From IMG/VR virus record IMGVR_UViG_3300010158_000060, positions 1 through 64,000 of that record: 64,000 nt of DNA; one strand, written 5' to 3'. Of this stretch, positions 1 to 64,000 are shown in pieces; positions within the stretch are counted from its first letter, which is position 1, and each line of letters begins with the position of its first letter. The stretch comes from a virus. The translations under genes and the position numbers were made by a program. The notes under the pieces are model-generated. The model was not told the DNA's origin and ran no database searches. It worked only from the letters and a program-made list of their open reading frames with translations.

Positions 1-386
1 AAATTTCTTGGCCTGAATTATCTAATCAAACATTAGCTGAAAGATTCTCAATGTTAGATCCTGAAGATTGTACAAAATTTTATTGGATAGATGCTGTACC
101 TTTTGGAAATACACCTCCCACTGGACAGCCCGGTCAATTAGTAAAATGGGCAACTGATCCATTAGATCCAACTTTATTTGGTGAATATGCATGGGATCCT
201 GTTACAAATATGTGGAGTGTAACATTAGGTAATATAATAGTTAGCATAGGTCAAATAAACAGATCAAGAAGAAATGCTTGGTTAGCATCATTTAATGCAC
301 TTACATTAGCAAATGCACCTTTTATTTGGGCTAATGATTACGTAATGTTTCATAGATTTAAATATGAATTAAAATATCCAGTTTAA
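1..386 (+). CDS. Hypothetical virion-region protein, 5'-truncated by the window
   Basis: The frame of ORF 51..386 is open back to position 3 (ISWPELSNQTLAERFSM...), so the gene likely starts upstream. It is followed 2 nt later by the next ORF. Confidence 0.6.
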   Translation, partial: ISWPELSNQTLAERFSMLDPEDCTKFYWIDAVPFGNTPPTGQPGQLVKWATDPLDPTLFGEYAWDPVTNMWSVTLGNIIVSIGQINRSRRNAWLASFNALTLANAPFIWANDYVMFHRFKYELKYPV

Positions 387-388
387 TT

Positions 389-1033
389 ATGAGTTTTATA
401 AAGAACATAGAAATTTGGAATAATTACATACCTAGAGTTTGTAATGTTGATTTGGAAGATTATTGTCTTAATGGTGCAATAGGTAATACTTGTACTGAAA
501 ATACAGGTTTTCCTGATACAATAGATTTATTTACAACAGCAAGAGCAACATATGATGCTTGGTTAAATGCTGTTAATGAATACTTTTTATCTTCATATGC
601 TTTTTATTATGATCCTGGTTATCAAGATCCTATTACAGGAGATATAATTATACCTGAAGGTTTACTTAATGAAAAATGTAATTCTTTAAGTAATTTAACT
701 GCAATGTGTGATTTATATTATGGACAACCTGATGGTTTTATTATAAAATCTATAAATTTTAGATCTAAAAGAGAGCAGATGCAAAATTCATTATTGCCTT
801 TGGGAGACCCTAATAAAAAAACAGGTGTGGAAACAATCACAATAAATATTCCAGTAGGACCAAATGTACCAGATCAACCATATACATACACTATAGATTT
901 TACAAATTATCAAACTCCTGAGTATAGTCATTATTTAGAATTTAGAACAGTACTGGGATTAATGATGCAACAACTTAAAAAAATTATGACTGCTACAGGT
1001 AATCATCCTTTAACACCATTTAATATTCCTTGA
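389..1033 (+). CDS. Hypothetical protein (214 aa), structural region
   Basis: Long ORF tightly coupled to the upstream gene and followed by a terminator. No motif recognised. Confidence 0.65.
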   Translation: MSFIKNIEIWNNYIPRVCNVDLEDYCLNGAIGNTCTENTGFPDTIDLFTTARATYDAWLNAVNEYFLSSYAFYYDPGYQDPITGDIIIPEGLLNEKCNSLSNLTAMCDLYYGQPDGFIIKSINFRSKREQMQNSLLPLGDPNKKTGVETITINIPVGPNVPDQPYTYTIDFTNYQTPEYSHYLEFRTVLGLMMQQLKKIMTATGNHPLTPFNIP

Positions 1034-1080
1034 TATTAGTTAGTTGAAGTTTGTTGGTTTATTCTTACAACTACGGACAG

Positions 1081-1108
1081 ACCCCTGCACTTGTAGGGGT
1101 TTTGTTTT
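1081..1108 (+). terminator. Rho-independent terminator
   Basis: Stem ACCCCTGC / GTAGGGGT (one G-U pair), loop ACTT, followed by TTTGTTTT. Confidence 0.8.
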
Positions 1109-1150
1109 ATAGCTATATTTGCTAATATAACTAATTTTTACTATATTATT

Positions 1151-1732
1151 ATGAGAGAGTTTAAGACACCTGATTTATCAGCACCGAGATATAGACCTGA
1201 AGTATCTAATCTTTTAGACAAAGAGTTCTTTGATGGATTTAAAAAAAAGTATCCTAGATATGCTAAGTATGAAAACAGCATGTTAAAGAATATAACAAAG
1301 ACATTTAATAGAACAGTGTATAATATGGTTGTTGATAGTAGAGATGGTGTTCAACTACCTGATCAAATTGGATGGCTTTTTGTAGGAACATGTCAACAAA
1401 GTAAGAAAAGAAATGTTGATTTTTCTAAATCTAGACAGTATGGTGTAGAAGTGAATAATAATAATTTTGCTACGGATGGAAAGTTAGCAAAGATATTCTT
1501 TACAAGCAATGCACTAAAACATAAAATGAAAAATAGAGAGTATTGGACTTTTGTTGCATGTAGAGATTTTAAAAGACTTGTTGCTAAATCATATCCTGAA
1601 AATTGGAATATGTACAGAGTAGTAGAGAATAATAAAAAAATCAAAAAACTATATCAACAAGTATACTATGCGGGAAAGGAAGCGGCACTTACCCAAAATG
1701 CTCTTAAAACATATAATGAATTTGAATTATGA
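1151..1732 (+). CDS. IHF/HU-like basic protein of the crAss-like tail module
   Basis: Basic 193-aa ORF with an HU-like stretch (ITKTFNRTVYNMVV..DGVQLPDQIGWLFV) and a late FVACRDFKRLVAK segment. Its position before ring/tail genes matches the crAss-like gene order. Confidence 0.55.
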   Translation: MREFKTPDLSAPRYRPEVSNLLDKEFFDGFKKKYPRYAKYENSMLKNITKTFNRTVYNMVVDSRDGVQLPDQIGWLFVGTCQQSKKRNVDFSKSRQYGVEVNNNNFATDGKLAKIFFTSNALKHKMKNREYWTFVACRDFKRLVAKSYPENWNMYRVVENNKKIKKLYQQVYYAGKEAALTQNALKTYNEFEL

Positions 1733-2400
1733 CAACAGTTGGTGAAGCAATATCAAGAATGAGAAACACTCTTAAAGCAGTAAAAGAAGATCCATTCTTA
1801 ACTGATAGAGTGATTTATTTATCTCTTTTAAAGTATGGTCAAACATTACTTAAAAGAGAAGACAACCAGTATAGACTTATGAAAATAAGTTCTATATTTT
1901 CTGTATTACCTTTTGTAGAACTTATAGATGTAGATAAGATTGAAGCTGGATGTACAGGAGTATATTCAGGATGCTACTTTAAAAGGACTAAAGAAAAAAT
2001 TCCTTCTATATTAAATGGTGTACTAGGTCCTATTATACGTACTGTATCTTCAATAGATGGTAGTGATATTATGTTTAGAACAAATCCTGGTACTTGGGTT
2101 TCTATAACAAGATCAACTACTTTTAAATATAACACAAGAAAATATTTTTGGTTTTTAAATGGCTATTTGTATCTACCTAATGTTGATTGGGAGGCCATAA
2201 GAATAGAAGCTATATTTGATGGTGATATCACAGCTTATCAATGTGATCCAGAAGATCAATGTAAACTTAAACAAGATCAACCATTTCCATTTCCTGATTA
2301 TTTATTTTCAGAAATAGAACAGTATGCACTAAAAGAATTAACCATGATTGCTCAAATACCAGTTGACGGTACTGATGACGGTCAAAATATTTTAAGATAA
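1729..2400 (+). CDS. Putative tail ring/adaptor protein
   Basis: ATGA overlap with the upstream gene. N-terminal helical pattern (TVGEAISRMR...LTDRVIY), YFWFLNGYLYL and a C-terminal PFPFPDYLFSEI resemble crAss-like ring proteins (recall plus synteny). Confidence 0.55.
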   Translation: MTTVGEAISRMRNTLKAVKEDPFLTDRVIYLSLLKYGQTLLKREDNQYRLMKISSIFSVLPFVELIDVDKIEAGCTGVYSGCYFKRTKEKIPSILNGVLGPIIRTVSSIDGSDIMFRTNPGTWVSITRSTTFKYNTRKYFWFLNGYLYLPNVDWEAIRIEAIFDGDITAYQCDPEDQCKLKQDQPFPFPDYLFSEIEQYALKELTMIAQIPVDGTDDGQNILR

Positions 2401-3452
2401 TGGACTTTAATTATACACTCAAATACAGAACATTTGACCAATTGATGGAAGATGTTCAGATTGATTTACCAAGCTTTGCTTTAGAGAACATGATTGAGCC
2501 ACAGCAATTAATTAAACTTGCTAGAAAGATCAATTATGATTTAGGTCTTAGAATCAATCAAACTAAAGAAGTGGTACTAGATATCTGTCATGGAAGAGTT
2601 AAGCTCCCAGACGACTTCTATGTATGGAATTTTGGTATGTCCTGCCATGAAAGAACAGAGCATGTTGGTTATGATGGAAGAGTTGGTGGAACTAATATAC
2701 AAGAGGTTCCATTAGGAACTGTAAAATATCAAGAATTTCCTGGTGGTGTAGATAGTTGTGCTGTAGCAACAGTTAACTGTAGAACCTGTAATTCTAATCC
2801 ATGCAACCACACAGCTGCTTGTGGACTTAATACACCTATCACAAATACAACACCAACTTATGATCCAGAGAATCCTTATGGAGATACATGTGTAGCTCCA
2901 AGAGTATTTATGAATTGTAAAGGAGAGTCATATGAATTAATCCAAGTAGTTCACTCAGGACTTACAAGAAAATATAATACACTTGTTCAGTTAAGAATGA
3001 AACCAAGTCAGAACATAGAATGTGAATGTCCTAACTTGTATTATAATGGTCCAGATGAAGGTTGGCTTAAAGATGGTTTTCTTTTTACTACTTTCCAAGA
3101 TGGTCATGTTTATGTAAATTACCAAGGAGAACTACAAGATGAGAATGGAAACTTAATGGTTCCTGATCATCCAAGACTTAATGATTACTATGAATATGCA
3201 TTCAAGAAAAGAATTCTTGAAAACTTATATTTGAATGGAGAGGATGTAGCTCAAAGATTACAAATCATTTTACCTGAACTAAAAGATGCTAGAAATAATG
3301 CTCTTAGTTTAGTTAACACTCCAAACTTCAGAGAGATGGAGCAACTATGGTGGACTAATAGAAGAGCTCAGTATTCTAAATACTATGACATGTTTAAAGC
3401 TCCAACATTTGGTAATTATGCTAGGTTAAATTATAATACTAAAGTAATCTAA
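2400..3452 (+). CDS. Putative tail tubular/ring protein with Cys-rich insertion
   Basis: GRVKLPDDF and GFLFTTFQDGHVYVNYQG...DENGNLMVPD motifs are typical of crAss-like tail tubular proteins. It directly precedes the muzzle-like gene. Confidence 0.65.
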   Translation: MDFNYTLKYRTFDQLMEDVQIDLPSFALENMIEPQQLIKLARKINYDLGLRINQTKEVVLDICHGRVKLPDDFYVWNFGMSCHERTEHVGYDGRVGGTNIQEVPLGTVKYQEFPGGVDSCAVATVNCRTCNSNPCNHTAACGLNTPITNTTPTYDPENPYGDTCVAPRVFMNCKGESYELIQVVHSGLTRKYNTLVQLRMKPSQNIECECPNLYYNGPDEGWLKDGFLFTTFQDGHVYVNYQGELQDENGNLMVPDHPRLNDYYEYAFKKRILENLYLNGEDVAQRLQIILPELKDARNNALSLVNTPNFREMEQLWWTNRRAQYSKYYDMFKAPTFGNYARLNYNTKVI

Positions 3453-3453
3453 G

Positions 3454-6400
3454 ATGGCAGATATGCAAGATACTTCCCAGACTATAACGGATAGTTTTAT
3501 AAAGGGGCTTAATAAAGATTCAGATTCTTCATATGTTACAGACGGTATGTGGACACATGCTGTCAACATGGTGAATAACTCTAAGACAGGTAAAGTAGGT
3601 TCAATATCTAATGAAGCTGCTAATTATATTTGTTTTAATGCTGGTGCATTTATGCCTAGTATTGCTGTAGAAAAATTAGTAATAGGGACTGTATATCTTT
3701 TTTCAGATAAGTGGATAATATTTACAGCGGGTCATAATACAAATGGTCAGCCTGTAAGTTCTGAAATTGGTTTATTTGAAGAAGAACAATGTAATTATAA
3801 ACCTATTGTAATTGATGCTTGTTTAAATTTTGATAAAAGATATTTAATATCTGGTGTATCAAGATTGAAAGAAGATTGTACATGGCAAGTATATTGGGGT
3901 GATGGTTTAAATCCAGATAGATATTTAAATGTTGGAGATCCACATACATGGCCTGGACCAGATTATTCCTACATAACATCTATAGGAGCTAATGCAAATT
4001 ACTACCAAGGACCTGGAGGAACTAAAATACTTTGGCCAAATGTACAATGGATAAAAAAATGTGAAGTTGTTAATGACTGTAACATATGTGAAAACACAAA
4101 CAAATTAGATTGTGAGCATATTAGATTAGCTAGACTTATGACTACACCTTGTTTAAACTTAACAAGAGGACAACAAGGGGGTACACTGGCTAACGGGACA
4201 TATTTTGCTCTTATAGCATATACTATAAAAGGACAGAAAGTAACTGATTATTTTGCACAAAGTAATTATCAGTTTATTTACTCACCTCAAGATCTTCAAG
4301 GATCACTTACTTTAAACATATCTGCAGATAATGTAAACTTTGATGAGTTTCAATTAGTAATGGTGAAGTGTGTTAACCAACAAACTGTAGCGCAGTTAAT
4401 GGGTATATACTCCACTAATACATCTACCGTAAGTATTGATCAAATTGATAATGGAGCTAACATAACAATACCTCTAGAACAACTTCCTTTACAAACTCCA
4501 GTATTTGAAACTTCAAATCAGATAGCAGAAGTAAATAATTATTTGCTAAGAGTTGGACCAAGAAGTAAGTTTGATTTTAATTATCAACCATTAGCTAACT
4601 TAATTAGAACTAAGTGGGCTTCTGTAGAATACCCTGCAGATTACTACATAAAAGGTGGTAACAAAACTAACTATATGAGAGATGAAGTATATTCATTTTT
4701 TATTAGATGGGTATATAATACAGGAGATAAAACTTCTACTTATCATATCCCAGGAAGACCACCTAGAAACTTTAATGTTCCTAACGGAGCAAGTTTAATT
4801 GAAAATGCTATTTTAATTGGTAATCAAAATACATTATACTCAGATGATAAAGTATTTGAAGTTTATAATACTGCTACAATAGACAATTCATCCTCACTAG
4901 TCGGTACTAATACTGATGACGGGGGAACTGTTATAGCAACAGGAGACATGGGATATTGGGAATCAACAGAGAAGTATCCTGATAATAGACCAGACATATG
5001 GAATCCATCTGCACACTGTTGGACAGGTCAAGATGCAACTGTAAATCCGGAAGAGTTTGATTTATGTGGTAAACACATTAGACATCATAAATTTCCAGAA
5101 GATTATGCAGCTGGAAGTACAGCAGATACAGTAACACATTTCAGAAGAAATCCTTCTCCTCAAAATAATACTAATCAGTTTTTTATTAGACTAATGGGTG
5201 TTTATTTTGAAAATGTTGCTTTACCAAAAGATAATGATGGTAATGATATACCAGGTATTGTAGGTTTTGAAATTCTTAGAGGTTCAAGAGAAGGTAACAA
5301 AACAATTGTTGCTAAAGGAATGGTAAACAATTTAAGAACTTATCAGGTTCCTGGCTCAGGTAATATTAGTACTACAGGTTTATATCCTAATTATCCATTT
5401 AATACTATACAACCTCTTAGTGCTGCACTAGGGGGTCATGTTGCTAATTATAATGATCCATTTATTAGAGCCGGTATAAGTAATGATCCAAATTTTGTAT
5501 ATACTCAAAGTGTACCTGATGATATCTTTAGTTTTCACTCACCGGATACTATGATGACTACACCTTTTTTATCAACAACAGAATTTAAAACTTATGGTCA
5601 ATTATCAGGATACAGTCAACAAAATTTTAATACTCCATCAGATCATCCTAAATTTAAATTGTTATCAGATGTTATTATTGTACCAATGTTACTTGCAGGA
5701 TTTGTCGAAGCAATTATTTCATCTGTTGGCAAAAGAACTGCTGTATCTAAAGGTCCTGCATATCAAGATCTTGAAGTTCCAGATGTTAGAGGTAAAGAAT
5801 TAAAAAATCATGAAATTGGTGGTTTTGTAACTAGTTTTGGAAATTTTCTTGAACCGGGTGTCTTAGCAGCAGGATCTGGTGATACATTTACAGGAAGTGT
5901 AACTTTTAAACCCTTAAATGGTGGTGATTTTTATGGTGAAAGTGGTAAAATTACAACAGAACAAGAAGGTATTCAAGTAAGTAAACCTGGTGATTTTGAT
6001 ACAAAATTAAATAGTTTCATTGGTACATTTGGTACATTAAATGCTCAAAGTACTCTTCCATCTATTATAGCAAATATTGGAGCTGGTGGTGGTAATTATG
6101 AAGATACATATGAAGATGCTGCCAAAAGTGCTAAAGATGTACTAGGTGGTATATATACAGCTCAAGAAATACATTCTGAATGGAATGATTCAAGATATTT
6201 ACCTACAAGTTTAAAAGGGGTAAATAATACAGGTAGATTTGCTTATTATTTCTCAGAAGGAATGAGAGTAACTTTAGATCTTATTTATGTTTTAACAGCA
6301 TACAAACAATATGCATTACAACAAAAAGCATACGGTTTTTATGCTAACATTGAAAAAAACTTAAATACTGATACTACAAGATTTAAAATGGAAGATGGTT

Positions 6401-9009
6401 TTTATCTAAGAGATAATATACAATCTGTATCTAGATATCAAGACAATAATGGTACATGGAGATCTTATAATATTAATAATATAAAAAGATCACCTAAAGT
6501 AATTGTAAGAACTAAAGCCGGTAATAATCAAAACATAGGTCCTAAACTATTATCTGGTGATAAATCATTAACTACATTAGGTACATTAATACAAACAAAC
6601 CCTACTTCTTTACTTCCTATTGGAACAAGTTTACCAGATTTTGAAGGTAATATTGATAGAACTTTTTCATTACCTATTCAAAGTCACTATGGTGCTATAA
6701 GAGGTAGAGTAAGAAACCAATATGGTCAATTAGATTCTATCAAACAATTACCGGTTGGAACATGTGAGCAAAAGCTTTCTGATTATAATATTAATCCATC
6801 AACTATAGTTTGTGATTCTGTTAACATAATAAAAAATACAATTTTTAGAACTACTCTAATGTTTGGTGGTGATACTTACATTAATAGATATACTGAAAAA
6901 GATAGTATGTGTTTCTTCTTTGATTGGTTATATAATCAACCTAACGGTTTTGAATATAATTATTACTTGAGAAGTATGATTCCTAATCCAAGGTTTAGAT
7001 TAAATAGTAGATTTTATGATGCACAAGATTTTGCACAAGCATTTAATGTACTTAATGTAGCTAACTTACCTACTGTTATAAATAGTATAATTAGTATTAT
7101 TACAGGTGTTAGTAATTTTCCACCTGGTGAAGGTATATTACCAACTGATTTTTATAATTTAGATTATGTTAAAGATTCTAAAAAATATAATTACAATAAT
7201 GATAAAGCAGGAAACTATCCAGGATTCTTTACTTGTAAAGATTCTTATTTTTATATATCTGTATCTTCAATAAGAGACTTTTTTGTTGAGTCAGAAGTAT
7301 TAGTTGATTTTAGAACACAACCTGAAGAGATTGCAAGAAAGTATTACAATCCGTATAACTTTACAGATTATAATGCAATGTTTGATACTAATCCTCTTAT
7401 ACTTGGAGTAAATAGTTTTAATCAATATGATTATTCATTAAGTGTATCTAAGTTATATAATCAATATTTCTCATTAGGTAGTGTGCAAAGTAGATACTAT
7501 AATCCTAATGTAGCTGACTTATGTTATACATATTATCCAAATAGAATTATTTACTCATTACCTCAACAAGATGAAGCAATAAAAGATAGCTGGTTTGTTT
7601 ATTTAGTAAATAATTACAAAGCATTTAAGTCTCATGTAAGTGGTGTTAAGTCAATAAATAAATCTGGTTTAGTAATCACATTTAAAAATGATAGCCCTAT
7701 AATGTATCAGGGTGTGGATACTTTACAAACTGATTTAGGAACTAAAGTTACTTTAGGTGATGGAGGTTTATTTAGTCAAGCACCACAGCAGTTATCTAAT
7801 GCGGATAAACCATATGAATATGGAGCATCACAAAATAGATTGTCTGTAATATCTACACCAGTAGGTATATACTACATGTCTCAAGCTGCAGGTAAAGTAT
7901 TCTCAATTGGAGAAGGACTTCAAGAGATTTCTCAGCAAGGAATGAAATGGTGGTTCACTGTGTTCTTACCGTACAAATTAACACAAGACTTCCCATTGTA
8001 TCCTTATCAAGATAATCCAGTAGCAGGTATTGGATGTCAAGCAGTGTTTGATAATACAAATACTATTTTATACTTCTGTAAGAAAGATTATGAACTTAAA
8101 GATAAGTACAAAGGAAAAGTAACATACATTCCACTTAAAGGTGATAGCACAGGTGATTACTTTATGATTAATGGTAATACTACAGCTAAATTCAAACTTG
8201 GTGATCCAATCTTATTTAGAGATGCATCATGGACTATAAGTTATGACCCTAAAAATCAGTTCTGGATTAGTTTCCATGACTGGCATCCAGATCTATTCAT
8301 GCCTACTAAAGATGTATTTATATCTACAAAAGGTACCGGTGGTTGGAGACATAACTGGATCTGTGATAAGTATTGTAATTATTATGGTATTGATTATGCA
8401 TGTGAGATTGATGTTCCAATTACAACTGGTCAATCAGTTACTACTACAAGATCTGTTGAATACATAATGGAAGCATATAGAAAAACAGATAACTGTGTAG
8501 ATTCTTATCATGTACTAGATTATAACTTTGATACGGCTGTTGTATATAACTCAGAACAAGTATCGGGTTACTTAAATCTTAATATATATCCTAAGAATGA
8601 TCTTGCTCTTACAAGACAATTCCCAAGATTGAATCCAGTTACCTTAACTTCATTTGATATTTTATTTTCAAAAGAAGAAAACAAATATAGATTTAATCAG
8701 TTCTGGGATATTACAAAAGATAGAGGTGAGTTTCCAATTGGTACAGCTTACCCTGCTGGACAAGGACCATATGTATCTGGAACTACAACATTGTTAGGTA
8801 ATTATAGCAATTTAAATACATGGATTACAGAACCAGATGGTTTTAGAAGAGTATTAAATCAAAATAATCTTAACTATGCTAAGCCAGAATTACAAAGAAA
8901 AAAATTCAGACATTACATGAGTTTTATTAACTTCAAGAAAAATATATCTGGTAATACAAATATTGTTTTAAAAATTGATAATAGTAAAAATGAAATTTCT
9001 CTAAGATAA
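3454..9009 (+). CDS. Tail stabilisation / muzzle-like protein (1851 aa)
   Basis: N-terminal FIKGLNKD...AVNM, MRDEVYSFFIRW, FGGDTYINRY and C-terminal WTISYDPKNQFWISFHDWHP. Beta-rich composition and synteny after the tail tubular gene. Confidence 0.75.
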   Translation: MADMQDTSQTITDSFIKGLNKDSDSSYVTDGMWTHAVNMVNNSKTGKVGSISNEAANYICFNAGAFMPSIAVEKLVIGTVYLFSDKWIIFTAGHNTNGQPVSSEIGLFEEEQCNYKPIVIDACLNFDKRYLISGVSRLKEDCTWQVYWGDGLNPDRYLNVGDPHTWPGPDYSYITSIGANANYYQGPGGTKILWPNVQWIKKCEVVNDCNICENTNKLDCEHIRLARLMTTPCLNLTRGQQGGTLANGTYFALIAYTIKGQKVTDYFAQSNYQFIYSPQDLQGSLTLNISADNVNFDEFQLVMVKCVNQQTVAQLMGIYSTNTSTVSIDQIDNGANITIPLEQLPLQTPVFETSNQIAEVNNYLLRVGPRSKFDFNYQPLANLIRTKWASVEYPADYYIKGGNKTNYMRDEVYSFFIRWVYNTGDKTSTYHIPGRPPRNFNVPNGASLIENAILIGNQNTLYSDDKVFEVYNTATIDNSSSLVGTNTDDGGTVIATGDMGYWESTEKYPDNRPDIWNPSAHCWTGQDATVNPEEFDLCGKHIRHHKFPEDYAAGSTADTVTHFRRNPSPQNNTNQFFIRLMGVYFENVALPKDNDGNDIPGIVGFEILRGSREGNKTIVAKGMVNNLRTYQVPGSGNISTTGLYPNYPFNTIQPLSAALGGHVANYNDPFIRAGISNDPNFVYTQSVPDDIFSFHSPDTMMTTPFLSTTEFKTYGQLSGYSQQNFNTPSDHPKFKLLSDVIIVPMLLAGFVEAIISSVGKRTAVSKGPAYQDLEVPDVRGKELKNHEIGGFVTSFGNFLEPGVLAAGSGDTFTGSVTFKPLNGGDFYGESGKITTEQEGIQVSKPGDFDTKLNSFIGTFGTLNAQSTLPSIIANIGAGGGNYEDTYEDAAKSAKDVLGGIYTAQEIHSEWNDSRYLPTSLKGVNNTGRFAYYFSEGMRVTLDLIYVLTAYKQYALQQKAYGFYANIEKNLNTDTTRFKMEDGFYLRDNIQSVSRYQDNNGTWRSYNINNIKRSPKVIVRTKAGNNQNIGPKLLSGDKSLTTLGTLIQTNPTSLLPIGTSLPDFEGNIDRTFSLPIQSHYGAIRGRVRNQYGQLDSIKQLPVGTCEQKLSDYNINPSTIVCDSVNIIKNTIFRTTLMFGGDTYINRYTEKDSMCFFFDWLYNQPNGFEYNYYLRSMIPNPRFRLNSRFYDAQDFAQAFNVLNVANLPTVINSIISIITGVSNFPPGEGILPTDFYNLDYVKDSKKYNYNNDKAGNYPGFFTCKDSYFYISVSSIRDFFVESEVLVDFRTQPEEIARKYYNPYNFTDYNAMFDTNPLILGVNSFNQYDYSLSVSKLYNQYFSLGSVQSRYYNPNVADLCYTYYPNRIIYSLPQQDEAIKDSWFVYLVNNYKAFKSHVSGVKSINKSGLVITFKNDSPIMYQGVDTLQTDLGTKVTLGDGGLFSQAPQQLSNADKPYEYGASQNRLSVISTPVGIYYMSQAAGKVFSIGEGLQEISQQGMKWWFTVFLPYKLTQDFPLYPYQDNPVAGIGCQAVFDNTNTILYFCKKDYELKDKYKGKVTYIPLKGDSTGDYFMINGNTTAKFKLGDPILFRDASWTISYDPKNQFWISFHDWHPDLFMPTKDVFISTKGTGGWRHNWICDKYCNYYGIDYACEIDVPITTGQSVTTTRSVEYIMEAYRKTDNCVDSYHVLDYNFDTAVVYNSEQVSGYLNLNIYPKNDLALTRQFPRLNPVTLTSFDILFSKEENKYRFNQFWDITKDRGEFPIGTAYPAGQGPYVSGTTTLLGNYSNLNTWITEPDGFRRVLNQNNLNYAKPELQRKKFRHYMSFINFKKNISGNTNIVLKIDNSKNEISLR

Positions 9010-12000
9010 TGTATAACAAGAAGACTCTATCTAAAGCTACAGCTGAGTTGGACAAAGCTAAAGCTCCTAAGAAACCTAAAGATATAATCACTGATCCAAT
9101 GGGTCAGTGGAAGTATCCTGGTTTACCTACTAGAATTCCTGGTAATGATATTACCATGAAAGGAGTGGGTTATCCTGTATTAGGTGTAGCCAATAATGGT
9201 CAGAGAAAGATAATGCTTCCGGGAGCGGACTATACTTTTCCTGGAGCAGACTATGTGGATGAATACCCACAGATGAAAAAAGGAGGTACAAAAAAGAAAA
9301 GAAAGACTAAGAGTATAATGGGTATTAATAAACTCATGCAAAAAGGTCCTTTATTTGAAGACTACTCAAAAAAAATGTATGATCCAAATGTAAACTACTT
9401 TCAAGATGGTGGTGATAAGAAAGCTTCAGTAGAAGGATACCAAGATGAAAATATGTGGTTAGGAGATAAGTATAAAGATCTTGGAGCAACAGTTTCTAAA
9501 GGTAAAATAAGTGCTTCTGCAGGAAATTATTTTCCAATGATGACAACCGATCCTCAAAGTAATTTTAATCCCTATGTAAATTTAGCAGTAGACTTAGGTA
9601 AAGACAGAAATTTAAGTTTTGATTTTCAGCCTGATTATACAGGTGTAAACTTTACTAAAAGTTTTCAAGAAGGTGGTGCAAAAACATTATCTACAAGTAA
9701 ATCTAAAGATGGAACAATTACCAATAAAGTAAGGAGAGATGGTAAAACATTTTTGCAAGTTAAAAGTAAAGATGGAAAATACTATGAAAAAGAAATTCCA
9801 ACAGTTACCCGTGCTAAAGGTTTTGAAGCAGCAGTAAGTAAAAGTATTGGAAACCCAATGGACAGAGCTTATGATTATGTAGAAGGTCTTCGTACAAATG
9901 GAGAAGATCCTCAAGATAATTTAAGACATGCAACAGCTGGAAGATATGCTGCAGAAGGTTTATTAAAAAATGCCAGAGAAGGTTATATTCCTTTTCCAGA
10001 TGCTGTAAATAAAGCAACATCATGGTTAACAGCTAATGCATTAGGAGTTGGTCATGAACTAAGTACAATATTTCAAGATAAAAGACCTTGGGGAGTAAAG
10101 CTAAGAGAAGCTGGTGAAGATATTTATAATAATGGTGTAGGTGTTAATCAAGGTTTATCTGATAAATCTAATAAAGATAAAACACAAAACTTAAAAGATA
10201 GATCTTTAAACTATGAGTTACCTGATGGTTATGGAGAAGAACATCCTTTTCATAATAAATGGGTGGATCCTTACAGTAAAAAACAAGAAGGTGGTCCGCA
10301 AAATACATCTGGTCCTAGACAATATATGGATGAATATGAAGAAGAACAAACTATTCCTGAATTTACAGATGCTTATATGAAGCAAAGATATAAAGTTGAA
10401 CAATCAAATAAAAAAGCTCAAGACTTTAATAAAACTTATGCTGAATCTGAAAATTATAAAAGATTACTAGAAAAACAAGGTTACACACCTGAAGAAATAA
10501 AAAATAGAATTGCTTCAGTTACAGGGATTTCAGATTTTAATTACACAGATAATGGACCTAGCTGGGTTGGTGGTGATCCTGAAACTGGTAAAGAATTTAT
10601 AACTTATAATGTTATGGATCAAGGAGATTGGGCAAACTATGACTCAATTGCAGGACATGAGTGGGGGCATGTCGGAGTAGAATCAGGACAAAGCCCTCTC
10701 AAACAAGGAGAGCAAGATGCCTTTATTAATAGACTTAAAATAGACAATGTAAATAAGGACGAAGGGCACGCAGAACATGATAAAGCTCCTCAAGAAAATA
10801 GAGCAGATTTGTTACAGTTAAGACAACAACTTCAAGAGGCAGGTTTATTTGATTCTACAAAAACTAAAGAATTTACTAAAGATCATCTTAAAGAATATAA
10901 AAAATTAAGAAATTCTTCTGAAGAAAATTATGATAAGTTTCATAACAGAATGTTTAGATTATATGATGATAAAGATATCATATGGTTAATGAATAATATT
11001 GCTCAAAATAACAATAAACAAAATACTAATGATGATTTGCAAACAGCTCAGTATGGAATTGAAATGGAGCTTACTCCAGATGAGATTGAAGAATACAGAA
11101 AAGGTGGTTACATAGTAGAAGACATATCTGTACCAGAACTTAATCAAGCTCAGAAAGGTGGTGCTAAAGATAAATATGCTACTCATATTGGTGATGATGG
11201 TACTGTAGGAAGTACAAATGTACATACTGATAAGAATGGTACTATCACAACTAAAGTACAGGATTCAAAAGGTATAACACATTATAAAGTAAAAACAAAA
11301 GATGGTAAAGTATTTTATAAACAAGATGCTTCAACAACTTATCCAAAAAATAATTCTGTAGTTCCGGAAAATTATAAACCTGATCCTAGACAGATTGAAA
11401 TGAATGATGGACCAATGCAATCAGTAGATGACTTTTGGACATTACCTATTGGTATGAGTAGCGCAGGAGTTAGGGGTACAATAGGTTTAGCAAAAGGTTT
11501 AACTTCTCTTGGACGTAATGCTGCTAAGTCATCATTAGTACAAGCAACAAAGCAAGGTTTTAATCAAAGTTTAATTAAAAGTTTACCTGGATCTAATTTA
11601 AAGAATTTAGTTAATTCATATTTTACTACAAGTGGTATAAATAACTATATAGATCAAAATAGTGATGTAAGAAGAGCAACTAAAAATGCTTATGATGATC
11701 CTACACTTGATAATGTTGTAGATGCTGTAGGTGAAAATACCTGGAATGCACTCAACTTTTCAGGACTTAATGTAGGCAAAGGTGTAAAACAATTAGGTAA
11801 ATATGCTACAACACAAACACCTTTAAAAAATACATACAAAGTATTACCTGAAGGTACATTTAAGAATTATTCTAAACTTAAAACAAAAGGTAAATCATAT
11901 AGAGTTGCTGGTCATGATGCACATGCTGATTTTACTGAATCAGGTTTATTGCGTTCAAAAACTAACTTACCTGAAAAGGCAACTATTTTAGATAGGATGG

Positions 12001-13385
12001 AAAAAAGACCTACAGCATTTCCTTCATTTCAAAAAAATTATGCTGACCTAAGCTATTTACCTGAAAATGGAGGAGTAGTTTTTGAAACAAGTTTGCCAAC
12101 TTTTAAAAGAGGTCAACTTAATCCTGTTACTGGAGAAAAAATAAAGGGTAGACATTATGCTCATAGAGTTATTGATCCTCAAACTGGAAAAACTCTTACA
12201 GAAATTCCAGCATCTGATATAGATGTTTATGAAGGTTCTGCTAATTGGTTAAAAGGACATAAAAAAATATCTGGACAACAACCTCAAGCTTCTGCTAATA
12301 AAAATAAAATACCAGGACTTCCAAGAGTAGTTAGTTTTTTAAATGGTTTAAACTATGGAATGAATGATATTATAAAAGGAAGAAAGTTTTCTGAAACATT
12401 TCCTATAACAAAAAAGCAAAAAGCTAAAATAGAATATTTGCAAGATCAAGCTCATAAAGGAGGACTTGAATTTATGAATGATTATCTTTATCGTATTCAT
12501 GATGGTGTACCACATTATGGTGAAATACATCCTGATGTTAGATCAAAAATAGATAAAATAACGGATTTAGAAGATCCTACATTAGATGCTTTTAAAAGAA
12601 AATTTGATATTACTCATAATTTAATAGGTCCTTATGGTAATGCTCAACATCATTTAGCAAATGCTGATGAAAAAGAATTAGTAAAAGCACTTAATAATGG
12701 TACTTTGGATGCTAAAACTGTAGATTATATAAGAAGAAATAAACATAAAATAAGAGGTGTTAATTGGCATCCTAAAAGTATTACTTTAAGAAATAAAGGA
12801 GTTTACTATGAAAGCCCTGAAGCTATAAGAAATGTGACAGTTCATGAAGCAGGACACAGTATGCAACAATTGGGTTATGGAAGTAACACAATTCGGAATA
12901 GTTTGTCTATGTATGATCCTAAATATCCATATGATATTGCAAATGAAAATACTAAATTTGGTAAAGAATTTAGAAATGCTCAAGTTTTTCCAAAAGAAAA
13001 ACAGTACTTATGGGAAGCAAGTCCATTAGAAGTTCATTCAGAAGCAATGGCTGCTAAAGATAAAATCTATAGAGAGTTTATTAAAAAAGGAATGAATAAA
13101 ATGGATGCTTTAAGATATTTAAGAAATCCTGATAATACTTTAGCAGATGAGATTATTAAAGAAGGTTCATTAAATAGATTTTTTAAGGATGGTATATCAA
13201 ATGATCAAAAAAGAAAACTTATTAAAATGTTACCTGCAATAATACCTGCTGGAGCTGCAGTAAATTATATGCCTAAACCTCAAAAATCTAAACAAATGAA
13301 GAAAGGTGGTATTGTTGCTGATTTAACTCATGCAGAAATTCAAGACTATATTAAACAAGGTTACATTGTTGAAGATGTAGACTAA
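9009..13385 (+). CDS. Multi-module (polyvalent) putative virion cargo protein (1458 aa) with two HExxH zincin motifs
   Basis: HEWGH at 10656-10670 and HEAGH at 12843-12857. A DNLRH..HE..DIYNNGVG module is present, and repeated [QK]xGG motifs fall between modules. Confidence 0.7.
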   Translation: MYNKKTLSKATAELDKAKAPKKPKDIITDPMGQWKYPGLPTRIPGNDITMKGVGYPVLGVANNGQRKIMLPGADYTFPGADYVDEYPQMKKGGTKKKRKTKSIMGINKLMQKGPLFEDYSKKMYDPNVNYFQDGGDKKASVEGYQDENMWLGDKYKDLGATVSKGKISASAGNYFPMMTTDPQSNFNPYVNLAVDLGKDRNLSFDFQPDYTGVNFTKSFQEGGAKTLSTSKSKDGTITNKVRRDGKTFLQVKSKDGKYYEKEIPTVTRAKGFEAAVSKSIGNPMDRAYDYVEGLRTNGEDPQDNLRHATAGRYAAEGLLKNAREGYIPFPDAVNKATSWLTANALGVGHELSTIFQDKRPWGVKLREAGEDIYNNGVGVNQGLSDKSNKDKTQNLKDRSLNYELPDGYGEEHPFHNKWVDPYSKKQEGGPQNTSGPRQYMDEYEEEQTIPEFTDAYMKQRYKVEQSNKKAQDFNKTYAESENYKRLLEKQGYTPEEIKNRIASVTGISDFNYTDNGPSWVGGDPETGKEFITYNVMDQGDWANYDSIAGHEWGHVGVESGQSPLKQGEQDAFINRLKIDNVNKDEGHAEHDKAPQENRADLLQLRQQLQEAGLFDSTKTKEFTKDHLKEYKKLRNSSEENYDKFHNRMFRLYDDKDIIWLMNNIAQNNNKQNTNDDLQTAQYGIEMELTPDEIEEYRKGGYIVEDISVPELNQAQKGGAKDKYATHIGDDGTVGSTNVHTDKNGTITTKVQDSKGITHYKVKTKDGKVFYKQDASTTYPKNNSVVPENYKPDPRQIEMNDGPMQSVDDFWTLPIGMSSAGVRGTIGLAKGLTSLGRNAAKSSLVQATKQGFNQSLIKSLPGSNLKNLVNSYFTTSGINNYIDQNSDVRRATKNAYDDPTLDNVVDAVGENTWNALNFSGLNVGKGVKQLGKYATTQTPLKNTYKVLPEGTFKNYSKLKTKGKSYRVAGHDAHADFTESGLLRSKTNLPEKATILDRMEKRPTAFPSFQKNYADLSYLPENGGVVFETSLPTFKRGQLNPVTGEKIKGRHYAHRVIDPQTGKTLTEIPASDIDVYEGSANWLKGHKKISGQQPQASANKNKIPGLPRVVSFLNGLNYGMNDIIKGRKFSETFPITKKQKAKIEYLQDQAHKGGLEFMNDYLYRIHDGVPHYGEIHPDVRSKIDKITDLEDPTLDAFKRKFDITHNLIGPYGNAQHHLANADEKELVKALNNGTLDAKTVDYIRRNKHKIRGVNWHPKSITLRNKGVYYESPEAIRNVTVHEAGHSMQQLGYGSNTIRNSLSMYDPKYPYDIANENTKFGKEFRNAQVFPKEKQYLWEASPLEVHSEAMAAKDKIYREFIKKGMNKMDALRYLRNPDNTLADEIIKEGSLNRFFKDGISNDQKRKLIKMLPAIIPAGAAVNYMPKPQKSKQMKKGGIVADLTHAEIQDYIKQGYIVEDVD

Positions 13386-13443
13386 ATTTTTAAAGTTTAA
13401 ACAATAAATTTATTTTTAGTATATTAAATTATAATCTTTACAA

Positions 13444-16122
13444 ATGGAAAGAAGAACAGTTAGAATTTACAAAGCTCCCAACGGACAAGGTGAATATATA
13501 AATAAGACAGGTCAGTTTTTGAAGAAAGCACAAATGGGTGTTGAAACAAGAAGTGAGGAAGTCATGCAGGAAAAACAAATAGAAGCATTAAAACAATATG
13601 TAACTGGGGCTTTAGATAATCAAATGGAGCCAGAAGAAATATATAGATTATTAGTTTCTAAAGGTGTTCCTAAAGAAATAGCATATCCTATTTTAACTCA
13701 AGTTATGCAAGAAATGGAAGCTCCAGAAGAAGAAGAGCAACCAGAAACTAAAGAAGGATCTGCTGAAGAATCTAAAATTGGTCAGTCTGAGTTTCAACCT
13801 GTAGGTCAAGAGAATCAAGAGACTGAAGAAGAAGATGCTGCAAGTGATGGTATGAATTATGATAATTCATATGCTGATGAAGAAGACTCAAATGTTATTG
13901 CTAACAGTGAAGAAGAATTTCAAGATGGTGGACCAATTTTATCATATGAACAATTATCAGCTAATGAAGGTGAAGAAGAAGATACTGGTGATGATTTAAA
14001 TGACAGATTAGCTTCACTTGAAGACTTTGTAGGTAAAACTGAAGATGATGACTTTAAGAATTTTGGAAAAGACATCAGTGAGTATGAAGGTAATTATACA
14101 CCTATTGAATGGGATACATTAGGAGATGGCTATGGTTACTATAAAAAAGGAGGTTCTAAAAAGAACTTTACAAAAAATGTATTATCTCTTATCAAAAAAC
14201 AAGAAGGTGGTGATGCAGAAGAGTCTACTGAAATAGGTAGAGGTAATAAAAAAGATACTTTAACAAATGATGTTTCTAAAATTAAATCTTCATTTACTGA
14301 TAAACTAAAAGAAGTATCTAGTAAAGCTGCTATAGATTCTATCTATGATAAGATGATGAAGTCTAATGATCCTGAGTTAATGCAATCTGCACAAGAACTT
14401 GCTCAGAACAGACAGAAGTCAAGTCAAATGGGAAGTTTTGAACCAGTTGCTCAACAAGGTGGTTATATAGGAGAAGATCAGCCTGACATGTTTAGTCAAG
14501 GTGGTTTTGATATGCCTCAAGCACAAAAAGGAGGAATGCAAAAACTTGGTGACTTCTTGTTAGGAGAAAAATATACTACAGCTAATAATCCATATAATGC
14601 TAAGACTGGTGCTTTGTATAAAGATCCTTTGACAGGTTTAACTCCTGTAGCAAGAACTGTACATAAAAGAGGTATATTAGGAAGACCTAAAAAATATACG
14701 GATTACTATTCTAAAAGTGGTAACATTAATGTTCCAGGAGAAAGTGTATCTAAAAAAGATGTAAAAGCTGATTCAAAAAAACGTGAGTATAACATACCTG
14801 ATGACCAATATGAAAAATTGTCTAGAAGAGAAAAAAGACAAGAAAGAAAATGGGCTAAGTTAGAGAATGAAGATAAAGAATTTATGTCTAATCCTAATCT
14901 TATGCAACAAAATGATGGTTACATGCAACAAATCAATGATGCAAATGGTAATAGATTAGAAACACCTAAGCTAGTTGGAATTTCAAAAGAATTAAAACCA
15001 GAATTATCATATGAAAAAAGAATGAATATGGATAATGCTGATTTTTATAATAATGGATATAAAGAACAACCTTTACCTGATGGATTAACTGCAGAAGAAG
15101 AGGAAGCTATGGCTCAATCAAATCTTGAAAGAGATGCTATTTTAGAAAAATATACTGCAGAGAATGAGGCTGCTAATGAAGCAGAAGCTCAAAGAAAAAA
15201 ACAAGCTTCACTTTTTTATCTAAATTATCCTGAAGGTAATACTGATAGACGTATTGGATTAGGTGATTATACTGATGGAGATCTTGCTGTAAATTATGCT
15301 AAAACTAGAGATAGAGCTTATAATCAATTTGCTAAAGCAAGAGATTTTAAACCTGATCTTAAAAAGTTTTTTGAAGATCCTGAAACTATTAAAAAAAGAA
15401 AAGAAGAAGAGGAAGCAAGAAAACAAATGCAAGAAGAAGGTACAGAAGCTGAGTATGAAAAAAGATATGGTGGTTTACCAAAAGCTCAAATAGGTGTTAA
15501 ATCTCCTACAAATATGTTAAATCCTGCATCTGATGCAACAGTTATGAAACCTGGAACTGGTCCGTTAGCTATGCCTCCATTAGTTTCATCTGCAAAAAAA
15601 GAAGATTGGCGCGCACCTATGTTAGCACCAGCTGATGAAAATGATGATGATTCTGCATTACCCGATATATTAGATCCAAATAAATTTAAAGAAACTGTTC
15701 TTAATACAAAAGATACACAAGGAGAAGATGATTTAATAGCACAAGATGTAGAAACAAAAAGAAAATTTAATGGTGTTAATTTTGATAACAAATTAAATAT
15801 GGGTCTTGATGCTTTCACTGGAACAATGCGTGGTTTAAATCAAGCTAAGCAGCAAAATGAAATGTATGCAAATAACTTTAATGCTGATAGTCTTTATGGA
15901 GCTTCTACTAATAAAGACAAAGGAGATTATGTAGCTTATGGTCAACAAACAGGAATGTTTAGACCAAATGAAACAGGTCAAGAAACTATGGGTAGATTTG
16001 CATATGGTCAATCTGGTGGTTATATGGAAGAAGGCGGTTTTGCTGAGGGAGATGAAGTTGATATGACTGAAGAAGAATTAGCAGAATTTATTGCTAACGG
16101 AGGTGAAGTAGAATATTTATAA
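13444..16122 (+). CDS. Acidic low-complexity putative cargo/internal virion protein (892 aa)
   Basis: Long E/D-rich ORF with about ten xxxGG-type motifs, located in the cargo gene block. Confidence 0.65.
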   Translation: MERRTVRIYKAPNGQGEYINKTGQFLKKAQMGVETRSEEVMQEKQIEALKQYVTGALDNQMEPEEIYRLLVSKGVPKEIAYPILTQVMQEMEAPEEEEQPETKEGSAEESKIGQSEFQPVGQENQETEEEDAASDGMNYDNSYADEEDSNVIANSEEEFQDGGPILSYEQLSANEGEEEDTGDDLNDRLASLEDFVGKTEDDDFKNFGKDISEYEGNYTPIEWDTLGDGYGYYKKGGSKKNFTKNVLSLIKKQEGGDAEESTEIGRGNKKDTLTNDVSKIKSSFTDKLKEVSSKAAIDSIYDKMMKSNDPELMQSAQELAQNRQKSSQMGSFEPVAQQGGYIGEDQPDMFSQGGFDMPQAQKGGMQKLGDFLLGEKYTTANNPYNAKTGALYKDPLTGLTPVARTVHKRGILGRPKKYTDYYSKSGNINVPGESVSKKDVKADSKKREYNIPDDQYEKLSRREKRQERKWAKLENEDKEFMSNPNLMQQNDGYMQQINDANGNRLETPKLVGISKELKPELSYEKRMNMDNADFYNNGYKEQPLPDGLTAEEEEAMAQSNLERDAILEKYTAENEAANEAEAQRKKQASLFYLNYPEGNTDRRIGLGDYTDGDLAVNYAKTRDRAYNQFAKARDFKPDLKKFFEDPETIKKRKEEEEARKQMQEEGTEAEYEKRYGGLPKAQIGVKSPTNMLNPASDATVMKPGTGPLAMPPLVSSAKKEDWRAPMLAPADENDDDSALPDILDPNKFKETVLNTKDTQGEDDLIAQDVETKRKFNGVNFDNKLNMGLDAFTGTMRGLNQAKQQNEMYANNFNADSLYGASTNKDKGDYVAYGQQTGMFRPNETGQETMGRFAYGQSGGYMEEGGFAEGDEVDMTEEELAEFIANGGEVEYL

Positions 16123-16132
16123 TCTTAATAAG

Positions 16133-18937
16133 ATGAAAGTAAGAATTAAAAAAGTACCGCAAGCTAGAACAGGATACCAAGTACAAGGTTCTTTAGCTAA
16201 TGATGTACCAGCTATGGGTGGTGCAGATTACAATGCTTATATAGGTAAACCAAATCTAAAAGCCAGCAAGTATATAACGGCTGTTCCTAGAGAAGAAGCT
16301 AATCTAGAAGCAGAAGGAGGAGAAACTGTATATGGTGACATCAATGGTGATGGAATGCCAGAACACAAAACTATCAAAGGTCCAAGACACTCTGGAGGAG
16401 GTGTTCCATTAAACTTACCTGATGACACTTTTATATATAGTGACTTCAGAGGTATGAACATTAAAGAACCTGAGTTCTTACAAATGTTTGGTAAAGGTAG
16501 TAAGGGTAAGAAAAGTTATACTCCAGCGGCACTTGCTAAACAATATGATATTGAGAAATACAGAAAGATTCTTCAAGATCCAGACTCAGATGCAATTGAT
16601 AGAAAAACTGCAGAGCTGATGATTAAAAATTATCAAAACAAACTTGCAGCATTAGCATTAGTACAAGAAGGTAAGAAAGGATTCCCTCAAGGTATGCCAG
16701 CTGTTGCAAAACCTATGCTTACAGAAAATCAATATTCAGAAGATACATTTGTTGATCCTTCTATTAAAGAATTTGCTGGACAAATAGATGGTAAATTACA
16801 AGAAGTAGAACAAAAACAAAATACTGAAGAACAAGATCCTGACTATGCTCAACAAGCTGAAGAGATGAATGAAGGTCAACCTATTGCTCAACCTACTGCA
16901 CAGTATGGTATGTCAATGGGTGGATATGATTTACCTTATGGTGATGATATGCCAGAAGCAGAGTATGGTATGTCTATGGGTATTACTTCTAAGAACTATA
17001 TGGGAAGACCTAAGTCTGCTATGTATGCTAGAGGAGGTGCTTTAAGAACATACCAAGGTAAAGAAGGTGCTAGTTCTACTGGTGCTACAGGAGGTGCTCC
17101 AGCTGATAGTGATGTAATTGATGTTACAGGTTTGGATGAAAATGCAGCTAATGCTAAATATTATACTTGGATGGATAGACATCCAAATAAAGAACCTAAA
17201 ATAATGTTGAATGGTAAAGCTGCTAGATATGTACCACCATCTAAAAAAGACAGTCCAACACTTGACGATCTTAAAGCATTGCATCAATCTCAATACAAAT
17301 ATTTAGAAACAGAATTAAATGATCCAAAATCAAAAGTTAGAGAAGCATATTTAACAGAATATAAAAATGCATTACAAAATAGAAAAGCTTATGGAAATAG
17401 TCCAAATGCAAATAAAAGGTTTGAAATGTATTCTAAAATGGATATAAAACCTGAAGATGCAATAAAAAGTTTATTAGATCAAAAGAAAAGAAATGATTCA
17501 ATCAAAGAAAAAGGTATAGATATGCAACTTTTTTCAAATGAGAATGCTCAACTTTTAACACCAGAAAAAATGGTTGCTGCTGGTATTAAAAAAGGTGATG
17601 GCTCACCTATGACTCTTGATGATGCTAAAAAAATACATAAAGAATACACAAATAATAATTGGACAACTAGAGATCAAGTTGCAAAAGCAGCAGGTGTTAC
17701 AATACCTGATCCAAAAACAACCATATTAGAACAAGCTAGTACTCATGCAATTGCAGGAATGGCCAAACAAAAAAAGAATGGTACTTATAATAATTTTGAT
17801 GATGATCAATCATATAAAATGTATCAATTTTTAGGAAAAGATAAAAGTAGAGAAACTAATACTGGTGCTGCAGATGAAAGTTCAATGGGAAGTTTATATG
17901 GTTCTGAGTACAACACAATGTCTCCAATAGATGGTGTTCCAACAAATTCAACATTAGGTCATGGTTTTGATCCAGCTATTGATAAAGGAAAATTTGAAGC
18001 TGTACCTGAAGAAAAAAATAATCAAGTAGCAGGACCATGTCCAGAATGTACTAGAGCTGATGGTAGTGCTTATGTACCAGAAAGAAATGCTGATGGTAGT
18101 TGTCCTCCATGTGTAGAAAGTGGTACTCCTGCTCAAGAGACTGAACCTAAAATGTGGTTGCAAGATAAAATGAAAATTGCAGGTGCTTTTGGTGATTTAA
18201 TGGGTGCTAAGAAATACATGCCTTGGGCTGCTAAGTATGATTTGAGAACACCAAAACCTACATTCATGGATCCAACAAGAGAACTTGCTGCTAATGCTGA
18301 GCAAGCTAATATACAAACACAAGCTCTTGGTCAGTTTGCAGGACCTCAAGCATTGTCTGCTAGATCTTCTGGTGTAATGGGTGCTGCTAGTAAAAATGCT
18401 GCGGATGTAATGGCTAAATACAATAATGCCAATGTAAACATTGCTAACCAATTTGAATCCAATATTTCTAATATTGAGAATCAAGAGCAACAATTAAATA
18501 CTGCTTCTCAACAAAAACTATATGATCAGAATACTATTTCTAATCAACAGTATGATAATACTAAGAGAGCACTGAGAAATAATTTATTAAATCAAACTAC
18601 ATCAGGTATTACAAACATGATGAAAACAGATGCTATGAATCAGATATATCCTCAGTTTGATGTTGATGCATCAAGTGGTGGTAAAGTTACTTATGATCCA
18701 ACAAAATCTAGAAAAGTTAAACCGGAAGTATCAGGAAGTAGTTATGAAGCTTTCCATAAAGAATGTTCAAAATTATATAAAGATGAAACTCAGATTGAAA
18801 AATGTGTAAATAAAAAAATGAATACTGCATCATCTAGTGGAGGTGAAGATGATGATGATGCTCAAAAGGTTATGTCAATATATAAACAAAAAGGAGGATT
18901 TATGTATGGTGATATAACTTACCCATTCATACTCTAA
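16133..18937 (+). CDS. Putative cargo/ejection protein (934 aa)
   Basis: ANLEAEGGETV...GPRHSGGGVPLNLP..TFIYSD motif recalled from crAss-like cargo proteins. Has an N/Q/A-rich coiled-coil C-terminal part and a CxxC..CxxC segment. Confidence 0.65.
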   Translation: MKVRIKKVPQARTGYQVQGSLANDVPAMGGADYNAYIGKPNLKASKYITAVPREEANLEAEGGETVYGDINGDGMPEHKTIKGPRHSGGGVPLNLPDDTFIYSDFRGMNIKEPEFLQMFGKGSKGKKSYTPAALAKQYDIEKYRKILQDPDSDAIDRKTAELMIKNYQNKLAALALVQEGKKGFPQGMPAVAKPMLTENQYSEDTFVDPSIKEFAGQIDGKLQEVEQKQNTEEQDPDYAQQAEEMNEGQPIAQPTAQYGMSMGGYDLPYGDDMPEAEYGMSMGITSKNYMGRPKSAMYARGGALRTYQGKEGASSTGATGGAPADSDVIDVTGLDENAANAKYYTWMDRHPNKEPKIMLNGKAARYVPPSKKDSPTLDDLKALHQSQYKYLETELNDPKSKVREAYLTEYKNALQNRKAYGNSPNANKRFEMYSKMDIKPEDAIKSLLDQKKRNDSIKEKGIDMQLFSNENAQLLTPEKMVAAGIKKGDGSPMTLDDAKKIHKEYTNNNWTTRDQVAKAAGVTIPDPKTTILEQASTHAIAGMAKQKKNGTYNNFDDDQSYKMYQFLGKDKSRETNTGAADESSMGSLYGSEYNTMSPIDGVPTNSTLGHGFDPAIDKGKFEAVPEEKNNQVAGPCPECTRADGSAYVPERNADGSCPPCVESGTPAQETEPKMWLQDKMKIAGAFGDLMGAKKYMPWAAKYDLRTPKPTFMDPTRELAANAEQANIQTQALGQFAGPQALSARSSGVMGAASKNAADVMAKYNNANVNIANQFESNISNIENQEQQLNTASQQKLYDQNTISNQQYDNTKRALRNNLLNQTTSGITNMMKTDAMNQIYPQFDVDASSGGKVTYDPTKSRKVKPEVSGSSYEAFHKECSKLYKDETQIEKCVNKKMNTASSSGGEDDDDAQKVMSIYKQKGGFMYGDITYPFIL

Positions 18938-18997
18938 ACTTTTGATGTTTATAGAGAAATTAAAAATTTTATAGATTTACAATAGAAAAAATTAGCT

Positions 18998-21900
18998 ATG
19001 GCAACATATATACAAGGTGTAACAGATTATATTCCTGATTTTCAACCATTTCAGCCTGACTATAATTTTTATAATAATGTTTTGCAAACAAAGCAAAATC
19101 AGTATGATAAGAATTATAAGCAATTAAATAATCTATATGGACAATTATACTATCAAGATGTTACTAGAGATTCTAGTACTAAGATGAAAGATGATTATTT
19201 AAAAAATATAGATTATGAATTAAAAAGAGTATCAGGTTTAGATTTATCTCTTGAGCAAAATGTAGAACAAGCTAAACAAATCTTTAGACCTGTCTATGAA
19301 AACAAGAACTTGATGAAAGATATGGCTCTTACTAAGAACTATAAAGATGAAAAGTCAAGAGCATTAGCATTAGCATCAAGTAAAAATAAAGAAGATAGAG
19401 GTGCTTACTGGGATGTAGGTATTAAAGACATGGATTACAGATTAGAAGAATTTAAAAATGCGGCAGAAGCTGATGTTTTAAGTTTTGGAAATATCATGTA
19501 TACTCCAAATGTTAATGCTACTCAACAGTATATGGACTTAGCTAAAAAGTATAATTTATCTGTTGACATAACTCAACCAGATAAATCTGGTATGTATATG
19601 GTTAGACAAAAGAATGGAGATCTTATCATTCCTACATTACAAAAGATGTTTTATGCTGATTATATTAATGATCCTGCTTTACAAAAGAAATATGCTACAG
19701 AAGCATATGTAAGGAGAAAAGATGAATCTAAAGCAAGAGCAAGTAAATATGGCAATAATGAAATTTTAGCTGAAAAAGAATTCTTAAAAGAACAGTTTTT
19801 ATTTCTTAAAGATTATACAAAAGAAAAAACAAAACAAGCTGAAGAAGCTGTATCAGCATCTACTAATCAAAAGAATAATGTAGAACAAGATATTAGTAAT
19901 GGTGAAGTAAATCCATTTCAACCCGCTTACTTACAAAAAATTGCTCAAGCAATTGAAGTAGATGAAATTGTATATAAACATAATAAAGATTTAAGTCAAG
20001 AACTTGATCCATCTGGTAATACTTATACTGGAGAAAATACTATAACTAGTGTTGAAGGATTAAATTTAGATAATCTTGAACAAGCAAGATATGATGTTGA
20101 TAGATTGCATGCAAGTTATTTAGCTGAGAGAGATATAATGTCTGCTGCAGATGCTTATTCTAGAAATGATATGATCTATAAGCAGGAAATCAGCCCTTTA
20201 GGACTTGAGACTGTTAGACATCAGCATGCAATGGAAAGAGATCAAGAAAATAATAGAAGAGCTGATTTAAGAGCTTCTGCAAAAATACAAGCTGCTTCTG
20301 ATGATGCTCTTAATAAATGGAAGTTGGATAATGGTTTTGCTGAAATAGATCCTGAAACAGGAAAAGTTGTTAATGTTAAAGCGGGAGCTCAAGAAGAAGA
20401 ATCAGGTGATGGTGGTGAAGGTGGTCAAACAGAGGACCGTTCAGTAAACTCTATTAAATATAACAGAAAGGTTTTAAATGAGCATGTTGATAAACTATCA
20501 AGTGAATACATAGATACTTGGGTTAATACAATTAAAAATGGTATTGATGGTAAAGAAATTTATGCTAATGACTTAGCATATTTGTTTGGTACAGATCGTG
20601 CAGGAGGTCAAAAAATATGGGATAAAATTAAAAATGAATATGATAATGGTGCAGATGGTAGACAAAAACTTGTTAGAGATCTTACACTTAATGCTAAAAT
20701 TTTTGATTATAAAAAAAGAATGGATGCCTGGGCATTAAAACATAATGCAGGAGGAACAGGATTGAAATATAATAAAACATCTTCTATTTCAAGTTATAAA
20801 CTTGATCAAATGAAGACATTTTATAGCATGCACTTACAAATTAAAAAAGAAAATGAAAACAGAATTGCTAGTTCTTTAAGTACAAAATTAGAAGCTAGAG
20901 GTATTGAAGATAAAGCACTAAGATATACTATTATTGATCAGTATCTTAAAAAATATGTTACTGGTAAAGCATGGGAAGATGATGAATTTAATGATATGCT
21001 TGAAAATACTCTTGACAGTTATGAAAAAAGAACAGGTAAACAAGTAAAAACTCCAGGATTCTTTTCTAGAACTGGTCAGCTTATTGCAAATATACCTAAT
21101 ATGATAGGTGCTTCAGTTTCACCTAATCCGACTAATATGTATAAAGCGGGTAAAGCAATTAAAAATTTTTCTAATGGTGATTTATTAGGTGATATGAATG
21201 AAACATATGAAGATATTGTTTATAGTCCTGATCATAAGTTAGGTTTATTATCTTATTTACCAAGTATAAAAAGTACAGCTGGTGGTAAAACTTCATTAGG
21301 AGCAACTCCAACTTCTGTTAATGTAAACTTAGGTAGAAAGGATGATAACTTAATTTACTTTAATCAATTTCTAAATGATGTAAGAAAAATTAATTTTAAT
21401 CAAGCTGATAAAAATTCTTATAGAGTTTCTTTAAAAGGTAACCAGTATGATCCAGATGCAGAAATTGATATTAATTTAAATAACAAATTAAAAAATATGT
21501 TATTTGATTTATCAACTATGTCAAAAAATAAAAGCCAAAAAGGTAATCCAACTATATTTAAACTTATTCAATCTCAAATTGGTGCTGAAAATTCTGATTT
21601 AGGAGCAATGAAAGTTAAAAATATACCTAATGAAGTTATTGAAAAATATTTTGATAAAAAGGCTGATGCTCAAATAATTTCTGATTTACAAACAAATGGG
21701 GTTACTTATATTGCACCAGCAAGTAGTTGGAAAAATAGTTTATTCCAATCTAATAAAGTCACTCCTACAGAAGCAGTATTAAATACTGGTAAAAAAATAC
21801 AATACATTGATCCTGTTTATGGACATAAACTTATCCTTGATAGAGATAATGTTACTGGTAACTATCGCTATACTACTACAATAAGAGCAGTTGATGACAA

Positions 21901-22120
21901 TGGTGAATATTATGAACTAAAAGAATCTAGTATAGCACAACCATTTGGTAAACAAATTGATGGTAAATTAAGTGAGATAATGAAAAGTTTTGCTGATGCT
22001 AATGAAATACTTTCTGATGATTTTAAAAAATATCACGGTTCTAATAATGAAAAAACTGTTAAATCTTTTCAAGATAAATTTGGTAGAGTTCCTAAAGATT
22101 CTGGATATAAAATATTATAA
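18998..22120 (+). CDS. Putative cargo/ejection protein (1040 aa)
   Basis: Long helical ORF starting MATYIQGVTDYIP..QPFQPD, located between cargo genes. No catalytic motif seen. Confidence 0.6.
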   Translation: MATYIQGVTDYIPDFQPFQPDYNFYNNVLQTKQNQYDKNYKQLNNLYGQLYYQDVTRDSSTKMKDDYLKNIDYELKRVSGLDLSLEQNVEQAKQIFRPVYENKNLMKDMALTKNYKDEKSRALALASSKNKEDRGAYWDVGIKDMDYRLEEFKNAAEADVLSFGNIMYTPNVNATQQYMDLAKKYNLSVDITQPDKSGMYMVRQKNGDLIIPTLQKMFYADYINDPALQKKYATEAYVRRKDESKARASKYGNNEILAEKEFLKEQFLFLKDYTKEKTKQAEEAVSASTNQKNNVEQDISNGEVNPFQPAYLQKIAQAIEVDEIVYKHNKDLSQELDPSGNTYTGENTITSVEGLNLDNLEQARYDVDRLHASYLAERDIMSAADAYSRNDMIYKQEISPLGLETVRHQHAMERDQENNRRADLRASAKIQAASDDALNKWKLDNGFAEIDPETGKVVNVKAGAQEEESGDGGEGGQTEDRSVNSIKYNRKVLNEHVDKLSSEYIDTWVNTIKNGIDGKEIYANDLAYLFGTDRAGGQKIWDKIKNEYDNGADGRQKLVRDLTLNAKIFDYKKRMDAWALKHNAGGTGLKYNKTSSISSYKLDQMKTFYSMHLQIKKENENRIASSLSTKLEARGIEDKALRYTIIDQYLKKYVTGKAWEDDEFNDMLENTLDSYEKRTGKQVKTPGFFSRTGQLIANIPNMIGASVSPNPTNMYKAGKAIKNFSNGDLLGDMNETYEDIVYSPDHKLGLLSYLPSIKSTAGGKTSLGATPTSVNVNLGRKDDNLIYFNQFLNDVRKINFNQADKNSYRVSLKGNQYDPDAEIDINLNNKLKNMLFDLSTMSKNKSQKGNPTIFKLIQSQIGAENSDLGAMKVKNIPNEVIEKYFDKKADAQIISDLQTNGVTYIAPASSWKNSLFQSNKVTPTEAVLNTGKKIQYIDPVYGHKLILDRDNVTGNYRYTTTIRAVDDNGEYYELKESSIAQPFGKQIDGKLSEIMKSFADANEILSDDFKKYHGSNNEKTVKSFQDKFGRVPKDSGYKIL

Positions 22121-22122
22121 TA

Positions 22123-25100
22123 ATGGCAAATACTAAGGTTGTTCCAAGCATGGCAGATTTAGATATTAATAATTTATCTAACACAAGTAAAATTATTGAC
22201 ACTAGACAAGCAATGTCTGGTGTGACTCCTAATACACCAGCTAAAAATACTAGTAGTAGTAGAGATCGTATGAAAGCTATTTCTAATTCAATTACTGCAA
22301 GTGATGCTGCTTTTCAAGATAAGAATGAATATGGTAATGTATATGCTTATGATAATAGTCCATCAGGACCTTCTTTTAAAGCAAGATACAAAGCTTATGG
22401 TCAAGAGACTTATAATAAAATAGGTTTTGATCCTAATATTGATAATGAAGCTGTATACAATCAACAGACAAATACATTTGATGATATGAAAAGGTGGGCT
22501 GTAAATGCAGCCTTACCTATGGTAGGACTTGGTTTTATGTCTCCTTTAAATTCATATGCAAGTGGTTTTGGAGGTGATCTTGATGCAAGTAGACAAGAAG
22601 CAAAAGATTATGAGTATTACAATGCTATAGGTTACTCTAGTAAAGGTGGTGTAGGTGGATTTACTACAAACTTACTAAACTCTGTTTCATACTCTGCAGG
22701 TATTTTATTAGAAGGTGCTGCAGAAGGTATGATGATTGGTGCTGCTGTTGGAGCTGTAGGAGGTGGAGGTGCAGGTGCTGGTCCTGGTGCTCTTATAGGT
22801 GGTGCTATAAAAGGGTTAGAAGCATTTGCAAAAATTCCTAGTGCCCTTTTTCAATCAGTTAAAAATATTGGTAAAATTAGTACTGCTGTTAATGAATTAA
22901 AAAACATAAATGCTGCTAAGAACTTTTTTACATCAGCTGTAAAAGGGACCGCTAAATTTTTAAATCCATTAGAGAATACATATGATGCATACAAATCTTT
23001 AAAAGGAGTTGATGACATAACTAGATTAGCTAAGGTATCTAAAACTGCTGGTGCATTTTGGCATGATATAATGGGTGTAAACTTAGCATTATCTGAAGGT
23101 AGATTGGAAGGAGGTTTTGCTCAGAAATCTGTTTATGATAAATTGTACAATGACCACTATGCTAAATTTGGTCAAGCTCCATCTTCTGAACAACAAGTAG
23201 AAATGATGAAGCAAGCTAAAAAAGCTGGTTTTAAAAATACAATATGGAATACAGGATTAGTATTTAATTCAAACAAGATTGCTTTTCCTTCTATTACAAG
23301 AGCTAGTTTTTTAAAAGGTGTACCTAGATTTAATTTTGGAAAAGTAGTAGGAGAAGTTGGAAAAGAATTTCAACTAGTATTTAATCCAGCAGATGATATT
23401 GCAAAATCTTATTATTCTAAAGAAGCTATATCTTTAAAAAATTCTCTTAAAGCTTTAAAAGATCCAAAAAAACTTGGTGCAGGAGCATTAAACTACTTTA
23501 AGAAAAATCTTGTTGAAGGTGCTCAGGAAATTGGTCAGGAAGTTTTAGCTTCAGCAACAGAAAAACAATTTGTTGATGGTTATTATAGCAAAGCTTCATC
23601 AGGATATATGTATAGTATCGGAGCTTTATTAGATGGACTTGGTAAACAAATGAATGAACAAGGTGCAGAAACATTTGCATCTGGTTTCTTAATGGGAAGT
23701 TTACTAGAAGGACCAAGTAAATTATTTAAATTTGGTACTAAGAACTTTAGTAGATTATATACAGATAAAGCATTATATGAAAAAAATCTAAAAGAAAGAG
23801 GAGCTCAAGCAGACAACATTGTCAATGCATTAAATAACATGCATAAAAATGCTAAGTATTTCTTTGATCCTAGAATGAGTAATTATTCTACACAAATGCT
23901 TGTAGCAAAAGCTGTGGATAATCCTGATAATGTTACTAAGAAAGACGCTAAAGATTTAGAATTTCAGGCTTTTCAAAGTTCAGTACTTACAGCTTTAAGA
24001 ACAGGAACTTTTGATATGTTTGTTAAAAATCTTGGTGATTACAAAACATTATCTCCTGAAGAACTAGAAGAAGCATGGTCATTAGAACAAGGTCAAGGAG
24101 AGAAAGCTTTACAAAATATTGATAAAGCAATTAATTCTGCAAAAGTAACTGAAGCAAGATTTAATTATGCAAGAGATAAGTTCAAAGACTTTGTTGACTT
24201 AAATAACTATAAAGAAGGTTCACCAGAACATCAAGTAGCACAAATATATAACCAAGCATATCTGGAATCAATAAACAGCTTTGTGTTCCTACAGAACAGT
24301 TTTGATGACGGACTAAAGAGACTAGAAAAGTTATATGGTTCTGCTAATAAAATTAAATCTTTGTCATCAAGTGCTTTTAGTAATTTCAGTATTTTATCTG
24401 ACGCTAATAAATTAAGTGCTCAGATCAATTACCTTATGGAAGAAATTGATTCTGCAGCTTCTACAAATGATCCTAGACTGTCTGAAGAAATCAATAGAAA
24501 AAGAACATTACTTAATGCATTAAATACATTTCATACTACCCAAGAAAATATCACAGGTGCAAATCTTATGGAAGTTTTAAATAACATTAAAGAAAATGGT
24601 GATGTTAGTGACTCAAGAGTAACAGATTATTTAGATAGTTTTCAAGATGTACTTGAAGCTATAGCTATCAATAATAAAGAAGATGGATCTTTTGATGATG
24701 TAGATCAAGTAAAAGCAAAATTAAGAGCTGAGCTTGACAATAATGGAGGTATTGATGATCTTTTTGGTTCTTTGTTTGACATTCATTTGTTAAGACATGA
24801 GAACACAGCAATGGCTAAATATGTTAACATGTTGGCTGATCCTCAAGGTTTTTATGATCATTTAAATAAAAACTTCACTTGGATGAAAGATCTTTATAAT
24901 AACAGAAAAGAATATTATAAAGAAATTGTAAATAAAGAAATCTCTGATGTGGAGAAAAATGAAGTATTAAATACTTTAGCTTCTAAAGGTATATTTGTTG
25001 ATTTAGATGAGTTTGCTGAATGGTGTAATAATCCAAATTATTTACCATCTTATTTTATAGACACAACTAAAGAAATGATTATAAATCAAGATAGTGTTTT

Positions 25101-28100
25101 ATATGAAGAGTATGCTTATTTATTTCAAATAGCAGCTCAACTATCTGAACAAAGAGCAGCAGGTGATCCTGCAACCTTGCAACAAAAATATGAAGATAGG
25201 TTATCTGAATTAAGACAACAAAAAACTACTGAATTAAATAAAGCAAATGAAGATTTTGAACAAGCATTTAAAGATGAAACAGGAGTTGAGTTACAAGATG
25301 CATATGCTCAAAATCAAGAAGCTTATGATAAAAATAAACAATTAGAAGAGGATCAAAAACTTGCTTCTGAAAAAATTAATAAGCTTCAAACTTTATTAGA
25401 TGTAATTGGTAATGATCCTGTAGATTCAAATAAAATTACAGAACTTGCTGATGAATTATTATCAGCAGAAGAACTACAATTAATAGAAGAAGAAACAGAT
25501 AGTACTCTTATTAATGCTATTGCATCACGTCAATTTAAAAGACCTAAGGCTGGTTCTGATCCTGATATTATTGATAGAACAATTGATATTATATATGCTT
25601 TAACAGAAAAATCTCCTACACTACTTGCTCAAAAAATTGAAGAACAAAATAATATTCTTAAACAAAATCCTTTAGAGATAATTAGTGTTAGTGATACTAA
25701 ATCTTTCAAAGTTAATGAAGAAAGAATTGGTGCTATAAACACTAGATATGATAAGTTTGAAGCTGATTTAGAAACAGAGTTTAAAGAAAAAGGCATAGAC
25801 AGAGTAACTCAAGAAGATTTTACTGCACAGATGGGTTATGATGCTTATCCTCAAGATTTGCAAAATGAAGTTAATGAAAAATTTGATGCTTATTTAGAGT
25901 CTATTGATATAGATCCGGCAAGTTTGCAAGATACTGATGTAATTAAATATTCTAATTTAAGACAGAACTGGTTAGAAAGTTCTGATGGTGCATCTTTATT
26001 AAATGAATACAATAAGAAAGTTAGAGAAGAAGGTGAAGCTAGAGCTAAAGCTTTGAAAGAACCTCCTGTTTTAACTTCTAGAATTGCTAAGAATTTAAAG
26101 ATAGAAGCAACAATTCCTATAAGTAATTTAAATGCAATTATAGACAAACTAGAGAATGCAGTTAAAACTAAAATCTACACTACTTATAAAAATGGTCAGG
26201 TAGATAGAGAAATAAAACTTACAGATCAAGATCTTAAAGAAATAGGAGAAGACATTGATAAACTTAAAACATTCCTACAGTACAGACAAGGCTCATTACA
26301 ACCAGTAAGTTTAGCAGAAAAAGTATTAGAAAGTTTTAAGAAAGGTGTTGCAGCTAGACAAGATGAATTAGTTGATGTATTTGATGAAGATGGTAACAAG
26401 ATAGGTAGAAAATTTGCTGATGATCCTGATAATAAACTTACTACCAGAGTAACTACAATTTCTGATAACATGGCTTCTAAAGTACCAGGTACAAAAAAAC
26501 CAGGTTATGATGATGAGTATGTAAATGAGATTGTAAAAGCATTCTTTTCTGAATATAATCTTGCAGTTAAAAAAGGTGATGTTGATGCATTTGATAAAGC
26601 ATGGAAACTATTTACTGAACTTGCAAGAACAAACTATAAACAGTTTAATAATGAGCAAAAGAAAGCTAGAATTAGAGCTGCATTAGAAAAAGATACAACA
26701 GAAGAAAACTTTAAAAAATTAATTGAAAAAGAATCATTTTCAAATAATGCTCAAGCTGGTACTAATCTAGATGCTGCTACAAAAATGTTCTTTACTATTG
26801 ATGCTGCTACAGGTACCTGGGCTTCATTTAAATATAGTGACAGTGTAGAAATTGACGGTAAAGAAACTAAAATTTCAGACATCATGAGTGAATCTGCTTT
26901 TAATCAAATGTTTGGTGAAAGAGGAATTGTTACAAGATTTAGAGCTGATTTAGATACAAAAGGTTATTTACCACTTACTAATAATGTTAAACTATTTGAC
27001 AAAAGTTTATTAGAAAATGGTGTTTCTGGTGAAACAGATTTAGTATTGATTAATACTAAAGGTGAGATCATGATTGTAGACTTTAAAACATCTGTATCTT
27101 GGAATAGTTTTAATAATCCAACCAGCTGGAAGAATGTTGCATATAGAGCTCAGCTTTCTATTTATAGAAACTTGTATCATAATATGACAGGTGTTACTCC
27201 AAAGATTGCATTATTCCCAATGAGAATTAGATTGGATAAGAATGCTTCTTCATATGTTACTGAAGTAACTGTTGGTGGTGAAAAATATAAAGATAAACCA
27301 TTAGAACCATTAGTTCCAAACACAGCTAAGTTATTTAATACACTTGAACTTGAATACTTACCAGATGTAGAAGCTGAAGGTATAACTTTGTCTACACCAG
27401 CAATTGCTGCAGAGATAGAAACTTCGGGTGAAGAAGGTGTAAAAGTTGAACCAAGTTTACAAATAAATGCTTCTGATACATCTAAAGTATTACTTAAAGA
27501 TAATGTAGGTAAGCAAGTGATTTACAATGGTAAGATTGGTACTTTAATTTTACAAGATGATGGAACCTATGGTGTAGAAGTTGATTTAGGTTTTGAACAA
27601 TCTATGTCTGAAGCTTTAATAGGAAATGAAGAAACAGGACTAAAGGCTGATTTGGCTCTTGCTGAAGGGGAATTTGGAGATCCTAAATTAGCTGCTGAAA
27701 TCAAGAAAAAAATTGAGGACTTACAAAAGACTCAAAAAGGTAAAGAAATATATCCTCTTCTTTCAAAAAATAAAAATATTACTGATGGTAGTGTTGAATT
27801 AATTAATGCAGGTTTAGCTTTAATAACACCAATTGAAAACATTGGTCAAATTTCTATTATCAAAGGGACTGTTATAGATGCTAAGTTTGAAAATAGTAAT
27901 GAAAACATTGCAATTGTAAATGGAGTAAGATATACTGTAGGAAGAAATGCTTTAGGTGAGATAACTCAACTTGTTTATTTTAAGAATGATGCAAAAAGAG
28001 ATGAACTTGATCAATCAATTTCTGCTTTAACAAAAAAGGTAAATTCTGAAAGACAAAGAATGCAAGCTGCTAAGACAGAGATTGAAAGTCTTAATGATGA

Positions 28101-29472
28101 AATTGCAAATTTGGAAAAACAAAAAAGAAATGATGGTTCTGACTTTGTTGGAATAAGTAATAAAATTAAAAAACTTAAACAAACAATCAATACACTTTCT
28201 CAAGCATCATTTATTAGAAGAATAGGTAAAGCTCAAGCTAGAATAAAAGAACTACAGGAAGAAAGAAATAAATTATCTACTGATGATAAAGTATTTGTAT
28301 TAGGTGGTAACAGCAATGATGTAATATTTGCATTAAACAGATTACCTAACCAGTTCCAAAAAAACAGAGCAAGTAAAACCGCAGCTGATACACAAAAAGA
28401 ATTAAAGCAAATAGCTTCTTTCTCCGAGGCTTCTCCTAAAGTAGAAAAAGAACTAGATACTATCTTAGAGAAAAACTTCCCTGAAGAGTTAAATGTATTG
28501 TTTGCAAAAGGTATATCAGAATTTAAAGGAAAGGGTAAAGAGCTTGCTAAAATTAAAAATTGGATTGATGAAACAATAGTGAACCTGTTAGCATATCAAA
28601 ATATGTTAATGGTGGAAAATGATGCTTTAGGATTTGATGCTGTTGACAGACAAATTAATGCATTAAATGAATTAACCAATCAATTAAATTTAATTAACTT
28701 AACTGCTAAAAACAGAATTGCTAAAGAACAACCATATGAACAAGAACTCAATGAAATCTTCGGACCAGAGTCAGAAGTACAATCCGGGACTAGTGTACCT
28801 GAGATTCAAAGCCCTACCAGAGGACAAACAAAGACTGTTTCTGGAGAAACAAGCGGAGGACAAGAGAAAGAAATTTCAATCTCTGAACTCAAAAAAATAG
28901 TCAATTCTTCCTCAGAAGAACTTGATAATTTATTACCAGAAGAATCCGGTATTAATGTAGCAACTGAAGCTTTTGCTGATATTACTGACTTAGAAGCATT
29001 ACATCTTAAAAAGATAGAGTTAATTAAAAATAGAAAAAATAATAAATTAACTCTTGATAAAATTGAGATTGCTTTTGAAAACAGATCTCTTGAATTAAAA
29101 GAAAAAGTGAACATTGCTTCATTGAAAAAGGGTGATATATTACAAGATATTGGTAACTTTACAAATCAAGATTCTCCTGTACAAATAGTAAAAGTTAACA
29201 AAAATTCTGTTATATTAAAGTACGGAGATGTTACTCAAGAAGTAACTGAAGATGAGCTTGAAAATAATTTTGTTAAACCTACTAATGAAACTGTAATGCC
29301 CGAAACTGTAAAACCTTCTCAAGAAACTGTTGATGCCTCAGAACAAACTAAAACTGATGCTTCTGAAAATCTTACTAATAAAGATTTTTTAGAGAGAAAT
29401 GAAAAAGAAGCAGATGATTCATCCAAAGATGACTTATTCAAAAACTTAGAAGATAATTCAAAAACTTGTTAA
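22123..29472 (+). CDS. Giant cargo protein (2449 aa) with a glycine-zipper membrane-like segment, coiled coils and a PD-(D/E)xK nuclease domain
   Basis: GAAVGAVGGGGAGAGPGALIGG at about 22740-22805. GVSGETDLVL...IVDFKT...YRAQLSIY at about 27020-27165. Confidence 0.7.
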   Translation: MANTKVVPSMADLDINNLSNTSKIIDTRQAMSGVTPNTPAKNTSSSRDRMKAISNSITASDAAFQDKNEYGNVYAYDNSPSGPSFKARYKAYGQETYNKIGFDPNIDNEAVYNQQTNTFDDMKRWAVNAALPMVGLGFMSPLNSYASGFGGDLDASRQEAKDYEYYNAIGYSSKGGVGGFTTNLLNSVSYSAGILLEGAAEGMMIGAAVGAVGGGGAGAGPGALIGGAIKGLEAFAKIPSALFQSVKNIGKISTAVNELKNINAAKNFFTSAVKGTAKFLNPLENTYDAYKSLKGVDDITRLAKVSKTAGAFWHDIMGVNLALSEGRLEGGFAQKSVYDKLYNDHYAKFGQAPSSEQQVEMMKQAKKAGFKNTIWNTGLVFNSNKIAFPSITRASFLKGVPRFNFGKVVGEVGKEFQLVFNPADDIAKSYYSKEAISLKNSLKALKDPKKLGAGALNYFKKNLVEGAQEIGQEVLASATEKQFVDGYYSKASSGYMYSIGALLDGLGKQMNEQGAETFASGFLMGSLLEGPSKLFKFGTKNFSRLYTDKALYEKNLKERGAQADNIVNALNNMHKNAKYFFDPRMSNYSTQMLVAKAVDNPDNVTKKDAKDLEFQAFQSSVLTALRTGTFDMFVKNLGDYKTLSPEELEEAWSLEQGQGEKALQNIDKAINSAKVTEARFNYARDKFKDFVDLNNYKEGSPEHQVAQIYNQAYLESINSFVFLQNSFDDGLKRLEKLYGSANKIKSLSSSAFSNFSILSDANKLSAQINYLMEEIDSAASTNDPRLSEEINRKRTLLNALNTFHTTQENITGANLMEVLNNIKENGDVSDSRVTDYLDSFQDVLEAIAINNKEDGSFDDVDQVKAKLRAELDNNGGIDDLFGSLFDIHLLRHENTAMAKYVNMLADPQGFYDHLNKNFTWMKDLYNNRKEYYKEIVNKEISDVEKNEVLNTLASKGIFVDLDEFAEWCNNPNYLPSYFIDTTKEMIINQDSVLYEEYAYLFQIAAQLSEQRAAGDPATLQQKYEDRLSELRQQKTTELNKANEDFEQAFKDETGVELQDAYAQNQEAYDKNKQLEEDQKLASEKINKLQTLLDVIGNDPVDSNKITELADELLSAEELQLIEEETDSTLINAIASRQFKRPKAGSDPDIIDRTIDIIYALTEKSPTLLAQKIEEQNNILKQNPLEIISVSDTKSFKVNEERIGAINTRYDKFEADLETEFKEKGIDRVTQEDFTAQMGYDAYPQDLQNEVNEKFDAYLESIDIDPASLQDTDVIKYSNLRQNWLESSDGASLLNEYNKKVREEGEARAKALKEPPVLTSRIAKNLKIEATIPISNLNAIIDKLENAVKTKIYTTYKNGQVDREIKLTDQDLKEIGEDIDKLKTFLQYRQGSLQPVSLAEKVLESFKKGVAARQDELVDVFDEDGNKIGRKFADDPDNKLTTRVTTISDNMASKVPGTKKPGYDDEYVNEIVKAFFSEYNLAVKKGDVDAFDKAWKLFTELARTNYKQFNNEQKKARIRAALEKDTTEENFKKLIEKESFSNNAQAGTNLDAATKMFFTIDAATGTWASFKYSDSVEIDGKETKISDIMSESAFNQMFGERGIVTRFRADLDTKGYLPLTNNVKLFDKSLLENGVSGETDLVLINTKGEIMIVDFKTSVSWNSFNNPTSWKNVAYRAQLSIYRNLYHNMTGVTPKIALFPMRIRLDKNASSYVTEVTVGGEKYKDKPLEPLVPNTAKLFNTLELEYLPDVEAEGITLSTPAIAAEIETSGEEGVKVEPSLQINASDTSKVLLKDNVGKQVIYNGKIGTLILQDDGTYGVEVDLGFEQSMSEALIGNEETGLKADLALAEGEFGDPKLAAEIKKKIEDLQKTQKGKEIYPLLSKNKNITDGSVELINAGLALITPIENIGQISIIKGTVIDAKFENSNENIAIVNGVRYTVGRNALGEITQLVYFKNDAKRDELDQSISALTKKVNSERQRMQAAKTEIESLNDEIANLEKQKRNDGSDFVGISNKIKKLKQTINTLSQASFIRRIGKAQARIKELQEERNKLSTDDKVFVLGGNSNDVIFALNRLPNQFQKNRASKTAADTQKELKQIASFSEASPKVEKELDTILEKNFPEELNVLFAKGISEFKGKGKELAKIKNWIDETIVNLLAYQNMLMVENDALGFDAVDRQINALNELTNQLNLINLTAKNRIAKEQPYEQELNEIFGPESEVQSGTSVPEIQSPTRGQTKTVSGETSGGQEKEISISELKKIVNSSSEELDNLLPEESGINVATEAFADITDLEALHLKKIELIKNRKNNKLTLDKIEIAFENRSLELKEKVNIASLKKGDILQDIGNFTNQDSPVQIVKVNKNSVILKYGDVTQEVTEDELENNFVKPTNETVMPETVKPSQETVDASEQTKTDASENLTNKDFLERNEKEADDSSKDDLFKNLEDNSKTC

Positions 29473-29473
29473 T

Positions 29474-32400
29474 ATGATTTGTTCACTTAATGAAACTCAG
29501 ATTTCAGACTTATATAAAATAACTTACAAAACACTTTCTGATCTTAAACCATCAGAAAGTTTTGATTTTGAGGCATTTACAAAAGATATTTACACTAGGA
29601 TTGAAAAAGCTGCTGGTGAAGAAAAGGCTTTACAGTATGCACAAATCATACCTTATGTGATCAATGTTTGTCAAAGTAATAGATCAGATATAAGCAATAA
29701 GCTATTAGATTCAGATTTTGATTTTAACAAGTTAATCAAGATAAAAAAAAGTTTTGAGAATTTAGAAAATGTAAAAAAGCTTGTTACAAAATCTGTAAGA
29801 AGAAAATCTAAGAAAGAAGTAAAAGATGAATTAGAACATCAAAACTTTCAATTAGATAACTTAGAAATTACTGATCCTGAGAATTCAGAATTAGAAAAAG
29901 CAAGAGACAAAGCAAAAATTGAGTTTCCTAATGTCACAACATTTCAGTTTGCTGACCAAAAAGATCCTTCTAAAAAAGAAACACAGGAAGAAGAGGATGT
30001 AACATCAGAAGACAAAAAAGTTTTTGAAACAGTAATTAAAAAAATTGTAAAGAGTGTCAAAGAAAAACCTGCTGAGCAAGACAATCCAATGATTGATGAT
30101 ACAGAAGTGTTTTTAAAAATGATGCCTTCAGAAAGTCTTGAGGATAAATATAAACTATCTAAAGATAAATCTGAAACTGCAAAATCATATAGAGGAGTTC
30201 TTGCAGTTATTACTGATGCTGATGGTAATTATATATATTTTGATAAGAATGGTAACATAACTGATGAAGAAAATGGTATTGTTGTTTATCAGTTTATAAG
30301 AAAACCTTATTTGTTAGAAGATACATTTAACAAAAATAAACCTGCTTTCTACACAATTTATCATAAAGCTGGTAAGATGTATAAGAACACCTTAGTTGCT
30401 GCTAGTAAGATTGCTGAAAGATTAGGTTTAGCATCTGGTACCGTTCTTAAAGAACAAACAAAAGCAATGAATGGTGTATATAACATGCGTAAGGATGTTA
30501 TAGATAACAATGCTTCATATATTACTCAAATCACTGGTGGTAGTTTTGGTATAGTTAGTAAAGCAAAAGCTGATCAAATCAATGCAGAGTTAAATAAAAC
30601 AATTAAACTTACTAAAGAAGATATTAAAGAAGTTAAACTTGTATCTACTAAAGGTAGAGATAGAAATAAAGGATTTTATCAATTTTATATCAAGAAGAAT
30701 ACAGAAGCTCTTGGTGAAATTGAAATGCCAGTGAATGTTCAAAGAGGTAACTTTAATCAAGCACTTGCTGATAAAGTGGCTGATGTTATTACAAGTAAAG
30801 CTACTAATAAAGGACTTCCTCTTTCAGATGATAAAAGAATTGAATACTTTAAAGTATTTTTAAATAATCAAAGAGTAAGTGCAAAGGGGGTTAAAAATGA
30901 AAATAACATTTTTTTAGAAAAAGCTACTCGTGGACCTCTTACTTTAACTATCAATAATGAGAAGTTTGAAGGAGATGAAATTTTTACTACTGCTGTAAGA
31001 GATAAAATTGCTCAACACTTACCTCAAGCAATTAAGTTTGGTGATAAAGGTTTCATTGGAGCAAATGTAAATCTTACTGCTAAATACATGGGTGTTGATA
31101 AGACTTATACTGATTATGAAATATCAGGTAATAAGATTACACCGGTTGAAAAAAACTATATTGAAACTGTAGTTTTACCATTTGCATACTTGCAATATGA
31201 AGCTGAGTCTGCAAAGAGTGTTGCAGGATTCAATCCTTATTTAGCATATGCTGTTCCTGATGAATTTACAGAAGATGATTCTGCATTCTTTCCAGTTGCA
31301 GTAGATACACAAACTCAGCGTCCAGTTAAGAAAACAACTCAAGTTCAAAAAAATACTACTGCTGAAACTGTAGTTAAAGAAAAAGCTAAAGTTGTTCAAA
31401 AGAAAAGAGCTACTAAAAAAGTTGAGACCATAGAAGAAATTGAAGAGATAATTGATCCGGATCTTATTAGTCTTAATGTAGCAAGTAACCCTAGTGTAAA
31501 TATTACACCAGATGAGCTTACTGGTTTTAATAGAAGCAAAGATTTAGATATTTTAGATCAAGTATTTACTACTGAAGCTGACAAAGCAGAAGCAGAAGAT
31601 TGGTGGGCTAACAACCCTTTGAGTAAATATATAAGTCTTGAAAGAATTACTAAAGTTGTTAACTCAAATGCATTTGCAACATTTACAGGAACAGGTATTA
31701 CACTTTATGAAGGTGATGGTGGTACTGCTGTGGATTTATACCATGAAGCATGGCACGGATTCTCTCAATTATTCTTAACAAAAGCTGAAAAGATTAGATT
31801 ATATGAAGAATTAAAGGGCCAACCAAAATGGGCCAATAAATCTTACTTTGAAATAGAAGAAGATATTGCTGAGGATTTTAGAGATTATGCTAGAAGCAAA
31901 GGTAAAAAAGAAGCTCCTAAAGGATTTTTGGAAACAGTATTCAGAAGAATGTACCAGTTCCTACAGAACCTCTTTGGTAAAGTAAGTAACCAAGAATTAG
32001 CTACAAGACCAAGAGATATTGCATCTGTAAAAGAATTGTTTGATAAGTTATATTATGCATCTGAAAGACCGGAGTTATTGCAAAACATGCAACCTTCTAC
32101 AGATAACATGATGTTTACTCAATTAAACAGAGCTAAAGCTATTACTTCAGTAAAAGATGTAGCTACTAAATATGAACCTTTTGATTCTGCTGAATCACTA
32201 AAAATTGTAAACTATTTAGATAGCATGATCCCACAAGTTTTTGATGCTTACAATAAAAAGTTTGGTGTAACATCAGGACCAGTGAAAGTTTTACAAACTA
32301 ATACCAATAGAGAATTCCTTTATCAGTTATTAGAAAAGAAACTATCTGAAAAGTTAGATGCTGTAAGAGCAAATCTTGCAACTAGGGCTGCTGAAGGTGA

Positions 32401-35400
32401 GGATATTGAACCTGAAGACTTAGCACAATTGCCATTCTTAGCTAAACTACTAGATAATTTTGGAGATATTAAGCAAACTATTGACAGTAAAGACCAAAAA
32501 GGTGTTGTAGCTTTCCATTTACAAAATTCTAAATTTAAAATATTAGCAAATAAATTTATTGAGTTAGAAGAAGATCCAACTGATATTGATAACTCTAGAA
32601 TTGTTAGGCTTGATGGTGGTAATATTTTCTCTTCAAGAGAAGCTGCCAGTCAAGAAACTAAAACTATTCTATCTAGTATATACAAAATAGATAGAAATAA
32701 ATTTACTATTACCACCAATGATGATGGTACAAAAAAATTAAATGTTGAGTATGAAATAGATCCTCAAACAGGTCTTCCTGTGTTATTAGATGAGAGAGAA
32801 ATGTGGAGCAAGGTTGCAAAAGTTACAGCTGGTTCTTTTGATAAGGAGGAAATGTATAAAAGACTTGCAGATGGTGTAATTGATAACCCTGAATTTTTAC
32901 AGTTGTTATCTTACTTACCAGACAGAAGTAAGAATGCTGATGGAACAGAAAAAGATTATGCTGACAAAAGTGAATTTACTATTGAAACTAAATTCTGGCA
33001 GGATCTTAAAAAACCAAGATTGTCATATGTACAGTTAAACTTAAATATCCAAAAAGGTCAAAAAGAAACTCTTGCAGAAGCAAGGCTTCAAAGAACAGAC
33101 TTTGATAGAAGCAAAGTTTTAAGAGACTGGCAGATCAATTTTAAGACTATATCTAAATCTAAATACATTTCAGAAAATAAAGTACTTGACTTAAATGGAT
33201 TAGTTAAAGATTTCAAGAATAACTTGAATCCTAAAAATGTTGTGTCATTCTTAAATGCTTTAGGGCTCATAATGGATACTAGTAATCCAACAATTGCTAG
33301 TGTGTTAGCGGACCCAAATTTCATTAATAAGTTTGGAATCAAGCATATTTATGACACTCTTGAGCATATTAATAATGTAAATGATCCTGAGAAAGCTAAA
33401 TTTCTTAAAGATCCAATTGAGTATTTAAAATCTTCATTACCTAGTTCATTAGATAAAGGTAAAGCTTTTGACTCTTCTTCAAGAATCAAGGAGCTTGCTA
33501 ATATCCAAGTAAGATTTTCTGATAAGTATTCTAACTTTAGTGCAATTAGTCCTGAAGGAAATAGAGTATGGGAGCATTTCTTGGATAATACTTTTACAAG
33601 AATAATGACTTCTTTAAACCATGCTGACTCATGGCAACAATTAACAAATCCTGAAGCAGATCCAAATGGTTTGTTCAGACATATGAGATACTTAGCATAT
33701 GACAACAATACTTACACTGAACATTCAGTACTTTTAAAATCATTGTTTAACAGTCTATCTGATGTAACTAATCCAGGTGGTAAAAAAGATAACAAACTTG
33801 TTATTCAAAATGTAGCTGGAACACAATTGATTGATAAAAATACTGATAAATCAACAGGTATCTCTACAGCATCAATGGATGCTACAAGTAAGTATTTACA
33901 AGAGATACATACTATGTTGATGAATGGTGTAGAAGAGTTCATGAGACATGCTTCTAAACAAATGTCACAAGGCATTGTAATGAAAAATGGTATCAATACT
34001 TATGGTAATAAAGCTGCTAAGAATTTATATGTTGACATAGAGAAGTTTTTACCTACAACTAATTCTGGTGAAGATTATTCATTTGATATTTTATCTGGAT
34101 ACTTAGCTGGTGAAGTAAATAGAATTTTTAGATTTGGTTCTGATGTAGATAAATATTCTGAATTTACAGGTTATACAAGACCCGTAAAAAGAAAAACAGG
34201 TGAGATTGTTATGTCCGGTCAAGCACTTGCAGCATTTGAAGATGTATTATCAAAAGATACTCAGAAAAAAATCTATGCTATAGTAGATAAAGCAATTGCA
34301 ACTAAAAATACTGACTTTGATTTTTCAGATATTTATGAAGAAGACACTACTCTTGCATTAGAAATTAGAAAAGATGTAGCTAAGTATTTTAATGAATTAA
34401 CAAAAGACTTAACAGATAGACTTAATAAAACTAAGTTTATTGACCCAACATTAAGATCCCGTATAGAAAATAAAGGTGTTGAACTTACTGTAGATGAGTC
34501 TGACACAACATTAATGAAAGCATATGCTTATAATTCATGGATACATAAATTTGAGACAAGTATTCTTGGTTATGGAGATTTAGCATTATACAATCATGCT
34601 AAAGAAGAATTCCATAAGCGTAATGCTGGTTTTGGTGGAGGTGGTTTAGGGTTTGCTTCTGATTTAAAATCAAGAAGTTTTATTAATCAAATGACTAAGT
34701 TATTTGAGCCTAATAAAAAACCATTTGACGGTACTCTAACTACAGGTATCATTAGAGAAAGAGTTATAGACAAATCTGTTTACTATGATGAATACTATGA
34801 TGCTCTTGTAAAAGAATACACAAAAAGATTTGGTTATAAAGCTAAGGCAGAAGACTTAGCAAAAACAGCTTTAAAAGAATATACAAAAATGAAGATTGGT
34901 GATGGTCAAGGACACATCAGTTTTGAAACATATAGAATTTTAAAAGAACTTGAAGGTAACTGGTTACCAGAACAAGAAGAGTTATATAAAAAACTAGCTA
35001 AAGGAGAAGAAGTATCAGTAGAAGATATAATTCATTACTTCCCACCTTATAAGTTACAATATTGTGGTGCTATAGAAACAACAGGTTTACCACTTGTATC
35101 TTTCCATAAATTCTCTCTTGCTCCAATTATACCAGGTGTTGCTAAAAAAGGTACACCTCTTTATGATTTGAATGAGAAAATGATAGCTGAAAACATGGAC
35201 TATGTGCTTTTTGAATCAGGTTCAAAAGTTGGTCACCTTGGTAATGGAGATGATATAATTGCTAAAGATGGTAGTATTATTAAAGATGTCCCATTTACTA
35301 AAAATGTAATTTTCACAGAGTTCCTAAAGAACCAAACAGAAGTTAACTCTGAGTTTAAAGGTAAATCTATATTCTCTACTCAGATGAGAAAGTTAATTTT

Positions 35401-38400
35401 AGATAACTTATATGAAAATGGTGCGATCAATTCTCCAAATGAAGAAGATGTGGTATCACCATTAGTAAAAAGATATCTTGACAATGTAGCTGATTATACT
35501 AAGTTAGTTAAATTAGAGTTATTAGAAGAAATTGGTTTTGATGAAACACCTGACGGTGGTTATAAACCAAGAGACAAAGAAAGCATTGGTAAATTATTAT
35601 CTCTTGTTAGAAATAACTTAGAGAATGAGGAGTCTTATAGTGATGAGATGATCAACTTTATTGATGCATTAGATAGTGGTGAGTTATTACATGACTTGTC
35701 ATTACACCCAGAAGCATTAAAAATTGAGAAACTTTTACTATCTCTGATCAATAAAAGAGTTATCAAACAAAAAGTAAAAGGTGAACCGCTTGTACAAGTG
35801 TCTTCTGCTTTTTATGAGAATAACCTTACAGAGTCTCCTAACTTTAGAAATGCTACTGATGCAGATAAGAAAAAATGGATAGGTAGTAACTTACTTCCTA
35901 CTTATCACAAGATGGCGGATGGTAAAACCGCAGCAATGAAGGTTATGATTGCATTACAGGGGGACTATGCTAACTTGTTGAATCTTGAGTATAATGGAGA
36001 AACCATTGGTACTATAGAAAGATTAAACCAAGCTATTAAAGATGATGTATGGTTAGATGCAAATAATGGTGCTAACAGAAAAGCAATAACTCTTGTAGGG
36101 GTTAGGATTCCGGTTCAGGGTCTAAACTCTATGGAGTTCATGGAAGTATATGAATTCTTACCTCCACAAGCAGGTAATATTATTATTCCTCCAGCTGAGA
36201 TAGTTGCTAAGTCCGGGGGTGACTTTGATATTGATAAACTTACAATCTTCATGACTAACATAGACACGGATGGTAAGCTTAAAGAAAGAACCTATAAAAA
36301 CACAGAGGAGTTGAAAGCTTCTCTACAGAACATCAAAGAGAACAAAGAAGAATCAATAACAAAAGTTTTTAAACAACAAAAAGCTGGTGTTGAAAATGAT
36401 TTGATGAATGACATCAAAGAAATACTTGAGCTTCCGCAAAACTTTGTATCACTTATTACACCAAATGGTACTTTCTTATTAAAAGATATAGCTGAAGACT
36501 TAGCTAGAGATGTAATGGAATATGATCCATTCAAAAATTACATGACTGATACAACAACAGAACCTGAAGAAGGTAAGAAAATTATCAGTGCAACAAGAGT
36601 ATTAGAGCCTCTTTATAACTTATATAAACATGGATCTAATATTGTTAGTAAGAAAACATTAGGATTAGGTGCTGTAGAGAATACAATGAATGTATTATTA
36701 AACTCTATTGGGGCCTTAATGCCGGAGACATATACTAATTACAAAGGTGAATCAAGAAGTACTAATATTGGTTTAAGACATAATGTAAGAATAGTTAATG
36801 GTAAAGAAAGAATTTCTTTGTCTAACTTATATGATGTAGATAACACAAATAAAATAGCAGATATATTCTCCCAAGCAATGAATGGCTGGGTGGATGTTGA
36901 AAAAGATGCATGGATTTTCTTTATCCAGGGTAACTATGAAGTTGCTCCTATATTGTTATATTTAGTAAAAGCTGGCGTACCAGTAAAAGAAGCTATTTAT
37001 TTTGTGTCTCAACCTTTAGTAAGAGAATATGTAGATGAGCAACGTCTTGCTAAATCTACTTTTGCTGAAGTATTAGGTAAAGCTCCTGAGCAAAAGTCAT
37101 TTGTTAAATATCAAGCCGCTACAAATATTGTAGATAAATATTTCAATCCTAAAGTTTTACCAGCTAAAGGTAAATCTATTACTAGATTTGAAGTAGGACG
37201 TGAGATGTTTAATAACTATATGAAAGACAGAAAAAGCAAAAACTTTACTGAAAAAGAAATGTTAGGTTTGATTAGAGAATCTAAAAATACACTCAGTGCT
37301 AAATCTTCTGACTTATCTTTAACTATGTTCTTACATTACTTAGATATTGAAGACCAGATTAAAGGTATCACACAGATTAAAATGAATGCTAATCCAGATA
37401 CAAACACTAAGTCTGTATTATCTGACATTGAAACATCTGAAGGAAGATTAGAGAACTTAGAAGGTAATGCTGAGTTACAACCAATTATTTCTGCTTTAAT
37501 GGGAGATTCTATTATTAGTTCTTTCTTTAATAACAAACTAGCATTGTCATTAGCTGCTCCATTATTTAAGTTAAGATACAACCCAGCAATCCGTACTTTT
37601 ATAAAAAGTAAAGATGATTCTAATGAGTTAATGGAAAACATTAAAACAACATTTGGAGAAGATGGTAGAGATAATTATCTAAACACTTTTAGAAATGATC
37701 TAGTTACATATATTTTCCAAAATGCTATAGTTAAAACAGATCTTAAAAAAGGTTACATGTCTTATGAGGCAAGAGAAATTCCTGTTAAAGAAATGCTTTC
37801 TGATAACTTTGGAGCTTTTGTAAAAACAAATAAAGATGGTACTAAAACTTTATTCTACAATCTTAAAAATTTACAAGAAGAATACAACTCTAAAGAATGG
37901 AGTAATAAAACAGAAGAACCAAACTATTATTCACAGTTAGGTTTCCATCCGCTTCCTGCAAATACATTTACAATTGCAAAAGGTAATGACGCAAAAGCTT
38001 ATGCAAGATTTGTAATGGAAAGAGAGTATTTAAGATCTGTATATCCAATTGCTGAAACAGAAATGGAAAAAACAGAGTATGAAGAGTTTTTAGCAAACAG
38101 AGCACTTGATAATACTTTCAATGTAAATCATATGTTCAGGGATCCTAAAAATGCTTTTGCTATAAGAGTGTATGATGTTATCACATCCAATCCAAAACTT
38201 GCTAATAGATTTGATATACTATCTAAATTACAACTTAACAATAACACAAGTGACACTATGTTTAATCTTGAGTTAATTGACAGAGATATTGATAATATCA
38301 AAGCTAACATCTATACTAAAAACTTAACTGATTTAGCTGACCCAGTTGTATTAAAAACATTAGCAAAAGATTTAAGTTTAAGTGATCAAGAGATTACATA

Positions 38401-39871
38401 CATATCAGATTTATTCTCTAGGTTACCTTTGTTTGCATACATGCAATCTGGTATCAATAAAACTAGTGCTAATTTAGTTCCTTATGTAAGTACAACACCA
38501 TTCTTAAATATCATGGATGGTGCTGTTGAAGATTTTACTAAACTTTTGGCTGATCCAGGTAAAGCATTTAGACTATTAGAAGATTTTTATAATAAGTTTA
38601 ATGCTCAAAATAGTTATTATAATAAAGAGAAAAACAGATTCAAAAACTATTTTACAGATATCAACTTTGACAAAATAGAATCTAGAGTAGAATCTACTCA
38701 ACCATCTACTAGTGTTGAAGCTAATGTTAATAATTACTATACTTTTAACTCAGCAGGTGTTTTAAAATATAAAAATAAAGAGCTTGATGATTTGTTTTTA
38801 AAATTAAGGGATACCTATAAAATACCTAGTATTCCTAAAACAAAAGAAGAAACAAGATTATTTAGATTAAAAAATGCATTACTGCTTACAAAAAATGCAG
38901 ATACAAATGATTATATAAAAATACCTGATTTATCAGATATATTTACTAATACAGAAGCTCTTAAATTGTATAAACAATATTTAAACAACATTAATAATTC
39001 TAGAGATTTATTTATTGAAAGATTTAAAAATGATTCTTTATTTAATCAAGAAATAGAATTTAGACCTGGTGAAATTAAAAAAGGGTATGAGTTTATACCT
39101 AAAACAACAAAATCATTAATTGATCAACCAAGTATTTTGTTTTTAGAATTGTTTAAAAATGCTGGTTTAAAACCTGGTACAGATGCTTACAAAGCTAAAT
39201 TATTAGATTTAAAGCAATTTATAGACTCTAAAACAACAGTTTTATTAAATAATGCTATTAAACTTGAGTTAGGTATTACTACTACTCAACCAGCTACTGA
39301 AACTGTAGAAGAACAAACTAATGATCTTATTACAACATCAGATCCAAACATATTTATTTTTGATGATTCTAAAGATGACAGTGCTGCTTTCTACAAAAAA
39401 TTAACCAGTACTAACTCTACAGTAGGTTTTGTTTATAATGCAACCAAGTTTGAAATAGATAATAATAAAGATCTTCCTGGACAAGGTTATTTAAGATTAG
39501 TATCCAAAGATACCGCCTTACCTTTTGTTACAAGTTTGACTAATAATTTTGATAACTTTAGTAACTTAGCAGCTGATAAATATCAAAGTGTGAAAAACTA
39601 TTTTGATAGAAAAATTCAGGAGCTTAAAAATGCTAAAGACTTAGGTAACAAAATTGCACTTCCTAAAGCAGGAATAGGTGATGCTAAGAAAATGCCTAAA
39701 GAATTATTTGTATATTTAAGTAAGAGATTGTTTGAAGAACTAGGGTATTTAAATCCAGGTTCTACAATGTATAAAGACATAACAGAAATATTAAGTAATA
39801 AACAAGGTATCTCAGATGATGAAATTCTTGCATCACTAGGTTTTGAATCTGATCCTTTTAACTGTGTATAA
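29474..39871 (+). CDS. Virion-packaged single-subunit (double-psi-barrel) RNA polymerase, crAss-like, with N-terminal zincin domain (3465 aa)
   Basis: VRIPVQGLNSM followed by the catalytic GGDFDIDKL (DFDID at 36221-36235), as in phi14:2 gp66. Upstream DGQG and PYK motifs, and HEAWH at 31742-31756. Confidence 0.9.
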   Translation: MICSLNETQISDLYKITYKTLSDLKPSESFDFEAFTKDIYTRIEKAAGEEKALQYAQIIPYVINVCQSNRSDISNKLLDSDFDFNKLIKIKKSFENLENVKKLVTKSVRRKSKKEVKDELEHQNFQLDNLEITDPENSELEKARDKAKIEFPNVTTFQFADQKDPSKKETQEEEDVTSEDKKVFETVIKKIVKSVKEKPAEQDNPMIDDTEVFLKMMPSESLEDKYKLSKDKSETAKSYRGVLAVITDADGNYIYFDKNGNITDEENGIVVYQFIRKPYLLEDTFNKNKPAFYTIYHKAGKMYKNTLVAASKIAERLGLASGTVLKEQTKAMNGVYNMRKDVIDNNASYITQITGGSFGIVSKAKADQINAELNKTIKLTKEDIKEVKLVSTKGRDRNKGFYQFYIKKNTEALGEIEMPVNVQRGNFNQALADKVADVITSKATNKGLPLSDDKRIEYFKVFLNNQRVSAKGVKNENNIFLEKATRGPLTLTINNEKFEGDEIFTTAVRDKIAQHLPQAIKFGDKGFIGANVNLTAKYMGVDKTYTDYEISGNKITPVEKNYIETVVLPFAYLQYEAESAKSVAGFNPYLAYAVPDEFTEDDSAFFPVAVDTQTQRPVKKTTQVQKNTTAETVVKEKAKVVQKKRATKKVETIEEIEEIIDPDLISLNVASNPSVNITPDELTGFNRSKDLDILDQVFTTEADKAEAEDWWANNPLSKYISLERITKVVNSNAFATFTGTGITLYEGDGGTAVDLYHEAWHGFSQLFLTKAEKIRLYEELKGQPKWANKSYFEIEEDIAEDFRDYARSKGKKEAPKGFLETVFRRMYQFLQNLFGKVSNQELATRPRDIASVKELFDKLYYASERPELLQNMQPSTDNMMFTQLNRAKAITSVKDVATKYEPFDSAESLKIVNYLDSMIPQVFDAYNKKFGVTSGPVKVLQTNTNREFLYQLLEKKLSEKLDAVRANLATRAAEGEDIEPEDLAQLPFLAKLLDNFGDIKQTIDSKDQKGVVAFHLQNSKFKILANKFIELEEDPTDIDNSRIVRLDGGNIFSSREAASQETKTILSSIYKIDRNKFTITTNDDGTKKLNVEYEIDPQTGLPVLLDEREMWSKVAKVTAGSFDKEEMYKRLADGVIDNPEFLQLLSYLPDRSKNADGTEKDYADKSEFTIETKFWQDLKKPRLSYVQLNLNIQKGQKETLAEARLQRTDFDRSKVLRDWQINFKTISKSKYISENKVLDLNGLVKDFKNNLNPKNVVSFLNALGLIMDTSNPTIASVLADPNFINKFGIKHIYDTLEHINNVNDPEKAKFLKDPIEYLKSSLPSSLDKGKAFDSSSRIKELANIQVRFSDKYSNFSAISPEGNRVWEHFLDNTFTRIMTSLNHADSWQQLTNPEADPNGLFRHMRYLAYDNNTYTEHSVLLKSLFNSLSDVTNPGGKKDNKLVIQNVAGTQLIDKNTDKSTGISTASMDATSKYLQEIHTMLMNGVEEFMRHASKQMSQGIVMKNGINTYGNKAAKNLYVDIEKFLPTTNSGEDYSFDILSGYLAGEVNRIFRFGSDVDKYSEFTGYTRPVKRKTGEIVMSGQALAAFEDVLSKDTQKKIYAIVDKAIATKNTDFDFSDIYEEDTTLALEIRKDVAKYFNELTKDLTDRLNKTKFIDPTLRSRIENKGVELTVDESDTTLMKAYAYNSWIHKFETSILGYGDLALYNHAKEEFHKRNAGFGGGGLGFASDLKSRSFINQMTKLFEPNKKPFDGTLTTGIIRERVIDKSVYYDEYYDALVKEYTKRFGYKAKAEDLAKTALKEYTKMKIGDGQGHISFETYRILKELEGNWLPEQEELYKKLAKGEEVSVEDIIHYFPPYKLQYCGAIETTGLPLVSFHKFSLAPIIPGVAKKGTPLYDLNEKMIAENMDYVLFESGSKVGHLGNGDDIIAKDGSIIKDVPFTKNVIFTEFLKNQTEVNSEFKGKSIFSTQMRKLILDNLYENGAINSPNEEDVVSPLVKRYLDNVADYTKLVKLELLEEIGFDETPDGGYKPRDKESIGKLLSLVRNNLENEESYSDEMINFIDALDSGELLHDLSLHPEALKIEKLLLSLINKRVIKQKVKGEPLVQVSSAFYENNLTESPNFRNATDADKKKWIGSNLLPTYHKMADGKTAAMKVMIALQGDYANLLNLEYNGETIGTIERLNQAIKDDVWLDANNGANRKAITLVGVRIPVQGLNSMEFMEVYEFLPPQAGNIIIPPAEIVAKSGGDFDIDKLTIFMTNIDTDGKLKERTYKNTEELKASLQNIKENKEESITKVFKQQKAGVENDLMNDIKEILELPQNFVSLITPNGTFLLKDIAEDLARDVMEYDPFKNYMTDTTTEPEEGKKIISATRVLEPLYNLYKHGSNIVSKKTLGLGAVENTMNVLLNSIGALMPETYTNYKGESRSTNIGLRHNVRIVNGKERISLSNLYDVDNTNKIADIFSQAMNGWVDVEKDAWIFFIQGNYEVAPILLYLVKAGVPVKEAIYFVSQPLVREYVDEQRLAKSTFAEVLGKAPEQKSFVKYQAATNIVDKYFNPKVLPAKGKSITRFEVGREMFNNYMKDRKSKNFTEKEMLGLIRESKNTLSAKSSDLSLTMFLHYLDIEDQIKGITQIKMNANPDTNTKSVLSDIETSEGRLENLEGNAELQPIISALMGDSIISSFFNNKLALSLAAPLFKLRYNPAIRTFIKSKDDSNELMENIKTTFGEDGRDNYLNTFRNDLVTYIFQNAIVKTDLKKGYMSYEAREIPVKEMLSDNFGAFVKTNKDGTKTLFYNLKNLQEEYNSKEWSNKTEEPNYYSQLGFHPLPANTFTIAKGNDAKAYARFVMEREYLRSVYPIAETEMEKTEYEEFLANRALDNTFNVNHMFRDPKNAFAIRVYDVITSNPKLANRFDILSKLQLNNNTSDTMFNLELIDRDIDNIKANIYTKNLTDLADPVVLKTLAKDLSLSDQEITYISDLFSRLPLFAYMQSGINKTSANLVPYVSTTPFLNIMDGAVEDFTKLLADPGKAFRLLEDFYNKFNAQNSYYNKEKNRFKNYFTDINFDKIESRVESTQPSTSVEANVNNYYTFNSAGVLKYKNKELDDLFLKLRDTYKIPSIPKTKEETRLFRLKNALLLTKNADTNDYIKIPDLSDIFTNTEALKLYKQYLNNINNSRDLFIERFKNDSLFNQEIEFRPGEIKKGYEFIPKTTKSLIDQPSILFLELFKNAGLKPGTDAYKAKLLDLKQFIDSKTTVLLNNAIKLELGITTTQPATETVEEQTNDLITTSDPNIFIFDDSKDDSAAFYKKLTSTNSTVGFVYNATKFEIDNNKDLPGQGYLRLVSKDTALPFVTSLTNNFDNFSNLAADKYQSVKNYFDRKIQELKNAKDLGNKIALPKAGIGDAKKMPKELFVYLSKRLFEELGYLNPGSTMYKDITEILSNKQGISDDEILASLGFESDPFNCV

Positions 39872-39873
39872 AA

Positions 39874-42800
39874 ATGGTTTGTGAAGTAAAAGTAAATTCT
39901 ATCAAGTATTTAGAAAAACAAAAAGCAACTAATGATGTAAGAAGAATAATTGATACAGCAAAGTTTAGTGAGCTCAATGAGAGTCTTACTAAACTTGCTG
40001 TAGACAAGTATGGCTTAGAAACAAATGGAGAATTACTTTTTCAGGATACTGAGATAAAACTAAAAGATGATAGAACTTCTACATATAGAAGAGATAGTAT
40101 TGTTACTATAAACAGAGCGGAGCCCAATGAGCCTTTGTTTGAAAAACTTCAAGAACTCAAAGTTAGATATGATCAAAGACAGGCAATAGCTGATAATGCT
40201 ATTGTACCAAAAGAAGATTATAATAATAATGTACAAGAATTATTTAATTCTAATCCTGAATTAGCTAAAATAGGTACACCACAACAATATACTGAGTATA
40301 TAAAAACTATATTTCCTGATAGTAAAGTAAAAGATATTGTTTATCATGGTAGTAAAGAAAAATTTGATAAGTTTGATAAAACTAAATTAGGTCAATTTAC
40401 TGGAGCTGAATCAGCAAAACAAGGTTTCTTTTTTGCAAAAAACTTTGACACATCTCTTCAATATGTTATTAAAATTGCTGTTGATATAGCAAATGAACAA
40501 TTAAAATTACTATCTCAAAGAGACATCAATGTTGAAGATACACTTTATTTAAAAGATTTACAAGACCAGTATAATGCAGTATCAAATGAAAGTACAAAAA
40601 AGTTAGTAGATTTTTTAACAAGTGATAAGTTTCCTCCTTTTACATATTTTAATGTAGATAATATAGATGACTTAAAAAATCAAATAATAAAAATTGTTTC
40701 TGAATTTGATGGAAATGTTAATGAATATATATCTGAGTTTGATTCTATTATAAAAGATGTTATGAATTATGTGAGAGGAATGGTAATCAATATAACTAAT
40801 CCAATTACATATGATTTTAATCAAACAGAAAAATATCAAACAAGAGAAATATCTTTTAATACATTGTTAAAAAATAAAACTACTGAAGATGGGGCAATTT
40901 TTGAAAATGTTTATGATCCTTTATTAGATACCATTTATACAGTATTTGAACCAGAACAAATACATATACTAGGAAGCAATGATGACATAGAAGGGTTTAA
41001 ACAGTTTGTTAAAGGTATTTCTAAACAAGCTATGTTTATTAGAACAGATAATAACATTCCAATTATACCAATTGATTTAAATACAATCAATCAACAAGCA
41101 TCAAAAGCTGTTGCTGAAGCTATAGCATCTAAATTAGCAGCTAAACTTGGAATAAATTATCATAACTTATCTCCAGAGCAAGCTACAGAAATGCTTAAAA
41201 ACAATCCTGTACCATATAGAGGTGAGCCTGCATTCTTTTATAATGGAGCTATATTCATTGTTGGAGATAATGTAAGACCGGGTATTCTACTACATGAATT
41301 TTCTCACCCATTACTACAAGGTATAAGAAAAACAAATCCTCAACTATTTAATAATTTATACAATCAATTATCTAAAACAGATGAAGGTTTAAGTATCATG
41401 GCATATGTGAAAAAAGCATATCCTGAACTAGATGTTAATTCTGATTTGTTTAAGGAAGAAGTATTAGCATTTGCTATGCAACTAAAATCCATGAATAAAC
41501 TTGAAAATAAAGTTGAGACAGAAGGGTTTCAATCTTTTATGACCAAGTTATTAGCTTCATTAAAACAGTTATTACGTGAAATATTTGGAAATGGAGTAAA
41601 CTTGAAAAACCTTAATGAATCTACATCTCTTGATGAACTAGCTGAGATGCTGCTTGATGATACCATGTTTGACTTTGAAGAAGTTAATCTTACTGAGGAT
41701 GATTTGGTAATGTATGTTAGAGATATTTTTACAGAAGCAGATAAACTCACATCTAGTGCAAGTGCTAATGTTTTACAAGAAATAGTAAATGAATTTTATG
41801 CACGTAACTTACAGATTGTTAATCAAATTAAAGACTTCAAATCTGATAAAGTAACAAGAGAAATGTTAGAAAAAGCTTTAAAAAAGCAAAATACAACAAA
41901 CTTATTACCTGGAGTAGATGAAATTCTTAAAGGATATCAAAACATTAATAATCTAAATGTTATATTAAATGAAGATCTAGAAGATCTAGAAAAGACAAAA
42001 CAAATGGCTGCGGCTTTAATTAACAGTGTTGATAGGATTAATACATCAAGTAACAACATAATTAAAGAGCTTAACAATATCAATAAACAACCTAGTTTAA
42101 TCAACAATAGAAACACAATTGCTTTACTAGGTCTTTATAAAAATACTTCTGAATCTTGGTTAAATGTAATTGATCAAATCAATGAACTTTTAGATGAAAC
42201 TGAAATAGATAAAAACAGTGAGTTCTATTCACTTATTACCAGTATTGTTAATAATGCTACTATAATTAATTCTAAGATTGCTCAAATTTATAAAAAAGGA
42301 GGTATTCAATTTTTTGTGGAAATCACAGGTTACATGAATGAATTTGTAAATAAAGAGTTAAAATCTAATTTAGGCATTGCTTTAAAAAAGGCATTTTCTG
42401 AATCTGAGTTAGAAACAGCTGTAGATGAATTATATAGAAAAGTTGTTGAACAAAAATTTACTCCAGAAGATGCAAAAGCTCTTCATGATAAAGGTGTTCC
42501 TGCAAATATTCTAGATGAGTTCATAAAAAAATATAACAACTATATTGTAAATGAAGATAAAATTAAAGACGCTCTCACAGGACATGCTAAAGATGTAAGC
42601 TGGTTTAACAGGTGGTTAGAATCTTATAGTTCTAGTAATGATGTAATAGTGGGTCCTTTATCTATGTTTATTCAAAACCAAAAAACTGAAGTAGAAACTA
42701 AAGTTTGGAGAATGTCTCAAGATTTTAGAGCTCAGTTAGAGATATTACTTCCTCAAGTAAATTTCAGTAAAATGAATCCAACTCAAATAAGAGACATGGT

Positions 42801-45800
42801 TGCTGAAAAAGATCAGATATTTTACTTTAATAAAAAAACAGGTGATTATGAATCCAGAGATGTTTTTACATTCTTAAATGAATTTGGAAATGGTTGGAGA
42901 TTTGAGCTTGACAAATTAGAGTTTTTATATGAGGAAGCTAAGAAAAGCGGAGAAAAAGATAAGATTGCTAAAGCTCTTGATGAATTAAGACAATTCAATA
43001 AAGACTACATGTGGCAAGAATATACATTAGAGTATTATGAAAAAGATGATATCTTTAAAGACTCTGAGATAGGAGCATTAGCATATTCTGCAAGAAGATC
43101 TGCTTTGGAAAATTATATCAATTTACAAAACAGTTTGCAAAAAGAGTATGAAAGATTTGAAAAACACAGTGAATTGCAAGAAGCTTTCAAAACTTATCAA
43201 AGATTATATTCTTTACAGAATGAAGACGGAACTGAAAAAGTAGATGATCCAGCAAAAGGAATCTATGATAAGTCTATTGCCGAGTTATTAATCAAACACA
43301 GACAAGAAACTAATAAGTTTTATGAATGGGTTCCAATTACAAACTCTTTAGATACAGCATATAATGAATTTGTTTCTGAATTACTTACTAAGGATGTCAA
43401 AAAAGATAGTAAAGAATATGATAAATTACTAAGAGAATGGCAAAAACAAAATGTTAGAATTGTTTATTCTCAAGAATACTATGATGAAAGAACTAGATTG
43501 TTTGAAAGACTGAATGCAATTCAATCTCAAATTAATGAGCAATTAAAAACTGACTATAATGTATCAGATGAGTACAAGAAAATATTAGATTTATTGTACA
43601 CATTTAAAGATGATTTTGGTCAACCGGATGCTACACAATTAGGAGAAGAAAGACTTAGAAAAATCAAAGATATTCAACAAAACATAATTGATGTAAGACA
43701 GAAATTAGATAAGTATACTGGTTTATCAAGAGAAGATTCTGCTACACTTCAGGAATTAATTATTAAATCAAGAGATGAAGAATTAACTGATGAAGAAGCG
43801 GAAGAATTAGATAGATTACTTACTGCTAAGAAAGATGTTGATGTTACACTAGTTGAAGCTTTGTCAGAAGTAATAGGTGAGTTATCTGATATCTCTAGTA
43901 AGTATCCAACAGATTATTACATGGATGCTCTAGAAACACACATGTCAAAGTATGATAACATTCCTGTTTTTACAGATGTTACAGTAGATCAATTTATCAA
44001 TGGTAAATTATTCCAAGAATTAATTGACCCAGAAAGTGATTTGTATGATGCAGATTTGTTTGATTGGTTTGAATTAAGCCATGTTAAACTTCAGGTTTAT
44101 GAAGATGGTGTATTGGTACCAAAATATCAGAGAACCGCGGCTAATTCCTACAGCAAGCCAACCAACCCAAAGCATTTTATAAATACTAAGATAAAGGATA
44201 ACCTAACAGGAGAAGTTATCTCTCTTATTGGTGTTCCTAACATTAGACACTCAAGAAGAGAAGTTAAAAATGAGTATAGAACAATACCAAGAGGTGGTGT
44301 AAGAAAAGACTATGTTGGAAAGGTTATTGATAATAAAGGTAACTTCTTACCAAGATCTTTTGATCCAAGTTCTAAAAACAGTGCAAAAGATGGTAAGTAT
44401 ATTAGTGAGAAATTTAAGAAAATCAAATCTAATCCAAATTCTCCTGAATACAAGTTATTAGAACTAATGAAAAACTATCACTTGCAATTGCAAGAAGGTG
44501 CTTCAAGTTATGGTAAACTTTATTTAGATTTACCAAGATATGGTATTGAAAGAGGAGATTACTATCAAGTTTTACAAAAAGGTGAATATGGGGAAAGATT
44601 CAAAGAAGTTAGAGATAATGTTAAAGAATGGTTAAAACAAACATTTGGTAAATCTGTACAAGATAACTTAGATCAGTTTAACTACAATCCAGAAAACAAC
44701 TTAGTAAATACAGACTTACAAGGTAATGAGATATCTTATATTCCTGTAACAGGTATTTATAATTTAGATGCAAAGAATGTAGATGCTGATGTATTTAATT
44801 CATTATTTAAATATGGTCTTTCTGTACAAACTCAAAGTGCATTAATTAAAAGTTTACCATTAGTAAATTCTATCATGGAAACTTTAGAAGATCCAGCTAA
44901 CCAACCTAAAAAATTAGATTCATTTTCAAAAGGTATCTATAATTTAAGAAAGAAGCAACAACATCCAACTAGGTCTAATGCTATGAATAATAGAGCCGGT
45001 CAAGTAAGATCTCTTATTGAAAGAGAGTATCACGGAAGACAAGCTGTTGGTATTGAAGAAAACCATCCAGTTTTAAGTAAGTGGTTAACTGCATTAACAA
45101 GTAGATCTAGTAGAGCTGCATTAGCATTAAACATTCCATCAGATATAAAGAATCAGGTGTCTGGTTACATTCAAACTATTATTGAAGCTTCTGGAAATAG
45201 ATATATTTCTGGTAGAGATTTAGCTTTGTCTGCAACATGGACAACTAAAGCTATGTTAGAGTGGACAACAAAAGGAATCTATGAAATAGGTCCTGGAGCA
45301 GTGTCAACACAGTTAGTACAAGTTTTTGACCCTAACTTTAAAGCAACAGATGAGAATGGTAAACCGGTATACAGATCTTTGTACAAAGATTTAATAAATG
45401 GTGAATGGATGTACATGCACCGTAAGTTTGGTGAGATGGAAGTTGCTATGAGATTATTTGGTTCATTTCTACATGCTGAAAAAATTGAGCAAAACTATTC
45501 AGATGGATCAAAAAGTTTAATAAATTATTCAGATGCATGGGAAAAAGATGACAATGGAATACTTAAACTTAAAGAAGGTATTCATCCTGGTTGGAATTAT
45601 GAATCTACATACCATATTTTTAACAAAGGTGAGAAACTAGCGGATATTGCAAAAAAATATAATGTGACTGTAGAAGAACTTAAAGCTAAAAATAGTATTA
45701 AGTCTGAAATTCAACTTGAAGATGGTCAAGAAATTGTTATTGCTAAGTCAGAATACTTCAAGCAGTTTAAAAACAAACTACAGGGAACTTCTCGTGCTCT

Positions 45801-46596
45801 ATTTGGAGTTTATGATAAGTTTGGACAACCAGAAGGTAACAAGTACATTATGTACCGTATGTTCTTTTTCATGAGAAAATGGTTTACTCCAATGTTTGCT
45901 AACCGTTTTGGTATGGATGTTAGTAAAGAAAACTTTGGTGGATCAAGATATGATTGGGCTATGGGTAGAACTACAAAAGGTTTTTATGTAGAGGCTTTCC
46001 AAGCTTTAACTAAAATACTAAAATCAAAAGGAGCAGATTATCAATATCTTAATGATGAACAAAAAGGTGCAATGAAAAAAGCTGCAACAGAAGGTTTAAT
46101 AGTAATTGCATCTGGCTTAATAGCATCAATGTTATTTGGATTTGATGATGATGATCCAGACAAATGGAAAAAAATAAAAGCTAAATCAGGGGCCCTGTTT
46201 ACAGATGAATTTAATACTTATGGTTATATATCTAATCATGCTCTGTTATTGTTATTAGGTGTTCAAGCTGAAACCGGTGCTTTTATTCCATTACCATCAA
46301 TACAAGGTTTTAACTTTGGTGCTGATGATTATGCAAAAATATTAACCTCAACTACAACAGCTTTTGGAAATACACTGTTAACTTATATTGAAATCTTCGG
46401 GGATGTCTTAAATCTAATCACATTAAATGATGATGCTGTAAGATACAAAAAAAATGTTGGTCCTTACTGGTGGCAGAAAAAAGGTGAGTTAAAAACTTAC
46501 AAAAGAATATTTACTATGTTAGGTTTAACAGGTGGTATTGGAGATCCAGAAACATCATTGAAAAACTTATCAAAAGGTGCAACAAGAATCAGATAA
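39874..46596 (+). CDS. Giant cargo protein (2240 aa): ART-like module, HExxH zincin, LysM domain, C-terminal hydrophobic segments
   Basis: VYHGSKEKFDKF..GFFFA at about 40340-40440. LLHEFSH at 41287-41307. KGEKLADIAKKYNVTVEELKAKNSI..LEDGQEIVI (LysM) at about 45610-45743. Hydrophobic GLIVIASGLIASMLFGF near the C-terminus. Confidence 0.75.
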   Translation: MVCEVKVNSIKYLEKQKATNDVRRIIDTAKFSELNESLTKLAVDKYGLETNGELLFQDTEIKLKDDRTSTYRRDSIVTINRAEPNEPLFEKLQELKVRYDQRQAIADNAIVPKEDYNNNVQELFNSNPELAKIGTPQQYTEYIKTIFPDSKVKDIVYHGSKEKFDKFDKTKLGQFTGAESAKQGFFFAKNFDTSLQYVIKIAVDIANEQLKLLSQRDINVEDTLYLKDLQDQYNAVSNESTKKLVDFLTSDKFPPFTYFNVDNIDDLKNQIIKIVSEFDGNVNEYISEFDSIIKDVMNYVRGMVINITNPITYDFNQTEKYQTREISFNTLLKNKTTEDGAIFENVYDPLLDTIYTVFEPEQIHILGSNDDIEGFKQFVKGISKQAMFIRTDNNIPIIPIDLNTINQQASKAVAEAIASKLAAKLGINYHNLSPEQATEMLKNNPVPYRGEPAFFYNGAIFIVGDNVRPGILLHEFSHPLLQGIRKTNPQLFNNLYNQLSKTDEGLSIMAYVKKAYPELDVNSDLFKEEVLAFAMQLKSMNKLENKVETEGFQSFMTKLLASLKQLLREIFGNGVNLKNLNESTSLDELAEMLLDDTMFDFEEVNLTEDDLVMYVRDIFTEADKLTSSASANVLQEIVNEFYARNLQIVNQIKDFKSDKVTREMLEKALKKQNTTNLLPGVDEILKGYQNINNLNVILNEDLEDLEKTKQMAAALINSVDRINTSSNNIIKELNNINKQPSLINNRNTIALLGLYKNTSESWLNVIDQINELLDETEIDKNSEFYSLITSIVNNATIINSKIAQIYKKGGIQFFVEITGYMNEFVNKELKSNLGIALKKAFSESELETAVDELYRKVVEQKFTPEDAKALHDKGVPANILDEFIKKYNNYIVNEDKIKDALTGHAKDVSWFNRWLESYSSSNDVIVGPLSMFIQNQKTEVETKVWRMSQDFRAQLEILLPQVNFSKMNPTQIRDMVAEKDQIFYFNKKTGDYESRDVFTFLNEFGNGWRFELDKLEFLYEEAKKSGEKDKIAKALDELRQFNKDYMWQEYTLEYYEKDDIFKDSEIGALAYSARRSALENYINLQNSLQKEYERFEKHSELQEAFKTYQRLYSLQNEDGTEKVDDPAKGIYDKSIAELLIKHRQETNKFYEWVPITNSLDTAYNEFVSELLTKDVKKDSKEYDKLLREWQKQNVRIVYSQEYYDERTRLFERLNAIQSQINEQLKTDYNVSDEYKKILDLLYTFKDDFGQPDATQLGEERLRKIKDIQQNIIDVRQKLDKYTGLSREDSATLQELIIKSRDEELTDEEAEELDRLLTAKKDVDVTLVEALSEVIGELSDISSKYPTDYYMDALETHMSKYDNIPVFTDVTVDQFINGKLFQELIDPESDLYDADLFDWFELSHVKLQVYEDGVLVPKYQRTAANSYSKPTNPKHFINTKIKDNLTGEVISLIGVPNIRHSRREVKNEYRTIPRGGVRKDYVGKVIDNKGNFLPRSFDPSSKNSAKDGKYISEKFKKIKSNPNSPEYKLLELMKNYHLQLQEGASSYGKLYLDLPRYGIERGDYYQVLQKGEYGERFKEVRDNVKEWLKQTFGKSVQDNLDQFNYNPENNLVNTDLQGNEISYIPVTGIYNLDAKNVDADVFNSLFKYGLSVQTQSALIKSLPLVNSIMETLEDPANQPKKLDSFSKGIYNLRKKQQHPTRSNAMNNRAGQVRSLIEREYHGRQAVGIEENHPVLSKWLTALTSRSSRAALALNIPSDIKNQVSGYIQTIIEASGNRYISGRDLALSATWTTKAMLEWTTKGIYEIGPGAVSTQLVQVFDPNFKATDENGKPVYRSLYKDLINGEWMYMHRKFGEMEVAMRLFGSFLHAEKIEQNYSDGSKSLINYSDAWEKDDNGILKLKEGIHPGWNYESTYHIFNKGEKLADIAKKYNVTVEELKAKNSIKSEIQLEDGQEIVIAKSEYFKQFKNKLQGTSRALFGVYDKFGQPEGNKYIMYRMFFFMRKWFTPMFANRFGMDVSKENFGGSRYDWAMGRTTKGFYVEAFQALTKILKSKGADYQYLNDEQKGAMKKAATEGLIVIASGLIASMLFGFDDDDPDKWKKIKAKSGALFTDEFNTYGYISNHALLLLLGVQAETGAFIPLPSIQGFNFGADDYAKILTSTTTAFGNTLLTYIEIFGDVLNLITLNDDAVRYKKNVGPYWWQKKGELKTYKRIFTMLGLTGGIGDPETSLKNLSKGATRIR

Positions 46597-46607
46597 AGAT
46601 TAAATGG

Positions 46608-46646
46608 AAAAAAAAAGGGAAAGCCGTTAAGCTTTCCCTAATTTTT
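46608..46646. terminator. Likely bidirectional intrinsic terminator at the convergence of the two arms
   Basis: Stem GGGAAAGC (46617-46624) / GCTTTCCC (46631-46638), with an A9 tract on the left and TAATTTTT on the right. Confidence 0.85.
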
Positions 46647-46821
46647 AATCTTCATCACAACAGTCACATTCTTCTGACTCTTGTTTACCATATTCATTGT
46701 CAAACCAATCTCTAGCTTCTACTTTTGTAGGTCTTTCATAACAACCACAATCCATAACAGTTGCACCTGCTAAGTATGCTTCAATCATAAGTTTTCTAAA
46801 GACTACTGGATGCATAATCAT
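46645..46821 (-). CDS. Small Cys-rich acidic protein (58 aa; not in ORF track)
   Basis: Manual translation gives MIMHPVVFRKLMIEAYLAGATVMDCGCYERPTKVEARDWFDNEYGKQESEECDCCDED*. It has a TAATG overlap with the upstream ORF and stops just before the terminator. Confidence 0.6.
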   Translation of the reverse strand: MIMHPVVFRKLMIEAYLAGATVMDCGCYERPTKVEARDWFDNEYGKQESEECDCCDED

Positions 46822-46988
46822 TAATTTAAATCATCATTACTAATGTAAGTTTTTCTAATTCTTTCTCTTGTAATATTAAAAACACCTTTTCTATTTTCTC
46901 TAAACTTAAATCTATTGTAACTGATTGGACACATAAGATCTAATTTTATTACTTTTTTTCTGTTTCTGTTTTTATTTGCTATGCTCAT
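46821..46988 (-). CDS. Small basic protein (55 aa; not in ORF track)
   Basis: Manual translation gives MSIANKNRNRKKVIKLDLMCPISYNRFKFRENRKGVFNITRERIRKTYISNDDLN*. It fills the gap and overlaps both neighbours. Confidence 0.5.
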   Translation of the reverse strand: MSIANKNRNRKKVIKLDLMCPISYNRFKFRENRKGVFNITRERIRKTYISNDDLN

Positions 46989-47370
46989 TTTCAATAAATT
47001 GTTTTAAGTTTGGTTTAAAATATGATGGACCCTTTAAAATTTTCCCATCTTCTCTCATGATTGCTTTACCATCTTCACCAACTTTACTCATGTTGCTAGA
47101 ATGAATCTCATCAAATACTTTCTCTATGATATCTTGCATACCATGTTTAAGTATAGTACCACACAATATATAAAGTTTATCACCTAAAGCATCTGCAATT
47201 TCTGTAAGATCTTTTTTATCACAAGCATCAAAATATTCATCATTTTCTTCAGCCATAAGTTTATGTCTCAACATCCACTCATGATTTTCTATCAATCTTG
47301 GTAATGTACCATTTTCTTGGTTAAAAGTTTCATGGAACTCTCTTACTGCTTCAATTTGCTTTTTCATCAT
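46972..47370 (-). CDS. MazG-like / PRA-PH family nucleoside triphosphate pyrophosphohydrolase
   Basis: VREFHETF, LMAEENDEY, EIADALGDKLYILCGT, EIHSSNMSK, REDGKILKGPSYFKPNL. Confidence 0.85.
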   Translation of the reverse strand: MMKKQIEAVREFHETFNQENGTLPRLIENHEWMLRHKLMAEENDEYFDACDKKDLTEIADALGDKLYILCGTILKHGMQDIIEKVFDEIHSSNMSKVGEDGKAIMREDGKILKGPSYFKPNLKQFIENEHSK

Positions 47371-47581
47371 TTTTATTTTTTTTATATTCTACCCATTCTA
47401 AATATAAACCAGTAACTAAAATTATATCTATACCAACACATAAGATAGTTTCTAATATCCAATGCCAATCAGTTTGAGTCATGCTTATATGAGTTCCAAC
47501 CCACATAAATGAACCCCATCTTTGAACACCATTAATTATCAAGTATCTTAAAAAATTCATTTTAATACATTTAACTTCCAC
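47351..47581 (-). CDS. Small membrane protein (two hydrophobic segments, charged C-terminus)
   Basis: WGSFMWVGTHISM and WILETILCVGIDIILVTGLYLEW, followed by KKNKNDEKAN. Confidence 0.5.
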   Translation of the reverse strand: MEVKCIKMNFLRYLIINGVQRWGSFMWVGTHISMTQTDWHWILETILCVGIDIILVTGLYLEWVEYKKNKNDEKAN

Positions 47582-47756
47582 AGTTTATGCAACCCTCATC
47601 ATCATCTTCTTCAGGATGTTCTTCTATTCTAGGATTTAATTCTTTTTTTAACTCATAAATTTTTTGCTGAATTTCTCCATCTTTAAAAAGGTCACCTGAT
47701 AAATGAGTTCTATAAATCTCAATATCTCTCTGAATTTCTGATTCTATTCTTGACAT
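47571..47756 (-). CDS. Small acidic protein ending in CxxCGS
   Basis: 61-aa ORF with C-terminus EEDDDEGCINCGS, preceded by a TATCTTTG element. Confidence 0.6.
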   Translation of the reverse strand: MSRIESEIQRDIEIYRTHLSGDLFKDGEIQQKIYELKKELNPRIEEHPEEDDDEGCINCGS

Positions 47757-47780
47757 AATATTTTATATTTAATTATTTTA

Positions 47781-47788
47781 CAAAGATA
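47781..47788 (-). promoter_or_regulatory. Bacteroidota-type -7 promoter element (TAnnTTTG)
   Basis: TATCTTTG on the - strand, 25 nt before the ATG at 47756 and just after a terminator. No clear -33 TTTG element. Confidence 0.5.
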
Positions 47789-47813
47789 AAAAAAGAGGCA
47801 GTTTCCCGCCTCT
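47788..47813 (-). terminator. Rho-independent terminator
   Basis: Stem AGAGGC / GCCTCT with a T-tract on the - strand, downstream of 47835..48974. Confidence 0.7.
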
Positions 47814-47834
47814 CTAAAAAAATAAATTAAACAA

Positions 47835-48974
47835 TTAAAACAAATCAGGTATGAAATCAGAATCTTCTTCATCATCTGAAGAACTAAAGTCTAATGAAAA
47901 ATCTGGTTCTTCTTTAGCTTTTTCTTCATTTGGTAATCTTATCAAAATATCATCTAATGATAATTTTTCAGTTTTTGGTTCTTCTGAAGGATTAACAAAT
48001 ACATTGTGTGCTTCTATAGCTTCTAACAATGGAGCTTCAAATGTATTTCCAGCAGGGTCTGTATATTGAATTACATCATCAACATTATCTTCTACAGCAA
48101 ACTCATCTTCAGCTTCAGGTTCTTCTACTGGAGGTGGGCATACAGCTATCTCTTCTTCTTCTTCAATAACATCAAAGATAGTCATTTGAGCAGGATCTAC
48201 AGCATCTTCTTCAATCTCTACAGGTTCAACAACAGCTACTGGAGCTGTGAAAACTTGTTTAGGAAACTTGTAGATACTATCTATGAAATAGTGTAGTACT
48301 CTTTGGTCCTCCATCCAAGTTCTAGGATGTGATTGTTGTAGAGCAATAGTAATTGCATTATAGAAAGTCCATAAGCTATCAGGATTTGTAAAGTTTTTCA
48401 TTGGTCTGTCAATAAAGTTCTTTACAATACTTGCTTGTTCAGTAGTTAAAATACCATACTCAGCAAATAAAATACCTAATAATTGGGCCTTTTTTCTAAT
48501 GTCCAGGGTCTTATCAACCATCTCATTCTTATCGGACAACAACTGATTATAGTACTGATGTGCATTTTTAATTTGCTCATCAATTGTATCTTTTGTCTCA
48601 GTGTCTGCAGTACCCATATGTTTTCTAATCCAAACTCCCATGTCACCGGATACCATCACAGTGCTAGTAGTTTCAATATAAGCACCAACAATACATTTAA
48701 ATTTAATCTGTTTGTTGTAGCTATTAGTCCAAGCAAACATCATTGATAATTCAGGATCACTATTATAAGCTAACTTGTGAATTCCTTGAGCTATCTGACC
48801 ATCTGCTGTACATCTATATTCTTCATGTAAAATGTTAAACCCTGCAAGTGCTAGGGCTTGATGAACATAATCAATCACAAATTGGTGACCAATTACTGTA
48901 TATGTTGATCCGTGTTGTGGTAAGGGCACATTAATCAAATGTGCTTTGCTACACTCGCTAATTCTTTTTGGCAT
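47835..48974 (-). CDS. DUF932/DUF945-like protein with long acidic tail
   Basis: TYTVIGH, FAWTNSYNKQIKF, RKHMG and SLWTFYNAIT motifs, plus an E/D/P-rich C-terminal third. Confidence 0.65.
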   Translation of the reverse strand: MPKRISECSKAHLINVPLPQHGSTYTVIGHQFVIDYVHQALALAGFNILHEEYRCTADGQIAQGIHKLAYNSDPELSMMFAWTNSYNKQIKFKCIVGAYIETTSTVMVSGDMGVWIRKHMGTADTETKDTIDEQIKNAHQYYNQLLSDKNEMVDKTLDIRKKAQLLGILFAEYGILTTEQASIVKNFIDRPMKNFTNPDSLWTFYNAITIALQQSHPRTWMEDQRVLHYFIDSIYKFPKQVFTAPVAVVEPVEIEEDAVDPAQMTIFDVIEEEEEIAVCPPPVEEPEAEDEFAVEDNVDDVIQYTDPAGNTFEAPLLEAIEAHNVFVNPSEEPKTEKLSLDDILIRLPNEEKAKEEPDFSLDFSSSDDEEDSDFIPDLF

Positions 48975-48976
48975 AA

Positions 48977-50971
48977 CTAAAATAATTTTAATTGTGTAAT
49001 TACTGGCTCAAGAGAATTTATCTCTTTATAAATCTTATCTAAATAATAATTCAGATTGATACCATATTCTTCAAATGGTGTCTCTACATGTTTTACATAA
49101 ACTGTTTGCAACCAGCGTCCAGCTTCTATCTGGATCTCACGCTTGTCATCTTTGTTCTGTTTAATTATCTTACTACCGGTGTTAGACATGTAATACCTTA
49201 ATGTATCTTGTAAATTGTCTTTTACATAGTATCCCATTTCAACATGGTGTTCTACAAATTTCCAATTACCCTTAATCTTTACACCACCACAGTAATCAAA
49301 TATGTTATTCTCAGTAAGAAGATACTCTTCAGGCTTTATTCCATGTACAAAATACATAAATATAGCTTTTGGAATAATCAAAAAACTTTTGTTTTTGTGT
49401 AATGCTAGATTACTAAACTCAAACCGGCCTTTTGACTTAGTTGCTTTGAAGAAATATTCTCCATCAATTTCTTCATAAACATCATATGGGACCTTTTTCT
49501 TGAGTTCCTCATAAACTTCTTTGTCTATTTTCTTTCTTTCAGTTACAGCAATATAGTTATTTACATCTCCAAGAATTATTTTACTATATGTATCATGCTC
49601 CAGTTGCAGATTAGTTATGTTCTGCCATCTTTCACATATTTCCATATACTTATCATAATACTTTCTAGGAATCATTGTCTCTAGACCATCTGTATTCTGC
49701 ATTAAAGGCATAACATCTGGAATCTCTTCACAAATCATCTCATACAGCATCATTAGACTTAGCTGACCATTTACAGTAATTCTCATGGTAAACTCAGGAT
49801 CATATAGAAAACTATTCTCATCATTACTCAAACCATAAGTTGAGTTAAGAATAATCTTATATACATAGTTCTTTGGATCCTTCTTGCTTATTTTCTTTCT
49901 CTCATTAAAAAACCATTCATACAGATCACAGAATTCTGCTTTAGGAAGGTGATAGGGGGCCCATTTATTTCTAATAGCTAAGTTTGGATAATAACTGACA
50001 ACATCTGAAGACATGATTACCATATCATCATCTGATTCATATACACCAGCTGTTCTAGCTCCATGAACACCACCCAGACCAAAATCTGTTTTCAAACCCT
50101 TATACTGGACAGAATATTTGAAGCCTCCTTTAGTATTCATAGGATTTAATACAATCTCCTTAAACTTATTTAGTAAATTTTGAAATGTTGCAGTTTTAAA
50201 ATTTGTATAAGGTAAAATTATATCCTCAAATCTAATGTCGCTTCTATAGGTTCTTAGCTTTCTAAGTTCCCATTTCTTGTATCCAGTTTTTTCACTCAAG
50301 AAATGCAGAAACAATTCTTTAGAAATTCTTGGCTCAGATGCACTAAACAAATCAATGTTATACTCTATAGTTAGATTTTTCCGCAAATCAATTTGACTCT
50401 TATTCAACATCAAAATAGCCTTAGTAGACTTGACATCATTAATACAGTAACTAATAACCATATTAACATCATCTGCAGTAATCTCAGTACTATGATGAAT
50501 TGGCATATCAACTATGTTAGTCCAATCCATTGTATACTGAATCCACTTTAATGAACTTCTCTTAGCTGGATTATCCCAGTGATTAAGTTTAAACAAATCA
50601 ATTTGATTTATCTGCAGATCTCTAGGACTAAACTCAGTGAATTCACCTCTATTTTGTCTAGATATTACATCTTGTGCTTTGTAATAAAGAAATCTTGCTA
50701 TCTTGTCTCCATTGCTAGCAAGTAGCATTTTTTTGTTCCTAAGAACATGCTCTGTTATTTGAGCATCAAATGCTAAGCCATTAAAGCTTATATGCCATTC
50801 ATTATAGGCAATATTGTGTTCTAAAAATGTTATTAAATCAAAGATATCATTTCTGGATTCATGACACACAAATATTTCTTTATTGTCAGATTTTACATCT
50901 TCATACACAGCTACAAAACAATTCTTCAATGTTTCATAATCCATTACATAGTTTGTTCTCATAAGACACAT
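48977..50971 (-). CDS. polB: Family B DNA polymerase with 3'-5' exonuclease
   Basis: Exonuclease motifs DYET, FNGLAFD and YCINDV. Polymerase motifs DVVSYYPN, KIILNSTYG and NTDG. The start may be 50962. Confidence 0.92.
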   Translation of the reverse strand: MCLMRTNYVMDYETLKNCFVAVYEDVKSDNKEIFVCHESRNDIFDLITFLEHNIAYNEWHISFNGLAFDAQITEHVLRNKKMLLASNGDKIARFLYYKAQDVISRQNRGEFTEFSPRDLQINQIDLFKLNHWDNPAKRSSLKWIQYTMDWTNIVDMPIHHSTEITADDVNMVISYCINDVKSTKAILMLNKSQIDLRKNLTIEYNIDLFSASEPRISKELFLHFLSEKTGYKKWELRKLRTYRSDIRFEDIILPYTNFKTATFQNLLNKFKEIVLNPMNTKGGFKYSVQYKGLKTDFGLGGVHGARTAGVYESDDDMVIMSSDVVSYYPNLAIRNKWAPYHLPKAEFCDLYEWFFNERKKISKKDPKNYVYKIILNSTYGLSNDENSFLYDPEFTMRITVNGQLSLMMLYEMICEEIPDVMPLMQNTDGLETMIPRKYYDKYMEICERWQNITNLQLEHDTYSKIILGDVNNYIAVTERKKIDKEVYEELKKKVPYDVYEEIDGEYFFKATKSKGRFEFSNLALHKNKSFLIIPKAIFMYFVHGIKPEEYLLTENNIFDYCGGVKIKGNWKFVEHHVEMGYYVKDNLQDTLRYYMSNTGSKIIKQNKDDKREIQIEAGRWLQTVYVKHVETPFEEYGINLNYYLDKIYKEINSLEPVITQLKLF

Positions 50972-51003
50972 TCAGTTAAGCTGTTTCCCCATTTAGTTAA
51001 AAT

Positions 51004-51093
51004 TGCTTATTAAGGGATTCCAACCCTTATCCACTAACAAGTTAGCATGTTAAAACCATGTAGAGTATTCATTCCTCCTTACACCAAATAAGC
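51004..51093 (-). ncRNA. Non-canonical tRNA-like cloverleaf (apparent anticodon TTT, long variable arm, no encoded CCA)
   Basis: - strand reads GCTTATT TG GTGT AAGGAGGAATGA ATAC TCTA CATG GTTTTAA CATG CTAAC TT GTTAG TGGAT AAGGG TTGGAAT CCCTT AATAAGC A. Acceptor, D, anticodon, variable and T arms are all visible. Confidence 0.6.
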
Positions 51094-51104
51094 AATTTAA
51101 TAAA

Positions 51105-51482
51105 TTACTTAGTTTCAGTTGCTTCTTCAGTAAAAGCTGCATAGTCAAATGTAGAAGCATTAACTGCAAAAAGATTGATCAAATCTTTAATAGCAATTTT
51201 ATCTTCAACATAATATTCTTGGAAAACTTCAATTTTATTTCTTTCTTCCTTAAACTTTCTACCATTAGGTCTTGCTGACTTACATGCAACAGGATCACCA
51301 TTTTCATCCATTTTAGGTAACATGTGCAAACTTTGTTTAGTAATCTTAGATATGATTACAAATACTTTTGTAGCTGGATCAAAGATACATTCTACATATG
51401 GACATTCTACCGCAATTGGAATCAATCTAAAAGTTTGTGTTTCATTCCAAGTTGCTTGGACAATCATCATTGTGTTCTTCAT
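51105..51482 (-). CDS. Hypothetical protein (125 aa)
   Basis: Clean ORF with a TAAATTTG element upstream. Function not recognised. Confidence 0.7.
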   Translation of the reverse strand: MKNTMMIVQATWNETQTFRLIPIAVECPYVECIFDPATKVFVIISKITKQSLHMLPKMDENGDPVACKSARPNGRKFKEERNKIEVFQEYYVEDKIAIKDLINLFAVNASTFDYAAFTEEATETK

Positions 51483-52080
51483 AAATATTTATTTTATTAT
51501 TTAACAAATTTACTGCGGATTCTTCTATAGTTCCTAAATTAGCTATCTCTAATTTTAGAATTTCTTTATTTAAATCAGGTTTACTACACAATTCTCCAAC
51601 AGATTTAAGTAATTCCGCATCAGCATTTAACAAATCTGCATACTCATTAAAGTATTTTTCAGGATACAAATAACTTTTTACATATTGATAGTTTCCACTT
51701 TGCGGATCAAAAAAGTTTAAAATTTTAGCTTTTAAATTCAGATTTATTTTGCTATACTTTCCATCAAGAAAGTTAGCCCACTCCTCTACCAAATCAGAAA
51801 AATCAAATGTGAATACACTAGTTTTTGAGTTAGCTTTAACATATCCAAACAACCTTGGATGTTTAAGTAAAACTGTTTTTACAAATACTTCAAAAGTATT
51901 TGTCTCATCATTTTCATATACACATACTAATTTCATATCCTCAGAGATCGTGCTATTTTCTTCCCAAGCAACATAAGTTGCATTAGGGACATAAGCTGCA
52001 CCTCTTTTTATTCCCAGGAGCGGATATATGAACACCTGGGATTTTTGGAAATATTTCCTATACACTGAATTTAAAGCCAT
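51442..52080 (-). CDS. Hypothetical protein (212 aa)
   Basis: Clean ORF coupled to the nuclease gene. Function not recognised. Confidence 0.7.
   Translation of the reverse strand: MALNSVYRKYFQKSQVFIYPLLGIKRGAAYVPNATYVAWEENSTISEDMKLVCVYENDETNTFEVFVKTVLLKHPRLFGYVKANSKTSVFTFDFSDLVEEWANFLDGKYSKINLNLKAKILNFFDPQSGNYQYVKSYLYPEKYFNEYADLLNADAELLKSVGELCSKPDLNKEILKLEIANLGTIEESAVNLLNNKINIYEEHNDDCPSNLE
51505..51512 (-). promoter_or_regulatory. Bacteroidota-type -7 promoter element
   Basis: TAAATTTG on the - strand, 23 nt before the ATG at 51482, within the end of the upstream gene. Confidence 0.45.
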
Positions 52081-52085
52081 AATTC

Positions 52086-53105
52086 CTACAATTTTACATT
52101 ATTAACAAGTAATGAGTATGGTAGGTCATATCTTCTATTATCATAGTGCCACTTAACAGTTTTCACTATTTCATTAAAAGATTCCTTCCATTTCTCTAAT
52201 GTTTCTTGACTAACTTGGAATGGATACACTAGATTATACTTGTCAATAACAATAAATGTTACTTGAAACTTCCAATCAAATTTATCTTCTTTGTCAGCAA
52301 GATATTTGTTATTTGCAAGAATAGTATAAATAACGGCTTGCATCCAATACTTATAATATTCTACAGTCTCTGGAAAATCTTGGATTGCTTTTGATGTTGT
52401 CTTGAGATCATTGATGAATATAGTCTTAGATTCAGAATCTACAACTACATGATCAAGTATTCCATGAAGTCCAAAGCTTAGTTTAGGATTGTTATACTCT
52501 AAACGCAACTCACTTTCTACAACAAGATGAATATCTTCAGGTTTTCTATCTAATTGTAATAAAGCTCTGACATCTTTATTGTTTCTTAGAATTTCAATCT
52601 GAACTCTGCAGCCACTCAGAGTCTCTTGATCTACAACAGTTTTACCAACGCTGTTTTTCAAGAAATCAAAATAGGTCTTGTTTTCTTCTGTAAGAATCTT
52701 GTCAAGTCTTTGCTGATCTGTTTTGAGAGATTGGTAGAGATTAGCTGTAAGAAGTAATGTGAGAATATCTTGGGAGTAGTCATCCAAAGATAATGAATTA
52801 TTACCTATTGACAAGTGAATCTTAAATAAATCACTGATGATTTTTCTTTGGCTATCTGTAGGCATCTTACCTGGTAGCTCTAAGAATTGTTCATCAAATT
52901 TTTCTTCTTCAAATAATAGACAATGCAGAACGCGCCCTGCAACAAGGTGCGCGTCTGTAGAGTCTTCTCTTTGATTAAGAACATAATGGTTGTAAAATAC
53001 CACCGGGGAATATAATAACTTGTTAATTCCACTATAACTGAAGTAAAACTTCTTCTTATAGAACTGCTCTAACTCTTCATTAGAACCAATCAATGCTTGA
53101 CTCAT
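52086..53105 (-). CDS. PD-(D/E)xK exonuclease (RecE/Cas4-like), probable start MSQALIG at 53105
   Basis: FSYSGINKL, GRVLHCLL, ESEL, HGILDHVVVD..INDLKTT, YKYWMQAVIY. The first 36 codons of the track ORF are an out-of-frame read of the upstream acidic tail. Confidence 0.8.
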   Translation of the reverse strand: MSQALIGSNEELEQFYKKKFYFSYSGINKLLYSPVVFYNHYVLNQREDSTDAHLVAGRVLHCLLFEEEKFDEQFLELPGKMPTDSQRKIISDLFKIHLSIGNNSLSLDDYSQDILTLLLTANLYQSLKTDQQRLDKILTEENKTYFDFLKNSVGKTVVDQETLSGCRVQIEILRNNKDVRALLQLDRKPEDIHLVVESELRLEYNNPKLSFGLHGILDHVVVDSESKTIFINDLKTTSKAIQDFPETVEYYKYWMQAVIYTILANNKYLADKEDKFDWKFQVTFIVIDKYNLVYPFQVSQETLEKWKESFNEIVKTVKWHYDNRRYDLPYSLLVNNVKL

Positions 53106-54417
53106 CTTCTTTTTCTTTATTAGGTTCAACAATAACTTCTTCTTGGGTATTCTCAATAGTAATTTTAGTTTCTTCAACCACTTCTTCAATTGTTTCAGTA
53201 ATTTCTTCTTCAACTACATTTACATCTGATAATTCAAAAGATGGTTCTTGTTCAACTACATCTTCTAAGTTTAAACTTTCAGTGTTTACAGCTTCAACAA
53301 GTTCTTCTTCTAAAACTTCTTCTTCTACAATTTCTTCCTCTTCTTGAGCAACCGGTTCATAGTTATCTTTTAATGAAAACACATAATTTTGATTTAATAT
53401 CTTGTGTATGTCATCTGATACAGTGATGTTTTTTACATGAAAAAAGTCTGTATTACCATTTCTCATGATTTCTTCATGATAATGCTTCATTAATATATCT
53501 AACTTATCTGCAGTAAGAACCTTAAAGGTGCTTAAAGATTTAATGATATGATCAAGGTCTGTATGAAATCTATATCTATCTTTTCCAATTGTGTTACATA
53601 AACTTTTAAAGTTTACATGGTTTCTTGTATTAGAATTATAAATTGTATCAGAGTAATCTTTAAACAACATTTCAATAAAAAGTAAACTATCAATAATGTT
53701 TGAATTAGCCATAATTTCCATTGCCAAGACATGATTATCTTGATCATTACTCTTAAACATATTTGATAACTGACCAAACATTTCATAGTCAATAGTTACA
53801 TTCTTAGCATTAACTGCATTTATTAAAGCATTAACATTATAGATTGTTAATTTTTGTAATTCTTCAACTTCTGCAACAAATTCAGGATCAATTACATTAT
53901 AAGTATGTGAATCATCATACTTATCATGAATTACAAGGTTGTGTCTATTTTTTATATCTCTAAAATTATTCATACTTGAATAAGTGTAGAATATTTCAAG
54001 ATTTTCATCAACTGTTTTATGAGCTTCAATTACATCTTTTAAATCAGATACATCAGTTGGTTCACAACCTAAGTCTTTTGTAAAATAAACCATTAACTTT
54101 TCAAAGTCAGCTACTGGCATTTTATATACCCATTGGCTACTTGAATTATAATATTCATGTTGAGTTTTATCAGAACCAAAAATATAATCTGCAGCACTTA
54201 TATCTCTAATAGTTTTAGTACCATTATCTTGATTAAACTGTTTTACTTTTACTCTAGGAATATTAATTCCAGGTAAAAGATATAGTTTTTCACCTTTATT
54301 TGGTTTAAAATCTATATCTTGAATATCAAACAATGGTTTAGAAATACTAATCATATGTTTAATTTCAGTAGTGAAATCACCATTGTTATTCATTGTTATA
54401 AAAATTCTTGCTTTCAT
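53080..54417 (-). CDS. Hypothetical protein (445 aa) with possible BRCT-like N-terminus and acidic tail; MoxR/VWA-associated
   Basis: LYLLPGINIPRVKV...IRDISAADYIF, MFKSNDQDNHVLAMEIM, and an E-rich tail ending IDWF. Confidence 0.65.
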   Translation of the reverse strand: MKARIFITMNNNGDFTTEIKHMISISKPLFDIQDIDFKPNKGEKLYLLPGINIPRVKVKQFNQDNGTKTIRDISAADYIFGSDKTQHEYYNSSSQWVYKMPVADFEKLMVYFTKDLGCEPTDVSDLKDVIEAHKTVDENLEIFYTYSSMNNFRDIKNRHNLVIHDKYDDSHTYNVIDPEFVAEVEELQKLTIYNVNALINAVNAKNVTIDYEMFGQLSNMFKSNDQDNHVLAMEIMANSNIIDSLLFIEMLFKDYSDTIYNSNTRNHVNFKSLCNTIGKDRYRFHTDLDHIIKSLSTFKVLTADKLDILMKHYHEEIMRNGNTDFFHVKNITVSDDIHKILNQNYVFSLKDNYEPVAQEEEEIVEEEVLEEELVEAVNTESLNLEDVVEQEPSFELSDVNVVEEEITETIEEVVEETKITIENTQEEVIVEPNKEKEDESSIDWF

Positions 54418-54428
54418 TTTTTTAATAT

Positions 54429-54458
54429 AAAAAGATAGGGATGTAATCCACCCCTATC
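54429..54458 (-). terminator. Putative intrinsic terminator
   Basis: Stem GATAGGG (54434-54440) / CCCTATC (54452-54458), followed by TTTTT on the - strand. Confidence 0.6.
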
Positions 54459-54508
54459 ATAGTTAATAATTATGTTACTTGTGTTTACAGGGAACTGGTT
54501 TATCCTGT

Positions 54509-55678
54509 TTATTTTACTGACATCTTTACTACATCTGCATTCATCATCAACGGAGCAAATTTAACTTTGTTACCATTGATTAATTCTTTGATGATATAAT
54601 ATCTCAAGTCATCTGTAAAAGAATCACAATCTGTAGTAAGTTTGATTAATCTCTGAACCATTGGTTGAGAAATAGAATTTTTCTCAGCAAAAGTTAAACC
54701 ATAGTTAACAATTCTTGTTGCAACTACACTAGATAAATCAGCTCGGAAATCAACATCAGTTCCTATAGCACTTTTAAGTGTGTTTAACACATACTGCTCA
54801 TCTTTCTCAAAGATATCTTTTGGTCCAATAATTTTATCTAGTTTATTATTAATAAACATAGTAAACATAGAAGCAAAATCATTACCAACAGAACCTTCAC
54901 CAATCATTTGGATAATTGGTAAGTTCTTAGCAAATTCTGTAATAGAACTAATAGAGTTAAAGAATGTAGTAATCATCCTTGGATTAATTCTTTGAGAAAC
55001 TAATTCTGGATTCATCAACAAGAAGTTAATACATCTACTGTCAATGTTAGCTTTCTCTGCCCACTTAGCCCAGATGTTAACATCAAATTTTACTTCTGTA
55101 GAAATAAATCTGGTCTTCTGAGCAACATCTAAAGAAGTTACATTATAATCACCATTGTCTGGGTTAGTAGTTAACAAAATATGCCAGTTCTTAGGTAATT
55201 TCCAAGAAGCATATGCTTGCTCATCAATAAGAGTCATGGTAGCTTGCATGAATCTATGGTCAGCTCTGGTGTAGTCATCTAAGATTAAGAAACCACCTTC
55301 ACCTCTACCTTGAATCCATTCAGGAGCAGCATGAGCCATTCTCTTATTGATTACTTTGTAACCTTTCTTCATTGCTGCATCAATCTGATGCTCATTAATC
55401 CAGGTAGTCTTACCTTCTGCATTTGAAATCTCAAATTCTTTTACAGGAAAACCTACAAGGTCACCTAATTCCTCAAACTCTGCTAAGTTTAGTCTGATCA
55501 TATCCATGTTAAGCTCTGAAGCTAATTGTTTTACTGATGAAGTTTTACCCAAACCAGCATCACCCTCTATATTCACTGCTACAGGAACTTTACCATTAGC
55601 TTGTATATGTTGGTTATTAGTAACCATATACTTTACAAAATCTTTTAACTCATCTAAATTTAATTGAACTTGGCTCAT
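54509..55678 (-). CDS. MoxR-like AAA+ ATPase
   Basis: Walker A GDAGLGKTS, LGDLVGFP, Walker B FLILDDYTRA, LTTNP, LDVAQKTRF and NPRMIT. Confidence 0.85.
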   Translation of the reverse strand: MSQVQLNLDELKDFVKYMVTNNQHIQANGKVPVAVNIEGDAGLGKTSSVKQLASELNMDMIRLNLAEFEELGDLVGFPVKEFEISNAEGKTTWINEHQIDAAMKKGYKVINKRMAHAAPEWIQGRGEGGFLILDDYTRADHRFMQATMTLIDEQAYASWKLPKNWHILLTTNPDNGDYNVTSLDVAQKTRFISTEVKFDVNIWAKWAEKANIDSRCINFLLMNPELVSQRINPRMITTFFNSISSITEFAKNLPIIQMIGEGSVGNDFASMFTMFINNKLDKIIGPKDIFEKDEQYVLNTLKSAIGTDVDFRADLSSVVATRIVNYGLTFAEKNSISQPMVQRLIKLTTDCDSFTDDLRYYIIKELINGNKVKFAPLMMNADVVKMSVK

Positions 55679-55697
55679 AACTTTTCTTTTTAATAAT

Positions 55698-57005
55698 TTA
55701 TAATTCTAACTTGATAACTTTGCCTGGTAATCTATCATTCATACTTGATCTTTCAGATAATACCCACAATATTTTGCCTTTTGGCTTTATTCTTGTACCA
55801 CACTCACCATCAGTAAAGTATACTAAACTTGTATACTTTCTAATGTTTGCATCATAATACTCTAGGACGGGATCAAATTCAGTCCCACCTCTACCAACAA
55901 CATTCAAATCATTCTTGCCTTTATAGGGCTCAATACTGTTGATTTTTGTATCACACTGGATAATTGTAATGTCAACACCTGTTTTATAAATGTGTTGAAT
56001 CTCATTCATAAACTCTTTAAGCTCTGAATCACTTACTGAACCTGAAGTATCAATAGCTAATAAGATATGCTGACGCATTTTAATTTTCAGACCTGGAAAT
56101 GCCGGAAACCTTCTGTTTTCCTTTCTCTGAAGTTTCTTGGTAAATACTTTTGTACTTGTACCAGTAAATCTTCTTACATAACCTCTCCAATCAAATTTTT
56201 GTTTTACAATTTGATCTATTTTAATAAGAGAAGACATCTCACCAGGAACATAACCTCTTTTCTTTTCAGTTTGTTCTTTAGCCTCAGTAAGAATTCTCTG
56301 AATCTGACGGTCCATAAGTTTCTGTTCTGTCTCACCTATGCCTTCAAATTCATCCCATGTAGCATGATCATCACAAGAATCATTTCCTTGTTCTAAATCA
56401 TCAAGCAATTGATCCATAGCATCAGAACCAGAAGTACCATTCTTTTCTTTTTCTTCTTGAGCTTCCTTCAGCTTCTTATAATAATACTTAGTACCTGCTT
56501 TTGTATCCAGATTTAATTCATGATAATCATCAATCATTATACCTCTCATAGGTATCTTAGCTTCAATTTCTTTTAATTCTTCTGGTGTAGCATTATTATC
56601 TATTGCTAGTTTATGCTCAGCCATGACAGCATCTTTAAGTGCTTTATATTCATCTGCTGTGTAATCACCACCAGGTAACCATGTATTATCTATATACTGG
56701 TTAATCTCCATGTCCATTGCAATATTGGCCATCTTTCTATCAGCAAAAGCATGATAAGCTGTTAAGTGTCCAAATGCAATGTGTAATAGTTCGTGTTTTA
56801 ACAAACCTAATCTATGTAAATCAGTCAAACCACACCAGAAAGCCTCATTGATTGCTAACTGGTAGTTTATTCCATTCTTACTAACTCCTGCTGTAGGAAT
56901 GTCATTTCTCCAATGCTTGTTAAGCTGGATTAGAAAATAGCCATAATATGGCTCTTTAAGCATAAGGTCCTTACTGGCCTTGCTTAGTAAATCTACTTTA
57001 TTCAT
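55698..57005 (-). CDS. Zincin metallopeptidase-VWA domain protein (DUF2201-like)
   Basis: PTAGV, LKHELLH, NIAMDMEIN, MIDAS motif IDTSGS, QCDT, GRGGTEF and YFTDG. Confidence 0.85.
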   Translation of the reverse strand: MNKVDLLSKASKDLMLKEPYYGYFLIQLNKHWRNDIPTAGVSKNGINYQLAINEAFWCGLTDLHRLGLLKHELLHIAFGHLTAYHAFADRKMANIAMDMEINQYIDNTWLPGGDYTADEYKALKDAVMAEHKLAIDNNATPEELKEIEAKIPMRGIMIDDYHELNLDTKAGTKYYYKKLKEAQEEKEKNGTSGSDAMDQLLDDLEQGNDSCDDHATWDEFEGIGETEQKLMDRQIQRILTEAKEQTEKKRGYVPGEMSSLIKIDQIVKQKFDWRGYVRRFTGTSTKVFTKKLQRKENRRFPAFPGLKIKMRQHILLAIDTSGSVSDSELKEFMNEIQHIYKTGVDITIIQCDTKINSIEPYKGKNDLNVVGRGGTEFDPVLEYYDANIRKYTSLVYFTDGECGTRIKPKGKILWVLSERSSMNDRLPGKVIKLEL

Positions 57006-57427
57006 ACTTTCTTTTTTATTTCTAAGTCACCTTTAACATCATAACCAAACTTAATCAGAGTGTTTTTCATTTCAGAAATGTATAATTCTAAATACAACTC
57101 TATATACATTTCATTATCAGTACCACCAAAAGGAAGAACACTATTTAAAAGTGTTAAGCTCACACTTCTGTTGTCTAAAGAAGTATGTAGAAAACTACCA
57201 AATCTTTTTGTAAGCTCAGTATAGAAATTATTATGCATCCAGAATTTTTCACTCTTACCAGCAAATGAAATAATAATAAAAGCCCATTCAATATTATCTT
57301 CCATATCTAGACTTTCTAATACTGTTTTAGCCATTTCATGATTACTTTCATCACTAGATTTAATCATTGCAATCAGATTCTTACACTCTTCTTTGTTTAA
57401 CTTGAAATCAGAATTTGTATTTTCCAT
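57002..57427 (-). CDS. Hypothetical protein (141 aa) sharing a motif with 53080..54417
   Basis: LIAMIKSSDESNHEMAKTVL, with an ATGA overlap onto the VWA gene. Confidence 0.65.
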   Translation of the reverse strand: MENTNSDFKLNKEECKNLIAMIKSSDESNHEMAKTVLESLDMEDNIEWAFIIISFAGKSEKFWMHNNFYTELTKRFGSFLHTSLDNRSVSLTLLNSVLPFGGTDNEMYIELYLELYISEMKNTLIKFGYDVKGDLEIKKKV

Positions 57428-57685
57428 CAGTCTTCTATTTTAGTATTATACAATTCACTATGATATTCATTCCACATTTCCCTTGGTATTCTATAATATT
57501 CATTATCATCAGGAATTGAAACCTCACCTGAGTCATAATAATTAAATGCAGGGTGATAATCAGGATTTTTTTCAAACCAGATAGCAGATGCCTCTCTAAT
57601 TTTAGAATACCATTCTTCTTTTCTTTCCTGTGTCATAACTACTTTGTTTTGTAAAACCGACCAAGAATTTTTCCATCAGTCTTCT
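57420..57685. repeat. 17-bp direct repeat TTTTCCATCAGTCTTCT at 57420-57436 and 57669-57685
   Basis: Exact match read from the sequence. On the - strand it is a stop/start junction, AGAAGAC-TGA-TGGAAAA. Confidence 0.8.
57427..57636 (-). CDS. Hypothetical protein (69 aa)
   Basis: ORF lies between the two 17-bp repeats, with a TGATG overlap onto the next gene. Confidence 0.55.
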   Translation of the reverse strand: MTQERKEEWYSKIREASAIWFEKNPDYHPAFNYYDSGEVSIPDDNEYYRIPREMWNEYHSELYNTKIED

Positions 57686-58059
57686 TTTTTAATAACACCA
57701 TCTATGTTTATTACTTTTGGTCCAAGTTTTTCTACATCATAACCTTTTACCTTTATTAAAAATTCTTTGTATTCATCAGTAGTTATTGAATGTAAACCTT
57801 TATATATTTCTTTAGAATCAAATATTTGTTTAACAGCACCAAACATATTTACTGTATTCATATACATTTCACCCATAAATGAATCATCTCTATTAAAAAT
57901 AGATGGGTCTAATGCCAATGTTGTAACTTTTTGATCATTATCATCTCTTGTAAGAGTAAATTCTAATGATAAACTTGACTCATCAGGATTTGTTTTATTT
58001 GTGAAAACCACTTTGATTTTCTCATTTTCCAGTCTAATAATTTTTTGTTCTTCTTCCAT
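57676..58059 (-). CDS. Hypothetical protein (127 aa)
   Basis: Clean ORF. No motif recognised. Confidence 0.6.
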   Translation of the reverse strand: MEEEQKIIRLENEKIKVVFTNKTNPDESSLSLEFTLTRDDNDQKVTTLALDPSIFNRDDSFMGEMYMNTVNMFGAVKQIFDSKEIYKGLHSITTDEYKEFLIKVKGYDVEKLGPKVINIDGVIKKED

Positions 58060-58072
58060 GATTATTTAATTT

Positions 58073-58165
58073 TTACATTTTACCAAATAGAGAATTTTCT
58101 CTACATTTTTTAACATGCTTTTCAATAAAAGCTAAATACATATAAATGCATTTAAGTGTTTTCAT
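58073..58165 (-). CDS. Possible 30-aa micro-ORF
   Basis: MKTLKCIYMYLAFIEKHVKKCRENSLFGKM* fills the gap between two co-oriented genes. Confidence 0.3.
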   Translation of the reverse strand: MKTLKCIYMYLAFIEKHVKKCRENSLFGKM

Positions 58166-58177
58166 AACTATTTTACT

Positions 58178-59026
58178 TTATAGAATCTCCAAGTATTTAT
58201 TATACTTTCTTGTTATATACATATCTGCTATAGGATTGTTATATACAGCTTTTAATAAAGGTAAATACATTTTACCAATAAAATTTATTGAATATACATT
58301 AACAGAATACTTAATCTTGTAAGGTTTAACTTTAACAGTTTTACCTAAAATAAACTCACAAAATTTTTTAAATGCCTTAATAGTATCTTCTGTACCAACT
58401 AAAGATATTCCGTAAGTTGTGTACTTTTTTTGATACTTAAAAATACATCCATCTCCATCAAGCATACCTCTCCAAAAGTGAGAATTATATAAATAACAAT
58501 CAGGAACTTTATAGTCAGTTGTTTTGTTTTTTATAATACCTCTTTCTTCAAAAAACTTTCTAAATGTTGAATCAGAAATAGTTAATCTTACAGATTGTTT
58601 CATTGTATACAAAGGACCTGTATAATTAAAATAATTACTTACTTTTTCAAGTATTTCTTTATCTGTACTTTGTAAACCAAGTGAAAGACCTGATTTTTCA
58701 TTTGAACCATCTGCTGCATAAAGACCTGCTATATAAGCAGTTATTTCATTATCTACTAGTTTATCTACATTAACTGTATACTTCTTGTTTTTTACACCAA
58801 TACATTTTACAGCTTCTTTTTGTAAACAACCACATGATTGTACTTTAGATTTATTCAAAGAGGAAAAATCTGTATTAGTAATATTACCACAATCACATTG
58901 ACACTTAATATAATAAGCTCCCCATTTGTTTTTATGTGATAATTTTATTACTTGAAGTCTACCAATCTTAGGTAAAGCTATTAACATATCCTTGTATGTT
59001 CTATAAGTTCCTGTTTGTGCTCTCAT
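58178..59026 (-). CDS. Free-standing double-motif LAGLIDADG homing endonuclease with N-terminal Cys-rich domain
   Basis: AYIAGLYAADGS and HFWRGMLDGDGCI motifs, with an N-terminal GRLQV...CQCDCGN...SCGC. Probable start is MRAQ at 59026. Confidence 0.8.
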   Translation of the reverse strand: MRAQTGTYRTYKDMLIALPKIGRLQVIKLSHKNKWGAYYIKCQCDCGNITNTDFSSLNKSKVQSCGCLQKEAVKCIGVKNKKYTVNVDKLVDNEITAYIAGLYAADGSNEKSGLSLGLQSTDKEILEKVSNYFNYTGPLYTMKQSVRLTISDSTFRKFFEERGIIKNKTTDYKVPDCYLYNSHFWRGMLDGDGCIFKYQKKYTTYGISLVGTEDTIKAFKKFCEFILGKTVKVKPYKIKYSVNVYSINFIGKMYLPLLKAVYNNPIADMYITRKYNKYLEIL

Positions 59027-59030
59027 AGAA

Positions 59031-59038
59031 CAAATATA
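59031..59038 (-). promoter_or_regulatory. Bacteroidota-type -7 promoter element
   Basis: TATATTTG on the - strand immediately upstream of the LAGLIDADG start. Confidence 0.5.
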
Positions 59039-59068
59039 CAAATAATATACTACATTCCTAACATATTT

Positions 59069-59509
59069 TCATTTAGAACGGAAGAATCTACCTAAGATGT
59101 TTCCATTAAGAAACTGTTCTTTTTCAAGTACTTCCATACAAAATTGATGTTTAGTTTCTTGATAAGTAAGCTCCATACTTGAATAACATATTTTAAGTAT
59201 TTCTCTTTTTATTGTCACACCTTGCTTATGTGCTTGCTTTAGTACTGCATTTGAACTGTAGTAATTAAGAAAATCCGGTCTAATAACCAGTTTATATTTC
59301 TTTAACCTTTTATCAGTAGTCACAGCTAAAGCTTTTTTACCAAGTGGTCTTTTTATATTAGCAAAGAAATTTTTCTTGCCTATGTAAGAAACAGACTTAC
59401 CATCTATTATAGCTGTCATAAGATAAATAAATCCTATTCCTCCTTCTGGGATATCTAGTTCACTAAATACTTTACCTTTATAAGTCCAAAAATCTATTGG
59501 TTGATTCAT
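59069..59509 (-). CDS. GIY-YIG (Seg-like) nuclease-family protein
   Basis: GFIYLMT...SYIGKK, YYSS, REIL, a conserved E in LTYQE, and LNGNI. Confidence 0.7.
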   Translation of the reverse strand: MNQPIDFWTYKGKVFSELDIPEGGIGFIYLMTAIIDGKSVSYIGKKNFFANIKRPLGKKALAVTTDKRLKKYKLVIRPDFLNYYSSNAVLKQAHKQGVTIKREILKICYSSMELTYQETKHQFCMEVLEKEQFLNGNILGRFFRSK

Positions 59510-60480
59510 AATAATGTTTTAATTAATTGAAATACTATGTTTCTTGTTTCTTCAAGACCTCTTACTTCTACTGTGTCAGATATATCTTTTTCAAATGGAA
59601 GAACTATATAATCAAAACCATATCTTTTCTTGTAAGTTTTAGCTGCTTCAATACCGGGCTCATCATTATCAAAAATCACTATTATTTTAGCATACTTATG
59701 TGTATACTTTTTTATAAGATTTTCTGCAATAACAGTATTTTCACTGTCCGGAGCAATAGATTCAGTATTTCCAATTCCAAGAGTTTTGAAAGACATGATA
59801 TCTTTCAAAGATTTAGTTATTATTAGATACTTAGACTCAAAATTAACTTGTTCAGAACCTTGAATATAATCAGAGACTTTAATAAACTTACTTTTTTTAT
59901 TTTTAGGTTGATAGATCTTATACAAAGTACCATCTTTTCTAAAATAACCATAAGTATAATTATTCTCAAATCTTAATTCTTTTAGCTCACCATCATTATC
60001 TGTTTTACTAAGTATAAAATACTTCAGTGGTTGAACATTATGCTCATTTAATAGTTTAGAACCTATTTTATAGCTCATCCAGAAATCCTGATCAAGATTA
60101 TTCCAGTGTCTTATTTCATAATCAGAAACTTCATATCTGCTTTCGGCCACATACTCTCTGGGAGTAATATCATGCCTAGAAATGTATTCTGAATAGTCAT
60201 CCATTATCTTTCTTACAGCAATACCTCTAGATTCTAGATTATAATAGTGTAACACAAAATCAATTGTATCACCAGATTTACCAGTAGAGAAATCCTTAAA
60301 CCTATACTTACCCATTTTATCTGAATATATACAAAAGGAAGGTGTCTTCTCTGCAGAAAATACTGATTTAATTTTAACATCTTGTCCAATAAGTTTTTCT
60401 GGAAGATTAAGATAAAATTCAAATACCCATTCTGTAGGAACCTGATTCAAATCATATATAATTGCTTTAGTAGAAATCAT
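59506..60480 (-). CDS. DNA primase (Toprim)
   Basis: EKTPSFCIY..FKDFSTGKSGD, LIITKSLKDIM, APDSE, FDNDEPG and KDISD. Confidence 0.85.
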   Translation of the reverse strand: MISTKAIIYDLNQVPTEWVFEFYLNLPEKLIGQDVKIKSVFSAEKTPSFCIYSDKMGKYRFKDFSTGKSGDTIDFVLHYYNLESRGIAVRKIMDDYSEYISRHDITPREYVAESRYEVSDYEIRHWNNLDQDFWMSYKIGSKLLNEHNVQPLKYFILSKTDNDGELKELRFENNYTYGYFRKDGTLYKIYQPKNKKSKFIKVSDYIQGSEQVNFESKYLIITKSLKDIMSFKTLGIGNTESIAPDSENTVIAENLIKKYTHKYAKIIVIFDNDEPGIEAAKTYKKRYGFDYIVLPFEKDISDTVEVRGLEETRNIVFQLIKTLL

Positions 60481-60498
60481 AACAATTTATTTTAGAAT

Positions 60499-60525
60499 AA
60501 AAAAGGGAGCACTGAGACTCCCTTT
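60499..60525 (-). terminator. Rho-independent terminator
   Basis: Stem AAAGGGAG / CTCCCTTT with a T-tract on the - strand, after 60544..61224. Confidence 0.75.
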
Positions 60526-60543
60526 CTCAAAAGTTAATTACTT

Positions 60544-61224
60544 TTAATCTAAGCTGAAGTCAGCAGCATTCTTACTTGGTATAGCTAAATCAGCATCTTC
60601 ACCAAATTCTTTTTTCTCAGTTACTTCAAGCTTTTTAAGGTGTTTAGTCTCATTATACTCAACAACTTTACCACTTTCAGAAGTACCGTAAGAGTATTTG
60701 TTACCTTCACCTTTTGGTAAATACAAATCATAGTTAGTATAACCAGTTTTACCCATATATTCTTTACCAGCTACACACCAGTTAAGATATGTATCTTTAA
60801 TTGGAGCATTTGCACTAAAGTTTTTAACAAACTCTTCAATAGTATCATATTTATTATCTTGAGCAATAAACCACTCATCAACACCATATGTGTGTGCTAA
60901 GTTCTTTAAGAAAATCATAATTGATCTATCTCTTTGAATCTTAATACCAGATTTTGTTTCACCATCAGCAAATGCATATTGACTAGCTTTTAATCTACCA
61001 ATTTGACCTGCATAATGACCTTTACTTTCATCATCTTTGTCAATCAAAAACCCTTCAAAATCATCAATAGCTGGAGTTTCTACATTCAATATTAAGTGAT
61101 ATGCACCTTCAATAAATGAAAAATCTTCTAAGTGAATAGAGTTAATTTTTAAAATTTGATTACCTGGTGTAATTGTTTTTGGCACCCCTGTGCCTTTTCC
61201 TAAATCAGTTGTACTTAAAGCCAT
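60544..61224 (-). CDS. Putative single-stranded DNA-binding protein
   Basis: Lies directly after the Sak4-like gene and before primase, has an acidic/aromatic tail (ADFSLD) and its own terminator. The call is by synteny only. Confidence 0.45.
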   Translation of the reverse strand: MALSTTDLGKGTGVPKTITPGNQILKINSIHLEDFSFIEGAYHLILNVETPAIDDFEGFLIDKDDESKGHYAGQIGRLKASQYAFADGETKSGIKIQRDRSIMIFLKNLAHTYGVDEWFIAQDNKYDTIEEFVKNFSANAPIKDTYLNWCVAGKEYMGKTGYTNYDLYLPKGEGNKYSYGTSESGKVVEYNETKHLKKLEVTEKKEFGEDADLAIPSKNAADFSLD

Positions 61225-61259
61225 CTTTTTTTTCTTTTTTAATTATTAAACTTACTTTT

Positions 61260-61982
61260 TTATTTTACATATACTTCATCCCAAGAAACTTTTAATGTTC
61301 CATCAGTAGAATCAGCAATTACTATTTCTTTGTTTCTCAAGTGATCCGGTCTAGCACCACAAGTTACTTCATCATTTGTCTTAAAACTCAACATAGTTTT
61401 AGGACCCTTACGGTACATGTAGCCGATCGCGTCAGCATTAGCACAAACTAAAGATTTTATTTTACCTGTCAAATCTATATTAGCAGACATAACCATCTCA
61501 CCTTTATCATCAACTTGCTTGTCTTTGATGTGACCAGATAAGATTACATAGTCAGCTAATGTATCTACAAAATCCAATACTTGGAAAAAAGCTTGGCGAA
61601 TATACAAATAACCTGCACCATTTGGTAAAGTTGTTATATTATCTCCATCATAATTCTTTCCCATCGGTGTTTGACGGTAAATTTTTATTGCAAGTGGATG
61701 AATCATTTCTTCCAATGCAGTTACAGTATCTATAGTGATATAGGTATAAGGCTTATTAGCTTCTCTAATAGCTTTACCTGTATCCAATAACTCTTGTAAA
61801 CTAGTAATAGGAATTTTTAATGCTTCAATAAAATCTGCACCATGTTCTAAATCTAAGATTAAATTATTCTCAAGACCAGCATAACAAGTAGTTTTACCTG
61901 TTTTTGGTTTTGAATAAATAACCAATCTTTTAGGATTAGCTCTCTGAGCCTTTACCTTTGTAGTTGGAAGTACTATACTCAT
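61260..61982 (-). CDS. AAA_24 / Sak4-like ATPase (recombination)
   Basis: IYSKPKTGKTT, ILDLEHG, ITIDTVT, ILSGH, ADAIGY and CGAR. Confidence 0.8.
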   Translation of the reverse strand: MSIVLPTTKVKAQRANPKRLVIYSKPKTGKTTCYAGLENNLILDLEHGADFIEALKIPITSLQELLDTGKAIREANKPYTYITIDTVTALEEMIHPLAIKIYRQTPMGKNYDGDNITTLPNGAGYLYIRQAFFQVLDFVDTLADYVILSGHIKDKQVDDKGEMVMSANIDLTGKIKSLVCANADAIGYMYRKGPKTMLSFKTNDEVTCGARPDHLRNKEIVIADSTDGTLKVSWDEVYVK

Positions 61983-62674
61983 TACTTACTAATTAAATCA
62001 TTTAACCATTGCTTGTTACTTACAGGTTTTTTCCACATGATTGCTGCAAAATCTTGTATTGTCATTTCAGCAATATTTACATCTGGAATGCTAGGAATAG
62101 ATTTAATCTCTGACACAGAATTATTAGTTTTTGGTTTCAATTCTTCTGTAAAATCAGGAAAATCATTGTTATCAACTAAAGACTTTTGAAGTCTTGGTAG
62201 GTCTATATCAAAATCACCAGCTTTCTTTTTCTCTTCAAGTTCAGTAAGTCTTTTCTCAAACAAACCAAAACTTAATGTGGATCCATCAGAATTAACAGCT
62301 ACCAATTCTTGTAAAGGAACTGTGAATAAAGAATAGTCAGCACCTGTAGAAGATGTACCACTTTTCTTATCATACTCTTCTGAGTAGAAAGGATTATACC
62401 TATATCTAAACAATTGTCTGTTTTCATAGAATGGTTTAACATCTAAAATTGCTCCAGATGGATCAGTTACATTGTCATAAAATTCAATGTACAAATCTTC
62501 ACCTTTATTTAATTCAGACTCAAAAAATTGAACTTGTCTACCATATTTACCTTTTTGAAAAAAGGCTGTTTTAATCAAGAATGCAGGATCAGACTCTCCT
62601 ATCTTCTTAAAAGTTTCTATGTGATTCACATAGAATTCTTTCTCTCTTGTTTTTCTTACTGTTGTTACGCTCAT
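61982..62674 (-). CDS. Hypothetical replication-region protein (230 aa)
   Basis: Coupled to both neighbours. C-terminal MTIQDFAAIMWKKPVSNKQWLNDLI module. Confidence 0.7.
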   Translation of the reverse strand: MSVTTVRKTREKEFYVNHIETFKKIGESDPAFLIKTAFFQKGKYGRQVQFFESELNKGEDLYIEFYDNVTDPSGAILDVKPFYENRQLFRYRYNPFYSEEYDKKSGTSSTGADYSLFTVPLQELVAVNSDGSTLSFGLFEKRLTELEEKKKAGDFDIDLPRLQKSLVDNNDFPDFTEELKPKTNNSVSEIKSIPSIPDVNIAEMTIQDFAAIMWKKPVSNKQWLNDLISK

Positions 62675-63678
62675 ATTGTTGTAATTTTTGGTTTAATTGC
62701 TGTTGGTGGTGTTGGTACTTCTACAATCCTCATTGTAGTCCGATCAAGTTTAAAGAAGCTTATTCTAGTAGTACCATTCCTTGATTTAAGGAAATGAAAC
62801 ACTAAGATATCTTCATCCTGAATAATAAATTTCTCAGGACCATACAACCTAATTTTTCTTACAGAAGGCTTATTAATACCCATAACTACATCAGCATGTT
62901 GTAGCAAAGCATCAGACCCGTAAATATCAGAATCTAACACATAATTTCCATAAACACCTTCTTCCTGTCTTTTAGGATCATCTATGTTTCTGTTAAGTTG
63001 ACTTAGTACAATAAATGCTATAGGATATTTCTTTTTCATCATTGTGAGAGCCTCACCTAAGCTTCCAAGCATTTCAAATTTGTCTTTCTGTCCCTTACCA
63101 ACTTTAAATAAAGCTGAGTGATCTATAGCAACTAGCATGTTATTAAAAGTACCATCTTCATTTTTGTACTTATCCATTTCATAGTGTATAGTGGCACACA
63201 TCTCATCTACTGTACATGCATCATAGACAACATTAATCCTGTCCATTGCTTGCATGTTTTGGTAATACTTAACACATTCATCATAGATTCTCTTATCTAC
63301 AAGTTTCCCATCTTTACTCATTAATGTGTTGTAATCAGCACTTGTAATCAGACTTAGTTTTCTTACACCGCTAGTTTCATCTACCATCTCCATCTGAAAC
63401 TTTAAAACTCTAAAATATTGGTCACTGTTGTTAGCAATAATATCACTAATCAACTGCTCCATAAATAAAGTTTTACCAGTTCCAGGTCTGGCACCAACTA
63501 CGGTTATTGTTCTCCATTCAAGACCATCACAGAATGCATCATTAAATTTAGGCCAGGCACTCTTTAGGGATTTTAATGTACCTTGTCTCCTAGCTCTAAT
63601 TTTATAGAGTGCTTTTTCTACGGACTGCCTTTCACTAACAGGTAGCAAAGGTCTTGCACCATTAAATAAATTTGACAT
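62671..63678 (-). CDS. dnaB: DnaB-like replicative helicase (C-terminal ATPase domain only)
   Basis: VGARPGTGKT, FQMEM, AIDH, LSQLNR, SDIYGSDALLQHADVV and KSRNG. Confidence 0.9.
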   Translation of the reverse strand: MSNLFNGARPLLPVSERQSVEKALYKIRARRQGTLKSLKSAWPKFNDAFCDGLEWRTITVVGARPGTGKTLFMEQLISDIIANNSDQYFRVLKFQMEMVDETSGVRKLSLITSADYNTLMSKDGKLVDKRIYDECVKYYQNMQAMDRINVVYDACTVDEMCATIHYEMDKYKNEDGTFNNMLVAIDHSALFKVGKGQKDKFEMLGSLGEALTMMKKKYPIAFIVLSQLNRNIDDPKRQEEGVYGNYVLDSDIYGSDALLQHADVVMGINKPSVRKIRLYGPEKFIIQDEDILVFHFLKSRNGTTRISFFKLDRTTMRIVEVPTPPTAIKPKITTI

Positions 63679-63698
63679 ATGTGGATTTTAAAAATTGA

Positions 63699-64000
63699 TC
63701 ACACTATGTTGTCCCTAAAATAAGTAGGAACTTCATCTGCACCAGATACTACTAGTTCACAATATGTAGCCAGATCTGACTCAAAGGATTTATCCAAGTT
63801 TTGTTTGCGGATAAAATATTGTGAATTTCTCATGTATTCAAATCTTTTAAGCTCATATTCAGACACATATTTTTCAGTTGCATTTAAAATTGTTTCCCAG
63901 CTATAATCATAAGTTTCAAAAAACCACTTGAATGCTCCTTCTAGATTTTTAACATTTACTCTAGCAGGTTTGCCAGAGTTAAGTTTTCTATTAGGAAATA
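63699..64000 (-). CDS. C-terminal part of a replication-associated protein (partial; not in ORF track)
   Basis: Open frame FPNRKLNSGKPARVNVKNLEGAFKWFFETYDYSWETILNATEKYV...YMRNSQYFIRK...YFRDNIV*, directly upstream of dnaB. Confidence 0.65.
   Translation of the reverse strand, partial: FPNRKLNSGKPARVNVKNLEGAFKWFFETYDYSWETILNATEKYVSEYELKRFEYMRNSQYFIRKQNLDKSFESDLATYCELVVSGADEVPTYFRDNIV

Follow-up and report, generated by a model that had tools for sequence, protein, structure and literature searches.

Probable cargo genes downstream of the muzzle gene

The window analyzed here is a 64,000-nucleotide stretch (positions 1 to 64,000 of IMG/VR record IMGVR_UViG_3300010158_000060) that belongs to an uncultured marine crAss-like phage, identified by the muzzle and ring protein genes found just upstream of its cargo block. 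Crassviruses rank with the most abundant known phages, and their protein cargo, loaded and later ejected, amounts to megadaltons. The ring genes R2 (1729..2400) and R1 (2400..3452) are located upstream of the muzzle gene (3454..9009; Pfam crAss_MUZ, E value of 3.3e-30), which marks the start of the block, and the first cargo gene, P1, begins directly downstream at 9009, followed by P2 and P3. The muzzle gene, the three cargo genes, and all of the motifs described below are on the plus strand. The muzzle-then-P1 order is common to nine related loci, and likewise gp44 is followed by gp45 in crAss001, so that P1 occupies the place equivalent to that of gp45 (C1; Bayfield et al. 2023, PMC10172136; crAss_CARG1, PF25725). 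Both gp45, a virion cargo protein, and the predicted cargo of the window are long and partly disordered. From gene position and the crAss001 precedent, these proteins are probably packed into the virion and ejected into the host; for crAss001 cargo, partial unfolding and ordered extrusion have been proposed (PMC10172136). We found no tblastn match to P1 or P3 in 50,697 phage records.

P1 (9009..13385, 1,458 amino acids [aa]) is a variable modular protein in which the N-terminal domain and the C-terminal tail mini-domain (IVADLTHAEIQDYIKQGYIVEDVD, 13308..13382) are constant and the middle varies; an internal copy of the tail mini-domain was read at residues 681 to 707 (IEMELTPDEIEEYRKGGYIVEDI..., 11049..11129). 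Its family (120 relatives) is a mosaic of proteins of 800 to 2,537 aa that cover just 6 to 54% of P1. The syntenic orthologs at the nine loci (512 to 2,241 aa) share the N-terminal start, and eight of them end in the same C-terminal tail, locus L008 being the exception. The first-pass annotation had recognized zincins and an ART-like region in P1. The two HExxH signatures are indeed there, HEWGH at residues 550 to 554 (10656..10670) and HEAGH at 1279 to 1283 (12843..12857), but no zincin or ART model of Pfam, PHROG, or NCBIfam matches P1, and the “ART-like” stretch aligns, in the relative P0154, to sequence outside the ART-PolyVal domain. The first signature lies within a match to phrog_24249 (“tail protein,” residues 543 to 674), and the second matches no family model. 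HExxH is found in 57 of the 120 family members and 2 of the 9 syntenic orthologs, being absent from the other 63 and 7, while relatives variously carry SET, SLT, LysM, YkuD, ART-PolyVal, CBM_14, and DUF modules (Pfam).

In these features and in its probable association with the virion, P1 resembles the polyvalent proteins (Iyer, Burroughs, Anand, de Souza, and Aravind 2017, PMC5512222), which are also large, mosaic, and multimodular with domains shuffled between relatives, and the P1 family shares their HExxH zincin signatures in about half of its members. However, the polyvalent-protein Pfam models (including the hubs MPTase-PolyVal and ART-PolyVal) do not match P1, which has just two bare HExxH signatures, and the main text of that study describes no conserved junction peptide and contains neither “linker” nor “crAss.” A clearer polyvalent-like protein of the window itself (39874..46596; LysM and a weak ART-PolyVal match) has a single copy of the motif described below against 0.8 expected.

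P2 (13444..16122, 892 aa) is a conserved protein predicted to be largely disordered: its AlphaFold2 (AF2) model has a mean pLDDT of 51.5, with 469 of the 892 residues under 50, although low AF2 confidence does not by itself prove disorder. Homologues were found in 83 relatives and as 575 cluster representatives, and no Pfam family is matched by P2 or by 35 of its relatives. It ends in a predicted strand-helix-strand mini-domain (...DMTEEELAEFIANGGEVEYL, 16039..16119, pLDDT of about 70 to 77), and the pattern GGx[VIL]E[YF] forms the C-terminal end of 119 of 141 representatives. P3 (16133..18937, 934 aa) is strongly conserved; residues 1 to 129 are unresolved in its AF2 model.

A Gly-Gly motif in cargo proteins and their relatives

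The sequence [Phe/Tyr/Met/Ala/Lys]-[Gln/Lys]-x-Gly-Gly recurs in this block and is a real junction element maintained by selection on the protein. All the motif coordinates of the first-pass annotation were exact (the P1 set was checked in the codon table and the P2 and P3 lists in the translations; AQYG at P1 residue 680 falls at 11046 by arithmetic). That annotation had set enrichment over shuffled and noncargo proteins as one test of the motif, and with 1000 shuffles per protein the enrichment holds for P1 (six [QK]xGG against 1.5 expected, P = 0.002; four QxGG against 0.5) and for P2, the richest carrier (six against 1.0, P = 0.002; five QxGG against 0.4). P3, on the other hand, has one copy against 1.0 expected (P = 0.64) and no QxGG enrichment. 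It is merely a weak carrier, and the original description of three motif-bearing proteins was thus overstated. The remaining 22 open reading frames (ORFs) of at least 150 aa in the window contain 3 copies against about 5.9 expected, in agreement with the earlier remark that tail, RNAP, and replication proteins have no similar density. An unbiased scan of P1 and P2 for 10,683 three-residue gapped patterns placed QxGG, with 9 copies against 0.9 expected (z = 8.1), at the top and AQxG fourth.

The signal is much larger in the families. The motif was found 514 times against 82 expected in the 83 P2 relatives and 764 times against 154 in 141 further representatives, 120 of which are individually enriched at least threefold. 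The stricter [FYM][QK]xGG occurs 306 times in these representatives against 18.3 expected (16.7-fold). The P1 family of 120 proteins contains 568 copies against 150, and 120 members of the P3 family contain 258 against 141. In the P2 alignment, the motif columns are conserved islands amid variable sequence with flanks diverged to saturation, and individual sites hold their exact place across relatives of 26 to 30% identity. The looser forms listed by the first-pass annotation (AQMG, KRYGG, FSQGG, and AQIG) are conserved columns too, the AQMG position being KAQxGG in distant homologs, and tandem copies spaced six residues apart are conserved in relatives. Gly-Gly is followed by Tyr, Phe, Trp, or Leu at 25 to 48% of the P2 and P3 family sites, compared to a background of 13 to 15%. 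The glycine codons of the motif (GGT 20, GGA 9, and GGC 1) match the overall usage of these genes, indicating selection on the protein and not on the DNA, and the 15-nucleotide words share a mean of 9.9 of 15 bases. Small basic proteins of relatives have copies of the Lys type, among them MKKGG and FKKGG. One such protein, of 130 aa, in the relative G004, has five copies against 0.6 expected and is reminiscent of adenovirus core-protein precursors. As a limited search of the open-access literature found no description of the motif, this junction peptide seems to be new.

Motif sites and module borders

In P1 and P2, and weakly in P3, the motif is found at the ends and joints of independently swappable modules. 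Within P1, 37.7% of the 446 internal endpoints of high-scoring pairs (HSPs) are no more than 12 aa from a motif, compared to 9.9% under random placement (P = 0.0016). MKKGG, which closes the N-terminal domain (residues 89 to 93 for the motif, 9273..9287), has 25 HSP ends in residues 81 to 100, and FQDGG (131 to 135, 9399..9413) has 54 in residues 121 to 140. FQEGG (219 to 223, 9663..9677) and KQEGG (425 to 429, 10281..10295) are accompanied by 11 HSP starts in residues 201 to 220 and 7 in residues 421 to 440, respectively. Around the internal copy of the tail mini-domain, 48 HSPs start in residues 681 to 700 (coverage of about 77 HSPs), and 53 end in residues 701 to 720, where AQKGG is located (714 to 718, 11148..11162). 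A second MKKGG (1430 to 1434, 13296..13310) precedes the C-terminal tail.

The first-pass annotation placed the motif at module borders and saw in it a possible shuffling junction, and both proposals are borne out, by the P1 homology blocks that start and stop there and by modules inserted exactly there in P2 relatives. Comparison with AF2 domain limits gave the same picture, as the P2 and P3 sites lie outside confident folds or at their edges: all 11 sites listed for P2 and all 4 for P3 are within or border segments with pLDDT under 50, and three P2 sites come directly after helices. FQDGG (159 to 163, 13918..13932) is found within an acidic stretch predicted to be disordered. From the alignment and the AF2 model, YKKGG, an amphipathic helix (239 to 252), and KQEGG form a unit at residues 233 to 256 (14140..14211). 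The cluster AQQGG (336 to 340), FSQGG (350 to 354), and AQKGG (360 to 364), at 14449..14535, lies in a low-confidence segment (326 to 369, pLDDT under 50). Finally, the tandem GQSGG-Y-MEEGG (855 to 865, 16006..16038) is the insertion site of extra modules in relatives. P3 has AQYG/AEYG repeats at residues 254 to 283 and KQKGG (918 to 922, 18884..18898; codon table and family) before the C-terminal FMYGDITYPFIL. Pfam domain envelopes in family members are motif free in 13 of 16 cases.

P2 relatives have additional modules of two kinds inserted precisely at the motif. In some relatives, DUF6321 and DUF5872 are encoded by stand-alone genes, and in others they are beads joined through the motif. 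The start methionine of the stand-alone DUF6321 aligns with the first residue past Gly-Gly of the fused proteins, and the joint motif is missing from the split forms. DUF5872 beads in the P1 family are immediately followed by KQDGG, KQYGG, or KEYGG where the free protein ends. The motif is also found 8 to 30 residues from N termini and 6 to 30 from C termini.

Uncut or cut joints

The first-pass annotation interpreted the motif as a polyprotein processing signal, a claim that our searches neither bore out nor refuted. Neither a maturation protease nor one specific for Gly-Gly was found. The genome in the window is about 60% complete, and the relatives searched include some rated 100% complete. 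In one of these, G004, Pfam scans covering 110 of the 121 ORFs and PHROGs scans covering 38 detected no maturation protease, although about 80 of the 110 had no Pfam match at all, so that this absence is weak evidence. No protease family was found by Pfam or PHROGs between its terminase and tail genes, and none of Pfam, PHROGs, and NCBIfam gave a match for a 424-aa ORF located between the genes for portal and capsid. Six-frame searches were negative for Peptidase_C48 (0 of 4 records, none complete) and for Peptidase_S78, Peptidase_C39, and Peptidase_C5 (0 of 5 records each, three complete genomes among them). A double-glycine leader was discarded, since the leader-like stretch LTxxEIxxYxxGG occupies internal or C-terminal positions and is predicted to fold as a strand-helix-strand unit, and no Peptidase_C39 was found (0/5).

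Comparison with crAss001 gp45 points in the same direction. The portal-bound piece of gp45 was resolved as residues 425 to 552 (PMC10172136), a range that begins on A425-F-G-G428, and the chain was modeled as continuous through A-F-G-G-W, so that this related site is uncut after Gly-Gly in virions. The tail-barrel-bound helix (214 to 245) starts four residues past SAYGG. Besides bracketing these two resolved segments, bulky-x-x-Gly-Gly elements are found near the N terminus (IFDTGG) and before the basic C-terminal tail (YTGG..AKGGKVRTKKKK). The accessible text of the crAss001 paper mentions neither the motif nor cleavage or a protease, and its mass spectrometry (trypsin, one excised gel band) carries no size or chain-end information (PMC10172136). 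A member of the P1 family, P0134, contains crAss_CARG1 at residues 865 to 985 (E value of 2.3e-13) with Gly-Gly elements on both sides. However, CARG1 (PF25725) matches none of P1, P2, and P3 at E values up to 10, neither BLAST nor profile searches gave a significant match between gp45 and the window proteins, and, unlike P1 and P2, gp45 is not enriched for [QK]xGG (1 against 1.66 expected). The crAss001 sites (N-A-F-G-G and S-A-Y-G-G) have no Gln/Lys position and may be a different element.

Given the lack of a detected protease, the conserved tandem copies, the inter-motif pieces of only 6 to 18 aa, and the limits of the gp45 segments, we tentatively favor an uncut hinge or docking joint over a cleavage site, with a probability approaching an even chance. 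The joint would remain uncut, the two glycines would provide a sharp flexible turn, and the bulky residue with Gln or Lys might act as a short handle, either a helix cap or a docking stub. Cargo would then be loaded as beads on a string and kept extended, and its modules would pass one after another through the portal and tail barrel. The constant N-terminal part and the constant strand-helix-strand C-terminal tail would be the ends used for loading or anchoring, and the variable middle would be the payload. The resemblance to a Gly-Gly protease site, the alignment of the DUF6321 start, and the crAss001 sites without Gln/Lys count against the uncut joint.

Cleavage after Gly-Gly, with strings of cargo freed at maturation or after ejection and the small basic head-module proteins of relatives as further cut polyproteins, as for internal proteins of adenovirus, African swine fever virus (ASFV), and phiKZ, seems unlikely to us, although several observations favor it. 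The Gly-Gly end is invariant, with all specificity upstream, as at adenovirus, ASFV, and SUMO protease sites, and the motif is accessible, at every module border, and near both termini. The equivalence within one residue of fused and split DUF6321, with motif-free split forms, is exactly what cleavage predicts, and the DUF5872 beads and the five-copy basic protein of G004 agree with it. In addition, zincin domains have been proposed to process polyvalent proteins (Iyer et al. 2017, PMC5512222). Yet HExxH has the patchy distribution given above, while the P2 motifs are kept in all, and the conserved tandem sites with pieces of 6 to 18 aa argue against cutting at every copy. The gp45 chain is, in addition, modeled as continuous at the related site.

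SUMO precursors end in Gln-x-Gly-Gly, while the adenovirus consensus has its bulky residue one position nearer the cut than the motif described here. The likeness to clan CE systems (adenovirus protease, ASFV pS273R, and SUMO/Ulp1) resides in the terminal Gly-Gly on probable internal proteins and in the small basic carriers of relatives, which parallel the core proteins of those DNA viruses, but such systems possess the protease, and no clan CE gene was found here (Peptidase_C48, Peptidase_C5, and the Pfam scan of G004). T4/phiKZ-like phages have internal proteins for ejection with short terminal signals and a short repeated delimiting motif, a layout shared by the cargo of the window, but theirs are processed at Glu-ending sites by a prohead protease, which was not detected in this lineage (Pfam, PHROGs, and six-frame Peptidase_S78). 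An adenovirus- or ASFV-style Gly-Gly code in a tailed phage, in which polyprotein effectors and, in relatives, small DNA-binding peptides are cut by a host protease or one of an unrecognized family, is a rather doubtful proposition. Under such a code, modules could be added or removed without touching the loading signals at both ends. A ClpS homolog is present in all five genomes of the lineage and might handle the Tyr- or Phe-starting fragments made by cutting at Gly-Gly.

Two other explanations fare worse. The motifs could be multivalent stickers, weakly cohesive aromatic/Met-Gln/Lys-Gly-Gly elements (FUS-like YGQ-GGY runs in P2 and AQYGMSMGG repeats in P3 among them) that gather cargo and small basic proteins into a dense phase, either copackaged or plugging the tail barrel. 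The low confidence of over half of P2, the many copies per chain with conserved tandem repeats, and the pairing of a mostly Gln-type P2 (five QxGG and one KxGG) with Lys-type small basic proteins in relatives are consistent with this. Sticker grammars are, as a rule, position independent, whereas single sites here are fixed across relatives of 26 to 30% identity, and the module-border placement is left unexplained, making this reading improbable. Least probable is a functionless linker or recombination scar, traveling with modules or marking microhomology joins, since the exact insertion and exchange of modules at the motif agree with it but the fixed sites between saturated flanks, the 16.7-fold enrichment of a five-residue pattern, and the divergent 15-nucleotide words with background glycine codons do not.

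A short, testable code at the ends and joints of variable cargo provides a handle on cargo recognition, threadability, and diversification, and the motif offers a practical rule by which giant ORFs that lack annotation can be divided into modules. Cut joints would reveal a new maturation system of tailed phages. Uncut joints would be a new type of linker-handle, one that might be used to bring foreign modules into phage particles.

Genomic context of the probable cargo proteins

The window covers part of the genome of a crAss-like phage. The ORF at 3454..9009 matched the Pfam family crAss_MUZ (E value of 3.3e-30), the two ORFs preceding it matched crassvirus tail ring proteins, and downstream of this muzzle ORF there are seven large ORFs on the + strand followed by a replication module on the - strand. 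The source record (72,333 bases) has a completeness rating of ~60% and lacks the head module. Its relatives are uncultured viral contigs, and a tblastn search of P1 and P3 against 50,697 GenBank phage records gave no match. P1 (9009..13385, 1,458 aa), P2 (13444..16122, 892 aa), and P3 (16133..18937, 934 aa), all on the + strand, are the positional counterparts of the cargo genes downstream of the crAss001 muzzle gene; the cargo proteins of crAss001 were detected in virions by mass spectrometry according to Bayfield et al. 2023 (PMC10172136). Since the case for packaging rests on gene position and these crAss001 virion data, we only infer that P1 to P3 are packaged in the particle.

In the replication module, a single 435-aa ORF (55698..57005, - strand) encodes a DUF2201 putative metallopeptidase with VWA and is found near LAGLIDADG (58178..59026) and SegE GIY-YIG (59069..59509) endonuclease genes. 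In G004, a complete relative, a LAGLIDADG/HTH endonuclease ORF interrupts the same gene and divides it into two parts (L020:13028-15430). A homolog of ClpS, the N-degron adaptor, adjoins a helicase gene in the full record beyond the window (G000:C1:70108-70308, - strand) and was present in all five lineage genomes searched (E values of 4e-11 to 1.5e-14).

Enrichment and conservation of the motif

The first-pass annotation had described a motif, x-[QK]-x-G-G, in three cargo proteins, and all its coordinates were exact. Compared with 1,000 shuffles per protein, the strict form [QK]-x-G-G was found six times in P1 (1.5 expected; p 0.002) and six times in P2 (1.0 expected; p 0.002), but only once in P3 (1.0 expected), a weak carrier, so that the description held for two of the three proteins. 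The absence of a comparable density elsewhere was borne out, with 3 copies observed versus ~5.9 expected in the other 22 window ORFs of at least 150 aa taken together. When 10,683 gapped three-residue patterns were scanned in P1 plus P2, Q.GG ranked first (9 versus 0.9 expected) and AQ.G fourth. Given the enrichment and the first rank in this unbiased scan, the motif is real in P1 and P2 and, within the window, specific to them. Another large protein of the window (39874..46596, + strand, 2,240 aa), which carries LysM (residues 1917-1956) and matches ART-PolyVal only weakly, below the cut-off (E value of 0.0016), is polyvalent-like, yet has a single copy versus 0.8 expected.

The motif was conserved well beyond the window. 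The P2 relatives (83 in a collection clustered at 90%, with identity down to ~26%) contained 514 copies versus 82 expected, at constant positions: [EY][FY]QDGG at about residue 160, YKKGGS at 233, KKQEGG at 252, AQQGGY at 336, and a C-terminal tandem, YGQxGGYMQxGGY. At residues 27-30, the most distant relatives have KAQxGG where the window version is KAQMG. In the alignment, the motif columns form conserved islands amid variable, partly acidic sequence. A profile search against 1.84 billion cluster representatives gave a family of 575 members; among the matches listed, 141 new representatives had 764 copies of [QK]xGG (154 expected) and 306 of [FYM][QK]xGG (18.3 expected), and 120 of these 141 were individually enriched at least threefold. 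The 120 relatives of P1 had 568 copies (150 expected), while the 120 of P3 had 258 of [QK].GG (141 expected), together with conserved motif-like pieces (AQYGM.MGG repeats and a C-terminal Y...GGF). The residue after Gly-Gly was Tyr, Phe, Trp, or Leu at 25 to 48% of the P2 and P3 family sites versus a background of 13 to 15%, an excess not seen in the P1 family.

Glycine codons within the motif match background usage, and the 15-nt words encoding it have on average only 9.9 of 15 bases in common. The constraint therefore acts on the peptide and not on the DNA, which rules out a DNA-level recombination signal. Nor was there any sign of motif avoidance in the neighboring 1,040-aa cargo protein, where the 7 copies summed over nine orthologs are not below the ~4.7 expected.

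P3 has two further features. Residues 636-660 (18038..18112) contain CPxC ... CPPC, conserved in the family as CP.C...C.PC, and have the appearance of a zinc ribbon in a cargo protein that is helical elsewhere. Residues 1-129 (16133..16519) are its most conserved part, with many columns invariant in 48 sequences, despite an AF2 pLDDT of 27 to 43; the strings GPRHSGGGVPL and DDTFIYSD found there resemble strings of the CARG1 domains of the relative P0134 and of gp45 (cargo protein C1 of crAss001), a likeness that no search confirmed.

Modules, tails, and joints

The comparison of model borders with the motif, proposed by the first-pass annotation, was run on P2 and P3. In the AF2 model of P2, built from 46 aligned sequences (mean pLDDT of 51.5; 469 of 892 residues in segments below 50), each of the 11 listed sites fell inside or bordered on a segment with pLDDT of <50, and three came directly after helices (AQMG after 21-30, QEGG after 239-252, and RYGG after 646-674). 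The four sites listed for P3 were likewise in low-confidence segments. The last 25 residues of P2 form a confident strand-helix-strand mini-domain, and a tail of this form closes 119 of 141 family representatives among the matches listed; P1 has a tail of the same kind at the C terminus and in one internal copy (residues 681-707). When P1 to P3 were compared among themselves by BLAST, the only suggestive unit was P1 84-113 with P2 228-256 (40% identity over 30 residues; E value of 0.36), a basic amphipathic helix flanked by two motifs (9258..9347 in P1 and 14125..14211 in P2).

Relatives of P1 (800 to 2,537 aa, each covering 6 to 54% of it) are extremely mosaic, with Pfam domains that vary by member (SET, SLT, LysM, YkuD, ART-PolyVal, CBM_14, DUF5872, DUF5754, and crAss_CARG1). 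The orthologs at nine syntenic loci, ranging from 512 to 2,241 aa plus one copy truncated by a contig end, have a common N-terminal sequence in all nine and a common C-terminal tail in eight, the exception being locus L008. The claim that the motif lies at module borders was sustained: BLAST alignment ends accumulate at P1 motifs, with 37.7% of 446 internal endpoints no more than 12 residues from a strict motif (six in all) versus 9.9% at random (p 0.0016). Two borders (near residues 921-940 and 1081-1100) have no motif. In 13 P1 relatives, the motif was absent from 13 of 16 Pfam envelopes; the remaining three were all DUF5872, with an intrinsic GQHGG.

Gain and loss could be followed in the P2 family. 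In 11 sequences inspected, the point that separates the tandem motif from the tail was the precise insertion site of two unrelated extra modules: a module of ~150 aa in P0012, P0018, P0024, P0035, P0042, and P0043, and another of ~65 aa in P0027 and P0046. Each is followed by a Gly-Gly element, which in most carriers is a new tandem copy. The motif also reaches the head module. In G004 (121,672 bases; completeness rating of 100%), only 3 of 121 ORFs have at least four copies: the P1 ortholog, the P2 ortholog, and a very basic 130-aa protein encoded downstream of the capsid gene (5 versus 0.6 expected, one probably being part of a CxxC zinc knuckle). Five further relatives have the same small basic protein cluster with MKKGG, FKKGG, and PKAQLG elements, and their small basic proteins end in ...KKGG[VIM][VI]K.KKK. 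Such clusters in head modules of relatives (L018:3872-5358 and L023 to L027), corresponding to the one downstream of the G004 capsid gene and to a region absent from the window's record, change fast around a DUF6321 gene, are rich in Lys plus Arg (19 to 29%), and include DUF6321, DUF5872, and proteins starting M..K.PKAQLGA. DUF6321 was also found in GenBank, in 537 phage records that belong mainly to marine cyanophages and pelagiphages.

Three relatives have DUF6321 as a free gene of 90 aa, and in three others it is fused after an 80-aa module via MK[ST]GG; the start Met of the free form aligns with the residue immediately after the Gly-Gly of the fused forms, and no joint motif is present in the split forms. 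DUF5872 occurs in head modules as a free gene of 112 aa, and three P1-family proteins contain it embedded, with KQDGG, KQYGG, or KEYGG directly after it. Modules are thus gained, lost, fused, and split at the motif, which supports, from sequence comparison, its suggested role as a shuffling junction.

Known systems and the fate of the motif

P1 to P3 probably work in the manner of C1 of crAss001 and of the polyvalent proteins described by Iyer et al. 2017 (PMC5512222). The gene position of C1 is matched by P1, but its CARG1 domain was not found in P1, P2, or P3; the mosaic architecture of polyvalent proteins is matched, but their hub domains were not found in P1. The motif is not mentioned in the available portions of either paper (PMC10172136 and PMC5512222), nor did a limited search of open-access text find a published description. 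BLASTP of gp45 against P1 to P3 gave nothing significant (best E value of 0.14), and hhalign of the N- and C-terminal profiles of P3 against gp45 gave a probability of <1%. Against PDB sequences (phmmer), P1 had no match and P3 only weak matches to antibody light chains, judged to be chance; the P3 model had none in PDB or BFVD with Foldseek at E values up to 0.001. NCBIfam gave nothing meaningful for P1 to P3 and three G004 head-module ORFs, and residues 1-135 of P1 had a best score of 0.76 in the ESM Atlas, a lead only. The "ART-like" label given earlier to P1 921-1095 is unsupported, because the homologous stretch of the relative P0154 (571-759) falls outside its ART-PolyVal domain (841-977).

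We tentatively favor the motif as a hinge or handle joint that stays uncut, which seems quite possible. The polyprotein processing originally proposed, in which a protease cuts at the motif, appears rather unlikely. A cleavage site would fit with a Gly-Gly that is invariant and has all its specificity on the upstream side, with sites near both chain ends, and with the equivalence of fused and split forms, but the tandem copies only six residues apart are conserved, the pieces between sites would be of 6 to 18 residues, and P22/T7-like podophages eject uncut proteins. The search for an enzyme was also negative. No maturation protease was detected with Pfam in the window ORFs, or in G004 with Pfam on 110 of 121 ORFs and PHROGs on 38 structural-module ORFs; six-frame searches found Peptidase_C48 in none of four records, none of them complete, and S78, C39, and C5 each in none of five, three complete genomes included. 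These searches yielded only the DUF2201-type putative metallopeptidase with VWA of the replication module and the ClpS homolog. The zincin of P1 is ruled out as a general processing enzyme, because HExxH signatures are patchy (57 of the 120 P1-family members; 2 of the 9 syntenic orthologs), whereas the P2 motifs are retained throughout.

The model of gp45 also speaks against cutting. According to Bayfield et al. 2023 (PMC10172136), its portal-bound piece comprises residues 425-552 and its tail-barrel-bound helix residues 214-245. In the gp45 sequence, 425-428 are A-F-G-G and S-A-Y-G-G ends at 210, so that the helix begins just after a related element and recalls the motif-helix-motif unit of P1 and P2. 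Since the portal-bound piece starts on A-F-G-G, a related element is modelled in the crAss001 virion as continuous chain; the evidence is moderate, because the gp45 sites lack the Gln/Lys position. The mass spectrometry described in the same paper (trypsin, one excised band) carries no information on chain ends or size, and the crAss001 gel of Shkoporov 2018 has bands from 15 to more than 300 kDa.

That the motifs act as cohesive stickers is improbable, and that they are a passive scar is very improbable. Whichever reading holds, whether the uncut joint that we prefer or another, the variable cargo set bears a conserved peptide code at its ends and joints.

Follow-up and report, generated by a model that had tools for sequence, protein, structure and literature searches.

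Facing terminal cysteines suggest a redox-cleavable chain of giant ejection proteins in a crassvirus

Three consecutive genes in a 64,000-nt stretch of viral DNA (the window; positions 1 to 64,000 of IMG/VR record IMGVR_UViG_3300010158_000060) encode giant proteins, here named A, B, and C, in which cysteine is nearly absent except where the end of one protein faces the beginning of the next. Terminal cysteines at facing ends of proteins otherwise almost devoid of this residue suggest end-to-end disulfide links. With moderate confidence, we predict from these sequences a redox-cleavable head-to-tail chain, A-S-S-B-S-S-C, with the RNA polymerase homologue B as its middle link.

Facing cysteines in three giant proteins of the window

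The features on which the analysis relies are the following:

1729-2400, plus strand: CrAss_Ring_2 (Pfam), upstream of the chain
2400-3452, plus strand: CrAss_Ring_1 (Pfam), upstream of the chain
3454-9009, plus strand: crAss_MUZ (Pfam), upstream of the chain
18998-22120, plus strand: 1040-aa protein with 0 cysteines, directly upstream of A and outside the chain
22123-29472, plus strand: gene A, 2449-aa giant protein, first link (ORF list)
29467-29469, plus strand: Cys2449 codon (TGT) that closes A, followed by the TAA stop
29474-39871, plus strand: gene B, 3465-aa virion RNA polymerase homologue, middle link (ORF list)
29480-29482, plus strand: TGT codon of B Cys3
31742-31756, plus strand: HEAWH (HExxH) motif, N-terminal region of B
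36221-36235, plus strand: DFDID catalytic motif of B, residues 2250-2254, the crassvirus RNA polymerase motif
39863-39865, plus strand: Cys3464 codon (TGT) of B, next to its last residue
39874-46596, plus strand: gene C, 2240-aa giant protein, last link (ORF list)
39880-39882, plus strand: TGT codon of C Cys3
41293-41307, plus strand: HEFSH (HExxH) motif of C; HExxH is invariant in C
C residues 1917-1956, plus strand: LysM domain

Protein A begins with MANTK and ends with DNSKTC, its only cysteines being residues 968 and 2449. B runs from MICSL to DPFNCV with cysteines at positions 3, 66, 1864, and 3464, while C, from MVCEV to GATRIR, has Cys3 as its sole cysteine and a conserved N-terminal domain of ~95 aa. 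ORF coordinates and cysteine positions confirmed the terminal cysteines that the first-pass annotation had noted at both the A/B and B/C junctions, and its mention of a few internal ones was also correct, there being three (A968, B66, and B1864). Together, the three proteins contain 7 cysteines in 8,154 residues (0.09%), four of the seven at the two facing junctions. The internal residues could compete for bonding, which counts against the chain. The Cys-poor block (9009-46596) also includes the 1040-aa protein 5' of A, which is Cys-free in nearly all relatives too.

Several lines of evidence identify B as a crassvirus RNA polymerase. Residues 1400-2500 matched 53 Crassvirales records by tblastn, and the B core aligned with phi14:2 g066, annotated as 'Catalytic RNA polymerase subunit' (tblastn E 2e-14; blastp of g066 against B, E 4.8e-19). 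The DFDxD motif with I/V at its fourth position is present in B as DFDID, and D2250, D2252, I2253, and D2254 are invariant in an alignment of 26 sequences (A1), as are H757, E758, and H761 of the HExxH motif and both C3 and C3464. A motif of the DFDID type is reported for phi14:2 gp66 (bioRxiv 10.1101/2020.03.07.982082). The ring and muzzle genes lie upstream on the same strand and provide the crassvirus genome context; their products are rich in cysteine (11 and 23 residues, respectively). Searching PDB sequences with B or profile A1 returned no match, PHROGs and Pfam gave no family for A or B, and a megablast comparison of the region with phage records was likewise negative. Residues 155-363 of C scored 19.7 bits against ART-PolyVal PF18760, under its gathering score of 31.2; some longer relatives of C carry PF18760 as a precomputed domain. 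Packaging and ejection of B can be presumed because its homologues have been found in virions by mass spectrometry, and A, B, and C are probably all injected by the phage of the window.

The terminal-cysteine pattern is real and chance is excluded as its source. When 7 cysteines were placed randomly in A, B, and C, with an inner end defined as the last 10 or first 8 residues, all four inner ends were occupied in 0 of 2,000,000 placements (analytic estimate ~9e-10). Across the complete chain proteins of the window and its relatives, 232 of the 257 cysteines in 469,487 residues are terminal, leaving an internal frequency of 5e-5, ~180-fold lower than the 0.91% background, which was taken from 90 distinct non-chain ORFs of the window and related loci. 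Cysteine is almost always encoded by TGT, which a G+C content of 30% would predict, and codon choice is therefore uninformative as an additional test.

Conservation of the pairs and co-variation with splits and fusions

Junctions were surveyed in the window and 73 related viral-contig loci, forming 29 clusters at 70% identity. Chain genes were labeled by BLAST, as a motif-based pick of B missed 5 loci and mislabeled 2. Cysteines stood on both sides of 60 of 61 A/B junctions, the one in A within its last 10 residues, and of all 63 B/C junctions; the same held where a small link lies between B and C (B/small link, 5/5; small link/C, 6/6). Pairs were thus found at 134 of 135 junctions, the single miss being a homopolymer frameshift. 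Besides that case (L073) and a small ORF of doubtful status in L034, no junction was one-sided. The outer ends, which the first-pass annotation had described as lacking cysteine, are bare in the window and nearly so among relatives, with a cysteine at the A N-end in 1 of 55 and at the C C-end in 0 of 66. The position of the paired residues varies (residues 3-7 at the N-end; last to tenth-last at the C-end), and the spacing between chain genes lies between -11 and +154 nt, with entire genes inserted in some cases. In the 29 clusters, a distinct conserved sequence surrounds the cysteine at each of the four chain ends.

Among the 120 best homologues of B, 116 start with M-x-C, which supports the start codons, and all 120 have a cysteine in the last 5 residues; the four without the N-terminal one are short gene calls (2,652-3,102 aa). 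Exactly two cysteines, both terminal, occur in 99 of these 120 proteins, and the whole set, which reaches down to ~40% identity, has 259 cysteines in 411,682 residues. The purge is weaker in gut relatives, a point against the chain, as seen in the B-like and C-like proteins of IAS virus (10 and 7 cysteines, respectively) and in cr271_1 gp48 (15). Four relatives (L009, L017, L051, and L061) have breaks without cysteine on either side, of which three are frameshifts or deletions within continuous coding sequence; the one in L009, a deletion of ~70 residues, could be a real split without the pair, counting against the rule. Overall, the facing-cysteine rule is deeply conserved.

Natural rearrangements follow the same rule. 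In L079, B is split into proteins of 602 aa and 2440 aa whose new ends read NSCK and MRLC, the 602-aa piece resembling B residues 1-423 (hhalign probability 98.8%). C is split in L034 into a 396-aa protein, with Cys3 and a penultimate cysteine, and a 2232-aa protein with Cys3. Three further loci (L071, L073, and L076) contain an extra link of 242-261 aa with two cysteines in all, at residue 3 and at the last position; hhalign detected no resemblance between the 252-aa link of L076 and C (probability 1.6%). Fusions, taken from annotated phage records, unite these domains, their order unchanged, in a single polypeptide, with a peptide bond in place of the proposed disulfide. The fused A-B proteins of cr1_1, cr118_1, cr4_1, and cr113_1 (4,328-4,946 aa) have no cysteine in their first 2,017-4,025 residues, a span that covers the estimated A/B joint, but retain one close to the C-end (3-4 residues away), and the following protein still has one at position 3-5. 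A B-C fusion occurs in cr271_1; a search with C among proteins up to 5,000 aa found none, and returned 13 other giant proteins, 12 of them also with terminal cysteines. The conservation and co-variation across junctions that had been set beforehand as a test of the first-pass proposal were thereby strongly borne out, with pairs at new natural splits and none at the A/B joint of fusions. Collectively, these data establish the signature, its conservation, and its co-variation with splits and fusions.

The rule does not, moreover, require that the genes be neighbors. Several gut crassviruses have A on the opposite strand, convergent with B and C, yet its C-terminal cysteine is retained; an opposite-strand A with such a cysteine is seen in PhiCrAssBcn14, DAC15, cr128_1, and IAS virus. 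Chaining 'in gene order', as first put forward, does not hold in general.

Related ejection systems and other explanations

The closest homologous cargo is that of phi14:2 and PhiCrAss001, which is packaged in virions and has the DFDID motif in common with the window. The gp67, gp66, and gp65 proteins of the cultured phage phi14:2 are shorter than A, B, and C (1797, 2180, and 1421 aa) and show the same terminal pattern, with one cysteine in gp67 (the last residue), two in gp66 (3 and 2179 of 2180), and one in gp65 (3). Virion MS/MS underlies the annotation of all three, and gp65 aligns over its first 94 residues with the N-terminal 95 residues of C (37% identity). In the available text of bioRxiv 10.1101/2020.03.07.982082 and PMC10172136 the string 'cystein' is absent and 'disul' occurs only for tail and portal-vertex proteins, not for cargo, and our literature search retrieved no paper describing facing terminal cysteines for crassviruses.

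A structural precedent comes from Anabaena phage A-4L, in which gp27 (1717 aa) has one cysteine, at 1715, and gp26 (1114 aa) one, at position 5. Cryo-EM of this cyanopodophage, A4, is reported to reveal a Cys1715-Cys5 disulfide in the packaged pre-ejectosome (PNAS 2025, PMC12002296). Like the window, A4 has consecutive ejection-protein genes with single cysteines at facing termini; unlike its otherwise Cys-free partners, the window's proteins have three extra, internal ones. Comparison of gp26 and gp27 with A, B, and C gave no detectable sequence similarity (best blastp E 0.18), and the A4 pair is therefore an analogue, not a relative. It also differs in forming one link between two proteins rather than a chain, in lacking an RNA polymerase, and in the arrangement of its ejection proteins as an ordered pentameric ring; the paper, moreover, presents the bond as stabilizing a single interface and does not generalize it.

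Near-absence of internal cysteine is shared with N4-like phages (DEV gp71-73, N4 gp50-52; PMC11445570, in the portion available). Homologues of DEV gp71 are reported to contain 0.00075% cysteine versus 0.865% proteome-wide, which the authors ascribe to passage through the periplasm (PMC11445570). Similarly, the T7 core proteins gp15 and gp16 have 0 cysteines. In the N4-like and T7 ejected proteins, however, the termini are also Cys-free and no facing pairs occur, whereas the window spares exactly the facing ends. The internal purge alone is thus common to these groups, and the window's chain does not belong to the fully Cys-free class.

Against the predicted disulfides between neighbors, we weighed other uses of the same residues. 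Bonds might instead be homotypic (A-A, C-C, and polymers or rings of B) or anchor cargo to portal, tail, or other cargo. The 1-2-1 valence alone would also fit such products, by sequence alone A might pair with C instead of B, inter-subunit disulfides are described for tail and portal-vertex proteins of PhiCrAss001 (PMC10172136), and the ring and muzzle proteins of the window are themselves Cys-rich. Yet natural splits put one cysteine on each new end, fusion loses both together and never one alone, one-sided junctions are lacking apart from the two cases given above, the conserved context is specific to each of the four ends, and the bond reported for A4 connects a C-end with the N-end of the following protein (PMC12002296); we regard this alternative as unlikely. 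Pairing, split, and fusion statistics show that two cysteines act together, not how, and a bridging metal ion, or thiol chemistry of another kind, could join the ends. For a metal bridge, two thiolates alone would be a weak site, the end motifs of the 29 clusters contain no conserved His, Cys, or Asp partner beside either cysteine, and the only solved case with this signature is, as reported, a disulfide (PMC12002296), making non-disulfide joining quite unlikely.

That terminal cysteines act singly, as modification sites, redox sensors, or packaging or processing signals, is very unlikely. Invariant HExxH motifs in B and C make proteolytic processing of the cargo possible; nothing more specific favors solitary function, which leaves unexplained the facing pairs, the bare outer ends (1/55 and 0/66), and the ~180-fold internal purge. 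A nucleotide-level by-product of the junctions, such as translational coupling signals, could be suspected from the tight junctions of the window (1 and 2 nt) and from the ATG-RTT-TGT with which both B and C begin. Nevertheless, both coupling and chance are contradicted by the variation in cysteine position and gene gaps, by the intervening genes, by the cysteine that A retains on the other strand and away from B, and by the random placements, rendering them extremely improbable.

The predicted chain and its meaning

In the disulfide chain that we favor, A, B, and C would be cargo of the crassvirus particle, purged of internal cysteine and retaining one on every end turned toward a neighbor, for a valence of 1-2-1. 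In the released, oxidized virion, the C-terminal cysteine of A would bond with Cys3 of B, and the penultimate cysteine of B with Cys3 of C. The product would be one linear thread of 8,154 residues and ~925 kDa that might pass the tail as a single polymer, its composition and order fixed, and separate into three proteins once the host cytoplasm reduces the bonds. In favor of such a chain, PhiCrAss001 virions are reported to contain disulfides between subunits of the tail and portal vertex (PMC10172136). Bond formation in crassviruses, the pairing of the ends, and the role in packaging order, stoichiometry, ejection, and release are what we infer from the signature. Assembly in the reducing cytoplasm counts against a disulfide chain. 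Neither an Erv1/ALR oxidase nor thioredoxin was matched in the 72,333-base record, but this record is ~60% complete and the Erv1 control matched nowhere, so the negative carries no weight.

How about a megadalton of cargo, the infection-starting RNA polymerase among it, exits in order through a narrow tail is described as an open question (PMC10172136, PMC13434306, in the text available), and PhiCrAss001 cargo is reported to have to unfold partly to pass constrictions under 50 Å (PMC10172136). If true, a covalent but reducible chain would explain an equal stoichiometry of A, B, and C as well as ordered threading through the tail and intracellular release. The signature permits recognition of ejection-train members and their order in uncultured phages from sequence alone, and does so across splits, fusions, and extra links. 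More tentatively, a 1-2-...-2-1 cysteine valence may be a general grammar of podophage ejection trains, evolved more than once and encoding both members and order. Such a train might be threaded through the tail as a covalent polymer of ~8,000 residues and cut by host cytoplasmic reductants, so that the redox state of the host would control when the virion RNA polymerase is freed and crassvirus transcription begins.

Virion gene block and giant proteins of the window

The window comes from a linear viral contig, 72,333 bases long and estimated to be 60% complete, and a crassvirus virion block lies on the + strand of the window.

Features of the virion block (window coordinates)
1729-2400, +: tail ring protein 2 (Pfam)
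2400-3452, +: ring protein 1 (Pfam), 11 Cys
3454-9009, +: muzzle protein (Pfam), 23 Cys
Between muzzle protein and A, +: four large ORFs (1458, 892, 934 and 1040 aa) without family match
22123-29472, +: A, 2449 aa
29474-39871, +: B, 3465 aa
31742-31756, +: HExxH motif in B (HEAWH), invariant
39874-46596, +: C, 2240 aa
41293-41307, +: HExxH motif in C (HEFSH), invariant
45622-45741, +: LysM domain in C (residues 1917-1956), above the Pfam cut-off

Homology identifies B as the virion RNA polymerase of crassviruses. In tblastn, the core of B matched 53 Crassvirales records, phi14:2 g066 ('Catalytic RNA polymerase subunit', E 2e-14) among them, and B residues 2250-2254 form a DFDID motif, every aspartate of which is reportedly needed for RNA synthesis by phi14:2 gp66 (bioRxiv 10.1101/2020.03.07.982082). 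The HExxH motifs of B and C resemble in sequence those of zincin peptidases, and C also gave a weak ART-PolyVal match below the Pfam cut-off.

Three of the four large ORF products ahead of A (1458, 892 and 1040 aa) lack Cys. The 934-aa protein (16133-18937, +) is the sole Cys-bearing product of this otherwise Cys-free block (9009-22120); among its six Cys, those at 636/639 and 657/660 make two CxxC pairs reminiscent of a zinc ribbon, and the protein returned no Pfam or PHROG match. Elsewhere, a LAGLIDADG ORF (58178-59041, -) adjoins a GIY-YIG (SegE-like) homing-endonuclease ORF (59069-59509, -), this pair neighbouring the primase gene (59506-60480).

Cysteines at the facing ends of A, B and C

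The first-pass annotation had placed terminal Cys on both sides of the A-B and B-C junctions, an account that proved exact upon re-reading of the end sequences. A starts with MANTK..., without Cys, and ends in ...DNSKTC; B starts with MICSL and ends in ...DPFNCV; C starts with MVCEV and ends in ...GATRIR, again without Cys. Together, the three proteins contain 7 Cys in 8,154 residues, four on facing ends and three non-terminal (A968, B66 and B1864), and Cys content elsewhere in the window is ordinary (mostly 0.3-3.5% in replication-module ORFs). Random placement of seven Cys filled all four inner ends in 0 of 2,000,000 trials, the analytic chance estimate being ~9e-10.

Conservation was assessed in the best 120 of 713 matches to B (E <= 0.001), with identities down to ~40%. 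Within this set, Cys occurs in the first five residues of 116 homologues and in the last five of all 120, and 99 possess precisely two Cys, both terminal; the four devoid of the N-terminal residue are short calls (2,652-3,102 aa). C3 and C3464 of B are among the invariant columns of a 26-sequence alignment. Many homologues (P0004-P0071; 3,243-4,046 aa) contain inserted Pfam domains absent from the window's B (PF13532, PF13671, PF06414, PF25176 and PF12694), the variable stretch appearing from the sequences to lie near B residues 3082-3271; one source labels a B homologue 'predicted kinase', beside PF13532/PF13671/PF06414.

A profile scan of viral contigs provided 73 related loci (31-95% identity), whose ORFs were labelled via BLAST against A, B and C. 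Scoring covered junctions with both ends present and called for a Cys among the final 10 residues of the upstream protein and another among the initial 8 of the downstream one.

Junctions with Cys on both sides
A-B (window and related loci): 60/61
B-C (window and related loci): 63/63
B-small extra link: 5/5
Small extra link-C: 6/6

The lone A-B miss, in locus L073, is a frameshift within a run of A nucleotides, and a start MVNC... is readable right behind the stop codon of A. As for the outer ends, Cys was found in 1/55 N-ends of A and 0/66 C-ends of C. Clustering the 74 sources by identity of B gave 29 groups at 70% and 8 at 50%, and the listed representative of each of the 29 has Cys on all its available ends. 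Among complete chain proteins with 1,000 aa or more, 232 of the 257 Cys in 469,487 residues are terminal and 25 internal. As background, 21 of 90 distinct ORFs outside the chain have Cys in the first 8 residues, 19 of these being orthologues in one family (MPKKIxEC...), and only two have it in the last 10. The window's 379-aa protein (47835-48974, -) begins MPKRISEC, a start retained by orthologues in 18 related loci (MPKKIxEC or MAIRTxxC, with Cys as residue 8); its single Pfam match, DUF2680, is weak.

In another set of giant proteins (P0121-P0133; 4,064-4,908 aa), resemblance to C is confined to the domain level. Terminal Cys at one or both ends in 12 of these 13 indicates that the rule, that is, Cys at ends facing a chain neighbour and bare outer ends, travels with different domain sets; internal Cys are wholly absent from nine.

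Known crassviruses, splits and fusions

Eleven of the 53 records matched by the B core were picked for taxonomic spread, not at random. In phi14:2, the only Cys of gp67 (1797 aa) is its last residue, the two of gp66 (2180 aa) are Cys3 and Cys2179, and gp65 (1421 aa) has Cys3 only; the record annotation of all three derives from virion MS/MS. The rule held in PhiCrAssBcn14, DAC15 and cr128_1, with a few internal Cys, and IAS virus obeys it as well if the annotated gp055/gp056 break, which adjoins ambiguous bases, is taken as a sequencing artefact splitting B. Because A lies on the opposite strand in these four phages, convergent with B and C, and both Cys positions and junction gaps vary (-11 to +154 nt, or whole intervening genes, in related loci), a nucleotide-level junction signal was ruled out.

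Co-variation across junctions, proposed in the first-pass annotation as a test, was borne out, since splits gain Cys pairs and A-B fusions are devoid of Cys at the joint. In locus L079, B is encoded as a 602-aa protein (hhalign probability 98.8% against B 1-423) and a 2440-aa protein aligning with B 707-3001, whose new ends (...NSCK and MRLC...) render a chain valence, i.e., number of terminal Cys per protein, of 1-2-2-1. Similarly, C of locus L034 consists of a 396-aa protein (Cys3 and penultimate Cys) and a 2232-aa protein (Cys3); a 202-aa ORF between them (21937-22545, +; Cys 4, 15, 27 and 195) could be a further link or an unrelated insert. In three loci (L071, L073 and L076), B and C are separated by an extra 242-261-aa link with two Cys only (residue 3 and last residue); the link of L076 shows no similarity to C.

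A and B are a single protein in four Suoliviridae records, cr1_1 (4551 aa, first Cys at 4026), cr118_1 (4946 aa, 2041), cr4_1 (4491 aa, 2180) and cr113_1 (4328 aa, 2018), probably reflecting one fusion event; judged by where the HExxH region lies, the joint falls at an estimated ~residues 960-1,250. Each fusion retains a Cys close to its C-end (3-4 residues away), and that of the following protein is at residues 3-5. Under table 11, 18-73 stops interrupt the reading frames of the giant genes of cr4_1 (L088) and cr113_1 (L089), indicating that a stop codon is read as an amino acid; this concerns late genes of these gut crassviruses. In cr271_1 (Intestiviridae), A has a penultimate Cys, and the B-C fusion (4620 aa) starts with MSC and lacks a C-terminal Cys; its 14 internal Cys preclude assessment of the joint.

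At four breaks, neither side carries a Cys. Those in L017, L051 and L061 are frameshifts or deletions inside continuous coding sequence, and that in L009, a ~70-residue deletion with respect to L010, is possibly a real exception. Frame breaks map to 10127-10139 in L073, ~16543 in L061, ~21170-21400 in L051 and ~26110 in L017. The homopolymer run, 1-nt shifts and deletion in giant genes of related contigs make gene calls there misleading.

A putative disulfide-linked chain

For a linear chain with capped ends, valence must be 1 at the first and last proteins and 2 at every middle one, with a pair added at each break and none where two proteins are fused. From the valence pattern, the behaviour of splits and fusions, and precedents in other phages, we infer that disulfides would join A to B and B to C in crassviruses through their facing ends, with a putative role in ejection; they would form once virions leave the cell and be reduced upon entry. 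Speaking against such a chain are the internal Cys, three in the window's proteins and far more numerous in gut relatives. Neither a phage oxidase nor a thioredoxin was found in the 72,333-base, ~60% complete record, the oxidase search having lacked a working control.

The cargo of the PhiCrAss001 virion reportedly amounts to ~5.5 MDa and includes three RNA-polymerase-associated proteins; cargo proteins need partial unfolding for constrictions <50 Å, their extrusion order is, per the authors, probably set by packing and mutual interactions, and disulfides between subunits lend stability to the tail and portal vertex (PMC10172136). Cys is described as suppressed in ejected proteins of N4-like phages, and the DEV study cites an earlier suggestion tying this to periplasm passage (PMC11445570). 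T7 gp15 and gp16 have zero Cys; gp14 of the same phage has one, at residue 2. The closest precedent is cyanopodophage A4, in which cryo-EM is reported to place the C-terminal helix of gp27 docked into gp26 and fixed by a Cys1715-Cys5 disulfide (PMC12002296). In the A-4L genome, these are the only Cys of gp27 (1717 aa; Cys1715) and gp26 (1114 aa; Cys5). In sequence, the A4 proteins do not resemble A, B or C, so the two designs are analogous and, on this comparison, probably convergent.

Ejection proteins with suppressed Cys and a single solved disulfide between proteins (A4) were already known. Terminal Cys of crassvirus cargo proteins were not described in the main texts searched, mostly from outside subscription journals, and term look-up in the most relevant papers returned no mention of cargo cysteines. 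What these genomes add is a predicted chain with several links, coded by valence and present across the order, that is centred on the virion RNA polymerase.
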